From: a virus
Lineage: Duplodnaviria > Caudoviricetes
Length of the DNA: 64,000 bases
Strand: one strand, 5' to 3'
Virus record (IMG/VR): IMGVR_UViG_3300032320_001447
Coordinates: 96,001-160,000 of that record
This document shows, one piece after another, positions 1-64,000 of this stretch. The notes under the pieces were generated by a model. It ran no database searches and was not told the DNA's origin. It saw only the letters and a list, made by a program, of their open reading frames with translations. The translations under genes were made by a program, and so were the position numbers. Positions within the stretch are counted from its first letter, which is position 1. Every line of letters starts with the position of its first letter.

Positions 1-2
1 CT

Positions 3-842
3 TATTTAGCCGGCGGTGGAGTTTCTTCTAACGTTTTACAAGGCCAATTAACTATTCCTACATCTAAAAAAGTAACAGGGATTAATACCACTTTTGAATA
101 TACTTTAGTAACAAATAATGATAATCCTGCTTCTGGCGGTGGTGATGGAGATACTGTTGAAGAATTAAGATTGAATTCCCAATTGCAATTTTCAAGCCAA
201 TTAAGAACAGTTACTCAAGAAGACTATTTGGCGAGAGTATTGAGTATGCCTCCTAATTTTGGAAAAGTTTCTAAAGCGTTTGTAACAAAAGATGACGCTA
301 CTTTTAGAAATTATTTGGATAAAAATTCTACGCAAAGAGATCCGCTATCTATAAGTCTTTACGTTTTAGGATTAAATAATTTAGGAACTTTAGACATACC
401 TACACCTTCTCTACTAAAAAATATACAAAGTTATTTAAGTGATTATAGAATGATGACAGACTCTATAAACATAAAGTCTGCTTATGTTATAAACATTGGT
501 TGTAACTTTGATATTATTATTAGACCTAATTACGTAGGCGAAGACGTTGTAGCTAGATGTTTAATTGTTTTGCAAGATTACTTCAATACTAATAACTGGC
601 AAATTAATCAACCTATAATCTTAGCGGACTTAAACGCAGTTTTAGATCAAGTAGAAGGCGTTCAAACTGTTAAAAAAGTAGACATAATAAATAAAGTAGG
701 AGAAGTGAATGGATATTCTAAATATTCTTATGATATAAGTGGAGCATCGGTAAATAATGTAATTTATCCATCATTAGATCCATCTATATTTGAAGTTAAA
801 TTTCCAACTTCCGATATTCAAGGTCGCGTAGTATCATTTTAA
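3..842 (+). CDS. Baseplate wedge subunit (T4 gp6 / baseplate J-like), 5'-truncated by the window edge
   Basis: The frame is open from base 3 (YLAGGGVSSN...NPASGGGDGDTVEELRLNSQLQFSSQLRTVTQEDY), matching the GG.D.E..E.R...F..Q.R.VT..DY signature of baseplate wedge proteins. The TTG start at 171 is internal. Confidence 0.8.
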   Translation, partial: YLAGGGVSSNVLQGQLTIPTSKKVTGINTTFEYTLVTNNDNPASGGGDGDTVEELRLNSQLQFSSQLRTVTQEDYLARVLSMPPNFGKVSKAFVTKDDATFRNYLDKNSTQRDPLSISLYVLGLNNLGTLDIPTPSLLKNIQSYLSDYRMMTDSINIKSAYVINIGCNFDIIIRPNYVGEDVVARCLIVLQDYFNTNNWQINQPIILADLNAVLDQVEGVQTVKKVDIINKVGEVNGYSKYSYDISGASVNNVIYPSLDPSIFEVKFPTSDIQGRVVSF

Positions 843-853
843 ATTAGAAAATA

Positions 854-1960
854 ATGGCAATATATAAAATATTTCCCACAGCAGACGCTTCAATATATTC
901 TAGATTTCCGAATCAAAATACTGGTTTAGACGAGATTTTAGAAGTTTCTTGTAAAAATGACATAAATAGTACTACGTACTTGGTTGAATCGGATCCAAAT
1001 ACTCCGGCTCTATCAGATGATCTTAGAAGATCGCTAATACTATTTTCTGATGCTGACATTGCAAAAATAAAAAGCTTTTCTACAGGATCTTGGCAAGCTG
1101 GATTAAAATTATATTTAGCTAATGCAGAGAACTTAAATACAACATATAGTGTAGAAATTGGACAAGTATCTTCTTCGTGGACAATGGGTACTGGTAAGTT
1201 CTCCGATTATCCAGTAACTATTAACGGAGTGTGTTGGTATAATCCAAATCAATATGTAAGTGCTTCCAATGCCTGGCCAAACGCTAGTTATTTTTTAACT
1301 CCTGGTGGAGGCAATTGGGTTTCTGCAAGTATCGTTACTCAATCTTTTACTTATAAAGATCCAAAAGATATTAATGCAAATGTTACCTCTATAGTTAACA
1401 GATGGTTTAGTGGATCTTTAAACGCTGGATTTATAGTTAAACAAGCCACTTCAGTAGAAAATTCTTCTGGTAGCTTTATGGCTCTTAACTTCTTCTCTGT
1501 AGATACACATACAATATATCCTCCTACGTTAGAAATGAGATGGGACGACAGCTCATATTCTACAGGAAGTTTAAGCACAATAAACAATAATCAATTTGTA
1601 GTTTCAATAGATAACAACGTAGGTAATTTTAAATACAATACAGAAAAATATAGATTTAGAGTAAACGCTAGAGACAAGTATCCAGCAAGAACTTTTACAA
1701 CTTCTTCTGTTTATACAGTTAATAAAGCGCTTCCTAGAACTTCTTATTGGGCAATTCAAGACGTAAAAGGCGAAGATATAGTAATAGATTTCGATGACAA
1801 TTATACTAAAATAAGTTGTGATCCTACTAGCAGCTACTTTGATGTGTATATGAGTGGATTAGAGCCAGAAAGATACTATAAGTTACTTTTAAAAACAGTA
1901 ATAAGCACAGGAGAAACTATAGAAATAGACAATAACGCTATCTTTAAAGTAATTAGATAA
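854..1960 (+). CDS. Virion structural protein (DNRLRE-like beta-sandwich)
   Basis: DASIYS..PNQNTG.D..LEV...RSLILF and IYPPTLEMRWDD motifs; follows the baseplate gene. Confidence 0.55.
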   Translation: MAIYKIFPTADASIYSRFPNQNTGLDEILEVSCKNDINSTTYLVESDPNTPALSDDLRRSLILFSDADIAKIKSFSTGSWQAGLKLYLANAENLNTTYSVEIGQVSSSWTMGTGKFSDYPVTINGVCWYNPNQYVSASNAWPNASYFLTPGGGNWVSASIVTQSFTYKDPKDINANVTSIVNRWFSGSLNAGFIVKQATSVENSSGSFMALNFFSVDTHTIYPPTLEMRWDDSSYSTGSLSTINNNQFVVSIDNNVGNFKYNTEKYRFRVNARDKYPARTFTTSSVYTVNKALPRTSYWAIQDVKGEDIVIDFDDNYTKISCDPTSSYFDVYMSGLEPERYYKLLLKTVISTGETIEIDNNAIFKVIR

Positions 1961-2298
1961 TGGAAAAAGTAGATTTAGTAAAAAAAGTATACGGTATTAA
2001 TACGTATTCGAAAGTAGTAGATACTAGCTTTTCTGAATTAATTACGCCTGCTCCTATAGTAAGTGCTAGCGTTGTAACTGTTGAACAGTTTTTTGAAGAA
2101 TACGATCAATTGTTTTTCGACATACCTGTTACTGGAGAAATTAATTCTCACACATATTTAGTTAATAGAAGCCAACAATATATAGGAGGCTCGGTTATAG
2201 ATGCTGAAAAGCAAGCATTGATAGAAGAGATTAACTCTTTGCGTCAACAGTTATTAGATTTGAATCAATCATTTTCGTCAATAAGTAATTTAGTTTAA
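1960..2298 (+). CDS. Hypothetical structural-operon protein with C-terminal coiled coil
   Basis: TAATG coupling to both neighbours; 112 aa. Confidence 0.6.
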   Translation: MEKVDLVKKVYGINTYSKVVDTSFSELITPAPIVSASVVTVEQFFEEYDQLFFDIPVTGEINSHTYLVNRSQQYIGGSVIDAEKQALIEEINSLRQQLLDLNQSFSSISNLV

Positions 2299-5200
2299 TG
2301 GAATTAGTAAAAGTATCGGTAAAAGGAACGGGCATATCTGCTCAACAATATTCGCCTATAGATAATTCGCTAATTACTAGTAATTTTATAAATTCTAGTT
2401 TTGGAGCTAAAGAAGACTATATTGAAATTTTCATATACGATCAAAATGGAAATATTCTTTTGTCTGACTATGATGGATTCGATTATTATCCTTACTTAAC
2501 TTCTAATCCTCAAAATAATTTATATAACGTAATATCTTTAGATCCACAAAAAGATGTTATTAATAGAGGTTTTACAAGAGGATCTGTTAATATTCAATAT
2601 TCTTTTTTTAAGAAACTATTTAATTCTCAGTTCGGAAAGACCTACTGGATAAAAGAAATTTCAGAATCTAGAACAGAACTTAAGCTTGCTTCTCAAGTTA
2701 TTAGTGACATAGGAATCATAGAGGGATTTGACGTTTATCAAAATTACATTTCTACTAAGAATTACTATAGCGATTTTTACCTAAATTTTGGAGATAATAA
2801 TTTAGTAATAGGTGTTAATGTGGCTGTAGCGGAAGACGAAGAAGGTACTTTTTTATTAGTAAAGTTATACGAACCGCTTGATGCAGATATCGATGTAAAG
2901 GCACAACTTTGGATAGTTGATAAAATATCAGAAGCCATAAATTATAACGTAGATATTCAGGTTCCCGCTGTTGACGAAAACGAAGCAAATAGATTACGTG
3001 GACCTAACTTCGCTGTTAGAGTTTCAGAAAAAATAGGACAAACTACTCCTTATTATTCTTACAATAGTTTAATTGCTAGTAATTACACTTCTTCATTCCA
3101 AAAATTATTAAGTTACTATCAAGATAAATCTGTAGAGATTAATGTAGACTATAGTAACTTTGGTAATTTTATTCACTTCTCAAGCGCTGTAGAAAGATTA
3201 GAAAATTTTAAATACAAATTAGAATTAATTGAGTCTTACAATAACGATATAAGATTAGCTAATTCTTACTCTTCTCAATCTCCAACTGCGGCTTCTTCTT
3301 CCATAGGATTAGCTAGCAACTCGATAAATAATGTAATTAAAAATTTCGATACCTACGAATACTTTTTATATTTTGATTCAGGAAGTTGGTCTTGGCCTAA
3401 GCGTAATAATACACAGCCTTTCGCGTTGTATTCTGTAACGTCTTCTCAAGCATCTAATTGGTTGGGTTCTATAGACACTGTAACCACTCCAACGACCGCT
3501 TCTTTATTATACTCAGCTTCTTTATACGACTATTCAAATAAAGATTATTTAAGATACAGTATTCCACAATATCTATTGGACGATTCTAGCAATCAACCGT
3601 ATCTTACATTCTTGGATATGATAGGTCAACATTTTGATAATATTTGGATTTATTACAAAGATGTTACAAATAGATTTGACGCTACAAATAATCCTAATAC
3701 CGGTATTTCTTTAGATTTAGTTTCTGATGCTTTAAGAGGTTTGGGCTTTGAATTGTATACTAATACTAGTATTACTAATAACCTATACTACACTTTATTT
3801 GGCATTAATCAAGATGGAACTTTATTGCCTCCAACTGGATCTGAGCGCATTACAAATTATGTAACCTCTAGTATTGCTACTTTACCAGGTCTTCAAATAC
3901 AAGACGAATATTATAAAAGACTTTATCACAACTTACCTTATTTATTAAAAACAAGAGGTACTCAAAGAGGCATAAAAGCTTTGATCGCTTCGTACGGTAT
4001 ACCTGATACAATATTAGACGTTAAAGAATTTGGAGGAGTTTCAAGAGAAACTCTCGCTGGTATATACGATATAGACAGTGAAGATTATAAAATAACAATT
4101 GCTACAGGTAGCAATGGACAAGTGACAGGAAGTAGTTCTATATCTTCTTCTTTACTGTCTTATAGCACAACCTTACAGTATTATTCTACAGACAAAAGAT
4201 TAAACTCTGCTAACGTAGAAGTTGGATTTAGTCCAAGCAATACCGTAAATAATAATATAACGGCCTCAGGAGTTATCATTGGCAATATAGATCAGTACAT
4301 AGGAAATCCTAGCTACGCCAATCTTTCTACTTATCCCGCTTTAGATACTTTAAAAACTACATACTTTCAATCCTACGATAAGCCTAAAAGCGTTTGGGAG
4401 TACATTAGACTGATTAAGTTTTACAATAATAGTTTGTTTAAGACTATAAAAGATTTCGTGCCTGCGAGAGCCAATTTATCTACAGGTATTATTATAAAAT
4501 CTCACATACTAGAAAGAAACAAATACGCTAGAAACGAACCTAGCGCAAGTGTCAATCAGTATTCTGAATCAATAGAATTGCTTTCTATTACTGGATCCGC
4601 GGCTAATACCATATCAGGCTCTACTAATTGGCAGGCTCCTTTATTAACTTTGGTTGGATATGTTCCATATTCTTCTTCTCAAAATATTGAAAAATTTACT
4701 GGAGAATTCAGTGGCTCTATTATAACAGCGACTGACTATGAAAGTTTTCCTCAAATAGAATACAACAATAACGTATCTAGTAGTAATGCCTCTTTATCTA
4801 ATTTAACTAGCTCTTTATTGGCATTATATCAAAATGTTACCGCATCAGTTAGATCTCAAAAGTATTTTGATTTAGACTATACGTCTAATCAATCCACACC
4901 AGTTAATTTTGGAATAGTTACTCAATCCATATCTCAAAGTCAAGTATCCGGATTCGACAATCAAGGCGCTTACACCTCTTCAACCGTTCCTTACGCGGAG
5001 TTACAGGATAGCAACTATGCTTTGCAAAGTTTTACAATTCCTAGATATTACGGATCAAAAACAATTAGTGCTACGTATACGGACTACACTGTTGGAGACG
5101 CCTCTTACGGAGATACTGCCGCTATTGATAAAATTAAATTTCAATATGCATACCTAGTAGACATATACTCTTCCTCTTTACAATTACCAGAAAGATCTAA

Positions 5201-6389
5201 CGCACAGATAAAATATATTATTGATAATGAAGAAAATGTGTTAAATTTAACAAAACTTAATAATAACATTTTTACTTCTCAAAACTTATATAAATCAGGA
5301 GAATCTGTAGATATATCTCTATTTGATTACGATCCAAATAATCCAGATGGTCAATTCTTAACGAATAACTCTAATGTAACTTTGTATGAAGGTGGGTTTA
5401 GGTACAGTCCAATTTTATATAATCCTAATGGAGCAGCTAGTTTAACTTATAACTTTGCGACTCCTATTGTTACCACCGGATCTATTTCAACTCCTGGAGG
5501 AGATACTTATACAGCGCCATTGGATCAATATAATTATTTTAATTGGACTTCAGCAGTTGACTATTCTTACTCTACCCAATATAGCCAAATAATTTGTACA
5601 ATTACAGCATCTGTGTCTCCGTCTCCTCTTACACAAACTATAAGACTCACTTACTTATTTGAGCCTAATTCGAGAGGCATTTCTAATGGTTTTTTAGAAC
5701 AAGAGAGATATCTTACCGTAAGTAATGGTGCAACAGTTAGTCCTTTAGGTAGCTCAGCTGCAAGAGCTTTTTTCGCAGGATTTAGTCCAGTATATTATTT
5801 TGATCCGGTATTAGTAGGAGCTGAAGCAGTAGTAGCCGGATCTGGAGGATCTACTTCGTTTAATGTGTATTCTACTAGTTCTATAGATATAAGTCCTTCT
5901 TGGACCTACAACACATCATCTGCTGGAGCAAATGTTGTAAGACTATCGGCAACTCAATCGCTATATTACTTAAGTCCTCAATTCGTGCAATCAGGTAGCT
6001 ACCCAGGCATAGAGCAAGCTGTATTCCCTTTTCAATTAAATGTCAATGATTTGATTAGACTATATAATTATACTAGTAGTCTATTAGATAGAAATGACGA
6101 ATATAGAGTCGTAAACACCTTTGTTGAAGCCTCAGGATCTAATAATTTTCCCTATGTCAATGTAACATTAGATAGACCAATTTCTCCCGCTAACTATACT
6201 AGTAGTTACGCTATTTATAAATACATTGTGCTTAAACATATTCCAGACGAGACTAATTTAATACTTGAATTAAATGGAGCCTATAATATTCCAACCGATG
6301 GATTAATATTTCCTAAGTATATTAGTAAAATTGCCAGAGAAAACTCAGGTAATGTGATAAAATCATTAAAACAACAAAATCTAATTTAA
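2298..6389 (+). CDS. Large virion (baseplate/tail) structural protein, 1363 aa
   Basis: S/T/N/Y-rich; contains LPYLLKTRGTQRGIKALIASYGIP (KGT..GI..L baseplate-wedge-type motif); structural operon context. Confidence 0.65.
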   Translation: MELVKVSVKGTGISAQQYSPIDNSLITSNFINSSFGAKEDYIEIFIYDQNGNILLSDYDGFDYYPYLTSNPQNNLYNVISLDPQKDVINRGFTRGSVNIQYSFFKKLFNSQFGKTYWIKEISESRTELKLASQVISDIGIIEGFDVYQNYISTKNYYSDFYLNFGDNNLVIGVNVAVAEDEEGTFLLVKLYEPLDADIDVKAQLWIVDKISEAINYNVDIQVPAVDENEANRLRGPNFAVRVSEKIGQTTPYYSYNSLIASNYTSSFQKLLSYYQDKSVEINVDYSNFGNFIHFSSAVERLENFKYKLELIESYNNDIRLANSYSSQSPTAASSSIGLASNSINNVIKNFDTYEYFLYFDSGSWSWPKRNNTQPFALYSVTSSQASNWLGSIDTVTTPTTASLLYSASLYDYSNKDYLRYSIPQYLLDDSSNQPYLTFLDMIGQHFDNIWIYYKDVTNRFDATNNPNTGISLDLVSDALRGLGFELYTNTSITNNLYYTLFGINQDGTLLPPTGSERITNYVTSSIATLPGLQIQDEYYKRLYHNLPYLLKTRGTQRGIKALIASYGIPDTILDVKEFGGVSRETLAGIYDIDSEDYKITIATGSNGQVTGSSSISSSLLSYSTTLQYYSTDKRLNSANVEVGFSPSNTVNNNITASGVIIGNIDQYIGNPSYANLSTYPALDTLKTTYFQSYDKPKSVWEYIRLIKFYNNSLFKTIKDFVPARANLSTGIIIKSHILERNKYARNEPSASVNQYSESIELLSITGSAANTISGSTNWQAPLLTLVGYVPYSSSQNIEKFTGEFSGSIITATDYESFPQIEYNNNVSSSNASLSNLTSSLLALYQNVTASVRSQKYFDLDYTSNQSTPVNFGIVTQSISQSQVSGFDNQGAYTSSTVPYAELQDSNYALQSFTIPRYYGSKTISATYTDYTVGDASYGDTAAIDKIKFQYAYLVDIYSSSLQLPERSNAQIKYIIDNEENVLNLTKLNNNIFTSQNLYKSGESVDISLFDYDPNNPDGQFLTNNSNVTLYEGGFRYSPILYNPNGAASLTYNFATPIVTTGSISTPGGDTYTAPLDQYNYFNWTSAVDYSYSTQYSQIICTITASVSPSPLTQTIRLTYLFEPNSRGISNGFLEQERYLTVSNGATVSPLGSSAARAFFAGFSPVYYFDPVLVGAEAVVAGSGGSTSFNVYSTSSIDISPSWTYNTSSAGANVVRLSATQSLYYLSPQFVQSGSYPGIEQAVFPFQLNVNDLIRLYNYTSSLLDRNDEYRVVNTFVEASGSNNFPYVNVTLDRPISPANYTSSYAIYKYIVLKHIPDETNLILELNGAYNIPTDGLIFPKYISKIARENSGNVIKSLKQQNLI

Positions 6390-6390
6390 C

Positions 6391-6398
6391 ATATTTAT
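6391..6398 (+). promoter_or_regulatory. ATATTTAT candidate late promoter
   Basis: The same octamer lies 6-24 nt upstream of about 10 gene starts on both strands (see findings). Confidence 0.55.
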
Positions 6399-6415
6399 TT
6401 TTAAAGCAACTCTTT

Positions 6416-7078
6416 ATGTCTTATTTAAGTAGTACTTCAGTCGTAGTCGATGCCATTTTAACAAAAAAAGGCCGCGAATTATTGGCAAGAAACGATGGTT
6501 CTTTCCAAATCACTCAATTTTCTTTATCTGATGATGAGGTAGATTATACTCTGTATAATCCAAACCATCCTTCAGGATCAGCTTTTTATGGAGAGGCGAT
6601 AGAAAATATGCCAGTCCTTCAAGCCTTTCCAGATGACACGGAAATCATGAAGTATAAGCTTATAACTCTTCCAAGAGGCACAGCCAAACTTCCAGTGTTG
6701 GATTTGGGATACAACAGCATTTCCCTTCGTCAAGGCGCAAGTCTTTCTATTACGCCACAAACATTAAATTACTTAGGCGCCACTAGTACTTACGAACAGT
6801 CTGGATATGTTGCTACTATCGGTGATGTTAGAACGATGAACGGTAATTTTGTAGGAGTTGGAATTAACACCCCAGAAGTAACTTCATTAAATGCGACTAC
6901 AACTATAGGTACTAACGTAAGTAAGACAGTAATTGGCACAACTATCAATATGACTGCTACTACTATTAATACTCTATTCGGAAACAATGCACAATTACAG
7001 ACAACATTAATTGTTACAGGTAGAGATTCAGGAGCTAGAATTAGTATTCCGGTAACGATCATTAAAACAAACTCATAA
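6416..7078 (+). CDS. Virion structural protein (baseplate/tail-associated)
   Basis: N-terminal DAILTKKGRELLA...ITQFSLSDDEVDY motif typical of tail/baseplate attachment proteins. Confidence 0.6.
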   Translation: MSYLSSTSVVVDAILTKKGRELLARNDGSFQITQFSLSDDEVDYTLYNPNHPSGSAFYGEAIENMPVLQAFPDDTEIMKYKLITLPRGTAKLPVLDLGYNSISLRQGASLSITPQTLNYLGATSTYEQSGYVATIGDVRTMNGNFVGVGINTPEVTSLNATTTIGTNVSKTVIGTTINMTATTINTLFGNNAQLQTTLIVTGRDSGARISIPVTIIKTNS

Positions 7079-7089
7079 TAATTTAATAT

Positions 7090-8121
7090 ATGTCTTTTAC
7101 TCAATTTGATCAATCGGATTTCGTAATATCCAATGATTCTGTTACTGCTCCAGCATGGAGTACTAATGCACCGACATTGACTTCTTTTTTTACATTAAGT
7201 GGTAACGCGACTGGCAGCTATTACGTAGATGTATATCAAACTGCATCTACTTTAAGCAACGCAGCAATTCAATTTTCTATAGCCTACGGTCATATATACG
7301 GATCAGGTTCTATACCGTTAAATCCTTTGGTTCCTCAAAATACACCTACTAGAGTTACTTTCGGTCAATATAGAAATTTAATTTACGGAGACGCTGAATC
7401 AAATGTAAACTTTGGATCTGGGGCAACCGCTTCTTTAGATCTAATAGCTATTCCTATAGATAGAAATAGGTACAAAGGCAACTTATTTCCTGGTACTTTT
7501 AATTTACAATTAGGATTTGGTACTTATGCTCAAAAATTAAAGTTAACCGACAATTCTAATGACGTTTCTACAATTACTTACTTAGATTGCGGAAGAGCTT
7601 TCAATATTATATCTGGATCCAATGGTACAGCGGCTAATAGTCCATTAATATCAGGAGCTCCAGCTAAAGGCTACACACCTTCTGGTTCTTACGGATTATT
7701 TTTACCTGATGTGGGTTTAATTTTATTGAATCCCACTGCTTTAAGTTTGCCTACTGCTGGTGGAGGTTTAGCAGTCACTTGGTCAAATAGCACAACAACA
7801 AATGGTTTAAATAATGCAAGAGCGTTTGAACTTATCAACTCTGGAAGTTCTTTCGCTTTAAATAGTCAAGAGCAGATATCTTCAGATTATGTGTTTGTTA
7901 GAGTTAGAAATTCTGAATACAATTATACATCTAATCCATCTATAATCAATGTATCTGGAAGTTTAATATACCCTAATTTTATTAATAGTCCTCAGACTTA
8001 TATGACAACTGTTGGTTTGTATAACACAAATAATGATCTTTTAGCGGTTGCTAAATTATCAAAACCATTGGTTAAAGATTTCACTAAGGAAGCATTAGTT
8101 AGAGTAAAATTAGACTGGTAA
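7090..8121 (+). CDS. Virion structural protein (tail collar/baseplate-like)
   Basis: C-terminal YMTTVGLYN..NDLLAVAKLSKP motif; paralogous to 8125..9360 plus 18779..19084. Confidence 0.6.
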   Translation: MSFTQFDQSDFVISNDSVTAPAWSTNAPTLTSFFTLSGNATGSYYVDVYQTASTLSNAAIQFSIAYGHIYGSGSIPLNPLVPQNTPTRVTFGQYRNLIYGDAESNVNFGSGATASLDLIAIPIDRNRYKGNLFPGTFNLQLGFGTYAQKLKLTDNSNDVSTITYLDCGRAFNIISGSNGTAANSPLISGAPAKGYTPSGSYGLFLPDVGLILLNPTALSLPTAGGGLAVTWSNSTTTNGLNNARAFELINSGSSFALNSQEQISSDYVFVRVRNSEYNYTSNPSIINVSGSLIYPNFINSPQTYMTTVGLYNTNNDLLAVAKLSKPLVKDFTKEALVRVKLDW

Positions 8122-8124
8122 AAA

Positions 8125-9360
8125 ATGAGTATCGCAAAGAATACCATAAGGTTTTCTGATATAACTACCACTCCTATAAAATTAAAGTATTCAGCTTCTT
8201 ATTCAAGCCAATCTTTTTCAAACTTAGGAGTTACTATAAATGGTGGTGTTAACGGTCCTACCGCTAGTTTAGACCCAATTACTGCTATGACTTATAATAA
8301 CAATTATAGGTTAGTTAAACAACTCTATTATACTAATTACATAACGGGATCTTTATTAGGAACTGGTAGCGCATGGGATTCTTCTTTGCAATCCACAGCA
8401 GCTTCTGGAAGTATGGATGCAGATATTAGATCTTTTCCCACTGGAAGTAATGAAAGAATTAGTTTTTTAGCAATTCCAAGAACGGTATTTGGAGAAAATA
8501 TAAGTAGAAACACGTTAGCTATATCAAGCACTAATGGTACTAGTTATAAATTAATAGACGACGGTAATGGAAATATTATAGACGCAAAAGCAAATTACGT
8601 TCATGTTGGAAATATAATATATTCTCAAGGCATAATTACTTTTACTAATCAAGATTATGTTTCTGCGTTCTTTAATAATAATTTTACTTTTACAGTTTCT
8701 ATAGTTCCTCCATCCCCTACGCCAAGCGTTACACCAAGCCTAACTCCTAGTGTAACTGTTACGCCTTCTATAACGCCTAGCGTAACTATAACTCCATCAG
8801 TTAGTGTAACTCCTAACGCTAGCACAACTCCTAGTGTAACTGCTACTCCTTCTGTTAGTGTTACGCCTCCTATAACGCCTAGCGTAACTATAACTCCATC
8901 AGTTAGTGTAACCCCTGTAGTTAGTGTAACACCTTCAGTTACAATAACTCCGTCCGTTACAATTACACAGTCACCGTCAGCTGGTTCGGTTTCTATTACT
9001 GTAAATGATCCAGGTTCTTTCCCTTACCCTGTATCAGCCGGTAATGGATCCGCTTCAGGTACAATTAGTAATACCTCTGGAGTTACGGTATACGTTTATA
9101 TAGTATTTAATAGCGGAGGTAACAATTCAGGAAATATAGGAAGTGATAGTGGTGTTGTAGACGGAACAAGCATTCCTATGAGTGGAACTGTAACAGCATT
9201 CGGACAAACTATATACTCAGCAACCTACGCTACTATAGCAAACGGATCTACTGGATTAGCTTGGAGCTTATCTAAGCAAGACACATTGTCAAGCGGAGCA
9301 ACATTAAGATTAGGCTATTCAACAACTATAGGAGGTGCTATAACTCTTCTATCTCCATAA
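8125..9360 (+). CDS. Structural protein: N-half paralogous to 7090..8121, then mucin-like P/S/T repeat and C-terminal beta domain
   Basis: N-terminal IPRTVFGENI...KLIDDGNGNI...VGNIIYSQGIITFT, then about 90 aa of (S/T)VT(I/V)TP repeats. Confidence 0.65.
   Translation: MSIAKNTIRFSDITTTPIKLKYSASYSSQSFSNLGVTINGGVNGPTASLDPITAMTYNNNYRLVKQLYYTNYITGSLLGTGSAWDSSLQSTAASGSMDADIRSFPTGSNERISFLAIPRTVFGENISRNTLAISSTNGTSYKLIDDGNGNIIDAKANYVHVGNIIYSQGIITFTNQDYVSAFFNNNFTFTVSIVPPSPTPSVTPSLTPSVTVTPSITPSVTITPSVSVTPNASTTPSVTATPSVSVTPPITPSVTITPSVSVTPVVSVTPSVTITPSVTITQSPSAGSVSITVNDPGSFPYPVSAGNGSASGTISNTSGVTVYVYIVFNSGGNNSGNIGSDSGVVDGTSIPMSGTVTAFGQTIYSATYATIANGSTGLAWSLSKQDTLSSGATLRLGYSTTIGGAITLLSP
8707..8980 (+). repeat. 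Degenerate 12/18-bp coding repeat (TPSVTI-type mucin-like tract)
   Basis: Visible actcctag/acgcc units encoding PSPTPSVTPSLTPSVTVTPSITP... Confidence 0.85.
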
Positions 9361-9393
9361 AAATAAAAAACTAGAAGATAATTATAAAAAGAG

Positions 9394-11280
9394 ATGCTGG
9401 TAACAATACAACTTACGAATTATGGGGATGCAGTAGGTCCATTTAATATCTACTACGACCTGGACTATGTTAGCCCTTTCACTATTGCTGCATCCAACGT
9501 ATCTCTCGCTAATTTAATTAATGGCTATGAAGTAGATATAGATACGTTATCTGTTAGAGTGGTATTAGAAAATTTGAACCCATTTGGAAACAATAATTAT
9601 GTAGAAGTATTCTTAGTTCCTCAAAGTCCTTCTCCTACTCCAAGCATGACTCCTTCTATTACAGTTACTCCTAGCATGAGCATCACTCCTAGTGTAACTG
9701 TAACTCCTAGCGTAACTATAACTCCATCAATTACACCTAGTGCTAGCATTACTCCTAGCGTTACTATAACTCCTAGCATTAGCATAACTCCAACAGTTAC
9801 GCCTAGTGTTTCTATAACTCCTAGTGTTACTATAACTCCTAGCATTAGCATTACTCCAACAGTTACTCCTAGTGTTACTATAACTCCTAGCATTAGCATT
9901 ACTCCAACAGTTACTCCTAGTGTTTCAATAACTCCTACTGTAACGCCATCAGTTTCAATAACTCCTAGTGTTTCAATAACTCCTACTGTAACGCCATCAG
10001 TTTCTATAACTCCTAGTGTTTCAATAACTCCTACTGTAACGCCTAGTGTTTCTATAACTCCTAGTTTGACTACAACGCCTACTGTAACACCATCAGTTTC
10101 TATAACTCCAACAGTTACGCCTAGTGTTTCTATAACTCCTAGTGCTACTATTACGCCAACAGTTACTCCATCGACTAGTGTTACTCCAAGCATAACGATA
10201 ACACCAACAGTTACTCCATCTACATCAATAATACCAATAACATTATCAGTAACTGCATTTTGTGATGAACCTGTTTATAATGGAAATGGCAGAATATACG
10301 CTAATGCATTTGGTGGCGGCACAAATAGTTTTGATTATATAACAATTAGTGCGATATCAGCGGCAGACGCGCTATCTAGATTAGATAATCCAGCAACAAG
10401 AACATTTATAGGTGGAGCCACAGAGTATAATTTTACTGGACTAATAAATGATACCTATTATGTAGCTATAATGGATACAGTGGGTAATAAAGGAGTATCA
10501 ACGGCCGTCGTGGTATCTTGTATAGCGCCTTCGCCTACACCGACTAGAACTCCTAGTTCAACGCCAGCACCAACACCTAGTTTAACACCGACTAGAACTC
10601 CTAGTTCAACGCCAGCACCAACACCTAGTTTAACACCGACACCAACGCCTACTCCTCCATTAACAAAATATCTAGTTGAATTATGCGGTGGAGGTGAAGG
10701 ACCATACGTTGTTTCGTTAGCAAGCGGTGATTTCCCTGCAGGAATAGGTTGGTCGTATAAGTTGTATAAAGAAAGTACACCATTTGATGGAATTAAATGT
10801 TGGGAGATCTTAGAAAATCCTTCAACAGGTACTTTGGATTACGATGCGGTTGCTTTTGGCCCTTCTTATAACAACTGTACGGCTTGTCTTCCGCCTCCAT
10901 CACCAACGCCTAGTTTAACACCAACTATAACACCAACACCGACGCCTAGTGCTGCGTTAGGATACGCATTCGTAGATATTGCTAATAACACGGCTGGTAC
11001 AGATATTACTAATATTACAATAAACGGAGTACAAGTAGACGGAGCAGTTTTCCCAATAGTTGCTGGTGATGGAGCATCTGCTACAACAACAGAGACTGGC
11101 GCATCAAGAACAATAGTTGTATCTTATACAAATATAAGTAACGACTCCGTTGAGGTGATTGATACTGCATCAAACCTTACTTGTATAAGCGCAACATCAA
11201 CAAGTAGAACATTTTCTGGACAAGTTGTAAGCGATGCAGGTACAGTAACAATTTCAATGTTTGATGGACCATGTCCATAA
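9394..11280 (+). CDS. Mucin-like P/S/T-repeat protein, likely a virion fibre or decoration protein
   Basis: About 200-aa TPS(V/I)(S/T)I/TPTV tract plus two TP linkers separating small Cys-containing globular domains; no signal peptide; lies in the structural operon. Confidence 0.65.
   Translation: MLVTIQLTNYGDAVGPFNIYYDLDYVSPFTIAASNVSLANLINGYEVDIDTLSVRVVLENLNPFGNNNYVEVFLVPQSPSPTPSMTPSITVTPSMSITPSVTVTPSVTITPSITPSASITPSVTITPSISITPTVTPSVSITPSVTITPSISITPTVTPSVTITPSISITPTVTPSVSITPTVTPSVSITPSVSITPTVTPSVSITPSVSITPTVTPSVSITPSLTTTPTVTPSVSITPTVTPSVSITPSATITPTVTPSTSVTPSITITPTVTPSTSIIPITLSVTAFCDEPVYNGNGRIYANAFGGGTNSFDYITISAISAADALSRLDNPATRTFIGGATEYNFTGLINDTYYVAIMDTVGNKGVSTAVVVSCIAPSPTPTRTPSSTPAPTPSLTPTRTPSSTPAPTPSLTPTPTPTPPLTKYLVELCGGGEGPYVVSLASGDFPAGIGWSYKLYKESTPFDGIKCWEILENPSTGTLDYDAVAFGPSYNNCTACLPPPSPTPSLTPTITPTPTPSAALGYAFVDIANNTAGTDITNITINGVQVDGAVFPIVAGDGASATTTETGASRTIVVSYTNISNDSVEVIDTASNLTCISATSTSRTFSGQVVSDAGTVTISMFDGPCP
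9619..10236 (+). repeat. Degenerate tandem coding repeat (TPSVSI/TPTV units)
   Basis: Many near-identical actcctagtgtt(t/a)c(t/a)ata units. Confidence 0.9.
10537..10640 (+). repeat. Perfect 48-bp tandem duplication (TPTRTPSSTPAPTPSL x2 plus partial copy)
   Basis: acaccgactagaactcctagttcaacgccagcaccaacacctagttta at 10537 and 10585; partial copy at 10633. Confidence 0.9.
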
Positions 11281-11410
11281 AAAACAAAATTTGGAATATA
11301 AATAAAAATTAATATATAAATAGGTATAATATACTATACGTACTTACATACTTTGTTTTCTACTTTAAAAATAAATTTTACATTGTAAATTAAAAGTTTT
11401 AGATTACATT

Positions 11411-12667
11411 ATGCCAAAAATATTTGTTTCGATAGCATCTTACAGAGACCCTGAATTACTTCCTACACTTGAAAATTTATTAGATAATGCAAAGTATCCT
11501 CAAGACCTTGTTATTTGTATAGGGTGGCAGCATTCAAAAGAAGACAAATGGGACAATTTAAAGAAATATAAAAGGGATCAGCGATTTAAGATCATAGATA
11601 TAGACTACAAAGAGTCCAAGGGAGTTTGTTGGGCAAGAAGCGAAATACAAAAACTTTACACAGACGAGGACTACTACCTTCAATTAGATTCTCATCACAG
11701 ATTTACAAAAGATTGGGACGTACAATTAAAAGATCTTTTGCACTATCTTATGTGCAAGGGTCATGAGAAACCTTTACTATCTGCTTACATCCCAGGATAT
11801 TTTCCAGAAAAAGATCCTAAAGACAGAGTTAACGAAGTTTGGGGTTTAAACATAGACAGATTCATGCCGGCTGGCGCCATATTCTTAAGACCTCATCACA
11901 TAGAAAAGTTTGAGGAATTAAAAGAGCCTTTCTCAACCAGATTTATATCGGCTCACTTTATTTTTACCATTGGAAAATTTGTAAAAGAAGTGCCTTACGA
12001 TCCAAACTTATACTTTCATGGAGAAGAGAGTTCTTTAGCCGCTAGAGCTTACACTTACGGATACGATTTATTTGCTCCACACAAAGTGATAGTTTGGCAC
12101 GAATACACAAGAGAGGGAAAGAAAAGACATTGGGACGATAGTCAAGATTGGAAAGCCAAAGACGATGCTTCTTACTCAAGATTTAGAAAACTATTTGGTA
12201 TGGATCCGGGTTGTACGCCATGTCAAAGAAAAGCGCTAGCTCCTTACGGATTCGGTCCAACGAGATCTTTAACTGATTTTGAAAAGTACGCAGGTTTAAA
12301 ATTTGCAACAAGACAAATACACAGAGAGACTCTAAAAAATAATTTTCCTCCAATAAAATCAGATTACGAATCGGGTCTTGCATCTAGTCAAAAGTACTGT
12401 ATAGACATTTATAAAGGATCTTTAACAGAAAAAGATTACGATTCTTTTGTTGTTGCATTTTTGGATGAGAACGGAGAAGATATATACAGACAAGATTGTA
12501 ATAAGGAAGAAATTCAAAGCATGATGAATCTTGATGTAAACAATAAATTCATTCATATATGGAGAAATTTTGAAGCTGTAGAAAGACCAGTTTGTTGGAG
12601 AGTTTGGCCTCATTCAGAATCTATGGGTTGGATGGAAAGAATAGAACAAAAAATATCATATGAATAA
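11411..12667 (+). CDS. GT60-like glycosyltransferase (Skp1/polypeptide GlcNAc-transferase family, Pfam GlcNAc)
   Basis: IFVSIASYRDPEL, KGVCWAR, YYLQLDSHHRF..WD, LYFHGEE, RAYTYGYDLFAP...VWHEY motifs. Confidence 0.85.
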   Translation: MPKIFVSIASYRDPELLPTLENLLDNAKYPQDLVICIGWQHSKEDKWDNLKKYKRDQRFKIIDIDYKESKGVCWARSEIQKLYTDEDYYLQLDSHHRFTKDWDVQLKDLLHYLMCKGHEKPLLSAYIPGYFPEKDPKDRVNEVWGLNIDRFMPAGAIFLRPHHIEKFEELKEPFSTRFISAHFIFTIGKFVKEVPYDPNLYFHGEESSLAARAYTYGYDLFAPHKVIVWHEYTREGKKRHWDDSQDWKAKDDASYSRFRKLFGMDPGCTPCQRKALAPYGFGPTRSLTDFEKYAGLKFATRQIHRETLKNNFPPIKSDYESGLASSQKYCIDIYKGSLTEKDYDSFVVAFLDENGEDIYRQDCNKEEIQSMMNLDVNNKFIHIWRNFEAVERPVCWRVWPHSESMGWMERIEQKISYE

Positions 12668-13934
12668 TAAGTTACAGACCATACTCGTACATTTACCTGC
12701 TTATAGGGACCCAGAATTGGTGCCAACTATTAAGAACGCACTAGAGAATGCGAAATATCCAAAACGAATTCACTTCGGCATTTGTAGACAATACAACCCA
12801 GAAGATCTTTTCGATAATGTAGACGAGTTTAGAAATGACAAACGTTTTCATATCATGGACGTTTTGTACACAGAAGCTCAAGGTCTACCATGGGCAAGAG
12901 CTCAAATCAACGAGAAGCTTTTAACCAATCAAGATTACATTTTACAACTGGATTCTCATCACAGATTCGCAGAGAATTGGGACGAGACTTTAATTGAAAT
13001 GCATAGCGATTTAGAAGCTCAAGGATACAAACCAATCTTAGGGGCTTATTTGCCATTGTATACTCCGTTTAACGATCCAGAAGGACGTACCATGGAGCCA
13101 TGGCAGCAGACCTTTGCTTGCTTCTATCCTCACGGAACTATCTTCATCAGACCAGGATTGCTACACGGTTGGCAAGACATGATAGAACCACCAATGAGTA
13201 GATTCTTATCTGGCCACTTCTGTTTTGCTAGATCTGAATGGGCAAAGGAGATAAAACACGATCCAGATATCTATTTTAGTGGAGAAGAATTAAACTTAAC
13301 TGTTAGATCTTACACTCATGGATACGATTTATTCCATCCGCACAAATTAGTTGTTTGGCATTCTACTATGAGAGAAGAGAGATCTGGCATGTTGAAGTGG
13401 GACGATGATTCTAAATTAGGAGTTAATTGGTTCCAAAAGCAAGAGTATGCAAGAAAAAAGATTAGAGTCTTATTAGGAACAGAAGAGGATCCAACTATAG
13501 ATTTAACTGGATACGATTTGGGTACAGTGAGAACTTTAAGAGATTTTGAAAAGTACGCAGGATTTCACTTCAAAAGGAAGTCTGTTCAAAAATATACACT
13601 AGACAACAAGTATCCGCCTAATCCATTGATAGAAGACGATGAATTATGGGAACAGTCTTTCATGGGATCTTTCTACCATCTAGTTACTATATATCCTCAT
13701 GACTTTCCAAGAAAGGATTATAAACATATCTTAGTAGCATTCGACGATGAAACAGGTAAAGCAGTGAATCACAAGTACATTGCTGGCGAGGAACTAGAAA
13801 ACTTTATGCACAAAGGACAACAAATACACTACGAAGAGTTTTTCTTAACAAATAAAAATCCTTCTAGAGTAGTATATTGGGGATTCACAGAAGAAGAAGG
13901 TTGGGTTGAAAGAGTAGAACATAAAATAAATTAA
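12660..13934 (+). CDS. GT60-like glycosyltransferase, paralog 2
   Basis: LPAYRDPEL, GLPWAR, YILQLDSHHRF.ENWD, IYFSGEE, RSYTHGYDLFHP motifs; full-length similarity to 11411..12667. Confidence 0.85.
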   Translation: MNNKLQTILVHLPAYRDPELVPTIKNALENAKYPKRIHFGICRQYNPEDLFDNVDEFRNDKRFHIMDVLYTEAQGLPWARAQINEKLLTNQDYILQLDSHHRFAENWDETLIEMHSDLEAQGYKPILGAYLPLYTPFNDPEGRTMEPWQQTFACFYPHGTIFIRPGLLHGWQDMIEPPMSRFLSGHFCFARSEWAKEIKHDPDIYFSGEELNLTVRSYTHGYDLFHPHKLVVWHSTMREERSGMLKWDDDSKLGVNWFQKQEYARKKIRVLLGTEEDPTIDLTGYDLGTVRTLRDFEKYAGFHFKRKSVQKYTLDNKYPPNPLIEDDELWEQSFMGSFYHLVTIYPHDFPRKDYKHILVAFDDETGKAVNHKYIAGEELENFMHKGQQIHYEEFFLTNKNPSRVVYWGFTEEEGWVERVEHKIN

Positions 13935-13938
13935 AAAT

Positions 13939-14637
13939 ATGAATAAATTTGTAGAATTGCTCAAAGCATGCGACAGTTTTAAAGTAGACACTTTATACTG
14001 GGATCACGACATTTTAGCGCCTTTTGAAAATGATTTAAGAAATTATCCTGCTCCGTGGATAAAAAAGACCGTAGAATTATTAAAAATAATAGACGGAAAA
14101 GTAGTAGTAGAAATAGGATCTACAAGAAGAGAGATGACTCAATCTTGTTTAAACTACTATGACAACTGTTATACCATGACTCCTGCGCAAGCACCCGGTT
14201 GTTGTCAAGATGGACACTCTACTCATTTTTGGGCAGATGCTGGATTCGAAACTTATACAGTAGATATAGATGAAAATTGTAGAGTTCAATTAGAAAATCA
14301 GTATAAGTATCATATTCAAAAACCTATACCGGATAATTTACACATATGTATACCTCAAGATGGAATAGAATTTTTAACTAATTTTGATAAGAAAATAGAC
14401 TTATTATTTTTAGACGGTTGGGATAAAGGTTCTCACAATTACGCAGAAAAACATTTAGAAGCATTTTTAGCTGCTAAAGATAAATTGTCTGATTTACATT
14501 TGGTATCTATAGATGATACAGATTTTAATACTGAAAGTGCTGGTAAAGATAAATTATTAACGCCTTATTTATTAGAGAATGGATATATCAAAATACTTTG
14601 GGGAAGACAAATTGTTTTCATAAAGAATCAAATATGA
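13939..14637 (+). CDS. Class I SAM-dependent methyltransferase-like protein (Methyltransf_24-like)
   Basis: VVEIGS, YTVDID, IDLLFLDG and IDD motifs. Confidence 0.65.
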   Translation: MNKFVELLKACDSFKVDTLYWDHDILAPFENDLRNYPAPWIKKTVELLKIIDGKVVVEIGSTRREMTQSCLNYYDNCYTMTPAQAPGCCQDGHSTHFWADAGFETYTVDIDENCRVQLENQYKYHIQKPIPDNLHICIPQDGIEFLTNFDKKIDLLFLDGWDKGSHNYAEKHLEAFLAAKDKLSDLHLVSIDDTDFNTESAGKDKLLTPYLLENGYIKILWGRQIVFIKNQI

Positions 14638-15566
14638 AATTAAATTTCTATTACGAAAATCCTATTCCTGGTTCAATGGCTGGAAATGTATGTCATTTGG
14701 TTGCAGCAGAAAGATTCTTGAATTTATGTAAGAACGCCTATCCTGATATAGAGTTTAATTACATAAATTCTTGGGGAATTACTTATGAAAATGGTTTACC
14801 AACCCTTAGAAGTTGTCCAGGTTGTAAATTTAGTCACTTCTTCGTAATAATAGAAAACCCAGATAATAAAAAGTTTTTTGTTATTTCTTATTGGGACAAA
14901 TTAAAAGACATCACTTTAGACGGCACTTTTTGGGATTTAGAAAATTGTATGGGAATATTTCCATCTGCGGGAACTCACACTGACGATTTTTCTTTTAGAT
15001 CTATAGATTTAGATTATACTCCTATCGCTCCTTTAACTATACATAAATCTTTAGAAGATAAAGCGCAAGAATTATATCTCTTAAATGTTCCTAAGACTAC
15101 ACCTAAAAGTTTATTTTTTAGAGGGGGCGATTATGGTTTTAGAAGCTACTTATCTCGTAATGATAATAGATTTATAATTAATCATGAAAGAATAGATACT
15201 GCTATATTTGCAGAGGAAATGGCTAAAAATACTATTAACATAGATATTAACGCAGTAGCTGAAATTTCTGGAAGAACTATAGATGCTATGGCTTTAGGAA
15301 CTGCTTTAATCAGGCCTAAATTGTCCATCAAATATCATAACCCTCTTATACCAGATTATCATTATGCAGAAGTTAAATGTGATGATCTTTCTAATTGGCC
15401 TAAATTAGCAGACGCTTATGTAGAAAGATTTGAAGAACTTAAAAAAGACGAAGAGCAAGTTAAATTCTTTTCAGAAAATGGAAGAAGATGGTACGAAGAA
15501 AACGCAACAATAGAAGCTCATGTGAGTATTCTTAAAAAATTAATAGACTTAAATAAACTTGCCTAA
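14634..15566 (+). CDS. Putative GT-B glycosyltransferase
   Basis: LFFRG, GRTIDAMALGTALI, LIPDYHY, ENGRRWYEEN; the start at 14634 overlaps the upstream stop (ATGA). Confidence 0.55.
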   Translation: MKLNFYYENPIPGSMAGNVCHLVAAERFLNLCKNAYPDIEFNYINSWGITYENGLPTLRSCPGCKFSHFFVIIENPDNKKFFVISYWDKLKDITLDGTFWDLENCMGIFPSAGTHTDDFSFRSIDLDYTPIAPLTIHKSLEDKAQELYLLNVPKTTPKSLFFRGGDYGFRSYLSRNDNRFIINHERIDTAIFAEEMAKNTINIDINAVAEISGRTIDAMALGTALIRPKLSIKYHNPLIPDYHYAEVKCDDLSNWPKLADAYVERFEELKKDEEQVKFFSENGRRWYEENATIEAHVSILKKLIDLNKLA

Positions 15567-15569
15567 TAA

Positions 15570-16367
15570 ATGAAAGCAGTAGTAACATTGACGACTATAC
15601 CATCTAGATTGGTTAGCATATATCACGAAGATATAAAAGTGTGTTTAGATTCTTTACTTAATCAAGATTTTGAAGATTATGAAATTCATTTCAACATACC
15701 TTATTTTTTTAAATTAACCGAAGAAGAATATATTATTCCAGAATGGTTGAACGAATTAGTTGGAAACAATCCTAAGTTAAAAATATTTAGAGGAGAAGAT
15801 TATGGGTCTATTACAAAATTAGTAGATACTATAAAAAGAATAGAAGATTCTAATTGCATTATTATCACAGCAGATGATGATTTAGTATATCATCCAGAAA
15901 TGGTAAGTGAACAATATAAAAATCAAACAGAAAGATTTAGTAATTGCGCGGTGGGTTATGATGGTATTAGTGCATTAGAACCAGTGTTTAGAGACATACG
16001 CAGTCATTATGTAGTAAGCGTTCCTTGTAATGTTAAAGTAAATGTATTGCAACACTATAAAACAGTATCTTACAAAAGAAGTTATTTTGAAGAGGATTTC
16101 TTTACTGATTTTGTAGGACAATCTTGGGCCGACGATATTTTAGTATCAGCTTATATGGGAAAACAAAAGATTACAAAATACGTAACTTACTTTGAAAAAG
16201 AAAGCATACCTGCTACTATAGAAGAGTGGAATAGCAGAGGAGGCGTAACAACGTTTCCTATAATAAAACACACTCAACACGATTCACAAGAAGGTTGCAA
16301 TATTAAAAGAAATAATCAAGAAACAGACAATTTTATGTACTTTGTGCATAAAGGATACTTAAGATAA
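15570..16367 (+). CDS. GT-A fold glycosyltransferase
   Basis: VVTLTTIPSRL, DYGSITKL, IITADDDLVY (DxD) and DDILVS motifs. Confidence 0.75.
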   Translation: MKAVVTLTTIPSRLVSIYHEDIKVCLDSLLNQDFEDYEIHFNIPYFFKLTEEEYIIPEWLNELVGNNPKLKIFRGEDYGSITKLVDTIKRIEDSNCIIITADDDLVYHPEMVSEQYKNQTERFSNCAVGYDGISALEPVFRDIRSHYVVSVPCNVKVNVLQHYKTVSYKRSYFEEDFFTDFVGQSWADDILVSAYMGKQKITKYVTYFEKESIPATIEEWNSRGGVTTFPIIKHTQHDSQEGCNIKRNNQETDNFMYFVHKGYLR

Positions 16368-16371
16368 TATT

Positions 16372-18765
16372 ATGAGTTATAAAGAAGTTTTTAGCGGCAT
16401 TTATGATAATTTTGGTTTCGGAAGTTTGGAAAGCCGATCAGGTCCAGGCAGTACTTTAGAAGAAACTAAATTTCTTAGAGAGAAATTAAAAGAAATAGTA
16501 AAACAGAAAGACATAAAATCTGTAGTAGATATACCTTGCGGTGACTTTAATTGGATGAAAGAGATTGTATTTAGTTTTGAATCTTATACTGGTGGAGATA
16601 TTGTGGAGCAGTGCATCAAAACTAATAGTGAAGAATACGGAAGCAAGAGAATAAAGTTTATTGACTTCGATCTGTTAAACGATAGTATTCCCGATTCTGA
16701 TCTTTTAATAGTTAGAGATATTGTTGGTCACTTTCCTTTAGAAGATGGAAAAAAGATAATTGATAACATACTCAGATCTAATTGTAAATATCTTTTAAGC
16801 ACCACATGGGCAAAAAACACAGAACAAGGTTGGAGTAATTGTGGTCCCATGGATGTACATAGAGAAAACGAAGGAGTTGATTATGGAAGATTCTATCCAG
16901 TTAATTTAATGGCGCACCCATTCAATTTTCCATTAGCCGAAGTATTTTTAGAAGAAGACGTACGCGTAGATAATTTTGATAATGGAAATAGAAAGGCTTT
17001 AGCTCTATGGGATTTAGATAAAGTTAGAGAACATTTAAAAACAGTTGAACCAATACAATCTTTTAATACAGAATCAACAAAAAATTTAACAGTAGTTACA
17101 GGACTTTGGAATATTAATAGAAATGGCAGACCATTCGATCACTATATAGATAATTTTAAAAAGCTGTTAGATACCCCTCAGAATTTATTTATCTTTATTG
17201 AAAAAGAATATGAGCATTTAGTTTGGGATAAAAGATCTCCAAAAAATACTTTTGTTAAAATCTATGAGTTAGAAGACGTTAAAAACTTATACTCTCCTTT
17301 TTGGCAGAAAACTCAAGACCTTAGAAACAGTCCAGATTGGCATAATATCACTGGTGAAAATGGATGGTTAAAAGACAGTCCGCAGGCTAGCTTAGAGTGG
17401 TATAATCCAATAGTAATGTCAAAAATGTTTATGCTACACGATGTAACCATTTGGAATCCTTTTGATACAGAGTATTTTATATGGTTAGACGCAGGAATTA
17501 CTAATACTGTATATGAAAAATATTTTACAGAAAATAATGTGCTAAATAAAATAACTAGTTACTTAGATCCGTTCCTATTTTTATCTTATCCTTACGAAGC
17601 TGTCGATGAAATTCATGGATTTAAGTATGGAGAAATGAATAGGTATGCAGGTACTAAAGTAGAATATGTATGTAGAGGAGGGTTATTCGGAGGAAGCAAA
17701 GCCGCTATACATGAAGCAAATAGTGAATATTACAGTTTACTAAACAATACCTTATCTGACGGGTTGATGGGAACAGAAGAAAGCATTTTTACTATAATGT
17801 CTTATCTTTATCCTAACAGATATAGAAGATTCGAATTAGACAGTAACGGTTTAGTAATTAAATTTATACAAGCTTTAGATAGCGAAAATTTGCAGTTATC
17901 CGAAATTAAAAAGGATTTGGATTTTATACCTAATAAAAATGTTAACGTAGATAATTTAAAGACATCTATTTACATGTTGACTTTTAATTTTCCTCATCAA
18001 GTAGAACACACAATTCAAACTTGGTTAAAGCACTCAAGATTCATTAGCAATACAAGAAATATTTTAATAGATAATTCGACAAATGAAGAGGCTAGAATTG
18101 CCAATAAAGAAATTTGTGATAAGTACGGATTCGAACATATCATAACAAATGAAAACGCCGGTATCAATGGAGGCAGATTCAGAGCGGCCCAGCACTTCCA
18201 AGAATCAGATAGCGATTACTACTTATTTTTAGAAGACGATATGGGAATCCATCCTCCAGAAGAATTAGGTTTTTGTAGAAATGGATTTAGATATTTTGTT
18301 CCTAATTTGTACGATAACATTCTTAAGATAATGCACGGAAGCGATTTAGACTTTCTAAAATTATCTTACACAGAAGTTTACATGGATAACAATATTCAAG
18401 TCTCTTGGTATAATGTTCCTCAAACAGTTAGATCTGAATTTTGGCCCGATTATGATAAACTTCCTGTAACAGGACTTGACACTAATTGTCCTAGAACCGC
18501 TTTCAACAAAATAGAAGTCGTAGACGGTCTTAGCTATATTACTGGAGAAATCTATTACGCTAACTGGCCTATGATTGTGGGTAGAAAAGGCAATCAAAAG
18601 ATGTTCTTAGACACTACTTGGGCTAGACCTTACGAACAGACTTGGATGAGTTATATGTTCCAAGAAACTAAAAAAGGTAATTTAAAACCAGCGGTGTTAT
18701 TAGCTAGCCCAATTAACCACGATAGAATAGCTCACTATAAACCCGAAGAAAGACGAGAGAACTAA
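16372..18765 (+). CDS. Three-domain fusion: SAM methyltransferase + HtrL/YibB-like glycosyltransferase + GT-A/GT2 domain
   Basis: SGPGST...VVDIPCGDFNWM (methyltransferase); VVTGLWNI...SKMFML...NPFDTEYFIWLDAG...GGLFGG (HtrL-like); LIDNS...YYLFLEDD (GT-A). Confidence 0.7.
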   Translation: MSYKEVFSGIYDNFGFGSLESRSGPGSTLEETKFLREKLKEIVKQKDIKSVVDIPCGDFNWMKEIVFSFESYTGGDIVEQCIKTNSEEYGSKRIKFIDFDLLNDSIPDSDLLIVRDIVGHFPLEDGKKIIDNILRSNCKYLLSTTWAKNTEQGWSNCGPMDVHRENEGVDYGRFYPVNLMAHPFNFPLAEVFLEEDVRVDNFDNGNRKALALWDLDKVREHLKTVEPIQSFNTESTKNLTVVTGLWNINRNGRPFDHYIDNFKKLLDTPQNLFIFIEKEYEHLVWDKRSPKNTFVKIYELEDVKNLYSPFWQKTQDLRNSPDWHNITGENGWLKDSPQASLEWYNPIVMSKMFMLHDVTIWNPFDTEYFIWLDAGITNTVYEKYFTENNVLNKITSYLDPFLFLSYPYEAVDEIHGFKYGEMNRYAGTKVEYVCRGGLFGGSKAAIHEANSEYYSLLNNTLSDGLMGTEESIFTIMSYLYPNRYRRFELDSNGLVIKFIQALDSENLQLSEIKKDLDFIPNKNVNVDNLKTSIYMLTFNFPHQVEHTIQTWLKHSRFISNTRNILIDNSTNEEARIANKEICDKYGFEHIITNENAGINGGRFRAAQHFQESDSDYYLFLEDDMGIHPPEELGFCRNGFRYFVPNLYDNILKIMHGSDLDFLKLSYTEVYMDNNIQVSWYNVPQTVRSEFWPDYDKLPVTGLDTNCPRTAFNKIEVVDGLSYITGEIYYANWPMIVGRKGNQKMFLDTTWARPYEQTWMSYMFQETKKGNLKPAVLLASPINHDRIAHYKPEERREN

Positions 18766-18778
18766 TATTTATTAAAGT

Positions 18779-19084
18779 ATGCCAGCAGTACCAGTAGTAC
18801 CATATTCTCTATCCTTTTTGGCCGAATCAACGATTTACCAAAACGAGGTTAGATGTAAAGTTAACGAAAACGATTTTAATTATACACTTAATAGATCTGC
18901 TATTATAGAAGGAACTAGCGGATCTTATATAAATGCTGTAACTGGATCAGAATTTAGGCCTTACGCAACTACCGTGGGTTTATACAACGATGCAGATGAA
19001 TTATTAGTGGTTGGTAAATTATCCACTCCATATCCTATTCCTTCAAATACAGATATGACCTTTATTATTCGTTGGGATAGCTAA
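18779..19084 (+). CDS. Structural protein fragment paralogous to the C-terminus of 7090..8121
   Basis: FNYTLNRS...PYATTVGLYNDADELLVVGKLSTP...IRWD aligns with YNYTSNPS...TYMTTVGLYNTNNDLLAVAKLSKP...VKLDW; has its own ATATTTAT at 18765. Confidence 0.7.
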   Translation: MPAVPVVPYSLSFLAESTIYQNEVRCKVNENDFNYTLNRSAIIEGTSGSYINAVTGSEFRPYATTVGLYNDADELLVVGKLSTPYPIPSNTDMTFIIRWDS

Positions 19085-19106
19085 GATATTTATTAGAAAG
19101 CAGTCT

Positions 19107-19580
19107 ATGTCAAATTGGTTATACGAAGGGAAACAGCTCACTCAACTAAAAGATTTCCCAGATGATGTTGTAGGATTTGTCTACAAAGTCACAAACAATA
19201 AAACTGGCAAATTCTACGTCGGTAAAAAAATCCTTAGAAACGTTCTAACAAAAACGCTAACAAAGAGAGAAATTTCAGAGTGGATTAAACCAGGGCGTAT
19301 TCCAAAGAAAAGAAAGGAAATTAAAGAAAGCAATTGGGCAGACTATTACGGTTCAAGCAAATTGGTAACAGAAGACATTAAAACCTTCGGTAAAGAAGCA
19401 TTCACTAGAGAGATATTAAGAGTTTGCACGACCAAGAAACAGATGAGCTATTGGGAGACTTATTATCAAATGACACTAAAAGTTTTAGAGGTGAATAGCT
19501 ATAACGAGAATATAGCAGGTAAATGGTACCGCAGGGATGTCAATCCAATCACACCCGAGCTCGAGGCCGAAGAGGAATAA
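19107..19580 (+). CDS. GIY-YIG family endonuclease
   Basis: GFVYKVTN..TGKFYVGKK, YYGSS, FTREIL and YNENI motifs. Confidence 0.75.
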   Translation: MSNWLYEGKQLTQLKDFPDDVVGFVYKVTNNKTGKFYVGKKILRNVLTKTLTKREISEWIKPGRIPKKRKEIKESNWADYYGSSKLVTEDIKTFGKEAFTREILRVCTTKKQMSYWETYYQMTLKVLEVNSYNENIAGKWYRRDVNPITPELEAEEE

Positions 19581-19603
19581 GATTTACGATAGAATATTAA
19601 AAC

Positions 19604-19642
19604 AAAATAAAAGGGAGCCCGAATGAGCTCCCTTTCTTATTT
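19604..19642. terminator. Bidirectional intrinsic terminator at the strand switch
   Basis: aaagggagc-ccgaatga-gctcccttt hairpin flanked by A- and T-rich tracts between convergent genes. Confidence 0.8.
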
Positions 19643-19665
19643 ACTAACCGTATGATCCTAATATA

Positions 19666-20094
19666 TTATTTGTTTATCTTTACATGCGTAAATTTTTCCC
19701 ACTCATTAGCCAAAGATGGATCTATTGCTCTAACCGCGGTATTTACTTTGTGTATAAGATCATTTTTTCCCCCAACTTCTGGACTATTAATAGTAATCAC
19801 ATTCGATGAGGTATCCACTTTAATTGGTTCTTTTTGAGATTTGTCTACCTTTACTAAATAATCTGTGCTGCGATTAGATTGTTTATTGAATATTCCTATT
19901 TCTTTATCTAAATGCACTGTTGCAGTTGCACCTTTTCTTAAAGCGTCTTTGAAATCTTGATTTGATTTACGAGCGCCTCCTACTAAAGCAGCTACAGCCA
20001 ATGCAGCACCAATACTAACGTTTTTAAAAATTCCTTCTTCTAAGGCATCTATTTTAGCCTCTGTAAGTATATCGTTTAAATTAATTTGCGCCAT
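19666..20094 (-). CDS. Hypothetical protein, possibly virion/internal
   Basis: Preceded by ATATTTAT; N-terminal ILTE..LEE followed by a hydrophobic Ala-rich segment. Confidence 0.5.
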   Translation of the reverse strand: MAQINLNDILTEAKIDALEEGIFKNVSIGAALAVAALVGGARKSNQDFKDALRKGATATVHLDKEIGIFNKQSNRSTDYLVKVDKSQKEPIKVDTSSNVITINSPEVGGKNDLIHKVNTAVRAIDPSLANEWEKFTHVKINK

Positions 20095-20115
20095 TACAAA
20101 AGTTTTTAATAAATA

Positions 20116-21120
20116 TTAATACATTAAGCTTCTGTGCTGTATTCCCTCTAAAAACTCATCTTGGCCCTCTTTTGCCAAACTAAACGTGTCAGGGAAAATC
20201 CAAGTGTAAGGAATATTCTTGGTCGGCTTCTTTTCACCATGAGAGATTGCGATGTGCTTCCAAAAGAAACATGTCTTATCTTCTATGTTCAGATACTTCT
20301 GGGAAGTCATGGGATTAGATGGGTGATTCACTAACAGATCCATCTGATATAACCATTGCTCCGCCTGTTTGTTCTCTGGCGTGAACACTCCGGCTTCGTT
20401 AATAGTATACTTAACTTTACCGTTTAGGTTCTGACCACCGAATATCTGGTGCAATCCATCGAAGTGACCAGTGCCACCGAATAGAATAGACTCGGGATCT
20501 ACTAAGTGTGGATAGCTCATTGCGATGTATCTTGCAGTGTTCTTACATGGATACAAAGGACTTCTAAAGTTTTGATGCTCTTTAAAGTACTTCTCAAGAA
20601 TCTTTGCAAACTCCATCATTGTGTACTTTCCACGTTTACCATCTTCAACGTCCTGTAAAATGTAAGCCAATTCTTGACCAGCAATTCTAGGTCCGTGTAG
20701 CAACCAACTCTTAACGTCTGTGCCCTTTGGATAATAGATTTGGAATAGATCGTTTCTCGCATGACGATTGTTAACGAAGTGTTCTTTGGTTGCCTCTACA
20801 CCTTCTTTTGCAAGTTTCATAAAGGTTCCCCAATGCTCGTTACTAAAACTAAATACTAGAGTGTAAAACATTCTTAGCTCGTTGTCAGTAACATTATCTC
20901 GCATGTAATAGCAATATGGATGTTCGTGCCAGTGCAAACGATGAGAGAAGATCTGATACTCGTCCTTTAATAAACCGTCTTGTCTTGTGTCGTATTTTTG
21001 GCAGAACTCAAAGAACTTTTCAATGCGTTGCTCTAATGGCCAATCTCGCATCCAAGAGTCCTTTGGTTTCTTGCCTTTGAATTCTACTTCACAAGTGTTT
21101 GGAAATAAAATATCACTCAT
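20116..21120 (-). CDS. Putative DNA base-modification helical protein (aGPT-Pplase1 / 5-hmdU DNA kinase helical-domain-like)
   Basis: FFEFC...DGLL.DEYQIFSHR, ESILFGGTGHFDGL and NIEDKTCFFWKH resemble the DP.L...F.N..R, GPGA..GL and D.E..LCE..KY blocks of that family. Confidence 0.45.
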   Translation of the reverse strand: MSDILFPNTCEVEFKGKKPKDSWMRDWPLEQRIEKFFEFCQKYDTRQDGLLKDEYQIFSHRLHWHEHPYCYYMRDNVTDNELRMFYTLVFSFSNEHWGTFMKLAKEGVEATKEHFVNNRHARNDLFQIYYPKGTDVKSWLLHGPRIAGQELAYILQDVEDGKRGKYTMMEFAKILEKYFKEHQNFRSPLYPCKNTARYIAMSYPHLVDPESILFGGTGHFDGLHQIFGGQNLNGKVKYTINEAGVFTPENKQAEQWLYQMDLLVNHPSNPMTSQKYLNIEDKTCFFWKHIAISHGEKKPTKNIPYTWIFPDTFSLAKEGQDEFLEGIQHRSLMY

Positions 21121-21617
21121 TATTTTGTTAATTTTTTTCTAAAAATAGATGTGCCGTGTTCTAAGATATTTTTTTCTTCCTCATTAGTTATCTTAAAAAT
21201 CTTCTTAATATAAGCAGGATTTCTTGGAATAACTAAAGACAATTTTTTCTCTGGGTTAAAAGAGCCTTCTAATACTTTTGTCATGCATTGTTTAGGATCT
21301 ACTTCTAATACGTAACCATCATATTCGTGTGGTACTCTAGAAGGTAGAGATAAAATTAAAAACTTATCGCACTTGAATATGTTGTTTATATTCTGTGTGG
21401 TTTTACCCTCGTTGATTGCCCAACAATCGAATTTAACAAATGGAGTAATTGCTTTTACTTGCACCGTAGCTCCGTCTATTTTCATGTCCCAATAACCGAA
21501 TTCGTCTGTGTTAATTTCTACTTGGTGTTTTTTTGAATAGTGATTGTACACTATTTTTTCTGCGATATTGCCCGTTGCTTTTATTTTAAAGGCATCGCGT
21601 TGTGTTGTTTGTTTCAT
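21120..21617 (-). CDS. PD-(D/E)XK-like nuclease
   Basis: GNIAEKIV...YWDMKIDGATVQVKA (E...D...QxK arrangement). Confidence 0.5.
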   Translation of the reverse strand: MKQTTQRDAFKIKATGNIAEKIVYNHYSKKHQVEINTDEFGYWDMKIDGATVQVKAITPFVKFDCWAINEGKTTQNINNIFKCDKFLILSLPSRVPHEYDGYVLEVDPKQCMTKVLEGSFNPEKKLSLVIPRNPAYIKKIFKITNEEEKNILEHGTSIFRKKLTK

Positions 21618-22783
21618 TTATAATGTTCTTGTACCCTTTCCTTGTATTGTTCTTCTGTTATAAGAAGTGATTTAAGTACCTTGTCATCGGAAGGGTGTTC
21701 TGTAATACCGTTAAAACTTGGGACAAGTCCAAGATCTAACATTGCTTTTTGACGACCGTATGGATGGTCTTTAATACTGCTGCTGTTCCATACATGATCG
21801 AAATCTAAGTGATCGTAGTCTGCGCCTGGTTTTACGTAGTTCTCAATCCATCTAATTGAGTCACACGCAACGTCCTCTGCGTTGTACGGAAAACTACCAG
21901 TGTCGTCGTATATCTTCATCATTACTGAATCCAAAAATACTTCTTCTTGCATTTTCGTAGACTTCTTTGCTAAATAGCTAACGCACTCCTTTGCATTCGT
22001 ACCGTAATAGAATGGACTTTCACGGTTAACAAATTCAGGGAACCAGTCTGCTATGTCAGCAATAAATGCAGCGTACTGAAATCTAAAAGCTCTAAGTCCT
22101 CTGTCTGTGTTCCACTTAAACATAAAGTCTCCTACTTCTCTCAAGTTTTTCTTTCCTCCAGTTTCTAAGAAGGTAGCTACGTCTTCTGCTAACTGAGGAA
22201 CGAATTCGCAAAGGAAATAATCTCCTCCACGTTTGTAATCTCCTTGAGGTTTAGGGAAACTTGGGAACTGATAACCTACCGATGTGTAAAATGGTTTAGT
22301 TGCTCCTTTTATGATGTCGATTAGCTGAGGTATATTGTCAGCTTGATGCATCTCGAACAAGAGTGTGTTGTGATACCCTGAGGGTTTCATCGAGTAGTTA
22401 ATAGCGGACCCTGTTAATCTGTGAAACAAGAACAAATAGATCCACTCTCTTAAACCGAACACGTCGCGCTTACCTGTCCAATTTTTAGAAACTGTTTCTC
22501 TCTGTTTTGTCATGTGACCTTGAGTCATTTTATTCCAGTAAGGGTGATCTTCGGAAAAACCGTAAAACACATCGTTAACTATCTGTGAGAATCCTGCGTA
22601 CTTTCTTTCAACCACGTCGTATAGTTCAACGTGTTTCATTAATTCGTCAGGTACAGAACTGTCTGCATGTTTTATAATTCCTAAGTTACACTCTTCTTGT
22701 TGTGTTTTAGCCATTTGGTAATAGCGTAAAAATTCTTCGTAATACGGTGTGGTTGTAATCCACTTCGGGCTTGCTGTAATCAT
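21614..22783 (-). CDS. Putative DNA base-modification helical protein, paralog of 20116..21120
   Basis: DELMKHVELYDVVERKY, FQYAAFIADIA...RESPFYYGTNA and YNAEDVACDSIRW align with the motif blocks of the neighbouring gene. Confidence 0.45.
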   Translation of the reverse strand: MITASPKWITTTPYYEEFLRYYQMAKTQQEECNLGIIKHADSSVPDELMKHVELYDVVERKYAGFSQIVNDVFYGFSEDHPYWNKMTQGHMTKQRETVSKNWTGKRDVFGLREWIYLFLFHRLTGSAINYSMKPSGYHNTLLFEMHQADNIPQLIDIIKGATKPFYTSVGYQFPSFPKPQGDYKRGGDYFLCEFVPQLAEDVATFLETGGKKNLREVGDFMFKWNTDRGLRAFRFQYAAFIADIADWFPEFVNRESPFYYGTNAKECVSYLAKKSTKMQEEVFLDSVMMKIYDDTGSFPYNAEDVACDSIRWIENYVKPGADYDHLDFDHVWNSSSIKDHPYGRQKAMLDLGLVPSFNGITEHPSDDKVLKSLLITEEQYKERVQEHYK

Positions 22784-22786
22784 ATT

Positions 22787-23566
22787 TTAATTTTGTGCTT
22801 CTAATTGTCTTCTTGCTTCCATTCTTTTTTGCATCGCGTCTACGTGTATGCTGTAGTAAGACTCATCGGTATCCAACCAATGCTCTTCGTCTACCCACTC
22901 TTCTCTACCGAATCCGATGCCTGCTATTTTAAGATGCACAGCGCCTTCGCGTTTCAATGCAATGCGTTTAGTTTTCTCAATCGCTTCGTTTTGAGTTCTT
23001 GCCATAACACAACAAACATAATCTTGTAATCGATTCCAATTAGGTTGCTCTTCTCTTGAATTAGTGTAGTGCGCGTAATAAACAGTTGTGGGTTTTGGTG
23101 TACCTTCTTCTCTTAGTACCCTTTCTTTTTCAGTTCTTGCCCACTCGACGTAGAAGTTTAGTACGTGGTCCTCAGGATCAACTTCGTCGTACTCGTTACG
23201 CTGAAATATTCTCCAAGAATCTATTGCATACTTACCAACTCCTTTAAGTCCAATTAGTTTGTGAGTAGGAATATAGATAGGATTACCATACTCTTGTACT
23301 AACTCCAACCACTCATAAGAGAACTGTTTCCAAGCTTTTACTCTTTTGTTGTAAAAACCTAAAGGCTTGATTATCTCTATGACCTCTGCGTCCGGACAAT
23401 CGATTAGACGTTCTGCTGTACCGCATTTGTTAAAGAAGTGTTCTCTAACTTCGTCTACTTGTCTGTGGTGGGTTTGGTTTAGCATGAAACAGACCATTAA
23501 CATTTTCCATGGGTCGTCTCTGTACTCTTCCTGTCTAGTAAGGTAGGGTGATGTTTGTAATCTCAT
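22787..23566 (-). CDS. HhH-GPD DNA glycosylase, MBD4-like, with C-terminal extension
   Basis: QEEYRDDPWKMLMVCFMLNQT, IKPLGFYNKR, LKGVGKYAIDSWRIF and VDPEDHVLNFY are typical MBD4 glycosylase motifs; ATG at 23566 follows AATAAAAGTT. Confidence 0.8.
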   Translation of the reverse strand: MRLQTSPYLTRQEEYRDDPWKMLMVCFMLNQTHHRQVDEVREHFFNKCGTAERLIDCPDAEVIEIIKPLGFYNKRVKAWKQFSYEWLELVQEYGNPIYIPTHKLIGLKGVGKYAIDSWRIFQRNEYDEVDPEDHVLNFYVEWARTEKERVLREEGTPKPTTVYYAHYTNSREEQPNWNRLQDYVCCVMARTQNEAIEKTKRIALKREGAVHLKIAGIGFGREEWVDEEHWLDTDESYYSIHVDAMQKRMEARRQLEAQN

Positions 23567-23581
23567 AACTTTTATTGTAAT

Positions 23582-23589
23582 CAAATATA
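23582..23589 (-). promoter_or_regulatory. Bacteroidota-type -7 promoter box TATATTTG
   Basis: Exact TAnnTTTG match 15 nt upstream of the 23566 ATG; the same box occurs at 31786-31793. Confidence 0.5.
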
Positions 23590-23630
23590 CGAAAAATATC
23601 TCAATTCTATTCGTTAAAGTTCCTAGTAAC

Positions 23631-23657
23631 AAAGAAAAAGGGTCTAAGCCCTTTTCT
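23631..23657 (-). terminator. Intrinsic terminator
   Basis: Minus strand AAAAGGG-CTTAGA-CCCTTTTTCTTT. Confidence 0.65.
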
Positions 23658-23826
23658 ATAATAATTCATATGTTACACCGAGTTCTTTTAGCTTTAGTTT
23701 TGCCTCTTCGAACTGAGTAGCCTCTTCGAAACAGAGTGCTCTTTTTGTTGGTCTGAATGCTACTAGTTTTATTTCTTCACATTCAATCGCTTGTTCGTCC
23801 ATCTCTTCTACTATCAAAACTTGCAT
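23656..23826 (-). CDS. Small acidic hypothetical protein (56 aa; not in ORF track)
   Basis: MQVLIVEEMDEQ...GVTYELL*; AAGTTATG start context. Confidence 0.55.
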   Translation of the reverse strand: MQVLIVEEMDEQAIECEEIKLVAFRPTKRALCFEEATQFEEAKLKLKELGVTYELL

Positions 23827-23844
23827 AACTTACTTGTTTTTATA

Positions 23845-25086
23845 TTAGAAATTTCTCTTAGCTGCGATCGTATCTTTAACGAACTGCAAAATCTCTCTGT
23901 AGTCGAATCCGTCAGCCATTAAGCTTTCGATACCTGCTTTTATTCTATCTCCACCTAAACTCATCATTCTATCGTCGTCGCTCATATCCATGTCATCATC
24001 GCCTCTAGTAATCTTATCGATACCAGTTTTGATAGAACCGAATGGATCTTCGTCTTCGTTTTGAATCATGTGTTCAGGCTCTGAGTAATCTATAGAAATA
24101 TCATCATTAAAATCGTGATTGATTTGTGTGCCATGATCTTCAGCTATTTCTTCAGCAGGTGTAAGCATTTTTTCTAACGTATTGAATATCTTTGCCATTA
24201 AAGCCAAATAGCCTTCTTTTGTTTTCCAAAGATCTGTACCAGCTGCAACTACTTTTTGTAGCTTTGGTTCGTCCAAAAATCCTTCTTCTGATTCGTGAAC
24301 TTCAACTGCGATACCGTCAACTCCTTCCCAACCTGGTGTAGCGTATATGATTGCGTTAGGGTATTTTTCGCTAGTCCAAGAGATTGATCCAGCTTGTTGT
24401 TCGATATCCGATTTCCAGTTACCGACTTCTTTACCTACTAAATCTTTTTCCCAATCCATTCTATCTGCTTTACCGTTCCAATCTGCAGTATCAGATCCAG
24501 CAAAGATATCGTCTTCAGCTTCTTTCATGTGTGGAGCCTTATAAGCCGCAGCTTTAGCACCAGTCACAGTTTTCTTGTCGTGATCTTTCTTGCTCATCTT
24601 GTCCAACATATCGCTTGAACGATGACGAGCCAGATTAGTGCGAGTGTTAGCGTGAGCCATTTTACCAGCATCGCCGATAGATTTAACGTCGCCTTTCTCT
24701 TCTAAACCGTTGTCTTCGTTCCAACCAATTTGATATCCGTTCTTTTCAATTACTTTTCTTGCTTTCTTTTCGTCTTTAGTGTACACTTCTGCCTCTTCTC
24801 CCACTTGATTGGCTTTAACTTTAGCTTTTACGCCAGCTTTGTCAAGTAAATATTGAAAGTGCTCTGCTTCCTCTTCGATATCATAAGCATCAGGACAAGG
24901 AATAACGAAAGCTAATTGCTTTTTACCCTCTTCCATTTCTTCTGTTTCTTCAACAGCTTCCTCTTTGATAACGTTGAAATCGCCCAACGCTTGGTTAATG
25001 TCTTGATACCACATTTCGTTCAGCTGTTGGTAAGATCCAACTTGATTCTGTTTCATGTAGTCTTTTAAGTCGAAGTTATTCTTCAT
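23845..25086 (-). CDS. Acidic hypothetical protein, possible internal head protein
   Basis: ATATTTAT upstream; MKNNFDLKDY...LNE N-terminus; many hydrophobic-x-E sites. Confidence 0.5.
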   Translation of the reverse strand: MKNNFDLKDYMKQNQVGSYQQLNEMWYQDINQALGDFNVIKEEAVEETEEMEEGKKQLAFVIPCPDAYDIEEEAEHFQYLLDKAGVKAKVKANQVGEEAEVYTKDEKKARKVIEKNGYQIGWNEDNGLEEKGDVKSIGDAGKMAHANTRTNLARHRSSDMLDKMSKKDHDKKTVTGAKAAAYKAPHMKEAEDDIFAGSDTADWNGKADRMDWEKDLVGKEVGNWKSDIEQQAGSISWTSEKYPNAIIYATPGWEGVDGIAVEVHESEEGFLDEPKLQKVVAAGTDLWKTKEGYLALMAKIFNTLEKMLTPAEEIAEDHGTQINHDFNDDISIDYSEPEHMIQNEDEDPFGSIKTGIDKITRGDDDMDMSDDDRMMSLGGDRIKAGIESLMADGFDYREILQFVKDTIAAKRNF

Positions 25087-25196
25087 GTAATGTTGTTTAA
25101 TTATACGTTAATAAATATCGAGCCATATCATTTAGAAAACGCGCCATCGTCCCCGATAAGCAGTAAATATAGAAATAGAAAATTATGACTAATCCG

Positions 25197-25412
25197 CTAA
25201 AGAGGACCTACTGTAGTACGACTTCGGTACGTGGGAGCCTCGTATGTTACCATGGCTTGATGGTAAATGGTTTGTTGGAACTGCCCATTGGATTGGAAAT
25301 TGGCCGCCATACCACCCAAGGGTTGCCAGCCCTCCTTGATCATGCGGTTAATTTGATCCACGAATGCCTGCTCGCTGTTTGCGTACACGACCTCGTAACG
25401 TTGTATTTTCAT
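25197..25412 (-). CDS. DUF1737-like small protein
   Basis: YEVV...IN.MIKEGWQPLGG...YHQAMV. Confidence 0.7.
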   Translation of the reverse strand: MKIQRYEVVYANSEQAFVDQINRMIKEGWQPLGGMAANFQSNGQFQQTIYHQAMVTYEAPTYRSRTTVGPL

Positions 25413-25422
25413 ATTTGTAAGT

Positions 25423-25893
25423 TTAAATTTCGTAGGCCTCGGCGACCTCTTTTATGGTTGCGATTGCCAATTCGGTAGTACACTCGAAACCTTCTCGCTT
25501 CCGGTTAACGCGTTTACCGAACAGTTCTAGCTTCTCGTGCACTGCTCGCTCAATGGCTTTAGCGTTAACGCACTTGTGTTTGTATACCGAGAACCAAGGA
25601 GTAATAACTCCCGTTGCTGCATTGATCTCACGGGTGCGTTGATCTACTGTAGTAGTTGTCATACCAATCTTGCAAACTCCCGGTGTGCCCTTGTTCACCA
25701 AAACGTAAACCCATTGCGGCTTTCTAACGCTACCAGTTGGATCGAGTATGGCCTCACCAAAGTAAGTCACGTCCTCCCAACCTTCCTCGGTAGGAGTGCA
25801 GGTAAATGCTTTGGCCTTTTGTAAAGCGTACTTGTCGTTCTCTACATCCAAAGGCACGTAGAACCTGGACTGTTCTGAAGTAATGCGTTTCAT
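25423..25893 (-). CDS. T5orf172/MUG113-type GIY-YIG domain protein
   Basis: WVYVLVN...CKIGMT...R.REI...TGV..P...ERAVH.KL...RVN.KREGF. Confidence 0.8.
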   Translation of the reverse strand: MKRITSEQSRFYVPLDVENDKYALQKAKAFTCTPTEEGWEDVTYFGEAILDPTGSVRKPQWVYVLVNKGTPGVCKIGMTTTTVDQRTREINAATGVITPWFSVYKHKCVNAKAIERAVHEKLELFGKRVNRKREGFECTTELAIATIKEVAEAYEI

Positions 25894-25989
25894 ATTAGTA
25901 GCGTGATTTGTATTTGATTGTTTCATTGAGTTGCTCTATTGCCCTGTGAATGTCCTGGAGTACTTGTAGCAAGGGTGAACTTTCGTCCG

Positions 25990-26169
25990 TTACTTGATCC
26001 AATCCTCGTAGGCCCAAATGTAGGCCTCCACCTTGTCGTCTGCCGTTTGCTCCTCTAGGTACTGCTTGGCGTCCCGATCCACTTCCCATCTTAGGCCCCA
26101 CGAGTCCGCTTCCACTAGAATCATTTCGATCATTAGTTGGTCCTCCTTGCTGGTTGGTTGGTTGCTCAT
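25990..26169 (-). CDS. Small hypothetical protein (59 aa; alternative frame to track ORF 25895..26173)
   Basis: MSNQPTSKEDQLMIEMILVEADSWGLRWEV...AYIWAYEDWIK*; protein-like composition and in tandem with 26176..26340. Confidence 0.55.
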   Translation of the reverse strand: MSNQPTSKEDQLMIEMILVEADSWGLRWEVDRDAKQYLEEQTADDKVEAYIWAYEDWIK

Positions 26170-26175
26170 GCATGA

Positions 26176-26340
26176 TTAGCTTTGGTTTGAGTTTTCAGAT
26201 AAGTACACATACAGAAACAGTGTGCCGATGGTGAACTCGTTTAGAGAGTGCGTGAACTCTCCACGTAATAGGTTAAACAGGCACAACAAATAGTTTGCTA
26301 CGATTAAAAAGAGCGTGATGTACTTTAAAGCTTTTTTCAT
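26176..26340 (-). CDS. Small membrane protein (54 aa)
   Basis: MKKALKYITLFLIVANYLLCLFNLL...; hydrophobic. Confidence 0.5.
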   Translation of the reverse strand: MKKALKYITLFLIVANYLLCLFNLLRGEFTHSLNEFTIGTLFLYVYLSENSNQS

Positions 26341-26550
26341 AAATTTAGATTTAATTTTTGGGGTAATTACTAAAATTGGGAATTCTCATGGGTCTCGTCC
26401 ATGGTGCGTTCTTTGATTTTCTGCAGCCTGAATTCAATAGCCTTTAGACTCTGCTCGCACTCATGGATACGCCTTAAGGTGTCCTGTCTGGACGATGCCT
26501 TATTCATGGCACTAATGTTGGTCATAAGATCTATTAGCAGGTCTAACATA

Positions 26551-26721
26551 TTACTTGGTCTTTTTTACCATGGTTTGGATGTATCTGATACCGTTACTGT
26601 CTGTGTGGATAAGCATTGAAGTGTTTGTGATCACATAGTTGAAAGCCATACGATCGTTCACCTTCTTTTCCAATTCTGAGATTGTGTTTGCTTCTACTAC
26701 CACGAAATTTAATTCTGCCAT
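26551..26721 (-). CDS. Small protein, divergent DUF1737-like
   Basis: FVVVEANTISELEKKVN...YIQTMVK resembles 25197..25412. Confidence 0.45.
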   Translation of the reverse strand: MAELNFVVVEANTISELEKKVNDRMAFNYVITNTSMLIHTDSNGIRYIQTMVKKTK

Positions 26722-26722
26722 T

Positions 26723-26962
26723 TTATTTTAATTGTTTGTAAGTTTGTTTATAGTACTCGTCATTAGGATTAGGCTCTTGAACTCCATCCCCGTATCCCTG
26801 AGAATATGCCTCTTCTATTTGCTCTTTTTCTTTTTCAAGTGCTTTATTAGCTTTTACTCTTGCAGCTACTAATCCTTCTGCAAAATCAGTTGAATCATTA
26901 CCTTTTAATCCTTCAATAGCTATATCAAGCCATTCAATTAATTCTTGCATTGCTGTTTTCAT
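26723..26962 (-). CDS. Small phage hypothetical protein
   Basis: MKTAMQELIE...EKEQIEEAY..G...YY.QTY pattern, recurrent in phage mini-genes. Confidence 0.6.
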   Translation of the reverse strand: MKTAMQELIEWLDIAIEGLKGNDSTDFAEGLVAARVKANKALEKEKEQIEEAYSQGYGDGVQEPNPNDEYYKQTYKQLK

Positions 26963-27156
26963 AATGTATATTTGTATTTACTCTTTTAAGTTTACCAAAA
27001 CCGGGGAATTCTCGGTGACGGACTAAGGGACCAGGGGCCCCCTAGCAGTTCGCTGCCTCCGATAACCATGACATTGGCGGGACGCTAGTTGGTCGCTAGC
27101 GTTCGAATATTTCCACTAGCGACCGACTTGCAATCCTGTCGGTAAGACGACCGGCC

Positions 27157-27951
27157 TTATGCTGCCACGAAGCGGTCAGCGATCTGCCATAGGCCTTGAT
27201 TCAGAACCATGTCCTCTATAGGATTGGTGATGGCTCTTGCCGTACGGTTGTTCATCTGATAGCCTCCTTTGATCAGGTTCTCTTGTACTCTATTGAATGT
27301 GTGCCATAGAGTGTTTGCCCTGTCTGCGTCTCGTCTTGGGTTTAGAATCTCCATGATCTCGTACTCCTCGGGCGTTCTGTCAGTTGAGATCCTTAACTTC
27401 AATGCTTCTGTAGCGAATGCTCTTCTCTCTGCCGCTGACATGTCTTTGCCCGCCCATCTTGATATTGTACCTACTGTCTTGTTCATGATGCTCATCTTCT
27501 CTTCTATCTTCTCCTTCAATGAGTCTAAGGTAAACTTGGTGTGTCTCTCTTTGAAGCCACCAAAGTCTTGCGTCTTAAGTACCAAGCCGTTCTCGCATAC
27601 CAATCTGAATAGACCTGCTTCGAACTGTAATGGCTTTGTACCATCGTGTGAGTTAATTACTACTATCTCAGGTCTTGCCTCTACTCCGCCATTCTCGTCT
27701 TTGATGTAGATGTCGGGGTGTTGGAACCTAACGATGTGGATACCGTAGTCCTTACGTAATGCAGACTTGGATTGGGACTGCTGTACCTTTGTCAGTTGCC
27801 ATCCTTGGCCGTTCATCTGATCAATGATACCTGTAGTTGGTGTGAATGTGTATAGCTTCTGATTGATGTAAGAAGCAGGCTCCGTAGCGAAGATTGCTGG
27901 TGCCATTGTCTTTGCGCGTTCTAATGAGATTGTTTCGATTGTTTTTGTCAT
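27157..27951 (-). CDS. DUF932/DUF945 family protein
   Basis: APAIFA, HIVRF, PEIVVINSHDG, GLFRLVCENGLV and LWHTFNRVQENLIKGG motifs. Confidence 0.85.
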   Translation of the reverse strand: MTKTIETISLERAKTMAPAIFATEPASYINQKLYTFTPTTGIIDQMNGQGWQLTKVQQSQSKSALRKDYGIHIVRFQHPDIYIKDENGGVEARPEIVVINSHDGTKPLQFEAGLFRLVCENGLVLKTQDFGGFKERHTKFTLDSLKEKIEEKMSIMNKTVGTISRWAGKDMSAAERRAFATEALKLRISTDRTPEEYEIMEILNPRRDADRANTLWHTFNRVQENLIKGGYQMNNRTARAITNPIEDMVLNQGLWQIADRFVAA

Positions 27952-27985
27952 AACTTTTATTTTATATTTTGATAGAATTGGATAC

Positions 27986-28023
27986 AAAGAAAAGAAGGGA
28001 GAACGTAATTGAACTCCCTTCTT
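27986..28023 (-). terminator. Hairpin / intrinsic terminator
   Basis: aagaagggag/ctcccttctt 10-bp stem followed by TTCTTT on the minus strand. Confidence 0.55.
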
Positions 28024-28029
28024 AGTAGA

Positions 28030-28278
28030 TTATGCCATTAAGCTAGATAACTTAACTGCATTGCTGATACGACCACGAGTTGTATCGTAGGCTTCGTTCA
28101 CGATCTTCTCGTTGAAGTACTTACCAGCAATCACGTCAGATACGTGGGTTGTAGAGAAACCTGTAGTTTCAGCTACGTTTGTAATGTCGCCGTTGCGTAA
28201 TTTGCGGTTGATACGGCTTACTTTCTGGATATAGCTTAACTTAGTGTAGCTACTTGGTCTGTTTGAGTTTGTGCTCAT
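28030..28278 (-). CDS. Small basic HTH DNA-binding protein
   Basis: ITNVAETTGFSTTHVSDVIAGK helix-turn-helix pattern. Confidence 0.6.
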   Translation of the reverse strand: MSTNSNRPSSYTKLSYIQKVSRINRKLRNGDITNVAETTGFSTTHVSDVIAGKYFNEKIVNEAYDTTRGRISNAVKLSSLMA

Positions 28279-28331
28279 GTTGATTGTTTTTGATTAACGA
28301 ATATAGGTAAATATAACCAATTCTGGTGATA

Positions 28332-28673
28332 CTATAAAGCTAAAGTTTTAAGTGCCTCTAACTCTTTGGTGTACTCCTTCATCTTGTCGTTGTACATAGA
28401 TAGACCATAGTCACCCTCTTTATAGTCTTGCATCATTGCCCAAAGTTGTTGGTACTTGATCAAACACTCGAGTATCTCCATTCTTGTCTGTCTTGCAGAT
28501 CTGCGCCATTCGTCGGCTGTCATTGCGATTTCGTAATCCATGTCAAATCTCATGTTCATATTGGCGATCTCCAATCTACTACTCAGCAATCCAATGATAC
28601 CTGCCATTGTGTTGCTTCTTCTTGCTAAAAACAGTTCGTGCGACTCATGCGCAGATTCTAATTCTTGATTCAT
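28332..28673 (-). CDS. Hypothetical protein
   Basis: 113-aa ORF with AATAAAAGTTATATATG start context. Confidence 0.6.
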   Translation of the reverse strand: MNQELESAHESHELFLARRSNTMAGIIGLLSSRLEIANMNMRFDMDYEIAMTADEWRRSARQTRMEILECLIKYQQLWAMMQDYKEGDYGLSMYNDKMKEYTKELEALKTLAL

Positions 28674-28698
28674 ATATAACTTTTATTTGATTTAATTT

Positions 28699-28929
28699 TT
28701 ATTCTGCCCAACCACTGAATGGATCTACGTAGTGATTTAATTCATTGGTGTTTAACTTGTATTCGTCCGTTTTAGTTTTTACCAATACTGTCGCTTTATT
28801 AACTTTAGTTATTACGCCGTACTCAGTAGTATCGTAATAACTCATACCTCGTTCATTACTAAATGTAAGGAATTGAACGCGATCGCCTACTTGGAATGTT
28901 ACTACTGGTTGTTTTGTTATCTTTATCAT
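28699..28929 (-). CDS. Small SH3/KOW-like hypothetical protein
   Basis: FQVGDRVQF...GVITKVNKATVLVK. Confidence 0.5.
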   Translation of the reverse strand: MIKITKQPVVTFQVGDRVQFLTFSNERGMSYYDTTEYGVITKVNKATVLVKTKTDEYKLNTNELNHYVDPFSGWAE

Positions 28930-29118
28930 ATTACTTAGTTTTATTGTGTTCTTCAATCGCATTCAATAAGGTCTGAGCTCTATAAGCTATAGCGTCTATA
29001 TCTGCCTCTTTACGGCCTGATGTCCACGTATCGCTATTAAACAATTCACATAGGGCGATTTCAACTGTCTTTAATTCTGCGGGTGTTAATTCTAATTTCA
29101 TATATAACTTTTATTTAA

Positions 29119-29409
29119 TTACAAACTTGATGCAATGATCTTGCGTGCAGCTTCTTTCGTAAAACCAACCATAACGATGTCAGAGATAAGCTGGCCTACG
29201 TTCTGGAACTTTCCGTTCTTAACGTTGTACTGCGCTGCCAAAGCTTTGATGGTGGTGCCTTCGCGCTTAAACATAGCGAGGAAACTGTTGGCCTGCTTGA
29301 TCTGGTTACGCGTTCTACAAGAGATATTGTGCTTGGTGCCCAAGATATCTGTATAGGTTACTACTGCGTTGAAACTTACGCTGGCATTGGACTGTATCAT
29401 TTTTCTCAT
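29119..29409 (-). CDS. Hypothetical early protein
   Basis: Likely start MRKMIQ at 29409, downstream of the promoter box at 29464. Confidence 0.55.
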   Translation of the reverse strand: MRKMIQSNASVSFNAVVTYTDILGTKHNISCRTRNQIKQANSFLAMFKREGTTIKALAAQYNVKNGKFQNVGQLISDIVMVGFTKEAARKIIASSL

Positions 29410-29612
29410 AACTAATTGGTTTTCAATGGGTTGAGCGGTTAATAGGGTGGGCTGCAACCATAGTAAAAGTACTACAAATAGCGATACCAAAAAAATATTT
29501 AGCCTCTTTTTTTAAAACTTCTCGATTGAGAACCAATCAGTTATAACGCGTTGATACCCAAAGTGTTCCACGCAGAAAGAGGGGCCTCCCCATTGGAAAC
29601 CAATCAGTTATG
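29407..29612 (-). promoter_or_regulatory. Composite early promoter, copy 1
   Basis: TACTTTTA box (29464-29471) plus AAYCAAYSVGTTAT-type sites at 29531, 29543 (inverted), 29598 and 29408 (inverted). Confidence 0.6.
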
Positions 29613-30024
29613 AGTATTTAGCCCACCTGCTGTCTAGCTCGGCTTGGCATACACTCATCAATTTATGTAAGGTTGGATTGTCTGGAAACTGAGCCAAACG
29701 TTTATTTAGAACATGGACAGAGAAGTGTATCGATCCGCCCTTTAACCTATTGTCTTGATTAAGCATAGGAATATAATTCATATAGTTGAAACAAAGCATA
29801 AGATCCTCTCTCTTCTCTATATCAAATAGATTCTGAGGCACTACATGATCCAGCTGCCATTCCGTTCCGTAATTCATTCTATTGATTGACTCGTCCCAAA
29901 AATGGCTGTCTATAAAGTCCATGAACTGGATCTTGCCGATTCCTATGATCTCGCTTATGATCTTGCATGGTAAATTGGTAGAGTAGTATCTATTGACTTG
30001 CTGTTGTAGTTGTTTCTTATTCAT
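29608..30024 (-). CDS. HNH-family endonuclease-like protein
   Basis: NYGTEWQLDHVVP..LFD...CFNYMN..P....N..K; ATATTTAT 6 nt upstream of ATG 30024. Confidence 0.65.
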   Translation of the reverse strand: MNKKQLQQQVNRYYSTNLPCKIISEIIGIGKIQFMDFIDSHFWDESINRMNYGTEWQLDHVVPQNLFDIEKREDLMLCFNYMNYIPMLNQDNRLKGGSIHFSVHVLNKRLAQFPDNPTLHKLMSVCQAELDSRWAKYS

Positions 30025-30263
30025 ATAGTAATAAATATGTGCACTACTGCACAATTAGATTTTTTTCGTATTGTATTGGATCCGGGCGTATATACAAAAA
30101 TATTCCTGGATGGTGGGCACAAATAAGATATTTATAAGTTCCACACCATGGGGCCACCTCACCTCAGGATCTGCTCTCTAGCATTGACACTTTTTAACAC
30201 AAATTGACACTTTTTACCACCCGCTTTTTACCATACTCTCACGCCATTTCCAGTACACACAAT

Positions 30264-30292
30264 AAAAAACCCCAACGTAGAAACGTTAGGGC
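30264..30292 (-). terminator. Intrinsic terminator
   Basis: Minus strand GCCCTAACG-TTTCTA-CGTTGGGGTTTTTT. Confidence 0.75.
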
Positions 30293-30315
30293 TCGGTTTT
30301 ATCCTAAAAAATCTC

Positions 30316-30939
30316 TTATTTAATTCTCCAGTATACTCCGCTGTTAACGTAAGGAGTCCATACTAGGTTCGTGTTGTCCACTCTTTGATTGCTGTATCCT
30401 ATACCTAGGTTGTATACTCTTTTGTCCTTCTTGCTATTCATTAGCACTCCAATTCCAAGATGCGATACCAGATTGGTGTGGTTTAATCCGCCTTCGAAAC
30501 CGTAGTACAGCTTTCTCTTTGCGGGCTCTTTAACTAGTACTGTGTCCTTCTTGATCTCTAATCTCGGTTTGATACTTGCGATAAAGCTTCTAGAGAATAT
30601 CCTGTTCTCTGTAATAGAGTCTAGTACTGATACCGAGCCTTCTGATAGTCTTAATGTGTCTTGGTACCCAACTCTTGAGTAGTACTGCTTTAATATGCTT
30701 GCTGTGTCTACTAGGGCTGGTACTACGACCTCCTTCTCTACTGTGACCTTCTTGTATACGGTCTTGCCCTTCTTGAACACTACCTTTTGGTCTACTACTG
30801 TTACTGTGTCTGTGGTGCTCTTTAAGACTTCGTACGGTTTGTCAATATAGACTTTCTCTTTAGGACCAAACCACTTTAATGCCAACAAAGAGATCAACAC
30901 AACGATCGCAATGTTCTTTACGCTTAATAACTGTTTCAT
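30316..30939 (-). CDS. Membrane-anchored protein with C-terminal beta strands (spanin-like candidate)
   Basis: N-terminal TM/signal segment, DT(V/L) repeats, ends with the aromatic strand GVYWRIK. Confidence 0.45.
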   Translation of the reverse strand: MKQLLSVKNIAIVVLISLLALKWFGPKEKVYIDKPYEVLKSTTDTVTVVDQKVVFKKGKTVYKKVTVEKEVVVPALVDTASILKQYYSRVGYQDTLRLSEGSVSVLDSITENRIFSRSFIASIKPRLEIKKDTVLVKEPAKRKLYYGFEGGLNHTNLVSHLGIGVLMNSKKDKRVYNLGIGYSNQRVDNTNLVWTPYVNSGVYWRIK

Positions 30940-30976
30940 TTTATTTTGTTTTTATATATAATTTTGATTCTGGCTT

Positions 30977-31189
30977 TTATAGCTTCTCGATCTCTTGTCT
31001 TACTTCTAACCAATAACTTTCTACTGTTCCACTCCAATCAAGCCATTCTGGTTCTGGTTCCGACAGTCTTGCCTTTAATATCTCATCTACTGCTATTAAT
31101 GCACAGGCTTTGGCTCTCTCTTTTGAGTTAGTGTTTGTGTGTTGGTAAAACTTATCTACCAAATCTACGGCTTTCTCTTGTGGTGTCAT
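30977..31189 (-). CDS. Small phage hypothetical protein
   Basis: MTPQEKA..LV.KF...AK.CALIAVDEIL...YW.EV.QEIEKL pattern. Confidence 0.6.
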   Translation of the reverse strand: MTPQEKAVDLVDKFYQHTNTNSKERAKACALIAVDEILKARLSEPEPEWLDWSGTVESYWLEVRQEIEKL

Positions 31190-31204
31190 ACGCTTTCTCT
31201 TTAC

Positions 31205-31489
31205 TTAAATCCAATGTGTATTCGTGGGCTTAACTAGTCTACTTATCTCCTCTTGTACCTTTACTGCTATTGCCAATTCTAATGCCTTCTGCTTAAAGTC
31301 TGTAGTGAAATAGAACCTTGGCCAATTCGACTTCATCTTGATTTGGTGTAGCTCGAAGCCTGGAATTAGAGTCATGTCTTGCATTACTCTATCCATGTAC
31401 TCGGTCACCTTTGGCTCGTCGAACTCTAGTCCGTCCCATAAGCTCGGTATCCACTGCTTGTACTTGAGGTTGAATTCTTTCTGTGTCAT
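31205..31489 (-). CDS. Hypothetical protein
   Basis: Likely start MTQKEFN. Confidence 0.5.
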   Translation of the reverse strand: MTQKEFNLKYKQWIPSLWDGLEFDEPKVTEYMDRVMQDMTLIPGFELHQIKMKSNWPRFYFTTDFKQKALELAIAVKVQEEISRLVKPTNTHWI

Positions 31490-31490
31490 A

Positions 31491-31763
31491 CTAGATCTCT
31501 GCGTTGTACGATTTAAAATTATCGTGATGCGCTGAGTAACCACGGATTCTGCCAAACAATGGCGTCCACTCTTTTGTTACTACTTCCTTCTCCATCTCGA
31601 TCTTGTTGATCGTGTAGTCGCTTTCACTTAGCACTTTCGCTACGTAGGCAGACACGTCCTTAATGTTCTCGTACTCTCTTTCAATACCGTTCTTGAATGT
31701 GATCTTGATCTTACTTCCACCCTCGATCAATGACAATGGGTTCATTTCGTACCGGTTTCTCAT
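31491..31763 (-). CDS. Hypothetical protein
   Basis: AAAGTTATG start; TATATTTG box upstream. Confidence 0.55.
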   Translation of the reverse strand: MRNRYEMNPLSLIEGGSKIKITFKNGIEREYENIKDVSAYVAKVLSESDYTINKIEMEKEVVTKEWTPLFGRIRGYSAHHDNFKSYNAEI

Positions 31764-31795
31764 AACTTTAGTTGTTGTTTGTTATCAAATATACT

Positions 31796-32452
31796 CTATT
31801 TCTTCCTCTTTGCGAAATCTAAGTCTTTAGTGCTCTGTCTCTCTATCATATCGTAGTAGTAGGAGTCGGTGTCCTCCGATACCCACCTGTCCGATTGGTT
31901 CTCTACCGAAACCAAATCCGTGTCGACCTTGAACTGCTTCAAGTCTTGAGGTAACGGCTTTGTCACCCAATTCGAGTCCTTCCAAAACAGTCTGTTGTTC
32001 GGCATACATACCAAATAGCCTTCGTCGCTCTTTAGTACGTGTCCGCACTTGTAGTCCGATGGCTCGTTACTGTACGGGTTGTCGTACCAATCGATGGTAA
32101 ACATGTACGTGCACCAAACCTGACTGCCGTCCCTTAATGTGGCCTGCGCTCTGTGATTGGCCAAGAACTCGTACTCTGTTACGCTCGCGTTCTCGCTAAA
32201 GCAGTCCCATAACTGCTTGTAGTGGTACGGCACATCGTTGGTTGGGGCTTTCGTGTAGATCTCGCTTATTGGTACTCGGCTTCTTAACATGCCCGAGTCG
32301 GTCATCACGTGAAAGGTAAGTATTTTGCCCGTTACGGACTGAGCACCGAACACGTACACGTCGTAGTACTCGTTCTCGTCATCACTGCTTTTGGTAAAGT
32401 GGCTCTTTTTTACCAAGGCTTTAAAGCTCGGCACGTTTAGGTTTAATCGCAT
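31796..32452 (-). CDS. Phage hypothetical protein
   Basis: QLWDCFS, YMFTIDW, KCGHVL and PNNR motifs; 218 aa. Confidence 0.6.
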   Translation of the reverse strand: MRLNLNVPSFKALVKKSHFTKSSDDENEYYDVYVFGAQSVTGKILTFHVMTDSGMLRSRVPISEIYTKAPTNDVPYHYKQLWDCFSENASVTEYEFLANHRAQATLRDGSQVWCTYMFTIDWYDNPYSNEPSDYKCGHVLKSDEGYLVCMPNNRLFWKDSNWVTKPLPQDLKQFKVDTDLVSVENQSDRWVSEDTDSYYYDMIERQSTKDLDFAKRKK

Positions 32453-32688
32453 TTATTTACCGCTTTTTTGTCTTATCCAATTGTACATGTAGTCTCTCGA
32501 TGATGGTGTGGCTTCCGTAGGTTTTGATTGCCACGATTCCGAAGCAGCCAACGAACCGGTCAACTCGCTTGACTGTGAGTGGTGATTCGTCGTCGTATTA
32601 TCATTAGTATCGGGTCGGGTCATCTATCTTTGTATTTACTAGGTTCTCGGGATCGATCTTGTTCTTAGTCGTGTTATAAGTCTCTCTT

Positions 32689-33585
32689 CTAATTCTGTTT
32701 AAGAAACGGTAGTATTGCTAACTCTTTTGCTTTCGATTCAACCATGCAGTCCACCTCGATTCCATACGTATCGGGAAGTGCATTGATGTATTCTGAGTGA
32801 GCTTGTGGTTTTTGTTTAGCGTCGTTCTCGTGTAATGCTTTTGATTCTGAATAGTGTACGATAGGTCGTATGCCTTTTGGCCATGTAGTAGTTGCTAGTT
32901 CTAATGCCTCTTTCTCAGTCATATCTCCAGTACAAAATTGGTGGTGATGGTAGTCGAATACAATGGGAATGCCTAACTTCTTATGAATGTACATTAGGTC
33001 TTTAACAGAGTACATAGACGCTTTATCATCGTTCTCTACTGTTAACCTACTACGTACAGAGTCAGAAAGTCTATTAAAGTTTTCGCAGAATCTATCCATA
33101 GCGGTGATCTTGTCTCCGTATACTCCGTTACAGTGTATGTTGATCTTGTTGTATGGAGTTTTAGAAAGACCCATCATATCGAATAGTTTAGCGTGCATTT
33201 CCAAATCGGATATTGCATTGTCGACTACACTGTCCTTTGGTGAAGTAAGTACTACGAATGGACCTGGATGGCACGTGATTCTCATATCCCAAAGTTTGGC
33301 AAAGTCTCCAGCCTTTTTTAGTTCGGACTTGATCTCTTCGTAGTCCTTTAGTTGAGTTATGTCTATGTTATTTCCCCATGGAATTATACTAGACGATAGC
33401 CTAAACAGTTTTATTCCGTGTTGCCTATTCCACTCTAGTATCTTAATGATATCTCTAGAATTTAGGAGTGCCAACTCTGAGACATAGTCCATTCCTTTGG
33501 CTTCGAATGTGCGTTTCATCATTGTTCTATTCGTACTAACCTCTTTCTGCATTGTCATATTGATGCACGCGTATCCTAAATTCAT
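32689..33585 (-). CDS. uvsE: UV-damage endonuclease
   Basis: LGYACIN, LFRLSS, HPGPF, INIH..G.YG, RLTVENDD, PIVFDYHHH, HYSES, QAHS and ESKAKE motifs. Confidence 0.93.
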   Translation of the reverse strand: MNLGYACINMTMQKEVSTNRTMMKRTFEAKGMDYVSELALLNSRDIIKILEWNRQHGIKLFRLSSSIIPWGNNIDITQLKDYEEIKSELKKAGDFAKLWDMRITCHPGPFVVLTSPKDSVVDNAISDLEMHAKLFDMMGLSKTPYNKINIHCNGVYGDKITAMDRFCENFNRLSDSVRSRLTVENDDKASMYSVKDLMYIHKKLGIPIVFDYHHHQFCTGDMTEKEALELATTTWPKGIRPIVHYSESKALHENDAKQKPQAHSEYINALPDTYGIEVDCMVESKAKELAILPFLKQN

Positions 33586-33712
33586 AACTTTTATTTTTTT
33601 GGTTTCTTGTGGAAAGTCTTAATATCTTCATCGCTGTATGGAGCACACTTAGCTTCGTAAGCTATCCATATCCACGTACCGATCAATCCTATTACAATAT
33701 ACAACATAATTT

Positions 33713-33931
33713 TTATATTTTGTTTAATATCTTTTCTGCCTCTTTACATAATTCACTACCATCTATTTGATTTCCGTGTGGTAATGGCGTATCTTTTTGG
33801 TAACTTGAAGGAGATTGATACCACAGAGATGAATCAACAAACTTCTTTTGGTATTCTATGTGTAACTTTGTCCATGTTGTAGAGTTACTTTCGCACAGTT
33901 TGTTGACGAATTGAGCTTCTTCCTTAGTCAT
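33713..33931 (-). CDS. Hypothetical protein
   Basis: Coupled small ORF. Confidence 0.5.
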   Translation of the reverse strand: MTKEEAQFVNKLCESNSTTWTKLHIEYQKKFVDSSLWYQSPSSYQKDTPLPHGNQIDGSELCKEAEKILNKI

Positions 33932-34179
33932 TACTGAACTATTTTAACGTATCTACTGAAGCAATACTTCTTTAGAACCTCATAAGCCGGTGCATTATCG
34001 TAGCATCCTAAACCCATGTTTTCTAAGATAACCTTCACGTCTTCTATGGTCTTTACTTTTTCCCAATCTATAGGATACCAAATAGGTTCTTTAGTCTGAC
34101 CCATGTTAATTACGTTGGCTTCTAAAGTGTCTTGCGCTTTAGACGCTTTCTTTGTCGCTGTTTTCTTTGTGGTTGCCAT
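33931..34179 (-). CDS. Hypothetical protein
   Basis: Coupled small ORF with a basic N-terminus. Confidence 0.5.
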   Translation of the reverse strand: MATTKKTATKKASKAQDTLEANVINMGQTKEPIWYPIDWEKVKTIEDVKVILENMGLGCYDNAPAYEVLKKYCFSRYVKIVQ

Positions 34180-34477
34180 TTTCTTTTTCTTTTTGCTGAA
34201 TGTTTTTTAATGCTTCGTACAATGCCTCTTGAATTACTGGACTTCTTTTCTCGTAGTCTTCCGCCATAACCCAATGGCTCTTCTTTTTTTGTTCTTTATT
34301 CTCAAGAATTTCTTTGATAGTTCTTGGTTTTACAGGAATATTCTTCCATAATGTGTCCTTTCTTTTAAGGAGTTCTGCTAATACCTGTAGTCTTTCTCTT
34401 TCCATTCTCTCAGCAAAGAACGTAAGCAAGAACCGTCTCTCGATGATTTCATGCCATATTGCTTTAAGCTTCTTCAT
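34139..34477 (-). CDS. Hypothetical protein
   Basis: ORF in a tandem minus-strand array. Confidence 0.45.
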   Translation of the reverse strand: MKKLKAIWHEIIERRFLLTFFAERMERERLQVLAELLKRKDTLWKNIPVKPRTIKEILENKEQKKKSHWVMAEDYEKRSPVIQEALYEALKNIQQKEKENGNHKENSDKESV

Positions 34478-34803
34478 TCTTAACTTCTTTTTTAACTGGT
34501 CTCTCTTGAGATTTCCAATCTGATTTTGGTACGTAAGACCACTGACTGCCTTCCATTTGTCTGGCTTGTACGTCAGATACTCTAATGATGTTGCCTGTTT
34601 TTTTGTTTTTTAAACATTTCATCTTTTTCCATGTTTTATTTGATTAAGAAATACATTTTAAATTTACACAATTTATTACACTCTTGTATTAATTTATTTA
34701 TGGTGTCCTTCCACTCTTTGTGCTCTGCTTTCTTTCTTTTATCTGGCTGTTTAGAAAACATATTTTCTATTTGATCTACTATGTCTACTACAAAGGCCAT
34801 AAA

Positions 34804-35070
34804 TTAAAATCTTTTGGCTAAGTTTACTATAAAGGCCTCTTCTTCTTTAGATAGAGCATTCCATTTTGTACACAGCTTATCTAATGCTTCTATGAATTCT
34901 AATTCAGTGGCACATACTTGTCTATCTATATGTGTATCTTTTATGTGTCCTTTCTCTTTTAACCAATCTATGACTTCATCAATTTCTGAAGTGTCACAAT
35001 CTTCTAAAAAATCATTAACTTCTACGTCAACGTCAATCTCTGTGTCTACCGGTACTAAAATGTTTGGCAT
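34804..35070 (-). CDS. Acidic hypothetical protein
   Basis: Likely start MPNIL with AAGGTTATG context. Confidence 0.55.
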   Translation of the reverse strand: MPNILVPVDTEIDVDVEVNDFLEDCDTSEIDEVIDWLKEKGHIKDTHIDRQVCATELEFIEALDKLCTKWNALSKEEEAFIVNLAKRF

Positions 35071-35074
35071 AACC

Positions 35075-35827
35075 TTATTTTTTTGTTTTATTAAATGATA
35101 TATGACCATCTGTGATAATCATATACTCTTGACTTGTTTCTTGTACGTCAACGAAATAATATCTACCGCCTGTTGCCTTACCCTCCTTGTCTATCTCGTT
35201 TTGATATGTGTGACCAACCACTTGAATAATTTTCTTACGCAATGTTTTTTTATTGGCCTCCATTAAAGCTTTAGGTCTTATCCACATCGGTCCTTGATAT
35301 GTCTCGTTACCATAACCACTTGCTCCAGCCCATTCTGTTGCACTGAACATTTTAAAGGATCTATAGTCTAACGATAGTGGTGTATATTTAAACAACTCGT
35401 TAATCTTATCGACCATATTCTCTTCTGTCCAATCTGTAATAGTGTCGTCTAACCACTCGCTACTAATTCCTGCGTGGCTGAATACAAATTTTCCAATTCT
35501 ATGTGCAACTTGTAGATGCTTACGATTCTCATCAACTAATTGCTTAATGGATGGAGCCATTCTCGTTTGATAACCCGAAGTGGAGCTATCGCCTATCTCA
35601 GGAAAGTAGTGATAATCGTGGTTACCTATTAGCATGATAACTTCTTCGCCTATAGTTTGTTTAAACTCCACGATCTCTTTAAAGTTGTGCATCTGTTCTA
35701 CAGCAGAAATATCAAACGAATCGAAGTAGTCACCTAAGAATACAAATCTATCTGCGTCACTCTCTTGAGCTACGATCTGTTTCCATTGATCTCTACCGTG
35801 CACGTCTCCTATTATAACCGTTTTCAT
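35075..35827 (-). CDS. Calcineurin-like metallophosphoesterase
   Basis: GDVHG, GDYFDS, GNHD, SHAG and GHT motifs. Confidence 0.9.
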   Translation of the reverse strand: MKTVIIGDVHGRDQWKQIVAQESDADRFVFLGDYFDSFDISAVEQMHNFKEIVEFKQTIGEEVIMLIGNHDYHYFPEIGDSSTSGYQTRMAPSIKQLVDENRKHLQVAHRIGKFVFSHAGISSEWLDDTITDWTEENMVDKINELFKYTPLSLDYRSFKMFSATEWAGASGYGNETYQGPMWIRPKALMEANKKTLRKKIIQVVGHTYQNEIDKEGKATGGRYYFVDVQETSQEYMIITDGHISFNKTKK

Positions 35828-35863
35828 AAGTAAATTTAATCTAATAAATAATGCTAATAAAAT

Positions 35864-36205
35864 CTATTTCCAAAGTACCTGAATTGCTACGATTAAAAAA
35901 CCGAGTAGCAAACTTACAATAGTTTTTAGTGTAAATGGCTCTTTAAACATGATCGCGCTAAGTACTGTAAACATGATTATGCCTATAGAAAAACCGAGTA
36001 GTCTGCTTTCCCATATAGATCCATTGAACGCGTTGATAAAATACTGCACTGATTTAATGTAGAACCAACTTAAAGGAACCGCCATTAGTAGTAGAGGCAC
36101 TGTGTACTTAGGATACCACCCATATTTTAGTGCTGCTTGTAATTGTACGAACGATCCTACTTGACCGAGGATCCCGTATAGGATACCGAAAACTAAATTT
36201 TGCAT
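35864..36205 (-). CDS. Four-helix membrane protein (SMR/DMT-like)
   Basis: Four hydrophobic segments; FKEPFTLKTIVSLLL. Confidence 0.55.
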   Translation of the reverse strand: MQNLVFGILYGILGQVGSFVQLQAALKYGWYPKYTVPLLLMAVPLSWFYIKSVQYFINAFNGSIWESRLLGFSIGIIMFTVLSAIMFKEPFTLKTIVSLLLGFLIVAIQVLWK

Positions 36206-36222
36206 AACTGTTTTTGTTTATA

Positions 36223-36507
36223 TTACTCTTCCGTTGGCATCGTCAAATTCATCATGTCTCCGCCAGTTTCTTCTACTTTCTTTCCTTTCTTTCCTTTGTT
36301 AATCAACTTATTCATTTCAGTTTTGATCTCCTTTAAAGAAGCAGCGTATTGTTCTAACTGCTCTCTTTCCTCTGTGGTAAGGTTCTGAATTGCCTCTTTA
36401 ACTGTTACAATCGTAGGTTCTGTTACCATACCAGTTACAGTGTCTATGCCTTCTGATAGTAAACTCGCTATTTGTTTTGAATAGTCTTGTGGTTTTATGT
36501 AGCTCAT
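36223..36507 (-). CDS. Hypothetical protein with candidate late promoter
   Basis: ATATTTAT at 36525-36532. Confidence 0.55.
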   Translation of the reverse strand: MSYIKPQDYSKQIASLLSEGIDTVTGMVTEPTIVTVKEAIQNLTTEEREQLEQYAASLKEIKTEMNKLINKGKKGKKVEETGGDMMNLTMPTEE

Positions 36508-36536
36508 GTGTCTTGTTTGTATTAATAAATATTAAC

Positions 36537-36746
36537 CTATTGAGATGCCTGAGCCAGTTGTTTAAGCTTCTTGCCTACTTCAGGATCTTTGATTATCTGT
36601 ATTGAATAATCTGTTTTGCCATCAACTACTAAGTGACCTGTGAACCTTTCTGCTGTGCTGTGATTAACACACGTTGTTGAGTAACCTAGAGCCACCCTTT
36701 TTGGGTGGATCTCAGTGCTACATACTTTGCAATATTTTTTATTCAT
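36537..36746 (-). CDS. DksA/TraR-type zinc-finger small protein
   Basis: YCKVCSTEIHPKRVALGYSTTCVNH resembles C-x2-C-x3-I-x3-R...C-x2-C. Confidence 0.5.
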   Translation of the reverse strand: MNKKYCKVCSTEIHPKRVALGYSTTCVNHSTAERFTGHLVVDGKTDYSIQIIKDPEVGKKLKQLAQASQ

Positions 36747-36919
36747 TAGAAATGTACTTTTTTAATGTCCTTAATTTGCTGCTGAATTAATTTAGCTGCT
36801 GTCTTGTTTCCTTGTGAAAGGTAGAACTTAACCTCTTTCTCGAGTTCTTCGATAGTCTCTATTAGTTCGTCTTCGTTCTCGTTATAGATGTCACCAATTT
36901 CAATTTCTTCAAACATAGA

Positions 36920-37180
36920 TTATAAATTTTGGATTTGTTTTAATAATATTGTTACGTCTTCCTCTGTTAAATAACCTTCTACGTCGTTGGTTACTGATGT
37001 CTCGTAAGTTACCTGATCTTGCGCATCGATTACAGCCAACTCGTATAGTCCTTCGTTTCCACCGTATGTGTGTGGTCCTTTAACTACTGATGCACCATAT
37101 CCATTGTCGAACTTGATACGACTAATCATACCTGAACCCCTTGGATGGGGTTTAAATTCTAAATCATTGAATGTTTTCAT
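36920..37180 (-). CDS. Phage hypothetical protein
   Basis: FDNGYGASVV.GP.TYGG..GLYELAV motif. Confidence 0.65.
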   Translation of the reverse strand: MKTFNDLEFKPHPRGSGMISRIKFDNGYGASVVKGPHTYGGNEGLYELAVIDAQDQVTYETSVTNDVEGYLTEEDVTILLKQIQNL

Positions 37181-37202
37181 AGTTGTTTTTCAATTTTAAA
37201 TG

Positions 37203-37667
37203 TTACCAACTTGATTGATATATGTACTCTTGTGTATCTGCATCTCCTGCTGACACGATACTCATTAAGATATCGTATGTGTTCTGTACTTGCTCGAAGT
37301 AATAGTCATCATAGTCTGTACTTCCAAAGAAAAAGCCTGAGCTTCTTGGTAATAGCTGCTCTGCTTTACTGTGATCGTCTAATACGTCTTCGCATACATT
37401 CAATAGATCTCGCAACTGTTCGTAGCCTACGCTGTACTCTCTACAATCGTCTTGATCTTTCTGCACGTTCTTTACGAACCACTGATGGATCTGATTTGCT
37501 TTACGCCAATATCCAACTTCTTCTACGATGTAGTCAATCTTTTTTGGATTGATGAACGGATGTGACTTACCACCTTCTGTGATTATTACTTCGCATCTTT
37601 TATCTTCGCGTACCCATTCTCCTGTGTGTAAGAATGTTTTTTTGTGCAAATACATGTCTAATCCCAT
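37203..37667 (-). CDS. Phage hypothetical protein (MGLD.Y / YWRKAN type)
   Basis: MGLDMYL, GYWRKANQIHQWF, GFFFGSTDYD and YQSSW. Confidence 0.7.
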   Translation of the reverse strand: MGLDMYLHKKTFLHTGEWVREDKRCEVIITEGGKSHPFINPKKIDYIVEEVGYWRKANQIHQWFVKNVQKDQDDCREYSVGYEQLRDLLNVCEDVLDDHSKAEQLLPRSSGFFFGSTDYDDYYFEQVQNTYDILMSIVSAGDADTQEYIYQSSW

Positions 37668-37698
37668 AACTTTTATTTTTTATTTGTTTATAATTTAA

Positions 37699-38613
37699 TT
37701 AGGCTACCACAGAAAATTTACTCATGTGATCGTTGTATCTCTCTATTTGCTTCGCATTATCTTGATCACGTTGTTTGCTTTCCCAATAGTATACAGTTGC
37801 AATGAAGTCATCGAATCTTGCTTTAGTGACAACTATAGAACTAAAAGATCCATCTTCAACAGCGGTCGTTTTTATGTTCATCTCTACTTTTCCGTACTTA
37901 ACTTCACCTACAACTTCGAATGCATATACTCGTACGTGATCGTATTTGCCTCTACCAGTTTGTAGATCAAAGTACTGAGGATTTGTTTCTAATGTATATG
38001 AGCCTTCTTGATCATAAGGAATGTTATAATGTCTTTCGCAGATCATACGTGAAGATATTGTATGTTGAAAACCTGCTTTGCTATATTCTGCAATACCTTG
38101 TTCGGCTATTTCCTTTTCTGTTTTACGTATAGCAAATTCTGTTTGGCTAATCGGTTGCTCGAATGTAGCGTAACGTTTTTGTGCGTACTGTTGATATTCA
38201 GCTTTCCATACTGGCATCATGAAGTTAATTTGATTCAATAAAGTTGCAACCATACCTAAAGTTTTTAAGTAAGCAATAGTTTTAGTATCGTTGTACTCTA
38301 CTTCTTTAGAATAGAAACTTAATTTTGCTTTAGCTTCTTCGCCATATCTAGCGTAGTGATATATAGTAATAGCATTGTGTCTCCACGTATCTTTTACTTC
38401 TTCTTCAGATGAAAAGATTTGCAATGTTTCTCCACCACTTTCGAGTTTGATTGTATACGTTTCACCAGTAAATTTGTAAAACCATTCTGCAATGCTTGTT
38501 TCTAACGTAGCAACTTCTTTACTAAAGACATTGTCGTAATAATACTTAGATGCTTCTTTTTGAGATTGTAACTGTGACTGTAACGCGGTCAACGTAGTTT
38601 GTAGTGTGTTCAT
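37699..38613 (-). CDS. Hypothetical early protein
   Basis: First gene downstream of composite promoter copy 2. Confidence 0.65.
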   Translation of the reverse strand: MNTLQTTLTALQSQLQSQKEASKYYYDNVFSKEVATLETSIAEWFYKFTGETYTIKLESGGETLQIFSSEEEVKDTWRHNAITIYHYARYGEEAKAKLSFYSKEVEYNDTKTIAYLKTLGMVATLLNQINFMMPVWKAEYQQYAQKRYATFEQPISQTEFAIRKTEKEIAEQGIAEYSKAGFQHTISSRMICERHYNIPYDQEGSYTLETNPQYFDLQTGRGKYDHVRVYAFEVVGEVKYGKVEMNIKTTAVEDGSFSSIVVTKARFDDFIATVYYWESKQRDQDNAKQIERYNDHMSKFSVVA

Positions 38614-38644
38614 AACTTTTATTTATATTAATAATTTTTTAAAT

Positions 38645-38798
38645 ATGACGCTTTATTTGTCAGCATCAGAGTAAAAGTACTACTATCCTCCGAAACAAAA
38701 AAATTATATATAAAGTATCTTAAAAATTCTTCATAGAGAATCAACGCGTTATGGATATTCTTTTTTAATATGCATAACTGATTGGTTTCCAATGGGTT
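38645..38798 (-). promoter_or_regulatory. Composite early promoter, copy 2
   Basis: TACTTTTA (38672-38679), site at 38739, inverted site at 38773, leader hairpin at 38646-38668. Confidence 0.6.
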
Positions 38799-39072
38799 AC
38801 ATTGGACGTATTAGAGCTCATTTGGGAAGCTTTGCCCAATATGACTATATTGTATTAAGTTCTTTGTTTTTTGACCAATGGTGAAGACTTGGGAGCTCCA
38901 AAATTAAAGAATTTGATCTTATTAGATGCCTGATATGGACAAGATGCGCATGCTTTACCGAATAGATCCATGTGAAAGTCGCAACCAATTTGATCTGAAC
39001 TACACGGTTTGAGTGGTATCCTATTACCGAAAGTTTTTTTAAATAACTGTTTCATAACCTTTAGATGGGAGT

Positions 39073-39384
39073 TTATGTGTATTTTGAGATGAGTGTGTCT
39101 ATAATTTGTTTTTCGTCTTCGCTTAAATTTTTTTTGTTTTGTATAGTCTTTACAAAATGTATGTGCTTTTCTACTACTTGTCTTTTAGCAGCAAATAGGC
39201 CTGATATTCTACCTCCTTCTATACACTGTTTGTATTCTGATGATAAGGCATCTTTTACAATTAATATCTTTTGATCGTAAGATAACTCCTTATTCTTCTG
39301 TCTATTTTTAAAAGAATCCGCCAATTCAAATGCTTTGATTAATTTATCTCCCATTTTTGTCAATGCGTTTCTTTTAAAATTCAT
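39073..39384 (-). CDS. Hypothetical basic protein
   Basis: Abuts 39386..39679. Confidence 0.45.
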   Translation of the reverse strand: MNFKRNALTKMGDKLIKAFELADSFKNRQKNKELSYDQKILIVKDALSSEYKQCIEGGRISGLFAAKRQVVEKHIHFVKTIQNKKNLSEDEKQIIDTLISKYT

Positions 39385-39385
39385 G

Positions 39386-39679
39386 CTAATCTTTTTTGTT
39401 CATCATGTACTTGTATATAGTTTTTTGTAACTCTGTGAGAGCCGTGGTATTATCTCTTATTAAAGTATCTAGTCTGTCTCTCTCTTCTACTAAAATCTCC
39501 ATCATTTGCTGTTGTAGTTTATCTATCTTCTCTTCTAGTTGTTCGTTCTTCTTAACAAGTCTTAAGTACTGTTGCCAAGCAAAATATCCCAATAAAAAAG
39601 CTAGTATGCCTAATATACCGTATTGCATAAAAGCGGAACCTATACTAGCGCTATCAATCGTTGTCTGTAAAATCGTCAT
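39386..39679 (-). CDS. Single-TM coiled-coil protein, BhlA/UviB holin-like
   Basis: QYGILGILAFLLGYFAW followed by a coiled coil. Confidence 0.45.
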   Translation of the reverse strand: MTILQTTIDSASIGSAFMQYGILGILAFLLGYFAWQQYLRLVKKNEQLEEKIDKLQQQMMEILVEERDRLDTLIRDNTTALTELQKTIYKYMMNKKD

Positions 39680-39683
39680 CGTT

Positions 39684-39899
39684 TTAGTTTAAATTTGAAT
39701 ATTTCCTACACAATAAATCTTCCCAATTCTCAGCTAAAACTTTAATTTGTCTTGCAGATGCTTTGATCTGACCTGTATCTATTAATCCAACCATTGTCTC
39801 AACCCATACTTCTCTACTATTTACATGTAGATATTCATGTATCTCGGTTGGAATCTGTGTCTCTTCCGCTATTTTATCTAGTGTGTCGTGAATCAGCAT
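39684..39899 (-). CDS. Hypothetical protein
   Basis: Likely start MLIHDT just downstream of ATATTTAT (39909-39916). Confidence 0.45.
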   Translation of the reverse strand: MLIHDTLDKIAEETQIPTEIHEYLHVNSREVWVETMVGLIDTGQIKASARQIKVLAENWEDLLCRKYSNLN

Positions 39900-39922
39900 A
39901 TCCTGAACATAAATATTTGAGG

Positions 39923-40318
39923 TTAACCAATATTGTATTCTTTTTTCAAGTGTGTAAGACATTTTTTATAATCTCTCTTTTCTATTCTAATGGCGTCTTT
40001 CTCCATTGGGTTTTTGTGATGAGGCAACCATTTAGCTAATATTTGATATTCGTGCATGGAATGATTGACATAGTGCCAATATTCATGAATAACTGTCTTT
40101 ACTAATTCTTCTAAAGTGTGATGAGTTTCCTTATTTATGAATATGGTCTGGTCTACCTCATCATAATATCCATAGTCTTCTCCTGTGTAATGGTCTGGCT
40201 TTCTAAATTCTAGAGATGGATATGGACCATTTATTTTAGATCTACCATAGGTGAAATAGCACCAATCCAATATCTTCTGTGCTGTGGCTCTAGTTACGTA
40301 ATTCTTTTCCTTTCTCAT
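39923..40318 (-). CDS. HExxH zincin-like protein
   Basis: GYY...IFIN...TVIHEYWHY...NPME..A. Confidence 0.6.
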   Translation of the reverse strand: MRKEKNYVTRATAQKILDWCYFTYGRSKINGPYPSLEFRKPDHYTGEDYGYYDEVDQTIFINKETHHTLEELVKTVIHEYWHYVNHSMHEYQILAKWLPHHKNPMEKDAIRIEKRDYKKCLTHLKKEYNIG

Positions 40319-40411
40319 AATCCTAATGCTTTTCTTTCTGCTTTTGTTAAATTTGCTATGACTTCTTTTTGTATCTTTTTGTATTTCTTCAGTCTTTCCT
40401 TCTCTTTGTCT

Positions 40412-41098
40412 TTATTTTTGGTTGACGTATTTTTCATATATAACTTTATACTTCTTTGATAGTTTCTCTAATTTTGTTCCAGGGATTTTGTTATTAAATT
40501 CAAAGTAATCTGAATCTATACACGTATATGCCTGAATCTCGTCATTGAATACTTGCTCCGTATATCCCATATCTGTTAAGTTCTTACGCATCCTATCGTA
40601 TGTTTTAGGATCTATCTCTTTGGTAATAGCATCCACTTCTTTCTTATAGTTACTGTCTATATGATAGTACGCATGACATAACTCGTGTTGAAACGTGCTT
40701 GATACAGTGTCTGCTACTCCAATGATATAAGCTTTGGATTTAGGTCCGTACTTTAAGTTCACTTTCTCTGTAATCTCATCTAGTATTTTACCCATAGTTG
40801 CATCATAAGGCGTGTAGTATGTATACTTTTTTCCCATCTTGTCGTAACACTTTTTTGCCACATTTAAAGGAAAGTTAAAGCCTACCCAATCTGATGCATA
40901 ACTAAACGCATCTCCGTTCTTTCTGCTATACCATTCTATATAGTCCCATATTTCAAAAGCTTTACCTCTGAATTTAGGATTAGGAGACTCGTAGAACTCT
41001 TGTACTCTTATGAACAACATTGCTCTATGATACCTGTCTGGTACTATCACAGCAAATATCTTTGGTTTTATTTCTTTTATGTTATATTGTATCTTCAT
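40412..41098 (-). CDS. HExxH-containing hypothetical protein
   Basis: R.QEFYESP, TFQHELCHAYY and DEIQAY. Confidence 0.55.
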   Translation of the reverse strand: MKIQYNIKEIKPKIFAVIVPDRYHRAMLFIRVQEFYESPNPKFRGKAFEIWDYIEWYSRKNGDAFSYASDWVGFNFPLNVAKKCYDKMGKKYTYYTPYDATMGKILDEITEKVNLKYGPKSKAYIIGVADTVSSTFQHELCHAYYHIDSNYKKEVDAITKEIDPKTYDRMRKNLTDMGYTEQVFNDEIQAYTCIDSDYFEFNNKIPGTKLEKLSKKYKVIYEKYVNQK

Positions 41099-41645
41099 CT
41101 TGTTTTTGTTTATTCCATTTACTTTTAGATAATAAGTCTGCATAATCCTTATATCCCCGTTCTACTGCAAATTCGTCATTCAGCTTATCTCGATATGCTT
41201 TAACATTTGCTTTATCGTTCATTGCTTCTGCATTTTCGAAGCCTAAATCTATAGCGCAAGCTTCTTCGCACCAATCATGAGATCCTATGTTTATGCTTAT
41301 AGGCAGATCAGTTTCTATAGACTCTATGAAGTCTTCGAATTGATTAGCGGATACAAACGGCATACAATAAGATCCTTCTGCTATTTGGTATCCACTCTCA
41401 TTTTGCTTATCGAATATCTCTACTCTACCCATTCTATATCTTTCTCCCAATAAACTGAATATACCGTAACCAACAGTAGAATAGTAGTAACGACCTTGAT
41501 GAGATACTCCGTTCATATTAACACATTCAGGATTCGTTTCCATCCATGTGGCTAACTTATCTATTAATTGCTCGTCTGTTAGTTCTTCGTTCTTAGCTCT
41601 GATATTCTGTAGATACCACGCTACACGTTTTCTATTTATTTTCAT
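41082..41645 (-). CDS. Hypothetical protein
   Basis: Likely start MKINRK. Confidence 0.55.
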   Translation of the reverse strand: MKINRKRVAWYLQNIRAKNEELTDEQLIDKLATWMETNPECVNMNGVSHQGRYYYSTVGYGIFSLLGERYRMGRVEIFDKQNESGYQIAEGSYCMPFVSANQFEDFIESIETDLPISINIGSHDWCEEACAIDLGFENAEAMNDKANVKAYRDKLNDEFAVERGYKDYADLLSKSKWNKQKQDEDTI

Positions 41646-41646
41646 A

Positions 41647-42252
41647 CTAGATATTTTCTTGTTCAAATAGTTTTTCAAATCTCTTTGGTAATTTATCGTA
41701 CTTACCTCTAAATGTGGTTGGCATCGCAGCAACAATCTTCTTGTTTCTGTAAGGCGGATTGTTAGGACTGCACCATCTTCTGGTCTTCCTCATCCAATGG
41801 TAAAAATATAAATAAGCATTTGCTTTTTTCACATAACTTTCTTTGTCAATGCTTAAGTTATATTTGCCTATCAATTTAACAGATCGTTTCTCGTTGTCAA
41901 GTTCTAAGTCTACAACTCCTTGAATCGCTGCATCTACCATAGCATCAGATAGTTTTTCACCGGATATCCACGCGTCTACAGCAAATAGATACTTGTTTGC
42001 TTTCGTATACACGGGTACTTTATCTATCCACTGTGTGAGATGACCATATTCGTGTACCAATATTTCAAACGAATCTTTCTGCTTCATCGCTACTTGTAAC
42101 GTTCTGCCTTCGTCGTCAAAATATCCTGTGCACCTTACAGAAGGAATTGGTTTTAGGTACTTTACGTCTTTAAGCTTACACGATACTTTGTGTTTCTTAC
42201 AACCATTTTTCACTAACTCAATAAACATCTTATCGTTCTTGCTTAATCTCAT
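41647..42252 (-). CDS. HExxH zincin-like protein
   Basis: GYF...ILVHEYGHLTQW...LELDNE. Confidence 0.6.
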   Translation of the reverse strand: MRLSKNDKMFIELVKNGCKKHKVSCKLKDVKYLKPIPSVRCTGYFDDEGRTLQVAMKQKDSFEILVHEYGHLTQWIDKVPVYTKANKYLFAVDAWISGEKLSDAMVDAAIQGVVDLELDNEKRSVKLIGKYNLSIDKESYVKKANAYLYFYHWMRKTRRWCSPNNPPYRNKKIVAAMPTTFRGKYDKLPKRFEKLFEQENI

Positions 42253-42469
42253 ATCTTATATGTTAAAATTTAATTTTGAATAAGCTTTAACATCATACTG
42301 CATTTGTAGATCGTATGCATTTATTTTTGATGATCTGTCTTCGTAAGATTGGGATATATTCAAATCTCGCATCCACGCTTGAAATTTAGGATTTGCCATT
42401 GTTTCTTCTCTTAGTCTTATTAACTGCATTTCTTTTTCTATATTTGCTATCATATTACTGGTTTTTAAA

Positions 42470-42736
42470 TTATTCTGTGTATTCTTGTATGTCATAATAG
42501 TGGTCAGCTTGATAAGGTAATACACTGATCACGTTCTTTGCATTCCACATTTGCTTAATACATTTCTGGAATTCTTCGAAAGAGTGGTAAGGCGCATCTA
42601 TTCTAGATCCATCGTCGTAGGTTACTTCTACTCTAGCGATCTTATAGTTCTCTATGTATCCACCCATACGAGCGTCTTCGTATTGATCTTGAGTTCTAAA
42701 AGTGAATTCAATTCCTGTTAAGTTGTCTATATACAT
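42470..42736 (-). CDS. Hypothetical protein
   Basis: Small ORF in the minus-strand array. Confidence 0.5.
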   Translation of the reverse strand: MYIDNLTGIEFTFRTQDQYEDARMGGYIENYKIARVEVTYDDGSRIDAPYHSFEEFQKCIKQMWNAKNVISVLPYQADHYYDIQEYTE

Positions 42737-42753
42737 AAGTTTGTTTTTAATTA

Positions 42754-43029
42754 TTAATAGCAGTATGGTCCTATCATTGTTAAAGGCACATCGTATCTAC
42801 CAAATCCGTCTAATTCGTGTACGGTAGCTTTAGTTAATCTGATATCCTTTATGATGAATACTTTACCGCTTGTCTTATTATGTTCTACTATTACCTTATC
42901 TCCGATACTGAATGCTTTACGCTTTTCCTTTGAATCGGTTTTCTTCTTTGCTTTAATGGTATCTACTACCATTCTATTTAACTTTGATAATTCTAATAAA
43001 GTCAATTTGTTTAATTGTGATTGAGTCAT
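42754..43029 (-). CDS. Small SH3-like hypothetical protein
   Basis: FSIGDKV...I..IRLTKATV. Confidence 0.55.
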   Translation of the reverse strand: MTQSQLNKLTLLELSKLNRMVVDTIKAKKKTDSKEKRKAFSIGDKVIVEHNKTSGKVFIIKDIRLTKATVHELDGFGRYDVPLTMIGPYCY

Positions 43030-43251
43030 GTTTATATTTTTTAATAATTAAAGTAATAAGATGCTTGTTCCCATCTGCCATCAACATTTGTTTCTACGAC
43101 ATAGTCACCATTGTATTGTCTATTCTCTCGTAGTACTAACCAAATTTTATGAGTATCGGTTTGGATCTTTAACTCATCACCGTCCCATGCTTGTTCAATT
43201 GTTTCCATGCTGTTTAATTCAGCTTTAGTGTATTCGTGTAACATAATTAAA

Positions 43252-44406
43252 TTATTTATGATATTCATTGTTATAAAATTTAGAGTCGTCAACTTCGTTG
43301 TAAGAATAGTCTACGGTTATTCTCTCTTCTAAGAATTTTTCTTTAACTACACCTATCTTACGATCTTCGATAGTTACTGTACCAACTCCATCGTATGCTT
43401 CTAATTCTATTTCGTCGTACTGAGCACATGCATCTTTGTAACTAAAGAAAGGCCCAAACATTACGCTATATTCTGCTGCATCGTATCCTTCTAATAAGAA
43501 TGATTCTCCGTGCCCATCTTTGTACTTCATAAAGTATGGTGACTGAGTAACGAACCACACATTAGGAGATTTGCCATCACCAATAATATTCATAGCTAAA
43601 TCCTTAGCTAATTTTGCTGTGGTCGTTTTGTATTCTGCTAAATGATCTACTTCTACTTTAGGTGCTTCTACTGTTTTAACAATTCCAAATTCAAGTACAT
43701 AGTTTTCAATCTTAGCTATAATTTCTTCTCTCGTCATGCCTTTATAATCTAAGTACTTAATAGTCCATGCGCCTCGTGGATGAGAATAGCTAATTGTATT
43801 TTCGTCGGGTGCACCTGTGTACATATAACCTAAATAAGAATTAACATGACCGCTATCTAACCATGCTGGAACATGACATAATACTCTCCACATTCCACGC
43901 TTAGTGTTTTCTAAAAAGCCTAAACGTTTTAAATAACCTTTGTACTGATCTTGACGATAGTGTTTACCAGCGCTATATTTTTTCCACCAAGTTATTTGTT
44001 CGATACCTTCCATTGCTGCGTGGAATTCTTTAGTAGTGAATGTGTCACCTATGTTTTTAGAATTGATGAACGACTTTACAGATTGGAATAAATTTGGTTT
44101 GACATTCATAGTAGCTAATGCTTCTACTAAAGCGTCTTGAGCTAAGAATGTATCTTTTTGAGATCTACCGCCAACGTGCCACTCGATTGTTTCTTTATCG
44201 GTATAACGACGATATTCTTTCCAATCGTATACAGTAAATATAGTACCGTCTTCTAATTCTAATTCCCACTCGTTTTGCACTTTATCGTGGGGGTCGCTCG
44301 TATGATTTGGCGCACCTAAGATAATTTGTAGATCTGCTAACGTAGCACTGATTGTGGCACCGTGAAATGAAGTACCGTCTAACGATTTGTTTGTTTTCTT
44401 TATCAT
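43252..44406 (-). CDS. Multi-domain hypothetical protein
   Basis: 384 aa; N-terminal DKVQNEW...FTVYDWKEY...EWHVGG block. Confidence 0.6.
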   Translation of the reverse strand: MIKKTNKSLDGTSFHGATISATLADLQIILGAPNHTSDPHDKVQNEWELELEDGTIFTVYDWKEYRRYTDKETIEWHVGGRSQKDTFLAQDALVEALATMNVKPNLFQSVKSFINSKNIGDTFTTKEFHAAMEGIEQITWWKKYSAGKHYRQDQYKGYLKRLGFLENTKRGMWRVLCHVPAWLDSGHVNSYLGYMYTGAPDENTISYSHPRGAWTIKYLDYKGMTREEIIAKIENYVLEFGIVKTVEAPKVEVDHLAEYKTTTAKLAKDLAMNIIGDGKSPNVWFVTQSPYFMKYKDGHGESFLLEGYDAAEYSVMFGPFFSYKDACAQYDEIELEAYDGVGTVTIEDRKIGVVKEKFLEERITVDYSYNEVDDSKFYNNEYHK

Positions 44407-44516
44407 AACTTATTTTTTTGTTTTAATGTTTGTGAATTTAATATCTGTGTCGGTTAAATTTAATGTGTGACCGATATACACAATTGATAGGAATAGTATT
44501 ACTGATATCATATTGA

Positions 44517-44834
44517 TTAATTTGATGAAGGCATTGCTGAATATTCTATGTCTGTGTTGTGCCACTTTTTCATGTACCTTTGCCATGACATTTCACCTGT
44601 ATCTATTCTCGCTTGATCTAATTCCATGTTGTGAGGTACGCCTGCGATGAAGTCTTGATTATCTAAGAATTCAAAGTTAACGTGACAATCTGGATTAGCT
44701 TCGCTAAGCGCTTTATGATTCAACTGCATGTTTTTCCACATAAGCTCTTTGTCATAATCTTCGAATATTACAACTTCGTGGTCAGTAACGATCTCTTTTG
44801 TAAGAGCATTTTTAATGTAAATTCTAACTTTCAT
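44517..44834 (-). CDS. Hypothetical early protein
   Basis: First gene downstream of composite promoter copy 3. Confidence 0.6.
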   Translation of the reverse strand: MKVRIYIKNALTKEIVTDHEVVIFEDYDKELMWKNMQLNHKALSEANPDCHVNFEFLDNQDFIAGVPHNMELDQARIDTGEMSWQRYMKKWHNTDIEYSAMPSSN

Positions 44835-44857
44835 AGCTTTTATTTATTGATTATAGA

Positions 44858-45023
44858 TAAAACTACACAATTCTGGCTATCTAGAGCTGTTTTATTGAAC
44901 TATTTTCAAAATTTCTCGATAGATAACCAATCAGTTATGTATATGTTTTTTAATAATATGAGGTATTTTCATAACGCGTTGATTGCCAATAGGTTGCAAC
45001 CCTATGAAAAACAATCAGTTATG
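44858..45023 (-). promoter_or_regulatory. Composite early promoter, copy 3
   Basis: TAGTTTTA (44858-44865); sites at 44925, 44971 (inverted) and 45009. Confidence 0.55.
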
Positions 45024-45059
45024 AATGGTCTTAAATTAAATGTGTAAAGCGTTGGGAAA

Positions 45060-45740
45060 TTACTTGTAGTCTATGATATCGTCTACATTTAGGTTGCCTT
45101 TATCGTCGTAACCTATACGTTCTAAGTGTTCTAAATAGAATGGATCTAAATTATAGAACTTCGTATTGTTCTCGTCTAATACTTCTTCGTCGTGTATGTA
45201 CTTAGACTCTATGTTTCTTGTTATACGATCGCTGAATGGATCCACTGCAAATAAGAAACTGCAGTTATAACATAACCATCTTAGGTTCTCTAATCTCCAA
45301 TCAGATTTGTTACCATTAGAGAAGTTAATCAATAATGGTACCTTCATATCTAATATGCGTTTCTCTTTGAATCCGCACTCTGCACAACAGTATCCTAATC
45401 TACCATCTTTCATTAGTAGATCTTTGAGCTTAGCAACTCTCTGCGGATTTGATACTTGTTTCTCTGTAAGCATCTCGTCTAAGTCTCGTTTAAAATTACT
45501 GCCTTGAAAATTCTTAGGTATCCCTTTGGCTGATTGATTCATGTGTAAATCAAACAACGTCTTTCCAGTATCTCTGTCTATATACTTACTCGCATATTTC
45601 TTGTACGTAATGTAAGTGATCTGCATCCATCTTGCAGCCTCGTGATTGCTGCGAGTATTCTTCATTGCTTCCCATATCTGATCTTCTGTGATCTGAAGAC
45701 CTTGATAGGCGAAATTAGGCTTTTCTCTATTCTCTTCCAC
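45060..45740 (-). CDS. HTH plus degenerate HNH/Zn-finger protein
   Basis: EAARWMQITYITYKKY; CAECG...NGNKSDWRLENLRWLCYNC, with the catalytic His apparently absent. Confidence 0.6.
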   Translation of the reverse strand: MEENREKPNFAYQGLQITEDQIWEAMKNTRSNHEAARWMQITYITYKKYASKYIDRDTGKTLFDLHMNQSAKGIPKNFQGSNFKRDLDEMLTEKQVSNPQRVAKLKDLLMKDGRLGYCCAECGFKEKRILDMKVPLLINFSNGNKSDWRLENLRWLCYNCSFLFAVDPFSDRITRNIESKYIHDEEVLDENNTKFYNLDPFYLEHLERIGYDDKGNLNVDDIIDYK

Positions 45741-46147
45741 TAATCCTGTATTTTTGGATTAAGATCTACCATGAGGCTCCAAAGATCGTAAGGCGTTTCT
45801 AGTATTATTTCTTGACCTGATTGATCTACTAATGCGTTCAATGTACCATCAGGATTTACTCTATCATAAAGATAGAACGCTATGATATCTGAACAAGCCT
45901 CTCCAAAATGTAAGTAGTACATTAGATCTATAATTGATAAAAACTTCTCGTCATACTTAAACATATCCATATCCATATCCGCATATAGCAACGATTGTCT
46001 CACTGTTATCTCTTCCATGGAATTCATCATCTGTACAAACATCTCCTTCTTCTTGTCTAACGCAGTTCTCTTCTTTCTTCTAACGTAAGACTTAACATTT
46101 AATATTCCGTTTACTGCTGTTTGTATTTCTTTGAAATCTTCTGCCAT
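45740..46147 (-). CDS. Hypothetical protein
   Basis: Coupled ORF. Confidence 0.6.
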   Translation of the reverse strand: MAEDFKEIQTAVNGILNVKSYVRRKKRTALDKKKEMFVQMMNSMEEITVRQSLLYADMDMDMFKYDEKFLSIIDLMYYLHFGEACSDIIAFYLYDRVNPDGTLNALVDQSGQEIILETPYDLWSLMVDLNPKIQD

Positions 46148-46149
46148 TG

Positions 46150-46491
46150 TTATAGTTTTGGTTTAGTGACTACCTTCTTCGGCTTTTTCTTTATCTTTTC
46201 TATCAGTTTGGTAATCTTGTTACACGATTCGTAGTCCTCTTCTTCTATGTAGAATATGATACAGGTTTCTAGAGCTTGAACCCATTGATTCTTATGTAAT
46301 TCTATGTAACAATTTGAATCGTTAATTTCAAATATAGAAGCGAAAGTTTTTTTATTGTCTATAGCATGTTCTATAGATTTAGGAACTTCGTTCTTAATCA
46401 GAGTCTTTAATAGCTCTGAGCTTTGTATGTCGTGTGCTTTTAATGTCTCTACGTTTTCAAAGAGTGCACGAGGAGGTCTATTATTTTTCAT
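46150..46491 (-). CDS. Hypothetical protein
   Basis: C-terminal EEEDYESC helical motif. Confidence 0.55.
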   Translation of the reverse strand: MKNNRPPRALFENVETLKAHDIQSSELLKTLIKNEVPKSIEHAIDNKKTFASIFEINDSNCYIELHKNQWVQALETCIIFYIEEEDYESCNKITKLIEKIKKKPKKVVTKPKL

Positions 46492-46506
46492 AACGATTGT
46501 GGTTCT

Positions 46507-47172
46507 TTAACCTACACTTATTTTAGAATTAGGATTATTTTCTTTCATAAATTTTGAATGTTCTGGTCTTTTTTTGCCGTAGAAGCAATGGTTTTTTCCA
46601 CTCATTTTTTCTATAAAAGATTTTGATTGTTTAACTCTAACACCTGTTTTTATAGGACATTTATCAAAATGCCATCTATGCATTGTGCTATTATTTCCTT
46701 CTTTTCCGCAATGAGGACAAACACTCTTTTTTCTAGGAATTCCTTTTTGTGCGTTCCTTATTTTTTCTTTAGTTTCTTCAGTTTTATGAATGCCTAAATT
46801 TGATTTATTTCCTTTAGAAGATATAGACAATTTTTTTCTATGCTCTAATGTTTTTTTTCTGCCAAACCACGGATGAGATTCACCACTTCCAAATCCTCCA
46901 TCGCCTTCTTCATCTTTTAAATTAGCCCAACTATCTGAACTTACAACATTAAATAACTTAGAGTAATATTTACCCATATTTTTTAAATCGTCTTGACTTT
47001 CTGTTTCGTGTAAAATCCAAGTTTCTATATCTGAAAGTTTTATTTTATATTTGCTCAGATGTCTTTTCCATTTAAGTCCGCTACCTTTATATTCAAAAGG
47101 ATTTCTTTTGGTTTTTCCTAAATAAAACAAACCTCTTGGACTTCTTTTAACATATAGATAAATAGTATTCAC
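46507..47172 (-). CDS. Seg-like GIY-YIG homing endonuclease with NUMOD3 repeats
   Basis: YLYVK...YLGKT...YKGSG; HKTEETKEKIR; CPHC. Confidence 0.7.
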   Translation of the reverse strand: MNTIYLYVKRSPRGLFYLGKTKRNPFEYKGSGLKWKRHLSKYKIKLSDIETWILHETESQDDLKNMGKYYSKLFNVVSSDSWANLKDEEGDGGFGSGESHPWFGRKKTLEHRKKLSISSKGNKSNLGIHKTEETKEKIRNAQKGIPRKKSVCPHCGKEGNNSTMHRWHFDKCPIKTGVRVKQSKSFIEKMSGKNHCFYGKKRPEHSKFMKENNPNSKISVG

Positions 47173-47498
47173 TATTCAGACCTCTTAAATATTTTCATTA
47201 CCACATCTGCAATAGATGTTAGAGGAATTGTAAACCCTATCACGTTACGAAATGCGTTTCGATCATCGTAAGCTACTGTAATTCCAGCATCTCCCAATCT
47301 TTTTTGTAAGGCAACAGATATCTTATTTGCTAGCTCTTGCTTATCTCTTGGATCTTGAGGTTCGTCTGTCAATATAAACTGCATCTTTATACCCATTTTT
47401 GTTGGGTTATCGTTTACATCAAATTGTATAATGAATGGCATCTTTTTACCATCTATTGTCAAACTTACTGGATATCTAGGTTGCTGTGAAAGGGCCAT
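47172..47498 (-). CDS. Hypothetical protein with candidate late promoter
   Basis: ATATTTAT at 47513-47520. Confidence 0.55.
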   Translation of the reverse strand: MALSQQPRYPVSLTIDGKKMPFIIQFDVNDNPTKMGIKMQFILTDEPQDPRDKQELANKISVALQKRLGDAGITVAYDDRNAFRNVIGFTIPLTSIADVVMKIFKRSE

Positions 47499-47520
47499 TG
47501 TTCTTTTATCTTATAAATAT

Positions 47521-48696
47521 TTAGAATACGTTCTTGATGAATGTTCCCATCATTTTGTCTATGTGATCTACCATTTGCAATACATTGATCTTAAGTCCAT
47601 TATATTCATAAGTACCCACTGCATCTACAGATTCTTTAATAATAACCTGTATATTGGGAACAATGTTTAAATCCACATTGTCTTTTGCATCAAAGTAGAT
47701 AAGAATGTCGTTCTGCTTTGGTTCTTCTATTGGACGCACCCTAGCTTCAAGGATTAGATCTGTCTTAGGTTGCTCGTATTCTATATAGTCAGCAATTATA
47801 GACTGATCTACGTATATATTATTGAACCATGGCTCTAATGATAATAATAAACTAGAATCGCAATTCTCTACAACTATTCCTATATCGTACCTCGGTTTTA
47901 ATATTGGTCTTTGATACTCATCGTTATCAATCCAACTACCCCACTTTCTAATGTAGTTTCTTGCCGCTTTCGCTGAAGCATTCTTAAAGTAATCATCGTC
48001 TTTGCCGATCTCTTCTGTCCATCTGTGTCCTCTACAAGTTAAGTGATATACAAATGCATCTCTTGACTGGATTAATTCGTATCCGTGTAGCATCCATCTT
48101 TGGAATATATCCGAGTCTTCGTAAGGGAATGGCGCGAATAGTCTGTCATGTCCTCCCATTGTAACAAAGTCTTCTTTGTATATAATCCACGGTGCAAACA
48201 TACCATTAGTGGTTAAGTCTTTGTACTCATGTTGAGCCTCTAAAACGTATGCCTCAAATGCGTTTAAGTTTAAGTTGTCGAAGTCAGTACCAAAATCTTT
48301 AATGATCTTCTCTTTACCTGCTGGGTGCAATGGAGGTTCTACTCTTGTTGCGCACACTACAGTTTCTTTTTGTAAATGCTTAAGTGTATTCTCTAAGTAG
48401 TAAGGACCTAATATCATATCTGCGTGCATGATACCGACCACTTCTGTTTGAGCCAACTCAATTCCTTTATCGTATAGTACTGTATGACCTACTCTTTCAG
48501 AAGATCTATATATAGCGGTGATATTGTCATCGCTTAAACTAGCCAACCACTCTGTAGTACCATCTGTAGATCCATCGTCTAACATAACGATCTTACAATT
48601 TTGCGCATGCGTCTTTATACTCTGATATGCATTCTTTAAGTGTCTTAGATTATTACTCGATGGTATAACTAATGTAACTTGTTCTTGTGTTAACAT
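47521..48696 (-). CDS. GT2 family glycosyltransferase
   Basis: LVIP, LDDGSTDGT, MHADM, GGHD.LF and EDSD. Confidence 0.85.
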   Translation of the reverse strand: MLTQEQVTLVIPSSNNLRHLKNAYQSIKTHAQNCKIVMLDDGSTDGTTEWLASLSDDNITAIYRSSERVGHTVLYDKGIELAQTEVVGIMHADMILGPYYLENTLKHLQKETVVCATRVEPPLHPAGKEKIIKDFGTDFDNLNLNAFEAYVLEAQHEYKDLTTNGMFAPWIIYKEDFVTMGGHDRLFAPFPYEDSDIFQRWMLHGYELIQSRDAFVYHLTCRGHRWTEEIGKDDDYFKNASAKAARNYIRKWGSWIDNDEYQRPILKPRYDIGIVVENCDSSLLLSLEPWFNNIYVDQSIIADYIEYEQPKTDLILEARVRPIEEPKQNDILIYFDAKDNVDLNIVPNIQVIIKESVDAVGTYEYNGLKINVLQMVDHIDKMMGTFIKNVF

Positions 48697-49829
48697 AATT
48701 TTAATTTAGGTTGACTTTCTTTTTTCTCTCTTACAATTAATTTGAATACTTGTAACTCATATTCTCCAGGTTCTTGAACTTCATTAGTGATTAATTCTGG
48801 TAGATTATGCAGAATATAATTAAAAAGATCTTGATTATTAAGAATATCTTTATAGTCTGCTTCTAAAATCATATCTGTAGTTAACTCGCTAACAAACTTA
48901 GAAGTCAAATCAAAAGAAGTCAAAGTGCTTGCGCCTTTAATGTAGTTAGTAGAATCAGCTTCGCACTGTATCTGATCGAAGAATGGTTCTATTCCTAGAA
49001 CTTTACTATCGAAACAGTTTAGTATTCTTAAACCAATATTGTATTTTATATTTGGTATTGGTTCTAATGTATCTGTTTGTTTTAAAAATCCTCCCCATTT
49101 TCTAATGTATTCATTCATTGATATGGAGTTATTTATTTGCCACGCTTCGTCTTTCTTTTGAAAGTCTTCCATCTTTTCTGCGTGTGCAAATTGTCCGCCT
49201 CTACAAGTTAAGTGATATACCATTGCAGACCAAGATTGTATTAGATCATATCCTTGTAATTTAAAGCGTCTAAATAAATCTGCATCTTCAAATACTGATC
49301 TGAATACTGGATCGTGTCCTAAATGTTGGTCTTTTCTAATTAACCATGGAGCAAAGATACTCTTTGTTATCTTATCGCTTTTGTTCTCTTCTACAAACTT
49401 ATTAAACTCTTCAATCTTTAAATCTTCTGGCCACATACCAAAATCTTGTACTATCTTCTCTATTCCTGCTGGATGTAATGGCGGTTCTATACGTGTAGCG
49501 CATACAATATTATCTTTTGTTTTAATATCCATCATGTGCTTGTCTGCATGAGGACCAAGAATCATATCTGCGTGGAATGCAACTACATATTCTCTATCAG
49601 CCTCTTTAAATATTGTATCGTAAGCGTGACCTATTCCTTTGGGTTCAGTGCTAGCATTTATAATAAACCTAACGTCTTGTGTCTCTAACCATTCTACAGT
49701 TCCATCAGTATCTTGATCTACATACACAATTATTTCGTTAGGATAATAAGAGTTATCTTGAATAGATTTGATACATGGTTTTAAGTATCTTAAGTTATTT
49801 TTTGAAGGGATGCAAAACGTAATTGCCAT
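48690..49829 (-). CDS. GT2 family glycosyltransferase (paralog of 47521..48696)
   Basis: FCIP, DGT, FHADM, ATRIEPPLHP, EDAD and YHLTCRG. Confidence 0.85.
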   Translation of the reverse strand: MAITFCIPSKNNLRYLKPCIKSIQDNSYYPNEIIVYVDQDTDGTVEWLETQDVRFIINASTEPKGIGHAYDTIFKEADREYVVAFHADMILGPHADKHMMDIKTKDNIVCATRIEPPLHPAGIEKIVQDFGMWPEDLKIEEFNKFVEENKSDKITKSIFAPWLIRKDQHLGHDPVFRSVFEDADLFRRFKLQGYDLIQSWSAMVYHLTCRGGQFAHAEKMEDFQKKDEAWQINNSISMNEYIRKWGGFLKQTDTLEPIPNIKYNIGLRILNCFDSKVLGIEPFFDQIQCEADSTNYIKGASTLTSFDLTSKFVSELTTDMILEADYKDILNNQDLFNYILHNLPELITNEVQEPGEYELQVFKLIVREKKESQPKLKLC

Positions 49830-50398
49830 TATATAATTTCTACTTGTACGTTACCAAAACAAACTAAACCTGTTCCATGATGATGACCAATCTCTGTTAC
49901 ATCATACGTAGGTAAGTCTAAACTATCCCACCAAAATTGCATACTAGGATTCAAATGAATGTCGTCGCATAACATAAAACCTTCGTATCCAATCTCAGTT
50001 AATAAATCTGAGAACACTTTCTCTTGAGCTCCATCATGTGGATCGATGTCTAACATAATCAACGGACTTTTCAATAAGATTTCTTTGTCTTCTGTATTGA
50101 TGTCTTTAATTACTGGAACGATATTTGAATATTGTTTAAACGAATCAAAGTCATTGTTATTGATATCGTATGTACGTACAATGTTATTAGGGTTATGTGC
50201 AAAAGCGATAGCTGAATTACCATACGATGTTCCTGCATCAATGATAGTAGTCATATTAAACTTGGTCGATAGATAAGCGCATAGTTTAAAGTGTTCTCCA
50301 TCAACTATATTCCACTCTTGCCATGGACATTGCGAGTTAGTTAGATGGCTTAAATCGAAGCTTAACACATCTTGCTTTACAATGGTTAGTTTTTTCAT
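49829..50398 (-). CDS. SAM-dependent methyltransferase-like protein
   Basis: IIDAGTSYGNSA, TYDI, MLDID.H and DDI. Confidence 0.65.
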   Translation of the reverse strand: MKKLTIVKQDVLSFDLSHLTNSQCPWQEWNIVDGEHFKLCAYLSTKFNMTTIIDAGTSYGNSAIAFAHNPNNIVRTYDINNNDFDSFKQYSNIVPVIKDINTEDKEILLKSPLIMLDIDPHDGAQEKVFSDLLTEIGYEGFMLCDDIHLNPSMQFWWDSLDLPTYDVTEIGHHHGTGLVCFGNVQVEII

Positions 50399-51243
50399 TT
50401 GAATAAATGTTTGTATTTGTCTTTGTTGTTAATTAAATATGTTGGAAGTAAATCATTACGAACTTCACAAGCAAATGGTCGGCCTAATACATCCATGCCT
50501 GCATCAAGACGTTGTTGTACTACGTTCTTAACTTGATCGTTATTGTATTCTTGGTGACCAAAGTTTTCTAGTTTAGTCTTAATACGTTCTAAGCCTCCTT
50601 GATAAGTAAAGTGCCAACCTCCGTTATCTAAGAATAGGTGTTGTGTTTTAGATACAGTATCTAAGTGATTAGCTGACGCGTTCTTTATATTCTTATACTT
50701 AGTGTAGTAAGTACCGAACCACTCTTCTGAACTTCTAAGGTTTAAGAAGCCGGTCATTACGTGTTGCTTTAATTTGATCACGTTGTAGTCATCAACAGGA
50801 TATTGAATATCTGGATTCCACATCTCATCTACATCTGAATTAAATACTAAATCGTTGTCATCAAGTCCTGCCATCATTAAACCTCTGCGAATGCTTTCAT
50901 GTTGATAGAATTCACGAAGCCATTGTTCTTCTCCAGCTGTATTAGATGTAGTTAAACAGTGCATTAAGATATTCTTATGTAGATCATCTTTAGGATTCAT
51001 AAATGCCTTTCTAGCTTCTGCAAAGGTATTAGGCGTATCATCAACAATGCAGTGCACAATCTTATGATTGAACTTTTCAAACAAGTGTTTGTTCTCGTTG
51101 TAGTATAAAGGTTTGTCTTTACCTGCATGACTGACTGTTGATTCAATCAATATAAAATAGTCTACCTTATCATTGAGTATATTAAGTCTAATGTCTAATA
51201 GATCTAATTCATTAAAGAATATAAATGCGTCTGCTACTTTCAT
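50395..51243 (-). CDS. GT17-like beta-1,4-N-acetylglucosaminyltransferase
   Basis: DAFIFFNELDLLDIRL, VDYFILIES, SDVDE and GGWHFTY. Confidence 0.8.
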   Translation of the reverse strand: MKVADAFIFFNELDLLDIRLNILNDKVDYFILIESTVSHAGKDKPLYYNENKHLFEKFNHKIVHCIVDDTPNTFAEARKAFMNPKDDLHKNILMHCLTTSNTAGEEQWLREFYQHESIRRGLMMAGLDDNDLVFNSDVDEMWNPDIQYPVDDYNVIKLKQHVMTGFLNLRSSEEWFGTYYTKYKNIKNASANHLDTVSKTQHLFLDNGGWHFTYQGGLERIKTKLENFGHQEYNNDQVKNVVQQRLDAGMDVLGRPFACEVRNDLLPTYLINNKDKYKHLFK

Positions 51244-52154
51244 TTAGTATATTGTTTATAACGTTCTGAGTTTTGTTGTATGTATAATTCAAACTCTCTT
51301 TTACATTCGTCGTAAGATTGTAAGTTACCTTGTCTGTCCATGTAAATAAAGTCTCTATATAAGTTAACTCCTGTACACCAATATCCGTCTGATACATTAT
51401 GTCTTGCCCAATATTTAGGCGCGATAATTAATCTAGCCTCTTCGTTTGTTAAAGCTGGGAAATAACCAAAGCTTGAGTTAGATAAAATTAGCCATCTCGC
51501 ATTCTTGATCGTAGCGTAATCTCTACCTACATCAAAGTGATACACATTATCTGCAAGTTCAGGAAGCAATCTCTTTGCCATATCTGGATTCTCTGTGATA
51601 ACTAAGAACTGCATGTCGGGGTTCATCTTTAACATGTGATAAATAGCACGAACCCAATAATCTCTTGGTAAAAATAGTTCGTTGTTACCTTCGTAGTCTC
51701 TGATATTCAGTACACAAATGTTATCGTCTGTGAATTCTTTATTATCATGTTCAGGCTTTAACTTCAACCATTGCTTAATATCTTCTTTACGATGGTAGAT
51801 ATAGTCTTCTGATTGCATCGTGCCATCAATCTTACAGTCATCTGGCACATTGGCTAAGTCGTGATCCGATAACCTAATATCGCAACCTAAAGTGGCATCG
51901 TGATTGCTATTGTTAGTAATAAGTCTTAACTCTTTTTCTTGATAGTGGTTGACAATCTTGCTATCTTCAACAGGTTCTCCTAAGTATAAGTCCATAAAAT
52001 ATAGACCTTCGCTATTGTATCTTTTATCTCCCAAGTTCTCTAAACCTTTAAGACCAAACTCAACATCTCTATCCTCTGCTATTACTCTAGTAGTAACGTA
52101 AACGTGTAGTTGGTTACCTAATCCTTGACCATGGTATAATTCAGTTAGTATCAT
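51240..52154 (-). CDS. GT11-like fucosyltransferase
   Basis: GLGNQL, QSEDY, ILSNSSF and IIAPKYW. Confidence 0.7.
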   Translation of the reverse strand: MILTELYHGQGLGNQLHVYVTTRVIAEDRDVEFGLKGLENLGDKRYNSEGLYFMDLYLGEPVEDSKIVNHYQEKELRLITNNSNHDATLGCDIRLSDHDLANVPDDCKIDGTMQSEDYIYHRKEDIKQWLKLKPEHDNKEFTDDNICVLNIRDYEGNNELFLPRDYWVRAIYHMLKMNPDMQFLVITENPDMAKRLLPELADNVYHFDVGRDYATIKNARWLILSNSSFGYFPALTNEEARLIIAPKYWARHNVSDGYWCTGVNLYRDFIYMDRQGNLQSYDECKREFELYIQQNSERYKQYTK

Positions 52155-52157
52155 TAT

Positions 52158-53153
52158 TTATTTTTTCCAGAATGAATAAATGCCTTTCTCTAATTCGTAA
52201 GTCTCCCAATGAAATCTATCTCTATTAGGTTGGCGTTGTGCCCATTGCCACATATCCAATAAGCCATCAGATAAATGCGTCTTATGTGTAAAGCCTAAAA
52301 TGTCTTCTGACTTATGATACGTAGGGATTGAATGTTTAACTTCGTGTCTTGCTTCTTTATAATCAACCTCTGCTCCGTATTTAATCACGTCTCTTAATAC
52401 TTTGTTAGCATCGTTAATACTCCACTCTTCAACTCCACCTAAATTAATAATCTCTTTAGACGCTCTTGGTTCAATAGCTGCATTCCATAATGGTTCAACT
52501 ATATCATCGATGCAACTGAATGCTCTTGTTTGCGTACCATCACCGAAGATAGTCATAGGCTCGCCATTCATGTGTTGATACATCCAGATGCCAAGTACAT
52601 TACGATACTTATCCCAAATGTTTTGCTTACGACCATATACGTTGTGAGGTCTGATAATACAATAGTCTAAACCATGTTGTTCGTTTGCTATTTGAATATC
52701 CATCTCACATGCGTATTTAGCAACTCCGTATGGATCAATTGGCTTAGGTATTTGTGTCTCATCAAAGATACCACCGTATCCATGACCATATACCGCTAAA
52801 GTAGATGTGAACACTAATCTCTTTACATCGTACTTAATACAGTTGTTTACTATTCTAGCGGTTGCAACTAAGTTATTGTTATAGTTGTATTGTCTAATGA
52901 ATGGACTTAATCCTTCTGCTGCGTAAGCTGCAAAATGAAATACATAATCGAATTTGTTATTTTCAAAGCAGTTCTCAATCGGGTGATCTACCAAGTTCAT
53001 TTGCCAAAAGTTAACCTTTGGGTTTACATTCTCTAAATAGCCGCCTGATAAATCATCTATGCCTACTACTTCTACTTCAGGTTTGTTCTCTATAATCCAA
53101 TCTGCAAGTCTTGAACCTAATAGACCTGCGACTCCTGTTATTAATACTTTCAT
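52158..53153 (-). CDS. NAD-dependent nucleotide-sugar epimerase/dehydratase
   Basis: ITGVAGLLG, YGVAK and RPHNVYG. Confidence 0.9.
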   Translation of the reverse strand: MKVLITGVAGLLGSRLADWIIENKPEVEVVGIDDLSGGYLENVNPKVNFWQMNLVDHPIENCFENNKFDYVFHFAAYAAEGLSPFIRQYNYNNNLVATARIVNNCIKYDVKRLVFTSTLAVYGHGYGGIFDETQIPKPIDPYGVAKYACEMDIQIANEQHGLDYCIIRPHNVYGRKQNIWDKYRNVLGIWMYQHMNGEPMTIFGDGTQTRAFSCIDDIVEPLWNAAIEPRASKEIINLGGVEEWSINDANKVLRDVIKYGAEVDYKEARHEVKHSIPTYHKSEDILGFTHKTHLSDGLLDMWQWAQRQPNRDRFHWETYELEKGIYSFWKK

Positions 53154-53810
53154 TTATAAACTTTTTTGTGTTACTTGATAATAAAAATTGTTTCTACCAT
53201 GAAATCCAAAAGGTATGTTACCATAATTCTCTGCTACCATAGTTTCGTGACTGAATTGTGCAGCAACCTCTATTGATGCAAACTTACAGCCAGCTGATTC
53301 GTAGTTACTTCTATTATGACAACATATAAATCCATCTTCGTGATAGAATCCATAATACTGTTTCCATTCTAAATCTAAATCATTTGCCACACATAATAAC
53401 TTTTTACTTCTTAGTGTAAATCCTCCATTACCCATTCTTTGTATGTTTCCTTCTGGATCTCTGAAAGAGAAATCATCTTGGGGCAATGGCCATAAAGCTC
53501 CTATGTAATCGTATTGCATCCACTCGTTTTGCCAACTATCTGGATTCACCACATATCCATCGTTCTGTACTAATAAGCAATGTGTAGTGTTAATGTATTC
53601 ATGCAATCTATAAACTATAAAGTGGTTGTACTGCTCATAGTTTAATGGTTCGCATTTGATAATCTCTACTACATCGTCTTGTATATCTTCAGGAGTAATT
53701 AGGATCGCACGGTCAAACTCTAATTCTCTCATAGAATACTTGATAGCCTTTAGAGTTTCAATAGCTTTTGTACCTGCTACAGCAGCGATGGTTACATTAT
53801 TTAGTTTCAT
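53154..53810 (-). CDS. DUF5672-like putative glycosyltransferase
   Basis: LVQNDG, YDYIGA.W, GNGGFTLRS, ED and PFGFHG. Confidence 0.7.
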   Translation of the reverse strand: MKLNNVTIAAVAGTKAIETLKAIKYSMRELEFDRAILITPEDIQDDVVEIIKCEPLNYEQYNHFIVYRLHEYINTTHCLLVQNDGYVVNPDSWQNEWMQYDYIGALWPLPQDDFSFRDPEGNIQRMGNGGFTLRSKKLLCVANDLDLEWKQYYGFYHEDGFICCHNRSNYESAGCKFASIEVAAQFSHETMVAENYGNIPFGFHGRNNFYYQVTQKSL

Positions 53811-54513
53811 ACTTTCTTATTACTCTTTGTATTTCCTCTTGTTTTTGTTTCTCAGTTATCATGTTAGTAGTTCTAACTTCTGCGTTTCTATTTACTGCAC
53901 AAACAGTATCAATAACTACTGGGTCTCCGTACATGTCAAATAATCTTTTATAGTATTCTACGTCTACTAGCCAATTTAAAGACTCATCAAACATGGGTAA
54001 AAATTGTTCATTTCTTACGGTTAATACTGAAGGACAACTTATAGTGTTTATTCCTGCATATATGCGAGGGTGATAATATGGAGTCATTCTATCGTACATT
54101 GTAATACAGTCATCCGTATGTACGCACGCAGTAATAAACCAGTCTTTATCTTGATTCTCTACAATGCTATCGTATATGATTTGAAGCGAGTCTGTATCAT
54201 AAAGGAAATCATCTTGAAATAACATCTTAATAAATAAACCTTCACAGCTTCTAATTGCGTTATTCATATTAGGCGCTATCTTTCCTTTACCATGATGGTT
54301 TCTATTCCATATTATGGGCATCTGACTATTCCATGCTTCGCATAATTGTTTTATACCATTATCTTCACTATGATCTGATATGACTACTTCGTAATCTGTA
54401 AAACTCTGCTGCGCTATTATGTTAAATGAGTGCTCTAGATATTCGACTCCTTTACCTCGAATTCCCCATGTGGGAATAGCAATACTAAAAAAAGGTTTTA
54501 CTTTACTATCCAT
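53797..54513 (-). CDS. GT2 family glycosyltransferase
   Basis: SIAIPTW, VVISDHSED, LFQDD and DVEYY. Confidence 0.8.
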   Translation of the reverse strand: MDSKVKPFFSIAIPTWGIRGKGVEYLEHSFNIIAQQSFTDYEVVISDHSEDNGIKQLCEAWNSQMPIIWNRNHHGKGKIAPNMNNAIRSCEGLFIKMLFQDDFLYDTDSLQIIYDSIVENQDKDWFITACVHTDDCITMYDRMTPYYHPRIYAGINTISCPSVLTVRNEQFLPMFDESLNWLVDVEYYKRLFDMYGDPVVIDTVCAVNRNAEVRTTNMITEKQKQEEIQRVIRKYETK

Positions 54514-55334
54514 GATTGAGGGTATAAATCTTTTGTATTGTGAACGTGTTTGTATGCAGGTCCGAACCAACGTTTTGGAGCTACAACTCTTTTATTTGTG
54601 TTATCGTTTAGCCATGCGCCCCACCAACTAAAACTACTATTTGCTATTACGTTATGATCGCACATTGTCATCATACACATATCGACTGCAGGATCATTTC
54701 CTTCGACATATACAATATTTTCTTGTTCTCCAAATAATTCTTTTGCATATTCTATATCGTCTGAGAATATTAAGAAACAATAATCTCCATCCATAAATTC
54801 AGTCATAGCATCGAAGTAATAATCCGCATCCATAACTGGATGGAACTGTTGAAGACCTGCATAATCTCCTCTTCTTAAATGTATCGATACGTATTCTACT
54901 TTACTAGAAAATTGTGGAAAGCTATTTTCTGCTTGTTTTTTAATCTCTTTATCAAATTGAAAGAATCCTAATATTAAATCAGAACAGTGCTCAAAGTACT
55001 TTTCAGTTTGAAAGTATCCCATTAAATTGGTCTGATCAGGTACGGTGAATAAGTCAGGGCAAAAATGGAAATATGGCTCTTGAGCGATGTGATATGTTTG
55101 TATCTCTTCTAAAGGTTGTAGAGTTCTTTCTACATTTGGAAAGTATTTTGGCAAATCAAAATAGACTTCTCGTCTAACTCCGTCTTTAAAGTCTTCTACA
55201 CTAGGCACTTCAGTATTCTCTTTTGGAAATGCGAATAATTGATTTGCTTTTCTGGCAATACCAACAGTGGCAGCGAATTGAAACATTTGGTTACCGAGAC
55301 GACCATGCTTTCCTATGTACTTGAATGAAATCAT
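54498..55334 (-). CDS. GT11 alpha-1,2-fucosyltransferase
   Basis: GRLGNQMFQ, GYFQTEKYF, HLRRGDY, FSDD and ANSSFSWWGAWL. Confidence 0.9.
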   Translation of the reverse strand: MISFKYIGKHGRLGNQMFQFAATVGIARKANQLFAFPKENTEVPSVEDFKDGVRREVYFDLPKYFPNVERTLQPLEEIQTYHIAQEPYFHFCPDLFTVPDQTNLMGYFQTEKYFEHCSDLILGFFQFDKEIKKQAENSFPQFSSKVEYVSIHLRRGDYAGLQQFHPVMDADYYFDAMTEFMDGDYCFLIFSDDIEYAKELFGEQENIVYVEGNDPAVDMCMMTMCDHNVIANSSFSWWGAWLNDNTNKRVVAPKRWFGPAYKHVHNTKDLYPQSWIVK

Positions 55335-55978
55335 TTTGTTTTAAATTTTAATCTGCCTAATTTCCAACCATTTTTAATATATGATTCTACATCATTAGGT
55401 TTTATTTGTGATTGAATTTCCTCTTTATACATCCATTTAGACCCTAGTATGGTTTTAGATATTTTAGATTTAGCTTCTGGATTCCTACGAATAGGATTAT
55501 TATCTCCCATTTTAATCTTCCTCATCTTTTCTAGAGTTGCTTCTGAATGTTTTATTCCAAATCTATTGTTAGCTGATCCTGCATATAATTTAAGTTTTGC
55601 TTTAGTTTCATCTGTGTGTAATCTCCCAGTATTTTTCTCTCTTATTTTTTGTTTAGTTTCTTCTGTCATAATATGAAAATTTCCAGGATCTTGTAAATTT
55701 AGCATTTCACATCCGCAATCTTTATATAAATCATAATATAGTTTTTCATATTGATTAATAATATCAAGGCTTACATCTTCAGGAAGCTCATGTATTAATT
55801 CAAATGCATGATTTTCTTTTCCGTGTTTTACCATAGATGCATATAATTTACTATTACGTTTAATAAATTTAGCAATATGATTGTGTGTGTTTACTCGTTT
55901 TCTAACATTTCTACTCTGCCCAATATATATTTTATTTTTAGGACTAGTTATCTTATATATTCCAGGATTGTTTGTCAT
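55331..55978 (-). CDS. GIY-YIG homing endonuclease with NUMOD3 repeats
   Basis: GIYKITSP..KIYIGQS; HTDETKAKL and HSEATLEKM; very AT-rich; has its own ATATTTAT. Confidence 0.85.
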   Translation of the reverse strand: MTNNPGIYKITSPKNKIYIGQSRNVRKRVNTHNHIAKFIKRNSKLYASMVKHGKENHAFELIHELPEDVSLDIINQYEKLYYDLYKDCGCEMLNLQDPGNFHIMTEETKQKIREKNTGRLHTDETKAKLKLYAGSANNRFGIKHSEATLEKMRKIKMGDNNPIRRNPEAKSKISKTILGSKWMYKEEIQSQIKPNDVESYIKNGWKLGRLKFKTK

Positions 55979-56036
55979 TATCTTTTTATATAAATATTAA
56001 GCTACCGACCAAAATGTCCTATCTTATTATAAGTTA

Positions 56037-56852
56037 TCATAACAATTCTTTAATTGATTCGTAAACTCCTTTCGATGGAAAAAATCCTAATGATCCTAAT
56101 TTGCTACAATCTAAATACATAGATTCGACTTGTACTATCTTATGAAAGTCTGAAGGTTCCATGTTTCCTATCTCGCTGTGTGATCCTATTTCATGATGAG
56201 CGTAAGCTACGATATCTTTAAATAACGTTGGTTTTCTTGCAGATCCTAAATTATATATTTCTCCGTTTTCTCCACGATCCATAACAAACTTAATACCGTT
56301 TACTACATCGTCTACGTGTACAAAGTCTCTATAGAATTCTCCGTTATTGTACAAGTTAATGTCTCTATCCACTTTCATCTCGTCAATAAGAAATTGTAGT
56401 GCATTCTTTTTCTTTGAAGCTTTACCGTCTCCTTTGCCTATTACGTTTCCAAGTCTTACTATGTTATATCTGATACTGAAAGTCTTACAGTAAGATTCTA
56501 TCAACTGCTCTGCGGCTAATTTAGTTATTGAATAGAATCCTTTAGGTTTACAAGGAGAAGATTCTCTAGCTGGTAGATGTGTATCTCCATAAACAAACCA
56601 AGAACTTATGAAAGTAAAATGAATGTCTTTGTTTTTGCAATTCTCTAGTACTTTCATTAAATGAATAAGATTGGTTTCTATATCAACGAATGGATTTTCT
56701 AACACATTGTAGTTATCTACTGTACTGATCAAATACAATACTCTATTAGATCTAGGTTGTACTTCCTCTCTTGGTATTACGACTGAATCTTCTTTATATT
56801 TGTTATAGAATTTTGATCCTATAAATCCTGTTCCTCCAAATATCGATATCAT
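56037..56852 (-). CDS. NAD-dependent epimerase/reductase
   Basis: GGTGFIG, YSITK and RDFVHVDD. Confidence 0.85.
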   Translation of the reverse strand: MISIFGGTGFIGSKFYNKYKEDSVVIPREEVQPRSNRVLYLISTVDNYNVLENPFVDIETNLIHLMKVLENCKNKDIHFTFISSWFVYGDTHLPARESSPCKPKGFYSITKLAAEQLIESYCKTFSIRYNIVRLGNVIGKGDGKASKKKNALQFLIDEMKVDRDINLYNNGEFYRDFVHVDDVVNGIKFVMDRGENGEIYNLGSARKPTLFKDIVAYAHHEIGSHSEIGNMEPSDFHKIVQVESMYLDCSKLGSLGFFPSKGVYESIKELL

Positions 56853-58138
56853 TATTTAAACTTTTTTACTACTTCTTCAATATATTCAAATACCTCGTTA
56901 GTGTAATGAGGCGCCGCACCAATAAAGAATACTTTATCCAATACCTTATTAGCTTCAGGATATTTATTGCTATCATCTAAGAAGCTATAGCCTGGGTGTA
57001 GTAATATATTACCAGCAAAATAGTTTCTTGTTTGTATTTTATTTGCTTCTAAGAATGCCACTAATCTGTGTTTCAATCCATCTTCTTCGCATATAAACGG
57101 AGTTCCAAACCAACAAGGATCTGCTTTCTCTAATTTACTTGGTGCTCTTAAACTTGGAATATTATCTGTGAATATCTTTGTTAGTCTTTCTCTTGCCGCT
57201 CTTCTCTTCTCTTCCATTCTATCTAACTTAATTAACTGCTCTAATCCAATTGCGCCTTGTAAATCTAAAGGTTTTAAGTTATAACCCATTTGAGAGAATA
57301 CATACTTATGATCGATAACTCCATCGTAACTGTCTAACCACTTATCGAATCTATTTCCGCATGTTCCACACGGTAATAAGTTAGCAGATCCAATACAGTA
57401 GCAATCTCTACCCCACCAACTGATGCTTACGAATAGTTTCTTTAGTTCATCATCATTAGTACAAATCATTCCGCCTTCACCAGTTGAAATGTGATGGGCT
57501 GGATAAAATGAATTAGAAAATGCGACATAGTATTCGCTTAAGAATTTACCATTCCATTTAGATCCTAAGCTATCGCAGTTGTCTCCAACTAATTTTAAGT
57601 TGTACTTCTCTGCTAATTGAATTAATCTATCCATATTTGGAGGATTACCTAATACAGGCGATACAAAAATTGCTCTTGTTCTATCTGTGATCTTCGCTTC
57701 CACTTGATCTAAATCAAAGTTAAGTGTATCCCATTCAATATCAGCAAATACCGATTTTAATCTGTGTTGATATAGTACAGACACTGTTGTCGCGAATCCA
57801 ACTGGAGATACAATAACTTCATCGTCATCAGCCCAATTGAATCTCTTCTTCAGTGCTGCTATCATTACTAAATTAGCAGAGCTTCCTGAATTCACCATGT
57901 GTGAGTGCTTAACATTAAATCGCTTGCTAAATCTATTCTCAAATTTATAAACTTTTTCTCCTGTTGTAATCCACTTTCCGTTTAAGAAACTTTCAATAGC
58001 TGCTTCTGTTTCTTTGTTGTCCCAATAAGGTCCACTGTAATAGATTGGCGTAATACCAGGCGTAAAGTTCTTTGCGTTGTATATGTAGGGCGCTACGTGG
58101 TTACCTACTAACTCTTGTATGTTTTCTAATTTTATCAT
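56852..58138 (-). CDS. rfbH: RfbH/E1-like NDP-4-keto-6-deoxyhexose 3-dehydrase (DegT/DnrJ fold)
   Basis: VNSGSSANL, DNCDSLG, SFYPAHHISTGEGG (His at the usual Lys position), WGRDCYC...CG.RF and GYNLKP. Confidence 0.75.
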   Translation of the reverse strand: MIKLENIQELVGNHVAPYIYNAKNFTPGITPIYYSGPYWDNKETEAAIESFLNGKWITTGEKVYKFENRFSKRFNVKHSHMVNSGSSANLVMIAALKKRFNWADDDEVIVSPVGFATTVSVLYQHRLKSVFADIEWDTLNFDLDQVEAKITDRTRAIFVSPVLGNPPNMDRLIQLAEKYNLKLVGDNCDSLGSKWNGKFLSEYYVAFSNSFYPAHHISTGEGGMICTNDDELKKLFVSISWWGRDCYCIGSANLLPCGTCGNRFDKWLDSYDGVIDHKYVFSQMGYNLKPLDLQGAIGLEQLIKLDRMEEKRRAARERLTKIFTDNIPSLRAPSKLEKADPCWFGTPFICEEDGLKHRLVAFLEANKIQTRNYFAGNILLHPGYSFLDDSNKYPEANKVLDKVFFIGAAPHYTNEVFEYIEEVVKKFK

Positions 58139-58806
58139 TTTATGTTTGGGTTGAATATGTAACATTCTAATCTTTCTATAATCCATGGAGCAACGTCTTT
58201 TTCTAATAAAAAATCTGCTACGTGTTTATAAAATTCTTTAGATCTTAATTTTGCGTGTTCTTTTGTAATTCCAAAATGTCCTCCTGGTATGAATTCGTAT
58301 TGTGCAGGAGGCGCTTGATTAAAAAATCTATTCCAATATCTATCTACATCAATATTAGGATTGCTGTCTTGTGGTGCGCCATTACTTTGACATATCAGTA
58401 CTCTACCTTCTCCGTGATGCGTAGATGGGCTTAATGCCCACATTGAACCACCTAATGGAGATGGAACTGTTATAGTATTAAAATGGAATCCGTAGTATCC
58501 TCCTATTTTTAATTGACACCTCGAATCTTCTGTATTATTGTTTACCACTTCTATGACGTCTTCCCAATGATCGAATGGATAATCTTGTGCAAAGAAAGTA
58601 ATGTCTGATAGATTATCGTAGTTCGTGTATATATGATTAAAGAAAGAGTGTACGCACCTTCCTTTGTTTGGTTCTATCTTAATTTCGTTCTCTCTTTGTT
58701 TTTCTTCTTCTCCTTTTCTATATACAGTTACCTTAATTTCAGGATTTAGTTTATCTAACCAATCTAAATACCTATCGTATGCTGCTATAACTAATTCTCT
58801 TGTCAT
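58135..58806 (-). CDS. DUF3431-like protein
   Basis: LVIAAY...W, NKGR...HI..NYDNL.D.T.F.Q..PFDH and ER. Confidence 0.65.
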   Translation of the reverse strand: MTRELVIAAYDRYLDWLDKLNPEIKVTVYRKGEEEKQRENEIKIEPNKGRCVHSFFNHIYTNYDNLSDITFFAQDYPFDHWEDVIEVVNNNTEDSRCQLKIGGYYGFHFNTITVPSPLGGSMWALSPSTHHGEGRVLICQSNGAPQDSNPNIDVDRYWNRFFNQAPPAQYEFIPGGHFGITKEHAKLRSKEFYKHVADFLLEKDVAPWIIERLECYIFNPNIK

Positions 58807-59708
58807 TACTTTCTAACGTTTGGATAGTTTAATATAAACCATTCTATTGACTCTTTTAAACCTTTCTCCAAAGTGGTGAATTCGTAGTCTCCAATAATAC
58901 TCAAAAGTTTGGCATTAGAAGATGGTTTTCTGTGTTGACCATTTGGTTTGTCTGTCAACCACTTTACATTGCCATTGAAGCCCATGTACTCCACAATCAG
59001 ATCAACTACTTGCTTAATAGAATACTCAGTTGGATTGGATATAATCACAGGATCAGTTCCCTCGTATTTCTGGATAAGTAAATCCACTATATTAGCCACA
59101 TCTTTTGAATAAACAAATTCTCTAAGTGGAGTACCATCACCCCATACTTCAAACGTTTTTCTATTTTTCTTAGCGAGATAGCACTTATGAATTAGCATTG
59201 GAATAACATGACCAACTTCTAAGCTATAGTTATCGTTTGGACCATATACATTACAAGGAATCACTGAAAAATATTGCGTACCGTATTGTTGATTGAATGC
59301 TCTGATTTGTACGTCCGCCATTCTCTTAGCGTAAGCGTAAGCAAAGTTTGATGGATGAGGAGGACCTAGCTCTATCTTAGTTTCGTCTAATGGGTATTCC
59401 ACTTTATCTGGGAATACACACGTGGATAAAAAAGAAACTAATTTTGGAATTTTTAATTCGTAACAAGCTTGAATAACATTAGTATTGATTCTAATATTGT
59501 CCATGAAAAAATTAGCGGGGAATTCCATATTGGCTCCTAAGCCTCCTACTTTGGCAGCGCAATGAATCATCACCTCGGGTTGTTCAACTGCTATAGTATA
59601 ATAAGTAGCATTATAGTTTCTTAAATCTACTACTGAAGATCCTATTTTAGTTCCCTCTTTAAAAGCCGATCCTATTAAACCAGTTCCCCCAGTTATTAAT
59701 TTATTCAT
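58806..59708 (-). CDS. fcl: GDP-L-fucose synthase
   Basis: AAKVGGLGAN, STCVFP, YAYAKR, NVYGPND, HVIP and VWGDGTPLREF. Confidence 0.9.
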   Translation of the reverse strand: MNKLITGGTGLIGSAFKEGTKIGSSVVDLRNYNATYYTIAVEQPEVMIHCAAKVGGLGANMEFPANFFMDNIRINTNVIQACYELKIPKLVSFLSTCVFPDKVEYPLDETKIELGPPHPSNFAYAYAKRMADVQIRAFNQQYGTQYFSVIPCNVYGPNDNYSLEVGHVIPMLIHKCYLAKKNRKTFEVWGDGTPLREFVYSKDVANIVDLLIQKYEGTDPVIISNPTEYSIKQVVDLIVEYMGFNGNVKWLTDKPNGQHRKPSSNAKLLSIIGDYEFTTLEKGLKESIEWFILNYPNVRK

Positions 59709-60691
59709 TAGAATACTTTATTTAATTCAAGTTTCCAATACTCGATCATCTCATCAAGCATTGTTTCAAATGTGTATGTAGGTTTCCAACCTGTGGCTTT
59801 CATCAATTTACTAGGATCTCCTTTTAAATCTGTCAACTCTTCAGGTCTTAAAAATTTCATGTCTAATTTTACGTAGTCTTTATAGTCCATATTTAATCGA
59901 CTAAATACATACTCGCATAATTCTCTAACAGAATGAGAAACTCCAGTTGCACAAACAAAATCGTTGGGCTCTTCCAATTGTAGTATTCTCCACATTGCTT
60001 CTACGTAATCTTTAGCGTGACCCCAATCTCTTGTGGCTTCTAAGTTTCCTAATCTTAATTCTTTTGATTGACCGTAGAATATTTTAACCGCTTCTTTAAC
60101 TACTTTATTCGTTACGAAGTTTGTGCCTCTTCTTGGAGATTCGTGGTTAAATAGAATTCCGTTAGACACATACATGCCGTAAGAATTTCTATAGTTCCTC
60201 GTAATGTTATATCCAAATACTTTAGCGCATCCGTAAGGAGATACTGGGTTCATCGGCGTGTTCTCTCTTTGAAATCTGTCTGTATCTATAGAATTACCAA
60301 ACATTTCAGAAGAAGAGGCTTGGTATATTTTTGCATTCTTACACATAGATAGCGTGGCTTCCAATAGATTAAGAGTTCCAATTGCGACTGTATTTGCGGT
60401 GTATACTGGTTGATCGAACGATATTCTTACATGAGATTGAGCAGCTAAGTTGTATATCTCATCCGGTTGTACTTTGCTTAACACTCTATTAAGAGATGCT
60501 AGATCAGTCATATCAGCATAAGTCAAATTATCTTTGATCTGATTGTATACTTTGATTCTCGCTGTTTGATTCTCTGCTACGGAGTTTCTCTTCAATATGC
60601 CGTGTACTTCGTAACCTTTATCTAATAGTAACTCTGCCAAGTAAGATCCGTCTTGACCGTTAATTCCAGTAATTAATGCTACTTTACTCAT
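59708..60691 (-). CDS. gmd: GDP-mannose 4,6-dehydratase
   Basis: ITGINGQDGSYLAE, NLAAQSHV, YQASSSE, FNHESPRRG and RDWGHAKDYV. Confidence 0.95.
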   Translation of the reverse strand: MSKVALITGINGQDGSYLAELLLDKGYEVHGILKRNSVAENQTARIKVYNQIKDNLTYADMTDLASLNRVLSKVQPDEIYNLAAQSHVRISFDQPVYTANTVAIGTLNLLEATLSMCKNAKIYQASSSEMFGNSIDTDRFQRENTPMNPVSPYGCAKVFGYNITRNYRNSYGMYVSNGILFNHESPRRGTNFVTNKVVKEAVKIFYGQSKELRLGNLEATRDWGHAKDYVEAMWRILQLEEPNDFVCATGVSHSVRELCEYVFSRLNMDYKDYVKLDMKFLRPEELTDLKGDPSKLMKATGWKPTYTFETMLDEMIEYWKLELNKVF

Positions 60692-61299
60692 ATAGTGTTG
60701 TATAAAGAATTTTGTTTTACTTGTCTGTCAATATCTTTAGGATGATATAAAGCCCAGTCTTCAAATTCTGCAGGAAATATAGAAGAGGTTTTCCAACCTT
60801 CTAATCTTTCGTGAACTTTTCCAACCCATTGTATTGAAGCAAGGTTCTTACATATTCTCGTTTGGTAATCAGGCCAGTTGACTCTACCTTTTTCGTCTAC
60901 TCTCCAATGCCATGTTTTAATGTGTTCTTCTGTAAGACCTTTAACCGTGTTTACTCTAGGAACTCCATAACATTCTACACTGTTGTTTGCTTCTAAAACT
61001 TCTTTAATTAATTTTAATAAGTGCTCAGATAGGTATTCGTCTGCATCGATAAAAAAGATGTAGTCACCGGTGCAGTTATTTTTTAGGTTGTTTTTAAAAG
61101 ACGCAAAATCTTTATTAAGAGGAAATGTAATTGACTTTACTGGATACGAGTCTACAACAAACTTTACTTTGTCTGTAGCAGTATCATCTAACTGAATAAT
61201 GATCTCATCTCCTAGATCCTTACCTTCGGTAAGTTGCTTTAGTAGTCTATTTAATTCTTCCGCCTCGTTGTGTGCAGTAATCGCGTAACTTATTTTCAT
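60688..61299 (-). CDS. GT2 family glycosyltransferase
   Basis: HNEAE, FFIDADE, WPDYQ.R and VHE. Confidence 0.85.
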   Translation of the reverse strand: MKISYAITAHNEAEELNRLLKQLTEGKDLGDEIIIQLDDTATDKVKFVVDSYPVKSITFPLNKDFASFKNNLKNNCTGDYIFFIDADEYLSEHLLKLIKEVLEANNSVECYGVPRVNTVKGLTEEHIKTWHWRVDEKGRVNWPDYQTRICKNLASIQWVGKVHERLEGWKTSSIFPAEFEDWALYHPKDIDRQVKQNSLYNTI

Positions 61300-61304
61300 A
61301 TTCT

Positions 61305-61751
61305 TTATTTTATATCAAACAATCCTATATAATCGCATGCAGCAAAGAAATCTGTTTCAAATCCTTGTAAGCTAGCTGAATCTGATTTGTGAGTCTTGCC
61401 TTTAAATTTAGGAAGCTCTTTCTCTTCTTCTGTTAATTCTATAGTTTTAATTCCAGCCCACTGCCAATCCTCTTTAGAACCGCCATTCGCAAATACGGTG
61501 CCTTTGTCTTCTATGTTAATTGCTTGAGGATACCATACACGACCTTGTTCATCTGTGTGTTTTAGATCTTTATAGAGTTCAGGCATTTCTTCTTCGTATT
61601 GTTCGAAATCAAATTCTCCCTCCGTCATTAAATCGCTAGTTGTAAAACCACAACTAAAGCATGCATAAGCATTGTGGAACTCGTTGATTGGAGTTATATA
61701 GCATGCATCTTCTGCGTTACACTTTGGACATGATGTTAATTGATCAGTCAT
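61305..61751 (-). CDS. Zn-ribbon hypothetical protein
   Basis: CPKC...CFSCG. Confidence 0.55.
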   Translation of the reverse strand: MTDQLTSCPKCNAEDACYITPINEFHNAYACFSCGFTTSDLMTEGEFDFEQYEEEMPELYKDLKHTDEQGRVWYPQAINIEDKGTVFANGGSKEDWQWAGIKTIELTEEEKELPKFKGKTHKSDSASLQGFETDFFAACDYIGLFDIK

Positions 61752-62058
61752 TTAATATGGTTTTATCGTTAGCTATTGTTGTTGTATACCAATTTGGTGC
61801 GCCATTTGTAGTATACGTTATATTACTACCTGTCGTGAACGTAATAGAAGTAGTTCCAGGTGTCGTAGTTATTGCGGGGCTGGAGATATAAGTTCCATTA
61901 GGAGTTCCCCATCCTGTTACTGCAGTTGCTATGTACGGTTCATCGCTAACCTTTGCTAGTTCTTCTTTTAATAAGTCCCACTGTTTAGGAGTTACGTTAA
62001 AGTCGTGAACTCCTTCAGTGAATCCTCGAAGCCATAAAATAAATTGTTGTGAGGTCAT
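61744..62058 (-). CDS. Hypothetical protein with Thr-rich tail
   Basis: QFILWLRGF...QW..LKE.L, then a T-rich low-complexity segment. Confidence 0.55.
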   Translation of the reverse strand: MTSQQFILWLRGFTEGVHDFNVTPKQWDLLKEELAKVSDEPYIATAVTGWGTPNGTYISSPAITTTPGTTSITFTTGSNITYTTNGAPNWYTTTIANDKTILND

Positions 62059-62089
62059 AAAATTTTTTTTAATTTTTTTTGTTTTTGAG

Positions 62090-63379
62090 CTAATATTTAA
62101 CTTCTATTTTTTTTAGTTTAGGTAATTGTAATCCCACACTTTTAGGAACTTTATCCATGTAAGAGCTTAATAACTTCTTCATCTCTTCAAAACTAAATTT
62201 GGTTTTAGATTGATGAGCTTGTTTCTTTGCTCTCTCTTCGTACTTAGCATATTTGTTGAATACGTCGTTTAAATAAAACTCTACTTGTTTAATATCTGGA
62301 TTAAACCAACCGGATTCTGGTATCAACATATCTTTTACTACCGCTGATGGATGTATTTGTCTTACTTCTCCGCCTATCATACACACGCTTTCCATAAACA
62401 AGAAATCAGTGTGACCTGACCATGCTGTTGTGATCAATGGTTTTTTTGATAGGGTAAATTCTAATAAAGGTCTACCGAATCCCTCGCCTTTTGTTAGATT
62501 CACCATAGCTTTTACTTTAGGGTGATTGTAAAGATTATTCACATCTTTATCGTCTAACTCTCCGTGTAATAGATAAATGTTAGGTAAATCTCCAGTAACA
62601 GTGTTTCTAATAAGATCTATCTTTCTAAGCATTTCGTCTCTATCCATAATTGAAGATCCTGCGCCTGATACTTTTAATATTAATCCTGGTCTACTCTTCT
62701 TATTTCTAAATGTTTCTAAGAAAGTTTTTATTAACAATCCAACATTCTTTCTGTCTTCGCCTAAATCTCCTTGAAGCCAGTGACCTACGAATAAGTAGCA
62801 GAACTCTTCTTTGATTTCGTCTAGCTCAAGTACTAGTTCTGTTTCTTCAAGATCATCGTCAGCTATAGGGAAGTATTTGTTTAAGTCAACTCCTTCAAAT
62901 AAAACTTCAACTGGTTTTTCTAATTTAATTTGTCTAATTGTTTGACCTTGTTGATTTCTCTCTTCAAAATTAGATTGTTCAAAAACAGTCTTCGCATGAT
63001 TTGAAGATACTAATGTTAAATTCATTCTATTTACTCCTTCAATCCAAGACGCATGACATAGTGTAGTTTCTATACCTGCTGTTACTCCGATGTTGTATTT
63101 TCCAACGGCTTGAAACTCGTTAGGAACTGTTATCTGAATCCACAAATCAGGTTGTTTTGTCATGGGTTGCTTCATAACTAATGACTCTAAAAAGCCCCAA
63201 TCCTGTTCGTGATCTTTAATGTATCCCCAAGGAGTAGATCCCCATCTCTGAGGCATTATATTTATATCGTATTCTTCTTTTTTAGATTCATACAAAGCTT
63301 TTACAAAATCGCGAGCTCTAGCTCCGTAACCTGCGTAACAATCTATTGGACATGATATAACCACATATTGTTTACTCAT
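62090..63379 (-). CDS. GT4-like (GT-B) glycosyltransferase
   Basis: GYGARAR, RKNVG and TKGEGFGRPLLE. Confidence 0.85.
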   Translation of the reverse strand: MSKQYVVISCPIDCYAGYGARARDFVKALYESKKEEYDINIMPQRWGSTPWGYIKDHEQDWGFLESLVMKQPMTKQPDLWIQITVPNEFQAVGKYNIGVTAGIETTLCHASWIEGVNRMNLTLVSSNHAKTVFEQSNFEERNQQGQTIRQIKLEKPVEVLFEGVDLNKYFPIADDDLEETELVLELDEIKEEFCYLFVGHWLQGDLGEDRKNVGLLIKTFLETFRNKKSRPGLILKVSGAGSSIMDRDEMLRKIDLIRNTVTGDLPNIYLLHGELDDKDVNNLYNHPKVKAMVNLTKGEGFGRPLLEFTLSKKPLITTAWSGHTDFLFMESVCMIGGEVRQIHPSAVVKDMLIPESGWFNPDIKQVEFYLNDVFNKYAKYEERAKKQAHQSKTKFSFEEMKKLLSSYMDKVPKSVGLQLPKLKKIEVKY

Positions 63380-63417
63380 ACTATTTATTCTTTTTAATTT
63401 TTTACTTATCTTGTGTA

Positions 63418-63999
63418 TTAATAAGTTAATTTATGTACAATTTTCTTTCTTGGTAATTTGTCTGTCTTGATAAGCTCGAAAGATTTTCTAGGAACAAATT
63501 TATCGAATGTGTTATCTAAGCACTCAGATACATTTTGACACATGTGTGCTGCCGTCATCATCGCTTCTTCTGATTGTGCCCATTTTCTACCAGCCATTCC
63601 TCTTCTAGTTCTTTCTTCTACTGGTAAATTATAGACCTCTTCGATAGCTTTTGCTACATCTCTAAAATCACATCTATCATCAAAGATATAAGGCGTAGGA
63701 ATAGAACCTACAATACTTAAATTACTTGGGTAAACTGGGATTGCCCACTCTCCATGTTTTTTATAAGTACCGAAATGATTAGAACAGAAGTTCTCGTCGA
63801 AATCAATCCAATTACCGTCTTCGTCTTCGAATCTCATTTGATCTTGCATACCACCAGTTACGTTTGCAATAATCATCTTACCACACATCATAGACTCTGT
63901 CAAAGATAATCCCCAACCTTCGTTAGAAGATACTAAGCAAGATACGTCTGATAAGTTGTACAATAAATTAACTTCATCTGCCGCTACTCTAGCATCATG
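63418..63999 (-). CDS. GT4-like glycosyltransferase, 5'-truncated by the window edge
   Basis: SSNEGWGLSLTESMMCG..IIANVTGGMQDQ; frame open to the window end. Confidence 0.85.
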   Translation of the reverse strand, partial: HDARVAADEVNLLYNLSDVSCLVSSNEGWGLSLTESMMCGKMIIANVTGGMQDQMRFEDEDGNWIDFDENFCSNHFGTYKKHGEWAIPVYPSNLSIVGSIPTPYIFDDRCDFRDVAKAIEEVYNLPVEERTRRGMAGRKWAQSEEAMMTAAHMCQNVSECLDNTFDKFVPRKSFELIKTDKLPRKKIVHKLTY

Positions 64000-64000
64000 A

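Follow-up and report, generated by a model that had tools for sequence, protein, structure and literature searches.

Association of GT60-family transferases with Pro/Ser/Thr-repeat proteins in a phage genome suggests a candidate mucin-type protein O-glycosylation system

In the complete 174-kb genome of a large aquatic phage, two genes for fibre-like proteins with long Pro/Ser/Thr (P/S/T) tracts lie directly upstream of two GT60-family glycosyltransferases and a set of further putative glycan-modifying enzymes, and we propose, with a probability of roughly 0.6, that this block encodes a cytoplasmic system for mucin-type protein O-glycosylation whose acceptor is assigned through guilt by association. 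The proposal builds on family membership, fold, conserved catalytic motifs and a two-way gene linkage across domains of life, all established here. The same pairing of enzyme and stalk protein is seen in phages and bacteria by the hundred, suggesting that prokaryotes have a form of mucin-type protein glycosylation not described before.

The window, meaning the whole stretch of DNA that was analysed, is 64,000 nucleotides long, and an ORF check found all ORFs of the block present in it. A baseplate-J/gp6-like gene starts a co-directional structural operon in which the P/S/T genes lie downstream of the baseplate genes, and the genes continue in the same direction with short gaps as far as a terminator at 19610-19636. 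The features are as follows.

3..842, + strand: baseplate J / gp6-like wedge protein (phrog_6, 4.9e-16; PF04865, 2e-4)
8125..9360, + strand: P/S/T protein 1 (P0001), 411 aa
9394..11280, + strand: P/S/T protein 2 (P0002), 628 aa
11297..11322, + strand: two TATAAATA boxes (T4 late-promoter consensus) in the 130-nt gap upstream of GT60a
11411..12667, + strand: GT60a (P0003), 418 aa, putative initiating polypeptide HexNAc-transferase
12660..13934, + strand: GT60b (P0004), 424 aa, paralogue of GT60a
13939..14637, + strand: P0005, possible SAM methyltransferase, variable accessory (Methyltransf_24, E 6e-4, below cut-off)
14634..15566, + strand: P0006, possible GT-B/GT90-like glycosyltransferase, variable accessory (Atlas lead)
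15570..16367, + strand: P0007, small GT-A-like glycosyltransferase, variable accessory (ADDD motif; GT2, E 1.8e-4, sub-threshold)
16372..18765, + strand: P0008, three-part fusion (phrog_3382, 2.6e-34; PF09612, 1.3e-11)
18779..19084, + strand: 101-aa protein, copy of the C-terminal domain of a 343-aa protein (7090-8121)
19610..19636, unstranded: bidirectional terminator-like hairpin at the end of the operon
47521..63963, - strand: second glycan cluster of ~16 kb with GDP-sugar and glycosyltransferase genes

P0001 begins with a conserved domain (aa 1-185), continues as a P/S/T stalk (aa 186-289) and ends in a C-terminal domain that is hypervariable. The stalk, at window positions 8680-8991, has 25 T, 22 S, 20 P and 27 V/I among its 104 aa; among relatives, the N-domain is 27-71% identical and the C-terminal domains are not alignable. 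P0002 contains tracts of 217, 57 and 28 aa (aa 74-290, 369-425 and 496-523; window 9613-10263, 10498-10668 and 10879-10962) with small globular domains in between, and at the DNA level the tracts form imperfect tandem repeats whose periods are 18, 48, 66, 78 and 114 nt. A third P/S/T paralogue of 649 aa belongs to a different structural module at a distance of 70 kb (genome 32782-34731, - strand), where its gene lies between tail-fibre and tail-sheath genes. Acceptors of GT60/GT27 mucin-type initiators are rich in Thr/Ser/Pro repeats (PMC8724618), and long, dense repeats of this kind occur in all three proteins, with Ser+Thr making up 45-50% and Pro 17-19% of the tracts (104 aa in P0001, 217 aa in P0002, 257 aa in the paralogue). 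HMM searches with the P/S/T proteins gave no informative hits and no match to known virion protein families, no signal peptide was seen by eye in P0001, and the AF2 model of P0001 reached a pLDDT of only 36. Gene position, and the combination of a conserved N-domain with a hypervariable C-domain seen in P0001, would fit fibre-like virion proteins.

GT60a and GT60b are 39% identical, and the profile of PF11397, which we take to be the Pfam family of CAZy GT60, matches P0003 with 236.4 bits (E 8e-70) and P0004 with 177.2 bits (E 8e-52), against a curated cut-off of 21 bits. Both proteins carry the motifs (S/A)YRDPE, WAR, LDSHHRF and F(H/S)GEE. In GT60a, a catalytic domain of GT-A type spans aa 1 to ~310 and is followed by a beta-rich C-terminal domain (~320-418); the AF2 model of this protein is confident (pLDDT 94). 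Structure comparison of this model with VIA-align gave ppGalNAc-T1 (mGalNAc-T1) as the closest structure (Z 22.0, rmsd 3.6, 277 aa aligned) and then Toxoplasma TgGalNAc-T3 (Z 20.2), with the following match at Z 17.1, placing ppGalNAc-transferases 3-5 Z units over generic GT-A enzymes; the top Foldseek matches were ppGalNAc-transferases without exception. Among 41 diverse homologues that include both paralogues, D93, H95, E205, E206 and H230 do not vary and G204 is nearly invariant, and the DxH...H and GEE residues presumably correspond to the GT27 metal ligands, an equivalence drawn from spacing and not from residue-level superposition. P0003 and P0004 are members of PF11397 whose GT-A fold has its closest counterparts among GT27 ppGalNAc-transferases, and they are putative polypeptide HexNAc-transferases, the sugar being predicted from the family to be alpha-GlcNAc from UDP-GlcNAc. 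The tandem pair is retained throughout the close clade and at about one fifth of the diverse viral loci. The original prediction had reported P/S/T tracts in two genes at the end of a baseplate/tail operon, followed directly by two GT60-like genes with these motifs and a kinship to ppGalNAc-transferases; the tracts, the motifs and the structural neighbours bear it out, as does the PF11397 search that it proposed as a check.

GT60 enzymes have been treated as a protist family that was already present in the last eukaryotic common ancestor (PMC8724618). The enzymes described here share their Pfam family with the polypeptide alpha-GlcNAc-transferases of Dictyostelium and Trypanosoma cruzi, but are encoded by phages and bacteria, and their activity is predicted. 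The animal GT27 ppGalNAc-transferases provide the nearest solved fold, and their DxH...H and GE(E/N) motifs are found in the phage enzymes, which are predicted to be soluble and to have no signal anchor and would therefore act in the bacterial cytoplasm rather than in the Golgi. Their beta-rich C-terminal domain of ~100 aa is not described for GT60, and a ricin-like nature is unsupported.

Co-occurrence of GT60 with tract genes, put forward originally as a further check, was found in phages and independently in bacteria. A P/S/T ORF adjoins GT60 at 14/18 loci of the close clade. Among 76 diverse viral loci (47-75% identity), a tract ORF lies within 10 kb of GT60 at 46 and none does at 30; at 21 it lies within 500 bp, against 7.9 +/- 2.4 under random placement (2000 placements, maximum 18), and these counts are not independent events because phage loci share phylogeny. 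The repeat sequences and flanking domains of the tract ORFs vary among phage lineages. The bacterial set comprised 80 loci from Gemmatimonadota, Acidobacteriota, Verrucomicrobiota, Bacteroidota, Proteobacteria and Actinobacteria, with a tract ORF within 500 bp of GT60 at 19 (null 5.7 +/- 2.1, maximum 12); five further loci have the gene order tract gene, HtrL-GT-A, GT60, and most bacterial loci lack a tract ORF within 10 kb. The proteins neighbouring bacterial GT60 are secreted and consist of barely more than a signal or anchor and a P/S/T tail.

Whole-genome checks gave a similar picture, as three phage genomes with GT60 and no nearby tract (CheckV 100, 100 and 93%) have 1-8 tract ORFs elsewhere, and the genome of immuto, a relative that lacks GT60, has none. 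PF11397 occurs in just 4/50,697 cultured phage records. In the reverse search, four of six large contigs retrieved solely by a (Thr-Pro)5 DNA pattern encode PF11397, the two without it being 30-34% complete, and GT60 is absent from the same ~10-kb piece at 76/80 (Thr-Pro)5 loci. In Xanthomonas/Stenotrophomonas jumbo phages, the sole tract is within a giant ORF ~9 kb from the GT60 homologue, which sits near replication genes (DNA polymerase, RNase H) and a carbamoyltransferase. Taken at the genomic level, the excess of adjacency, the whole-genome checks and the reverse association show that GT60 is coupled to the repeat protein proposed as its acceptor.

The conserved partner of GT60, newly found here, is the HtrL-like plus GT-A part of P0008. 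The pair adjoins GT60 at most loci. In the fusion, aa 1-225 are a methyltransferase, aa 226-510 an HtrL/YibB-like domain and aa 511-797 a GT-A domain; the matches of the N-terminal methyltransferase (phrog_3382) and of HtrL (PF09612) are solid, and Pfam matches the C-terminal part to GT2 only weakly, yet this domain is strongly conserved. HtrL is present at 65/76 and GT-A at 60/76 of the diverse viral loci, and at 29/80 and 31/80 of the bacterial loci, respectively, and GT60 and HtrL are fused in P0180, P0207 and P0212. Most relatives lack the methyltransferase, the "GT-B" and the small GT-A, which are variable accessories: homologues of P0005 were found at only three related loci and P0007 at 16/94 viral loci, and for P0006, whose likely start is the ATG at 14634, an HMM search gave no match and the sole lead is a language-model Atlas link to Glyco_trans_1_2/GT90 clusters. 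Of the accessory enzymes named in the original prediction, the methyltransferase and HtrL parts of P0008 are well supported, but P0005 and P0007 stay below threshold and the "GT-B" is a language-model lead only. Its module of substrate, initiator, elongation and capping is supported in part, by the GT60 family assignment, the structural neighbours and the co-occurrence, with the amendment that the conserved elongation partner is the HtrL-GT-A part of P0008 and the other enzymes vary.

In the scheme that we infer, as to acceptor, sugar and sites and as to step order, virion location and benefit, P0001, P0002 and the third paralogue would be produced late in infection as fibre-like proteins, in each of which a Thr/Ser/Pro stalk connects a conserved N-terminal anchor domain to a distal domain that varies. 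GT60a and GT60b would add the first HexNAc to Thr/Ser of the TP(S/T)(V/I) repeats, and the HtrL-like and GT-A domains of P0008 would extend it into a short core. P0006, P0007 and the methyltransferases, possibly together with the GDP-sugar cluster at 47.5-64 kb, could then diversify and cap the glycan in a lineage-variable manner, leaving virion stalks that would be stiff, hydrated and resistant to proteases.

The cluster at 47521..63963 encodes a GDP-mannose 4,6-dehydratase (GMD), three other epimerase/reductase genes, a DegT aminotransferase and, as transferases, four GT2, a GT17-like, a GT11 (the fucosyltransferase family) and GT-B genes. GMD adjoins the GT60 module in two related phages, and the cluster may possibly serve the P/S/T system as sugar supply or for elaboration. 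A second large cluster of GDP-sugar and glycosyltransferase genes is also typical of polysaccharide synthesis, and would fit a competing explanation, which we consider unlikely, that the cassette makes or alters a glycan not borne by protein (such as host lipopolysaccharide or exopolysaccharide, capsule, or free oligosaccharide) and that the tracts are unmodified flexible linkers merely placed in the same late operon. Such a glycan might be used in superinfection exclusion or adsorption, HtrL/YibB family members are otherwise tied to lipooligosaccharide loci (PMC4172580), and a tract ORF is missing near many GT60 loci. However, the structures nearest to GT60a are protein-acting ppGalNAc-transferases, clearly over polysaccharide GT-A enzymes, P/S/T genes and GT60 adjoin more often than by chance in bacterial phyla that are unrelated, some loci forming operons in which HtrL-GT-A stands with the tract gene and GT60, the prediction from P/S/T to GT60 holds in reverse too, and the cassette contains no flippase, polymerase or membrane-anchor gene.

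To our knowledge, phage virion glycosylation has so far been documented only in mycobacteriophages. Virion proteins of Che8, Corndog and Myrna are glycosylated (Freeman 2023, cited in PMC12363180), the modification there is experimentally shown, and phage-encoded transferases are thought to modify the phages' own structural proteins in the host cytoplasm; the present system, by contrast, is predicted from sequence, hosts and phage lineages differ, and the proposed targets here are dedicated repeat stalks of fibre-like proteins. That precedent would also suit a GT60 acting on proteins other than the stalks (capsid, sheath, tube or host proteins), as would the characterised Gnt1 enzymes, which modify one Hyp of folded Skp1 (PMC6939170). 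We regard this alternative as quite improbable, given that it leaves the tract-GT60 adjacency and the reverse association unexplained, that the bacterial neighbours are little beyond a signal or anchor and a P/S/T tail, and that no prolyl 4-hydroxylase (PF13640) was found in the complete 174-kb genome, where control genomes gave matches. Glycosylation of hypermodified phage DNA (hydroxymethyl-pyrimidine bases), suggested by the closeness of jumbo-phage homologues to DNA polymerase and RNase H, is very hard to reconcile with a family and fold of polypeptide transferases, with secreted P/S/T proteins adjoining the bacterial homologues, and with five or six transferase domains plus methyltransferases, too many for bases.

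Returning to mucin-type O-glycosylation as the preferred reading, two known systems share parts of its logic. In the Skp1 pathway (PhyA, Gnt1 of GT60, PgtA of GT74-GT2), a cytoplasmic GT60 is followed by a two-domain transferase, as in the phage, and a GDP-fucose-type pathway adjoins the module in related phages. The order of an unknown-fold domain followed by a GT2-like domain in P0008 mirrors that of Toxoplasma PgtA (PMC6939170), a likeness of domain order alone. Unlike that pathway, the phage has neither a prolyl hydroxylase nor Skp1, and the proposed acceptor is a set of long repeats and not a single Hyp. The serine-rich-repeat adhesins of Gram-positive bacteria are glycosylated by GtfA/GtfB and exported by an accessory Sec system. 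There, as is proposed here, a cytoplasmic GlcNAc start on Ser/Thr repeats is combined with variable elongating transferases beside the substrate gene, but the initiator is a GT-B pair rather than a GT-A of the GT60 family, and the cassette has no GtfA/GtfB-type (Glycos_transf_1) or SecA2/Y2 matches.

More tentatively, and at well below even odds, GT60, the HtrL-like and GT-A domains and the P/S/T-tail proteins could together form an ancient and widespread pathway of prokaryotes and phages. As parts of the same tentative reading, it would share ancestry with the protist Gnt1-PgtA pathway and be older than the eukaryotic mucin initiators, and its targets would be small exported P/S/T-tail proteins in bacteria and virion fibres in phages, with lineage-variable caps as a surface code. 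If the O-glycosylation reading holds, a large and abundant group of aquatic phages would coat its fibre stalks with self-made glycans, which matters for adsorption, for resistance to proteases and for how particles stick in water and mucus, and many bacterial phyla would modify P/S/T-tail proteins by an O-glycosylation route as yet undescribed. Prokaryotic relatives would then allow ideas on where eukaryotic mucin-type and Skp1 glycosylation came from to be tested, and the compact, simple pair of enzyme and substrate could be of use in bacterial glyco-engineering.

Two smaller features complete the operon. The TATAAATA boxes upstream of GT60a are a lead only, because the motif is not enriched across the whole window. 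The 101-aa protein shares 39% identity over 75 aa (E 1e-9) with the C-terminal domain of the 343-aa protein, and by synteny it is always the last gene of the cassette in relatives.

The GT60 cassette belongs to a single co-directional block of plus-strand genes with short gaps (window 3 to 19580), whose first ORF is baseplate-J/gp6-like. The source record (174,359 bp, IMG/VR), of which the window covers bases 96001-160000, is complete by CheckV estimate and has a GC content of 35.5%. Because its tail sheath is closest to that of Flavobacterium phage vB_FspM_immuto (46.5% identity), the phage is a large myovirus, probably infecting Flavobacteriia. A megablast search with the block returned no match among cultured phages. 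The main features are the following, in window positions except for the last.

7090-8121, plus strand: intact 343-aa protein, just upstream of P0001
8125-9360, plus strand: P0001, P/S/T stalk protein, tract of 104 aa
9394-11280, plus strand: P0002, P/S/T stalk protein, tracts of 217, 57 and 28 aa
18779-19084, plus strand: 101-aa ORF that closes the cassette
19107-19580, plus strand: GIY-YIG homing-endonuclease gene, SegE-like, at the 3′ edge of the cassette
19610-19636: bidirectional terminator, ending the co-directional block
47521-63963, minus strand: 16-kb glycan cluster
55331-55978: GIY-YIG and NUMOD3 homing-endonuclease gene, inside the glycan cluster
32782-34731 of the phage's own genome (= L026:10783-12732), minus strand: third P/S/T protein, 649 aa, tracts of 257, 64 and 56 aa

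The original prediction had described two genes with P/S/T tracts of about 90 and 200 aa, and these were recovered as P0001 and P0002; its sequence facts were right. Their tracts consist of TP(S/T)(V/I) units, with or without an extra (S/T)(I/V), and the underlying DNA is an imperfect tandem array. The 649-aa protein is a P0002 paralogue with a near-identical C-terminal domain, encoded between tail-fibre and tail-sheath genes. HMM searches gave no family match for P0001 or P0002, tblastn of P0002 against phages found no match, and neither protein has a homologue in immuto, the nearest cultured phage. An AlphaFold2 model of P0001 made with 10 homologues reached a pLDDT of 36, leaving the fold unreadable. 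In P0001 the first 185 aa can be followed through relatives down to 27% identity, while everything beyond the stalk is unalignable; fibres whose distal domains can be exchanged typically look like this. Together with the position of the genes in structural modules, this architecture suggests that the stalk proteins may be virion parts. A beta-helix was considered from matches of the tracts to LpxD hexapeptide repeats (E 5e-3 and 6e-4), but these score 16-19 bits where the cut-off is 207 and are best taken as compositional, although the tracts may form a structured beta-helix. The 101-aa ORF is a duplicate of the 343-aa protein's C-terminal domain (39% over 75 aa), and its position is kept across all close relatives; the pair is therefore not one structural gene split in two.

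The two enzymes encoded after P0002, namely P0003 and P0004, carry all the GT60 motifs quoted in the prediction and match PF11397, the Pfam family taken here as CAZy GT60, at 8e-70 and 8e-52, respectively; they are paralogues with 39% identity. D93-x-H95, H230 and E205-E206 (P0003 numbering) are invariant in 41 diverse homologues, and G204 is nearly so. In an AlphaFold model built from 41 diverse homologues (pLDDT 94), P0003 has a GT-A domain and a beta-rich C-terminal domain of ~100 aa. Foldseek placed animal and Toxoplasma ppGalNAc-transferases at the top, and an independent all-against-representatives structural search also returned ppGalNAc-transferases first (Z 22.0 and 20.2), with generic GT-A enzymes at 17.1 or less. 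Sequence relatives of P0003, the A1 profile and P0008 included no solved structure. In the literature, GT60 comprises the protist equivalents of the GT27 mucin initiators together with the Skp1 Hyp-GlcNAc-transferase (PMC8724618, PMC6939170). The family is not rare, with matches in 4551 clusters (50% identity, E <= 1e-3), and is encoded in at least 580 stretches of species-representative bacterial genomes and at least 583 IMG/VR stretches; among cultured phages it occurs in just four, which are all Xanthomonas or Stenotrophomonas jumbo phages. None of 150 representative enzymes carries a P/S/T tract of its own. Five giant proteins (P0129, P0131, P0132, P0133 and P0136; 1320-2461 aa) match GT60 over three or four separate stretches.

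Among close relatives (at least 65% identity) the gene order is fixed: a 1363-aa protein, a 220-aa and a 343-aa protein, the P/S/T gene or genes, GT60a, GT60b, variable genes, HtrL-GT-A, the 101-aa protein and a homing endonuclease. The stalk proteins in this clade range from 369 to 1524 aa; by itself this order is synteny. At 76 diverse viral loci (47-75% identity), a strict P/S/T ORF lay within 10 kb of GT60 in 46 and less than 500 bp away in 21, against 7.9 +/- 2.4 (maximum 18) when those ORFs were moved to random positions inside their loci in 2000 trials. Repeat units vary by lineage (TPSVSV, TPTQTPTN, TPTPTK and others), and the domains flanking the tracts are mostly unrelated. Three GT60 phage genomes with no tract nearby (two complete and one at 93% by CheckV) had 2, 1 and 8 tract ORFs elsewhere, and immuto, which has no GT60, has none save one antisense artefact. 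In the reverse direction, 4 of 80 viral loci chosen solely by a (Thr-Pro)5 DNA pattern held GT60 in the same piece; PF11397 was present in four of six large contigs from these loci that were searched whole, and the two others are 30-34% complete.

The association extends to bacteria of at least six phyla, where a tract ORF lay less than 500 bp from GT60 at 19 of 80 loci (null 5.7 +/- 2.1, maximum 12), and at five further loci HtrL-GT-A sits between the tract gene and GT60. These neighbours are small proteins; most begin with an arginine-rich N-terminus and a hydrophobic segment, continue with a conserved W-x-K-P-x-I motif and end in a pure P/S/T tail. Twin-arginine signals were suspected in them by eye, and HMMs did not support this (best E 0.11). 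In Gemmatimonadota (L042, L045, L049 and L054, about 9100-9950), the protein encoded immediately upstream of GT60 joins a PqqD-like domain to a hydrophobic segment and a P/S/T tail, and an NTP_transf_5 nucleotidyltransferase is encoded nearby; this context looks RiPP-like. A Saprospiraceae P/S/T protein (L039:8504-9649:-) has a T9SS C-terminal sorting domain after its tail, and the P/S/T protein of a second locus (L041:7997-9751:-) has a C-terminal domain alignable by eye. Both genes are divergent from GT60 and may encode glycosylated proteins of the Bacteroidota cell surface. A sulfotransferase gene adjoins the L039 gene. Two other transferases, a GT4 enzyme and a protein O-mannosyltransferase resembling TMEM260, are encoded in a deltaproteobacterial GT60 operon (L047:3528-6427).

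The predicted co-occurrence of GT60 with repeat genes is found in viruses and bacteria alike, and the proposed mucin-type O-glycosylation of the stalks gains strong comparative support, including from outside phages. It is possible that the glycan is built on a non-protein target, that other proteins are the acceptors, or that DNA is glycosylated; each of these accounts less well for the association of tracts with GT60. The least comfortable datum for the mucin-type reading is the context in jumbo phages, where GT60 lies near replication genes and the sole tract is within a giant ORF 9 kb away. In these phages, as in Xanthomonas phage XacN1 (L024, 9989-13706), a carbamoyltransferase gene comes after the GT60 homologue, and the DNA polymerase and RNase H genes are a few kb away; the P/T tract in XacN1 is inside the 3313-aa ORF325.

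Of the remaining enzyme calls, the fusion of methyltransferase, HtrL-like (PF09612) and GT-A-like domains in P0008 was confirmed, whereas the putative methyltransferase P0005 and the small GT-A-like P0007 have sub-threshold HMM hits and the putative GT-B P0006 is a language-model lead alone. The HtrL-like and GT-A parts occur together with GT60 at 65 and 60 of the 76 viral loci and at 29 and 31 of the 80 bacterial loci, usually adjacent, and some proteins of 949-1196 aa combine them with GT60 in one chain. Since few relatives have P0005, P0006, P0007 or the N-terminal methyltransferase of P0008, the core is GT60, in one or two copies, with HtrL-GT-A, and the middle is variable, as would be expected if a constant core glycan carried varied caps. 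This arrangement is reminiscent of protist Gnt1 and PgtA (GT74-GT2; PMC6939170). As the phage genome contains no prolyl hydroxylase, the acceptor is more likely Thr/Ser than Hyp. Glycosylation of phage virions is already known, as is the mucin type of glycosylation; the literature searched gave no relevant paper on a GT60-based mucin-type system in phages and bacteria with an HtrL-GT-A partner and dedicated P/S/T acceptors.

The glycan cluster encodes a GDP-mannose 4,6-dehydratase (GMD; E 1e-117), three more epimerase/reductases, a DegT aminotransferase, four GT2 enzymes, GT17-like, GT11 (fucosyltransferase family) and GT-B enzymes, DUF5672 and DUF3431. Counting the cassette at 11.4-18.8 kb as well, glycan-related genes take up ~14% of the genome. 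Two related phages have GMD next to their GT60/HtrL module, and the second cluster may feed the stalk glycan. In another relative, a 167-kb phage (G002, 93210-100074), the HtrL-GT-A gene adjoins GMD, epimerase/reductase and DegT genes ~27 kb from GT60, a hint that a GDP-6-deoxyhexose is the donor for the HtrL-like domain. The two GIY-YIG homing endonucleases may drive cassette exchange.
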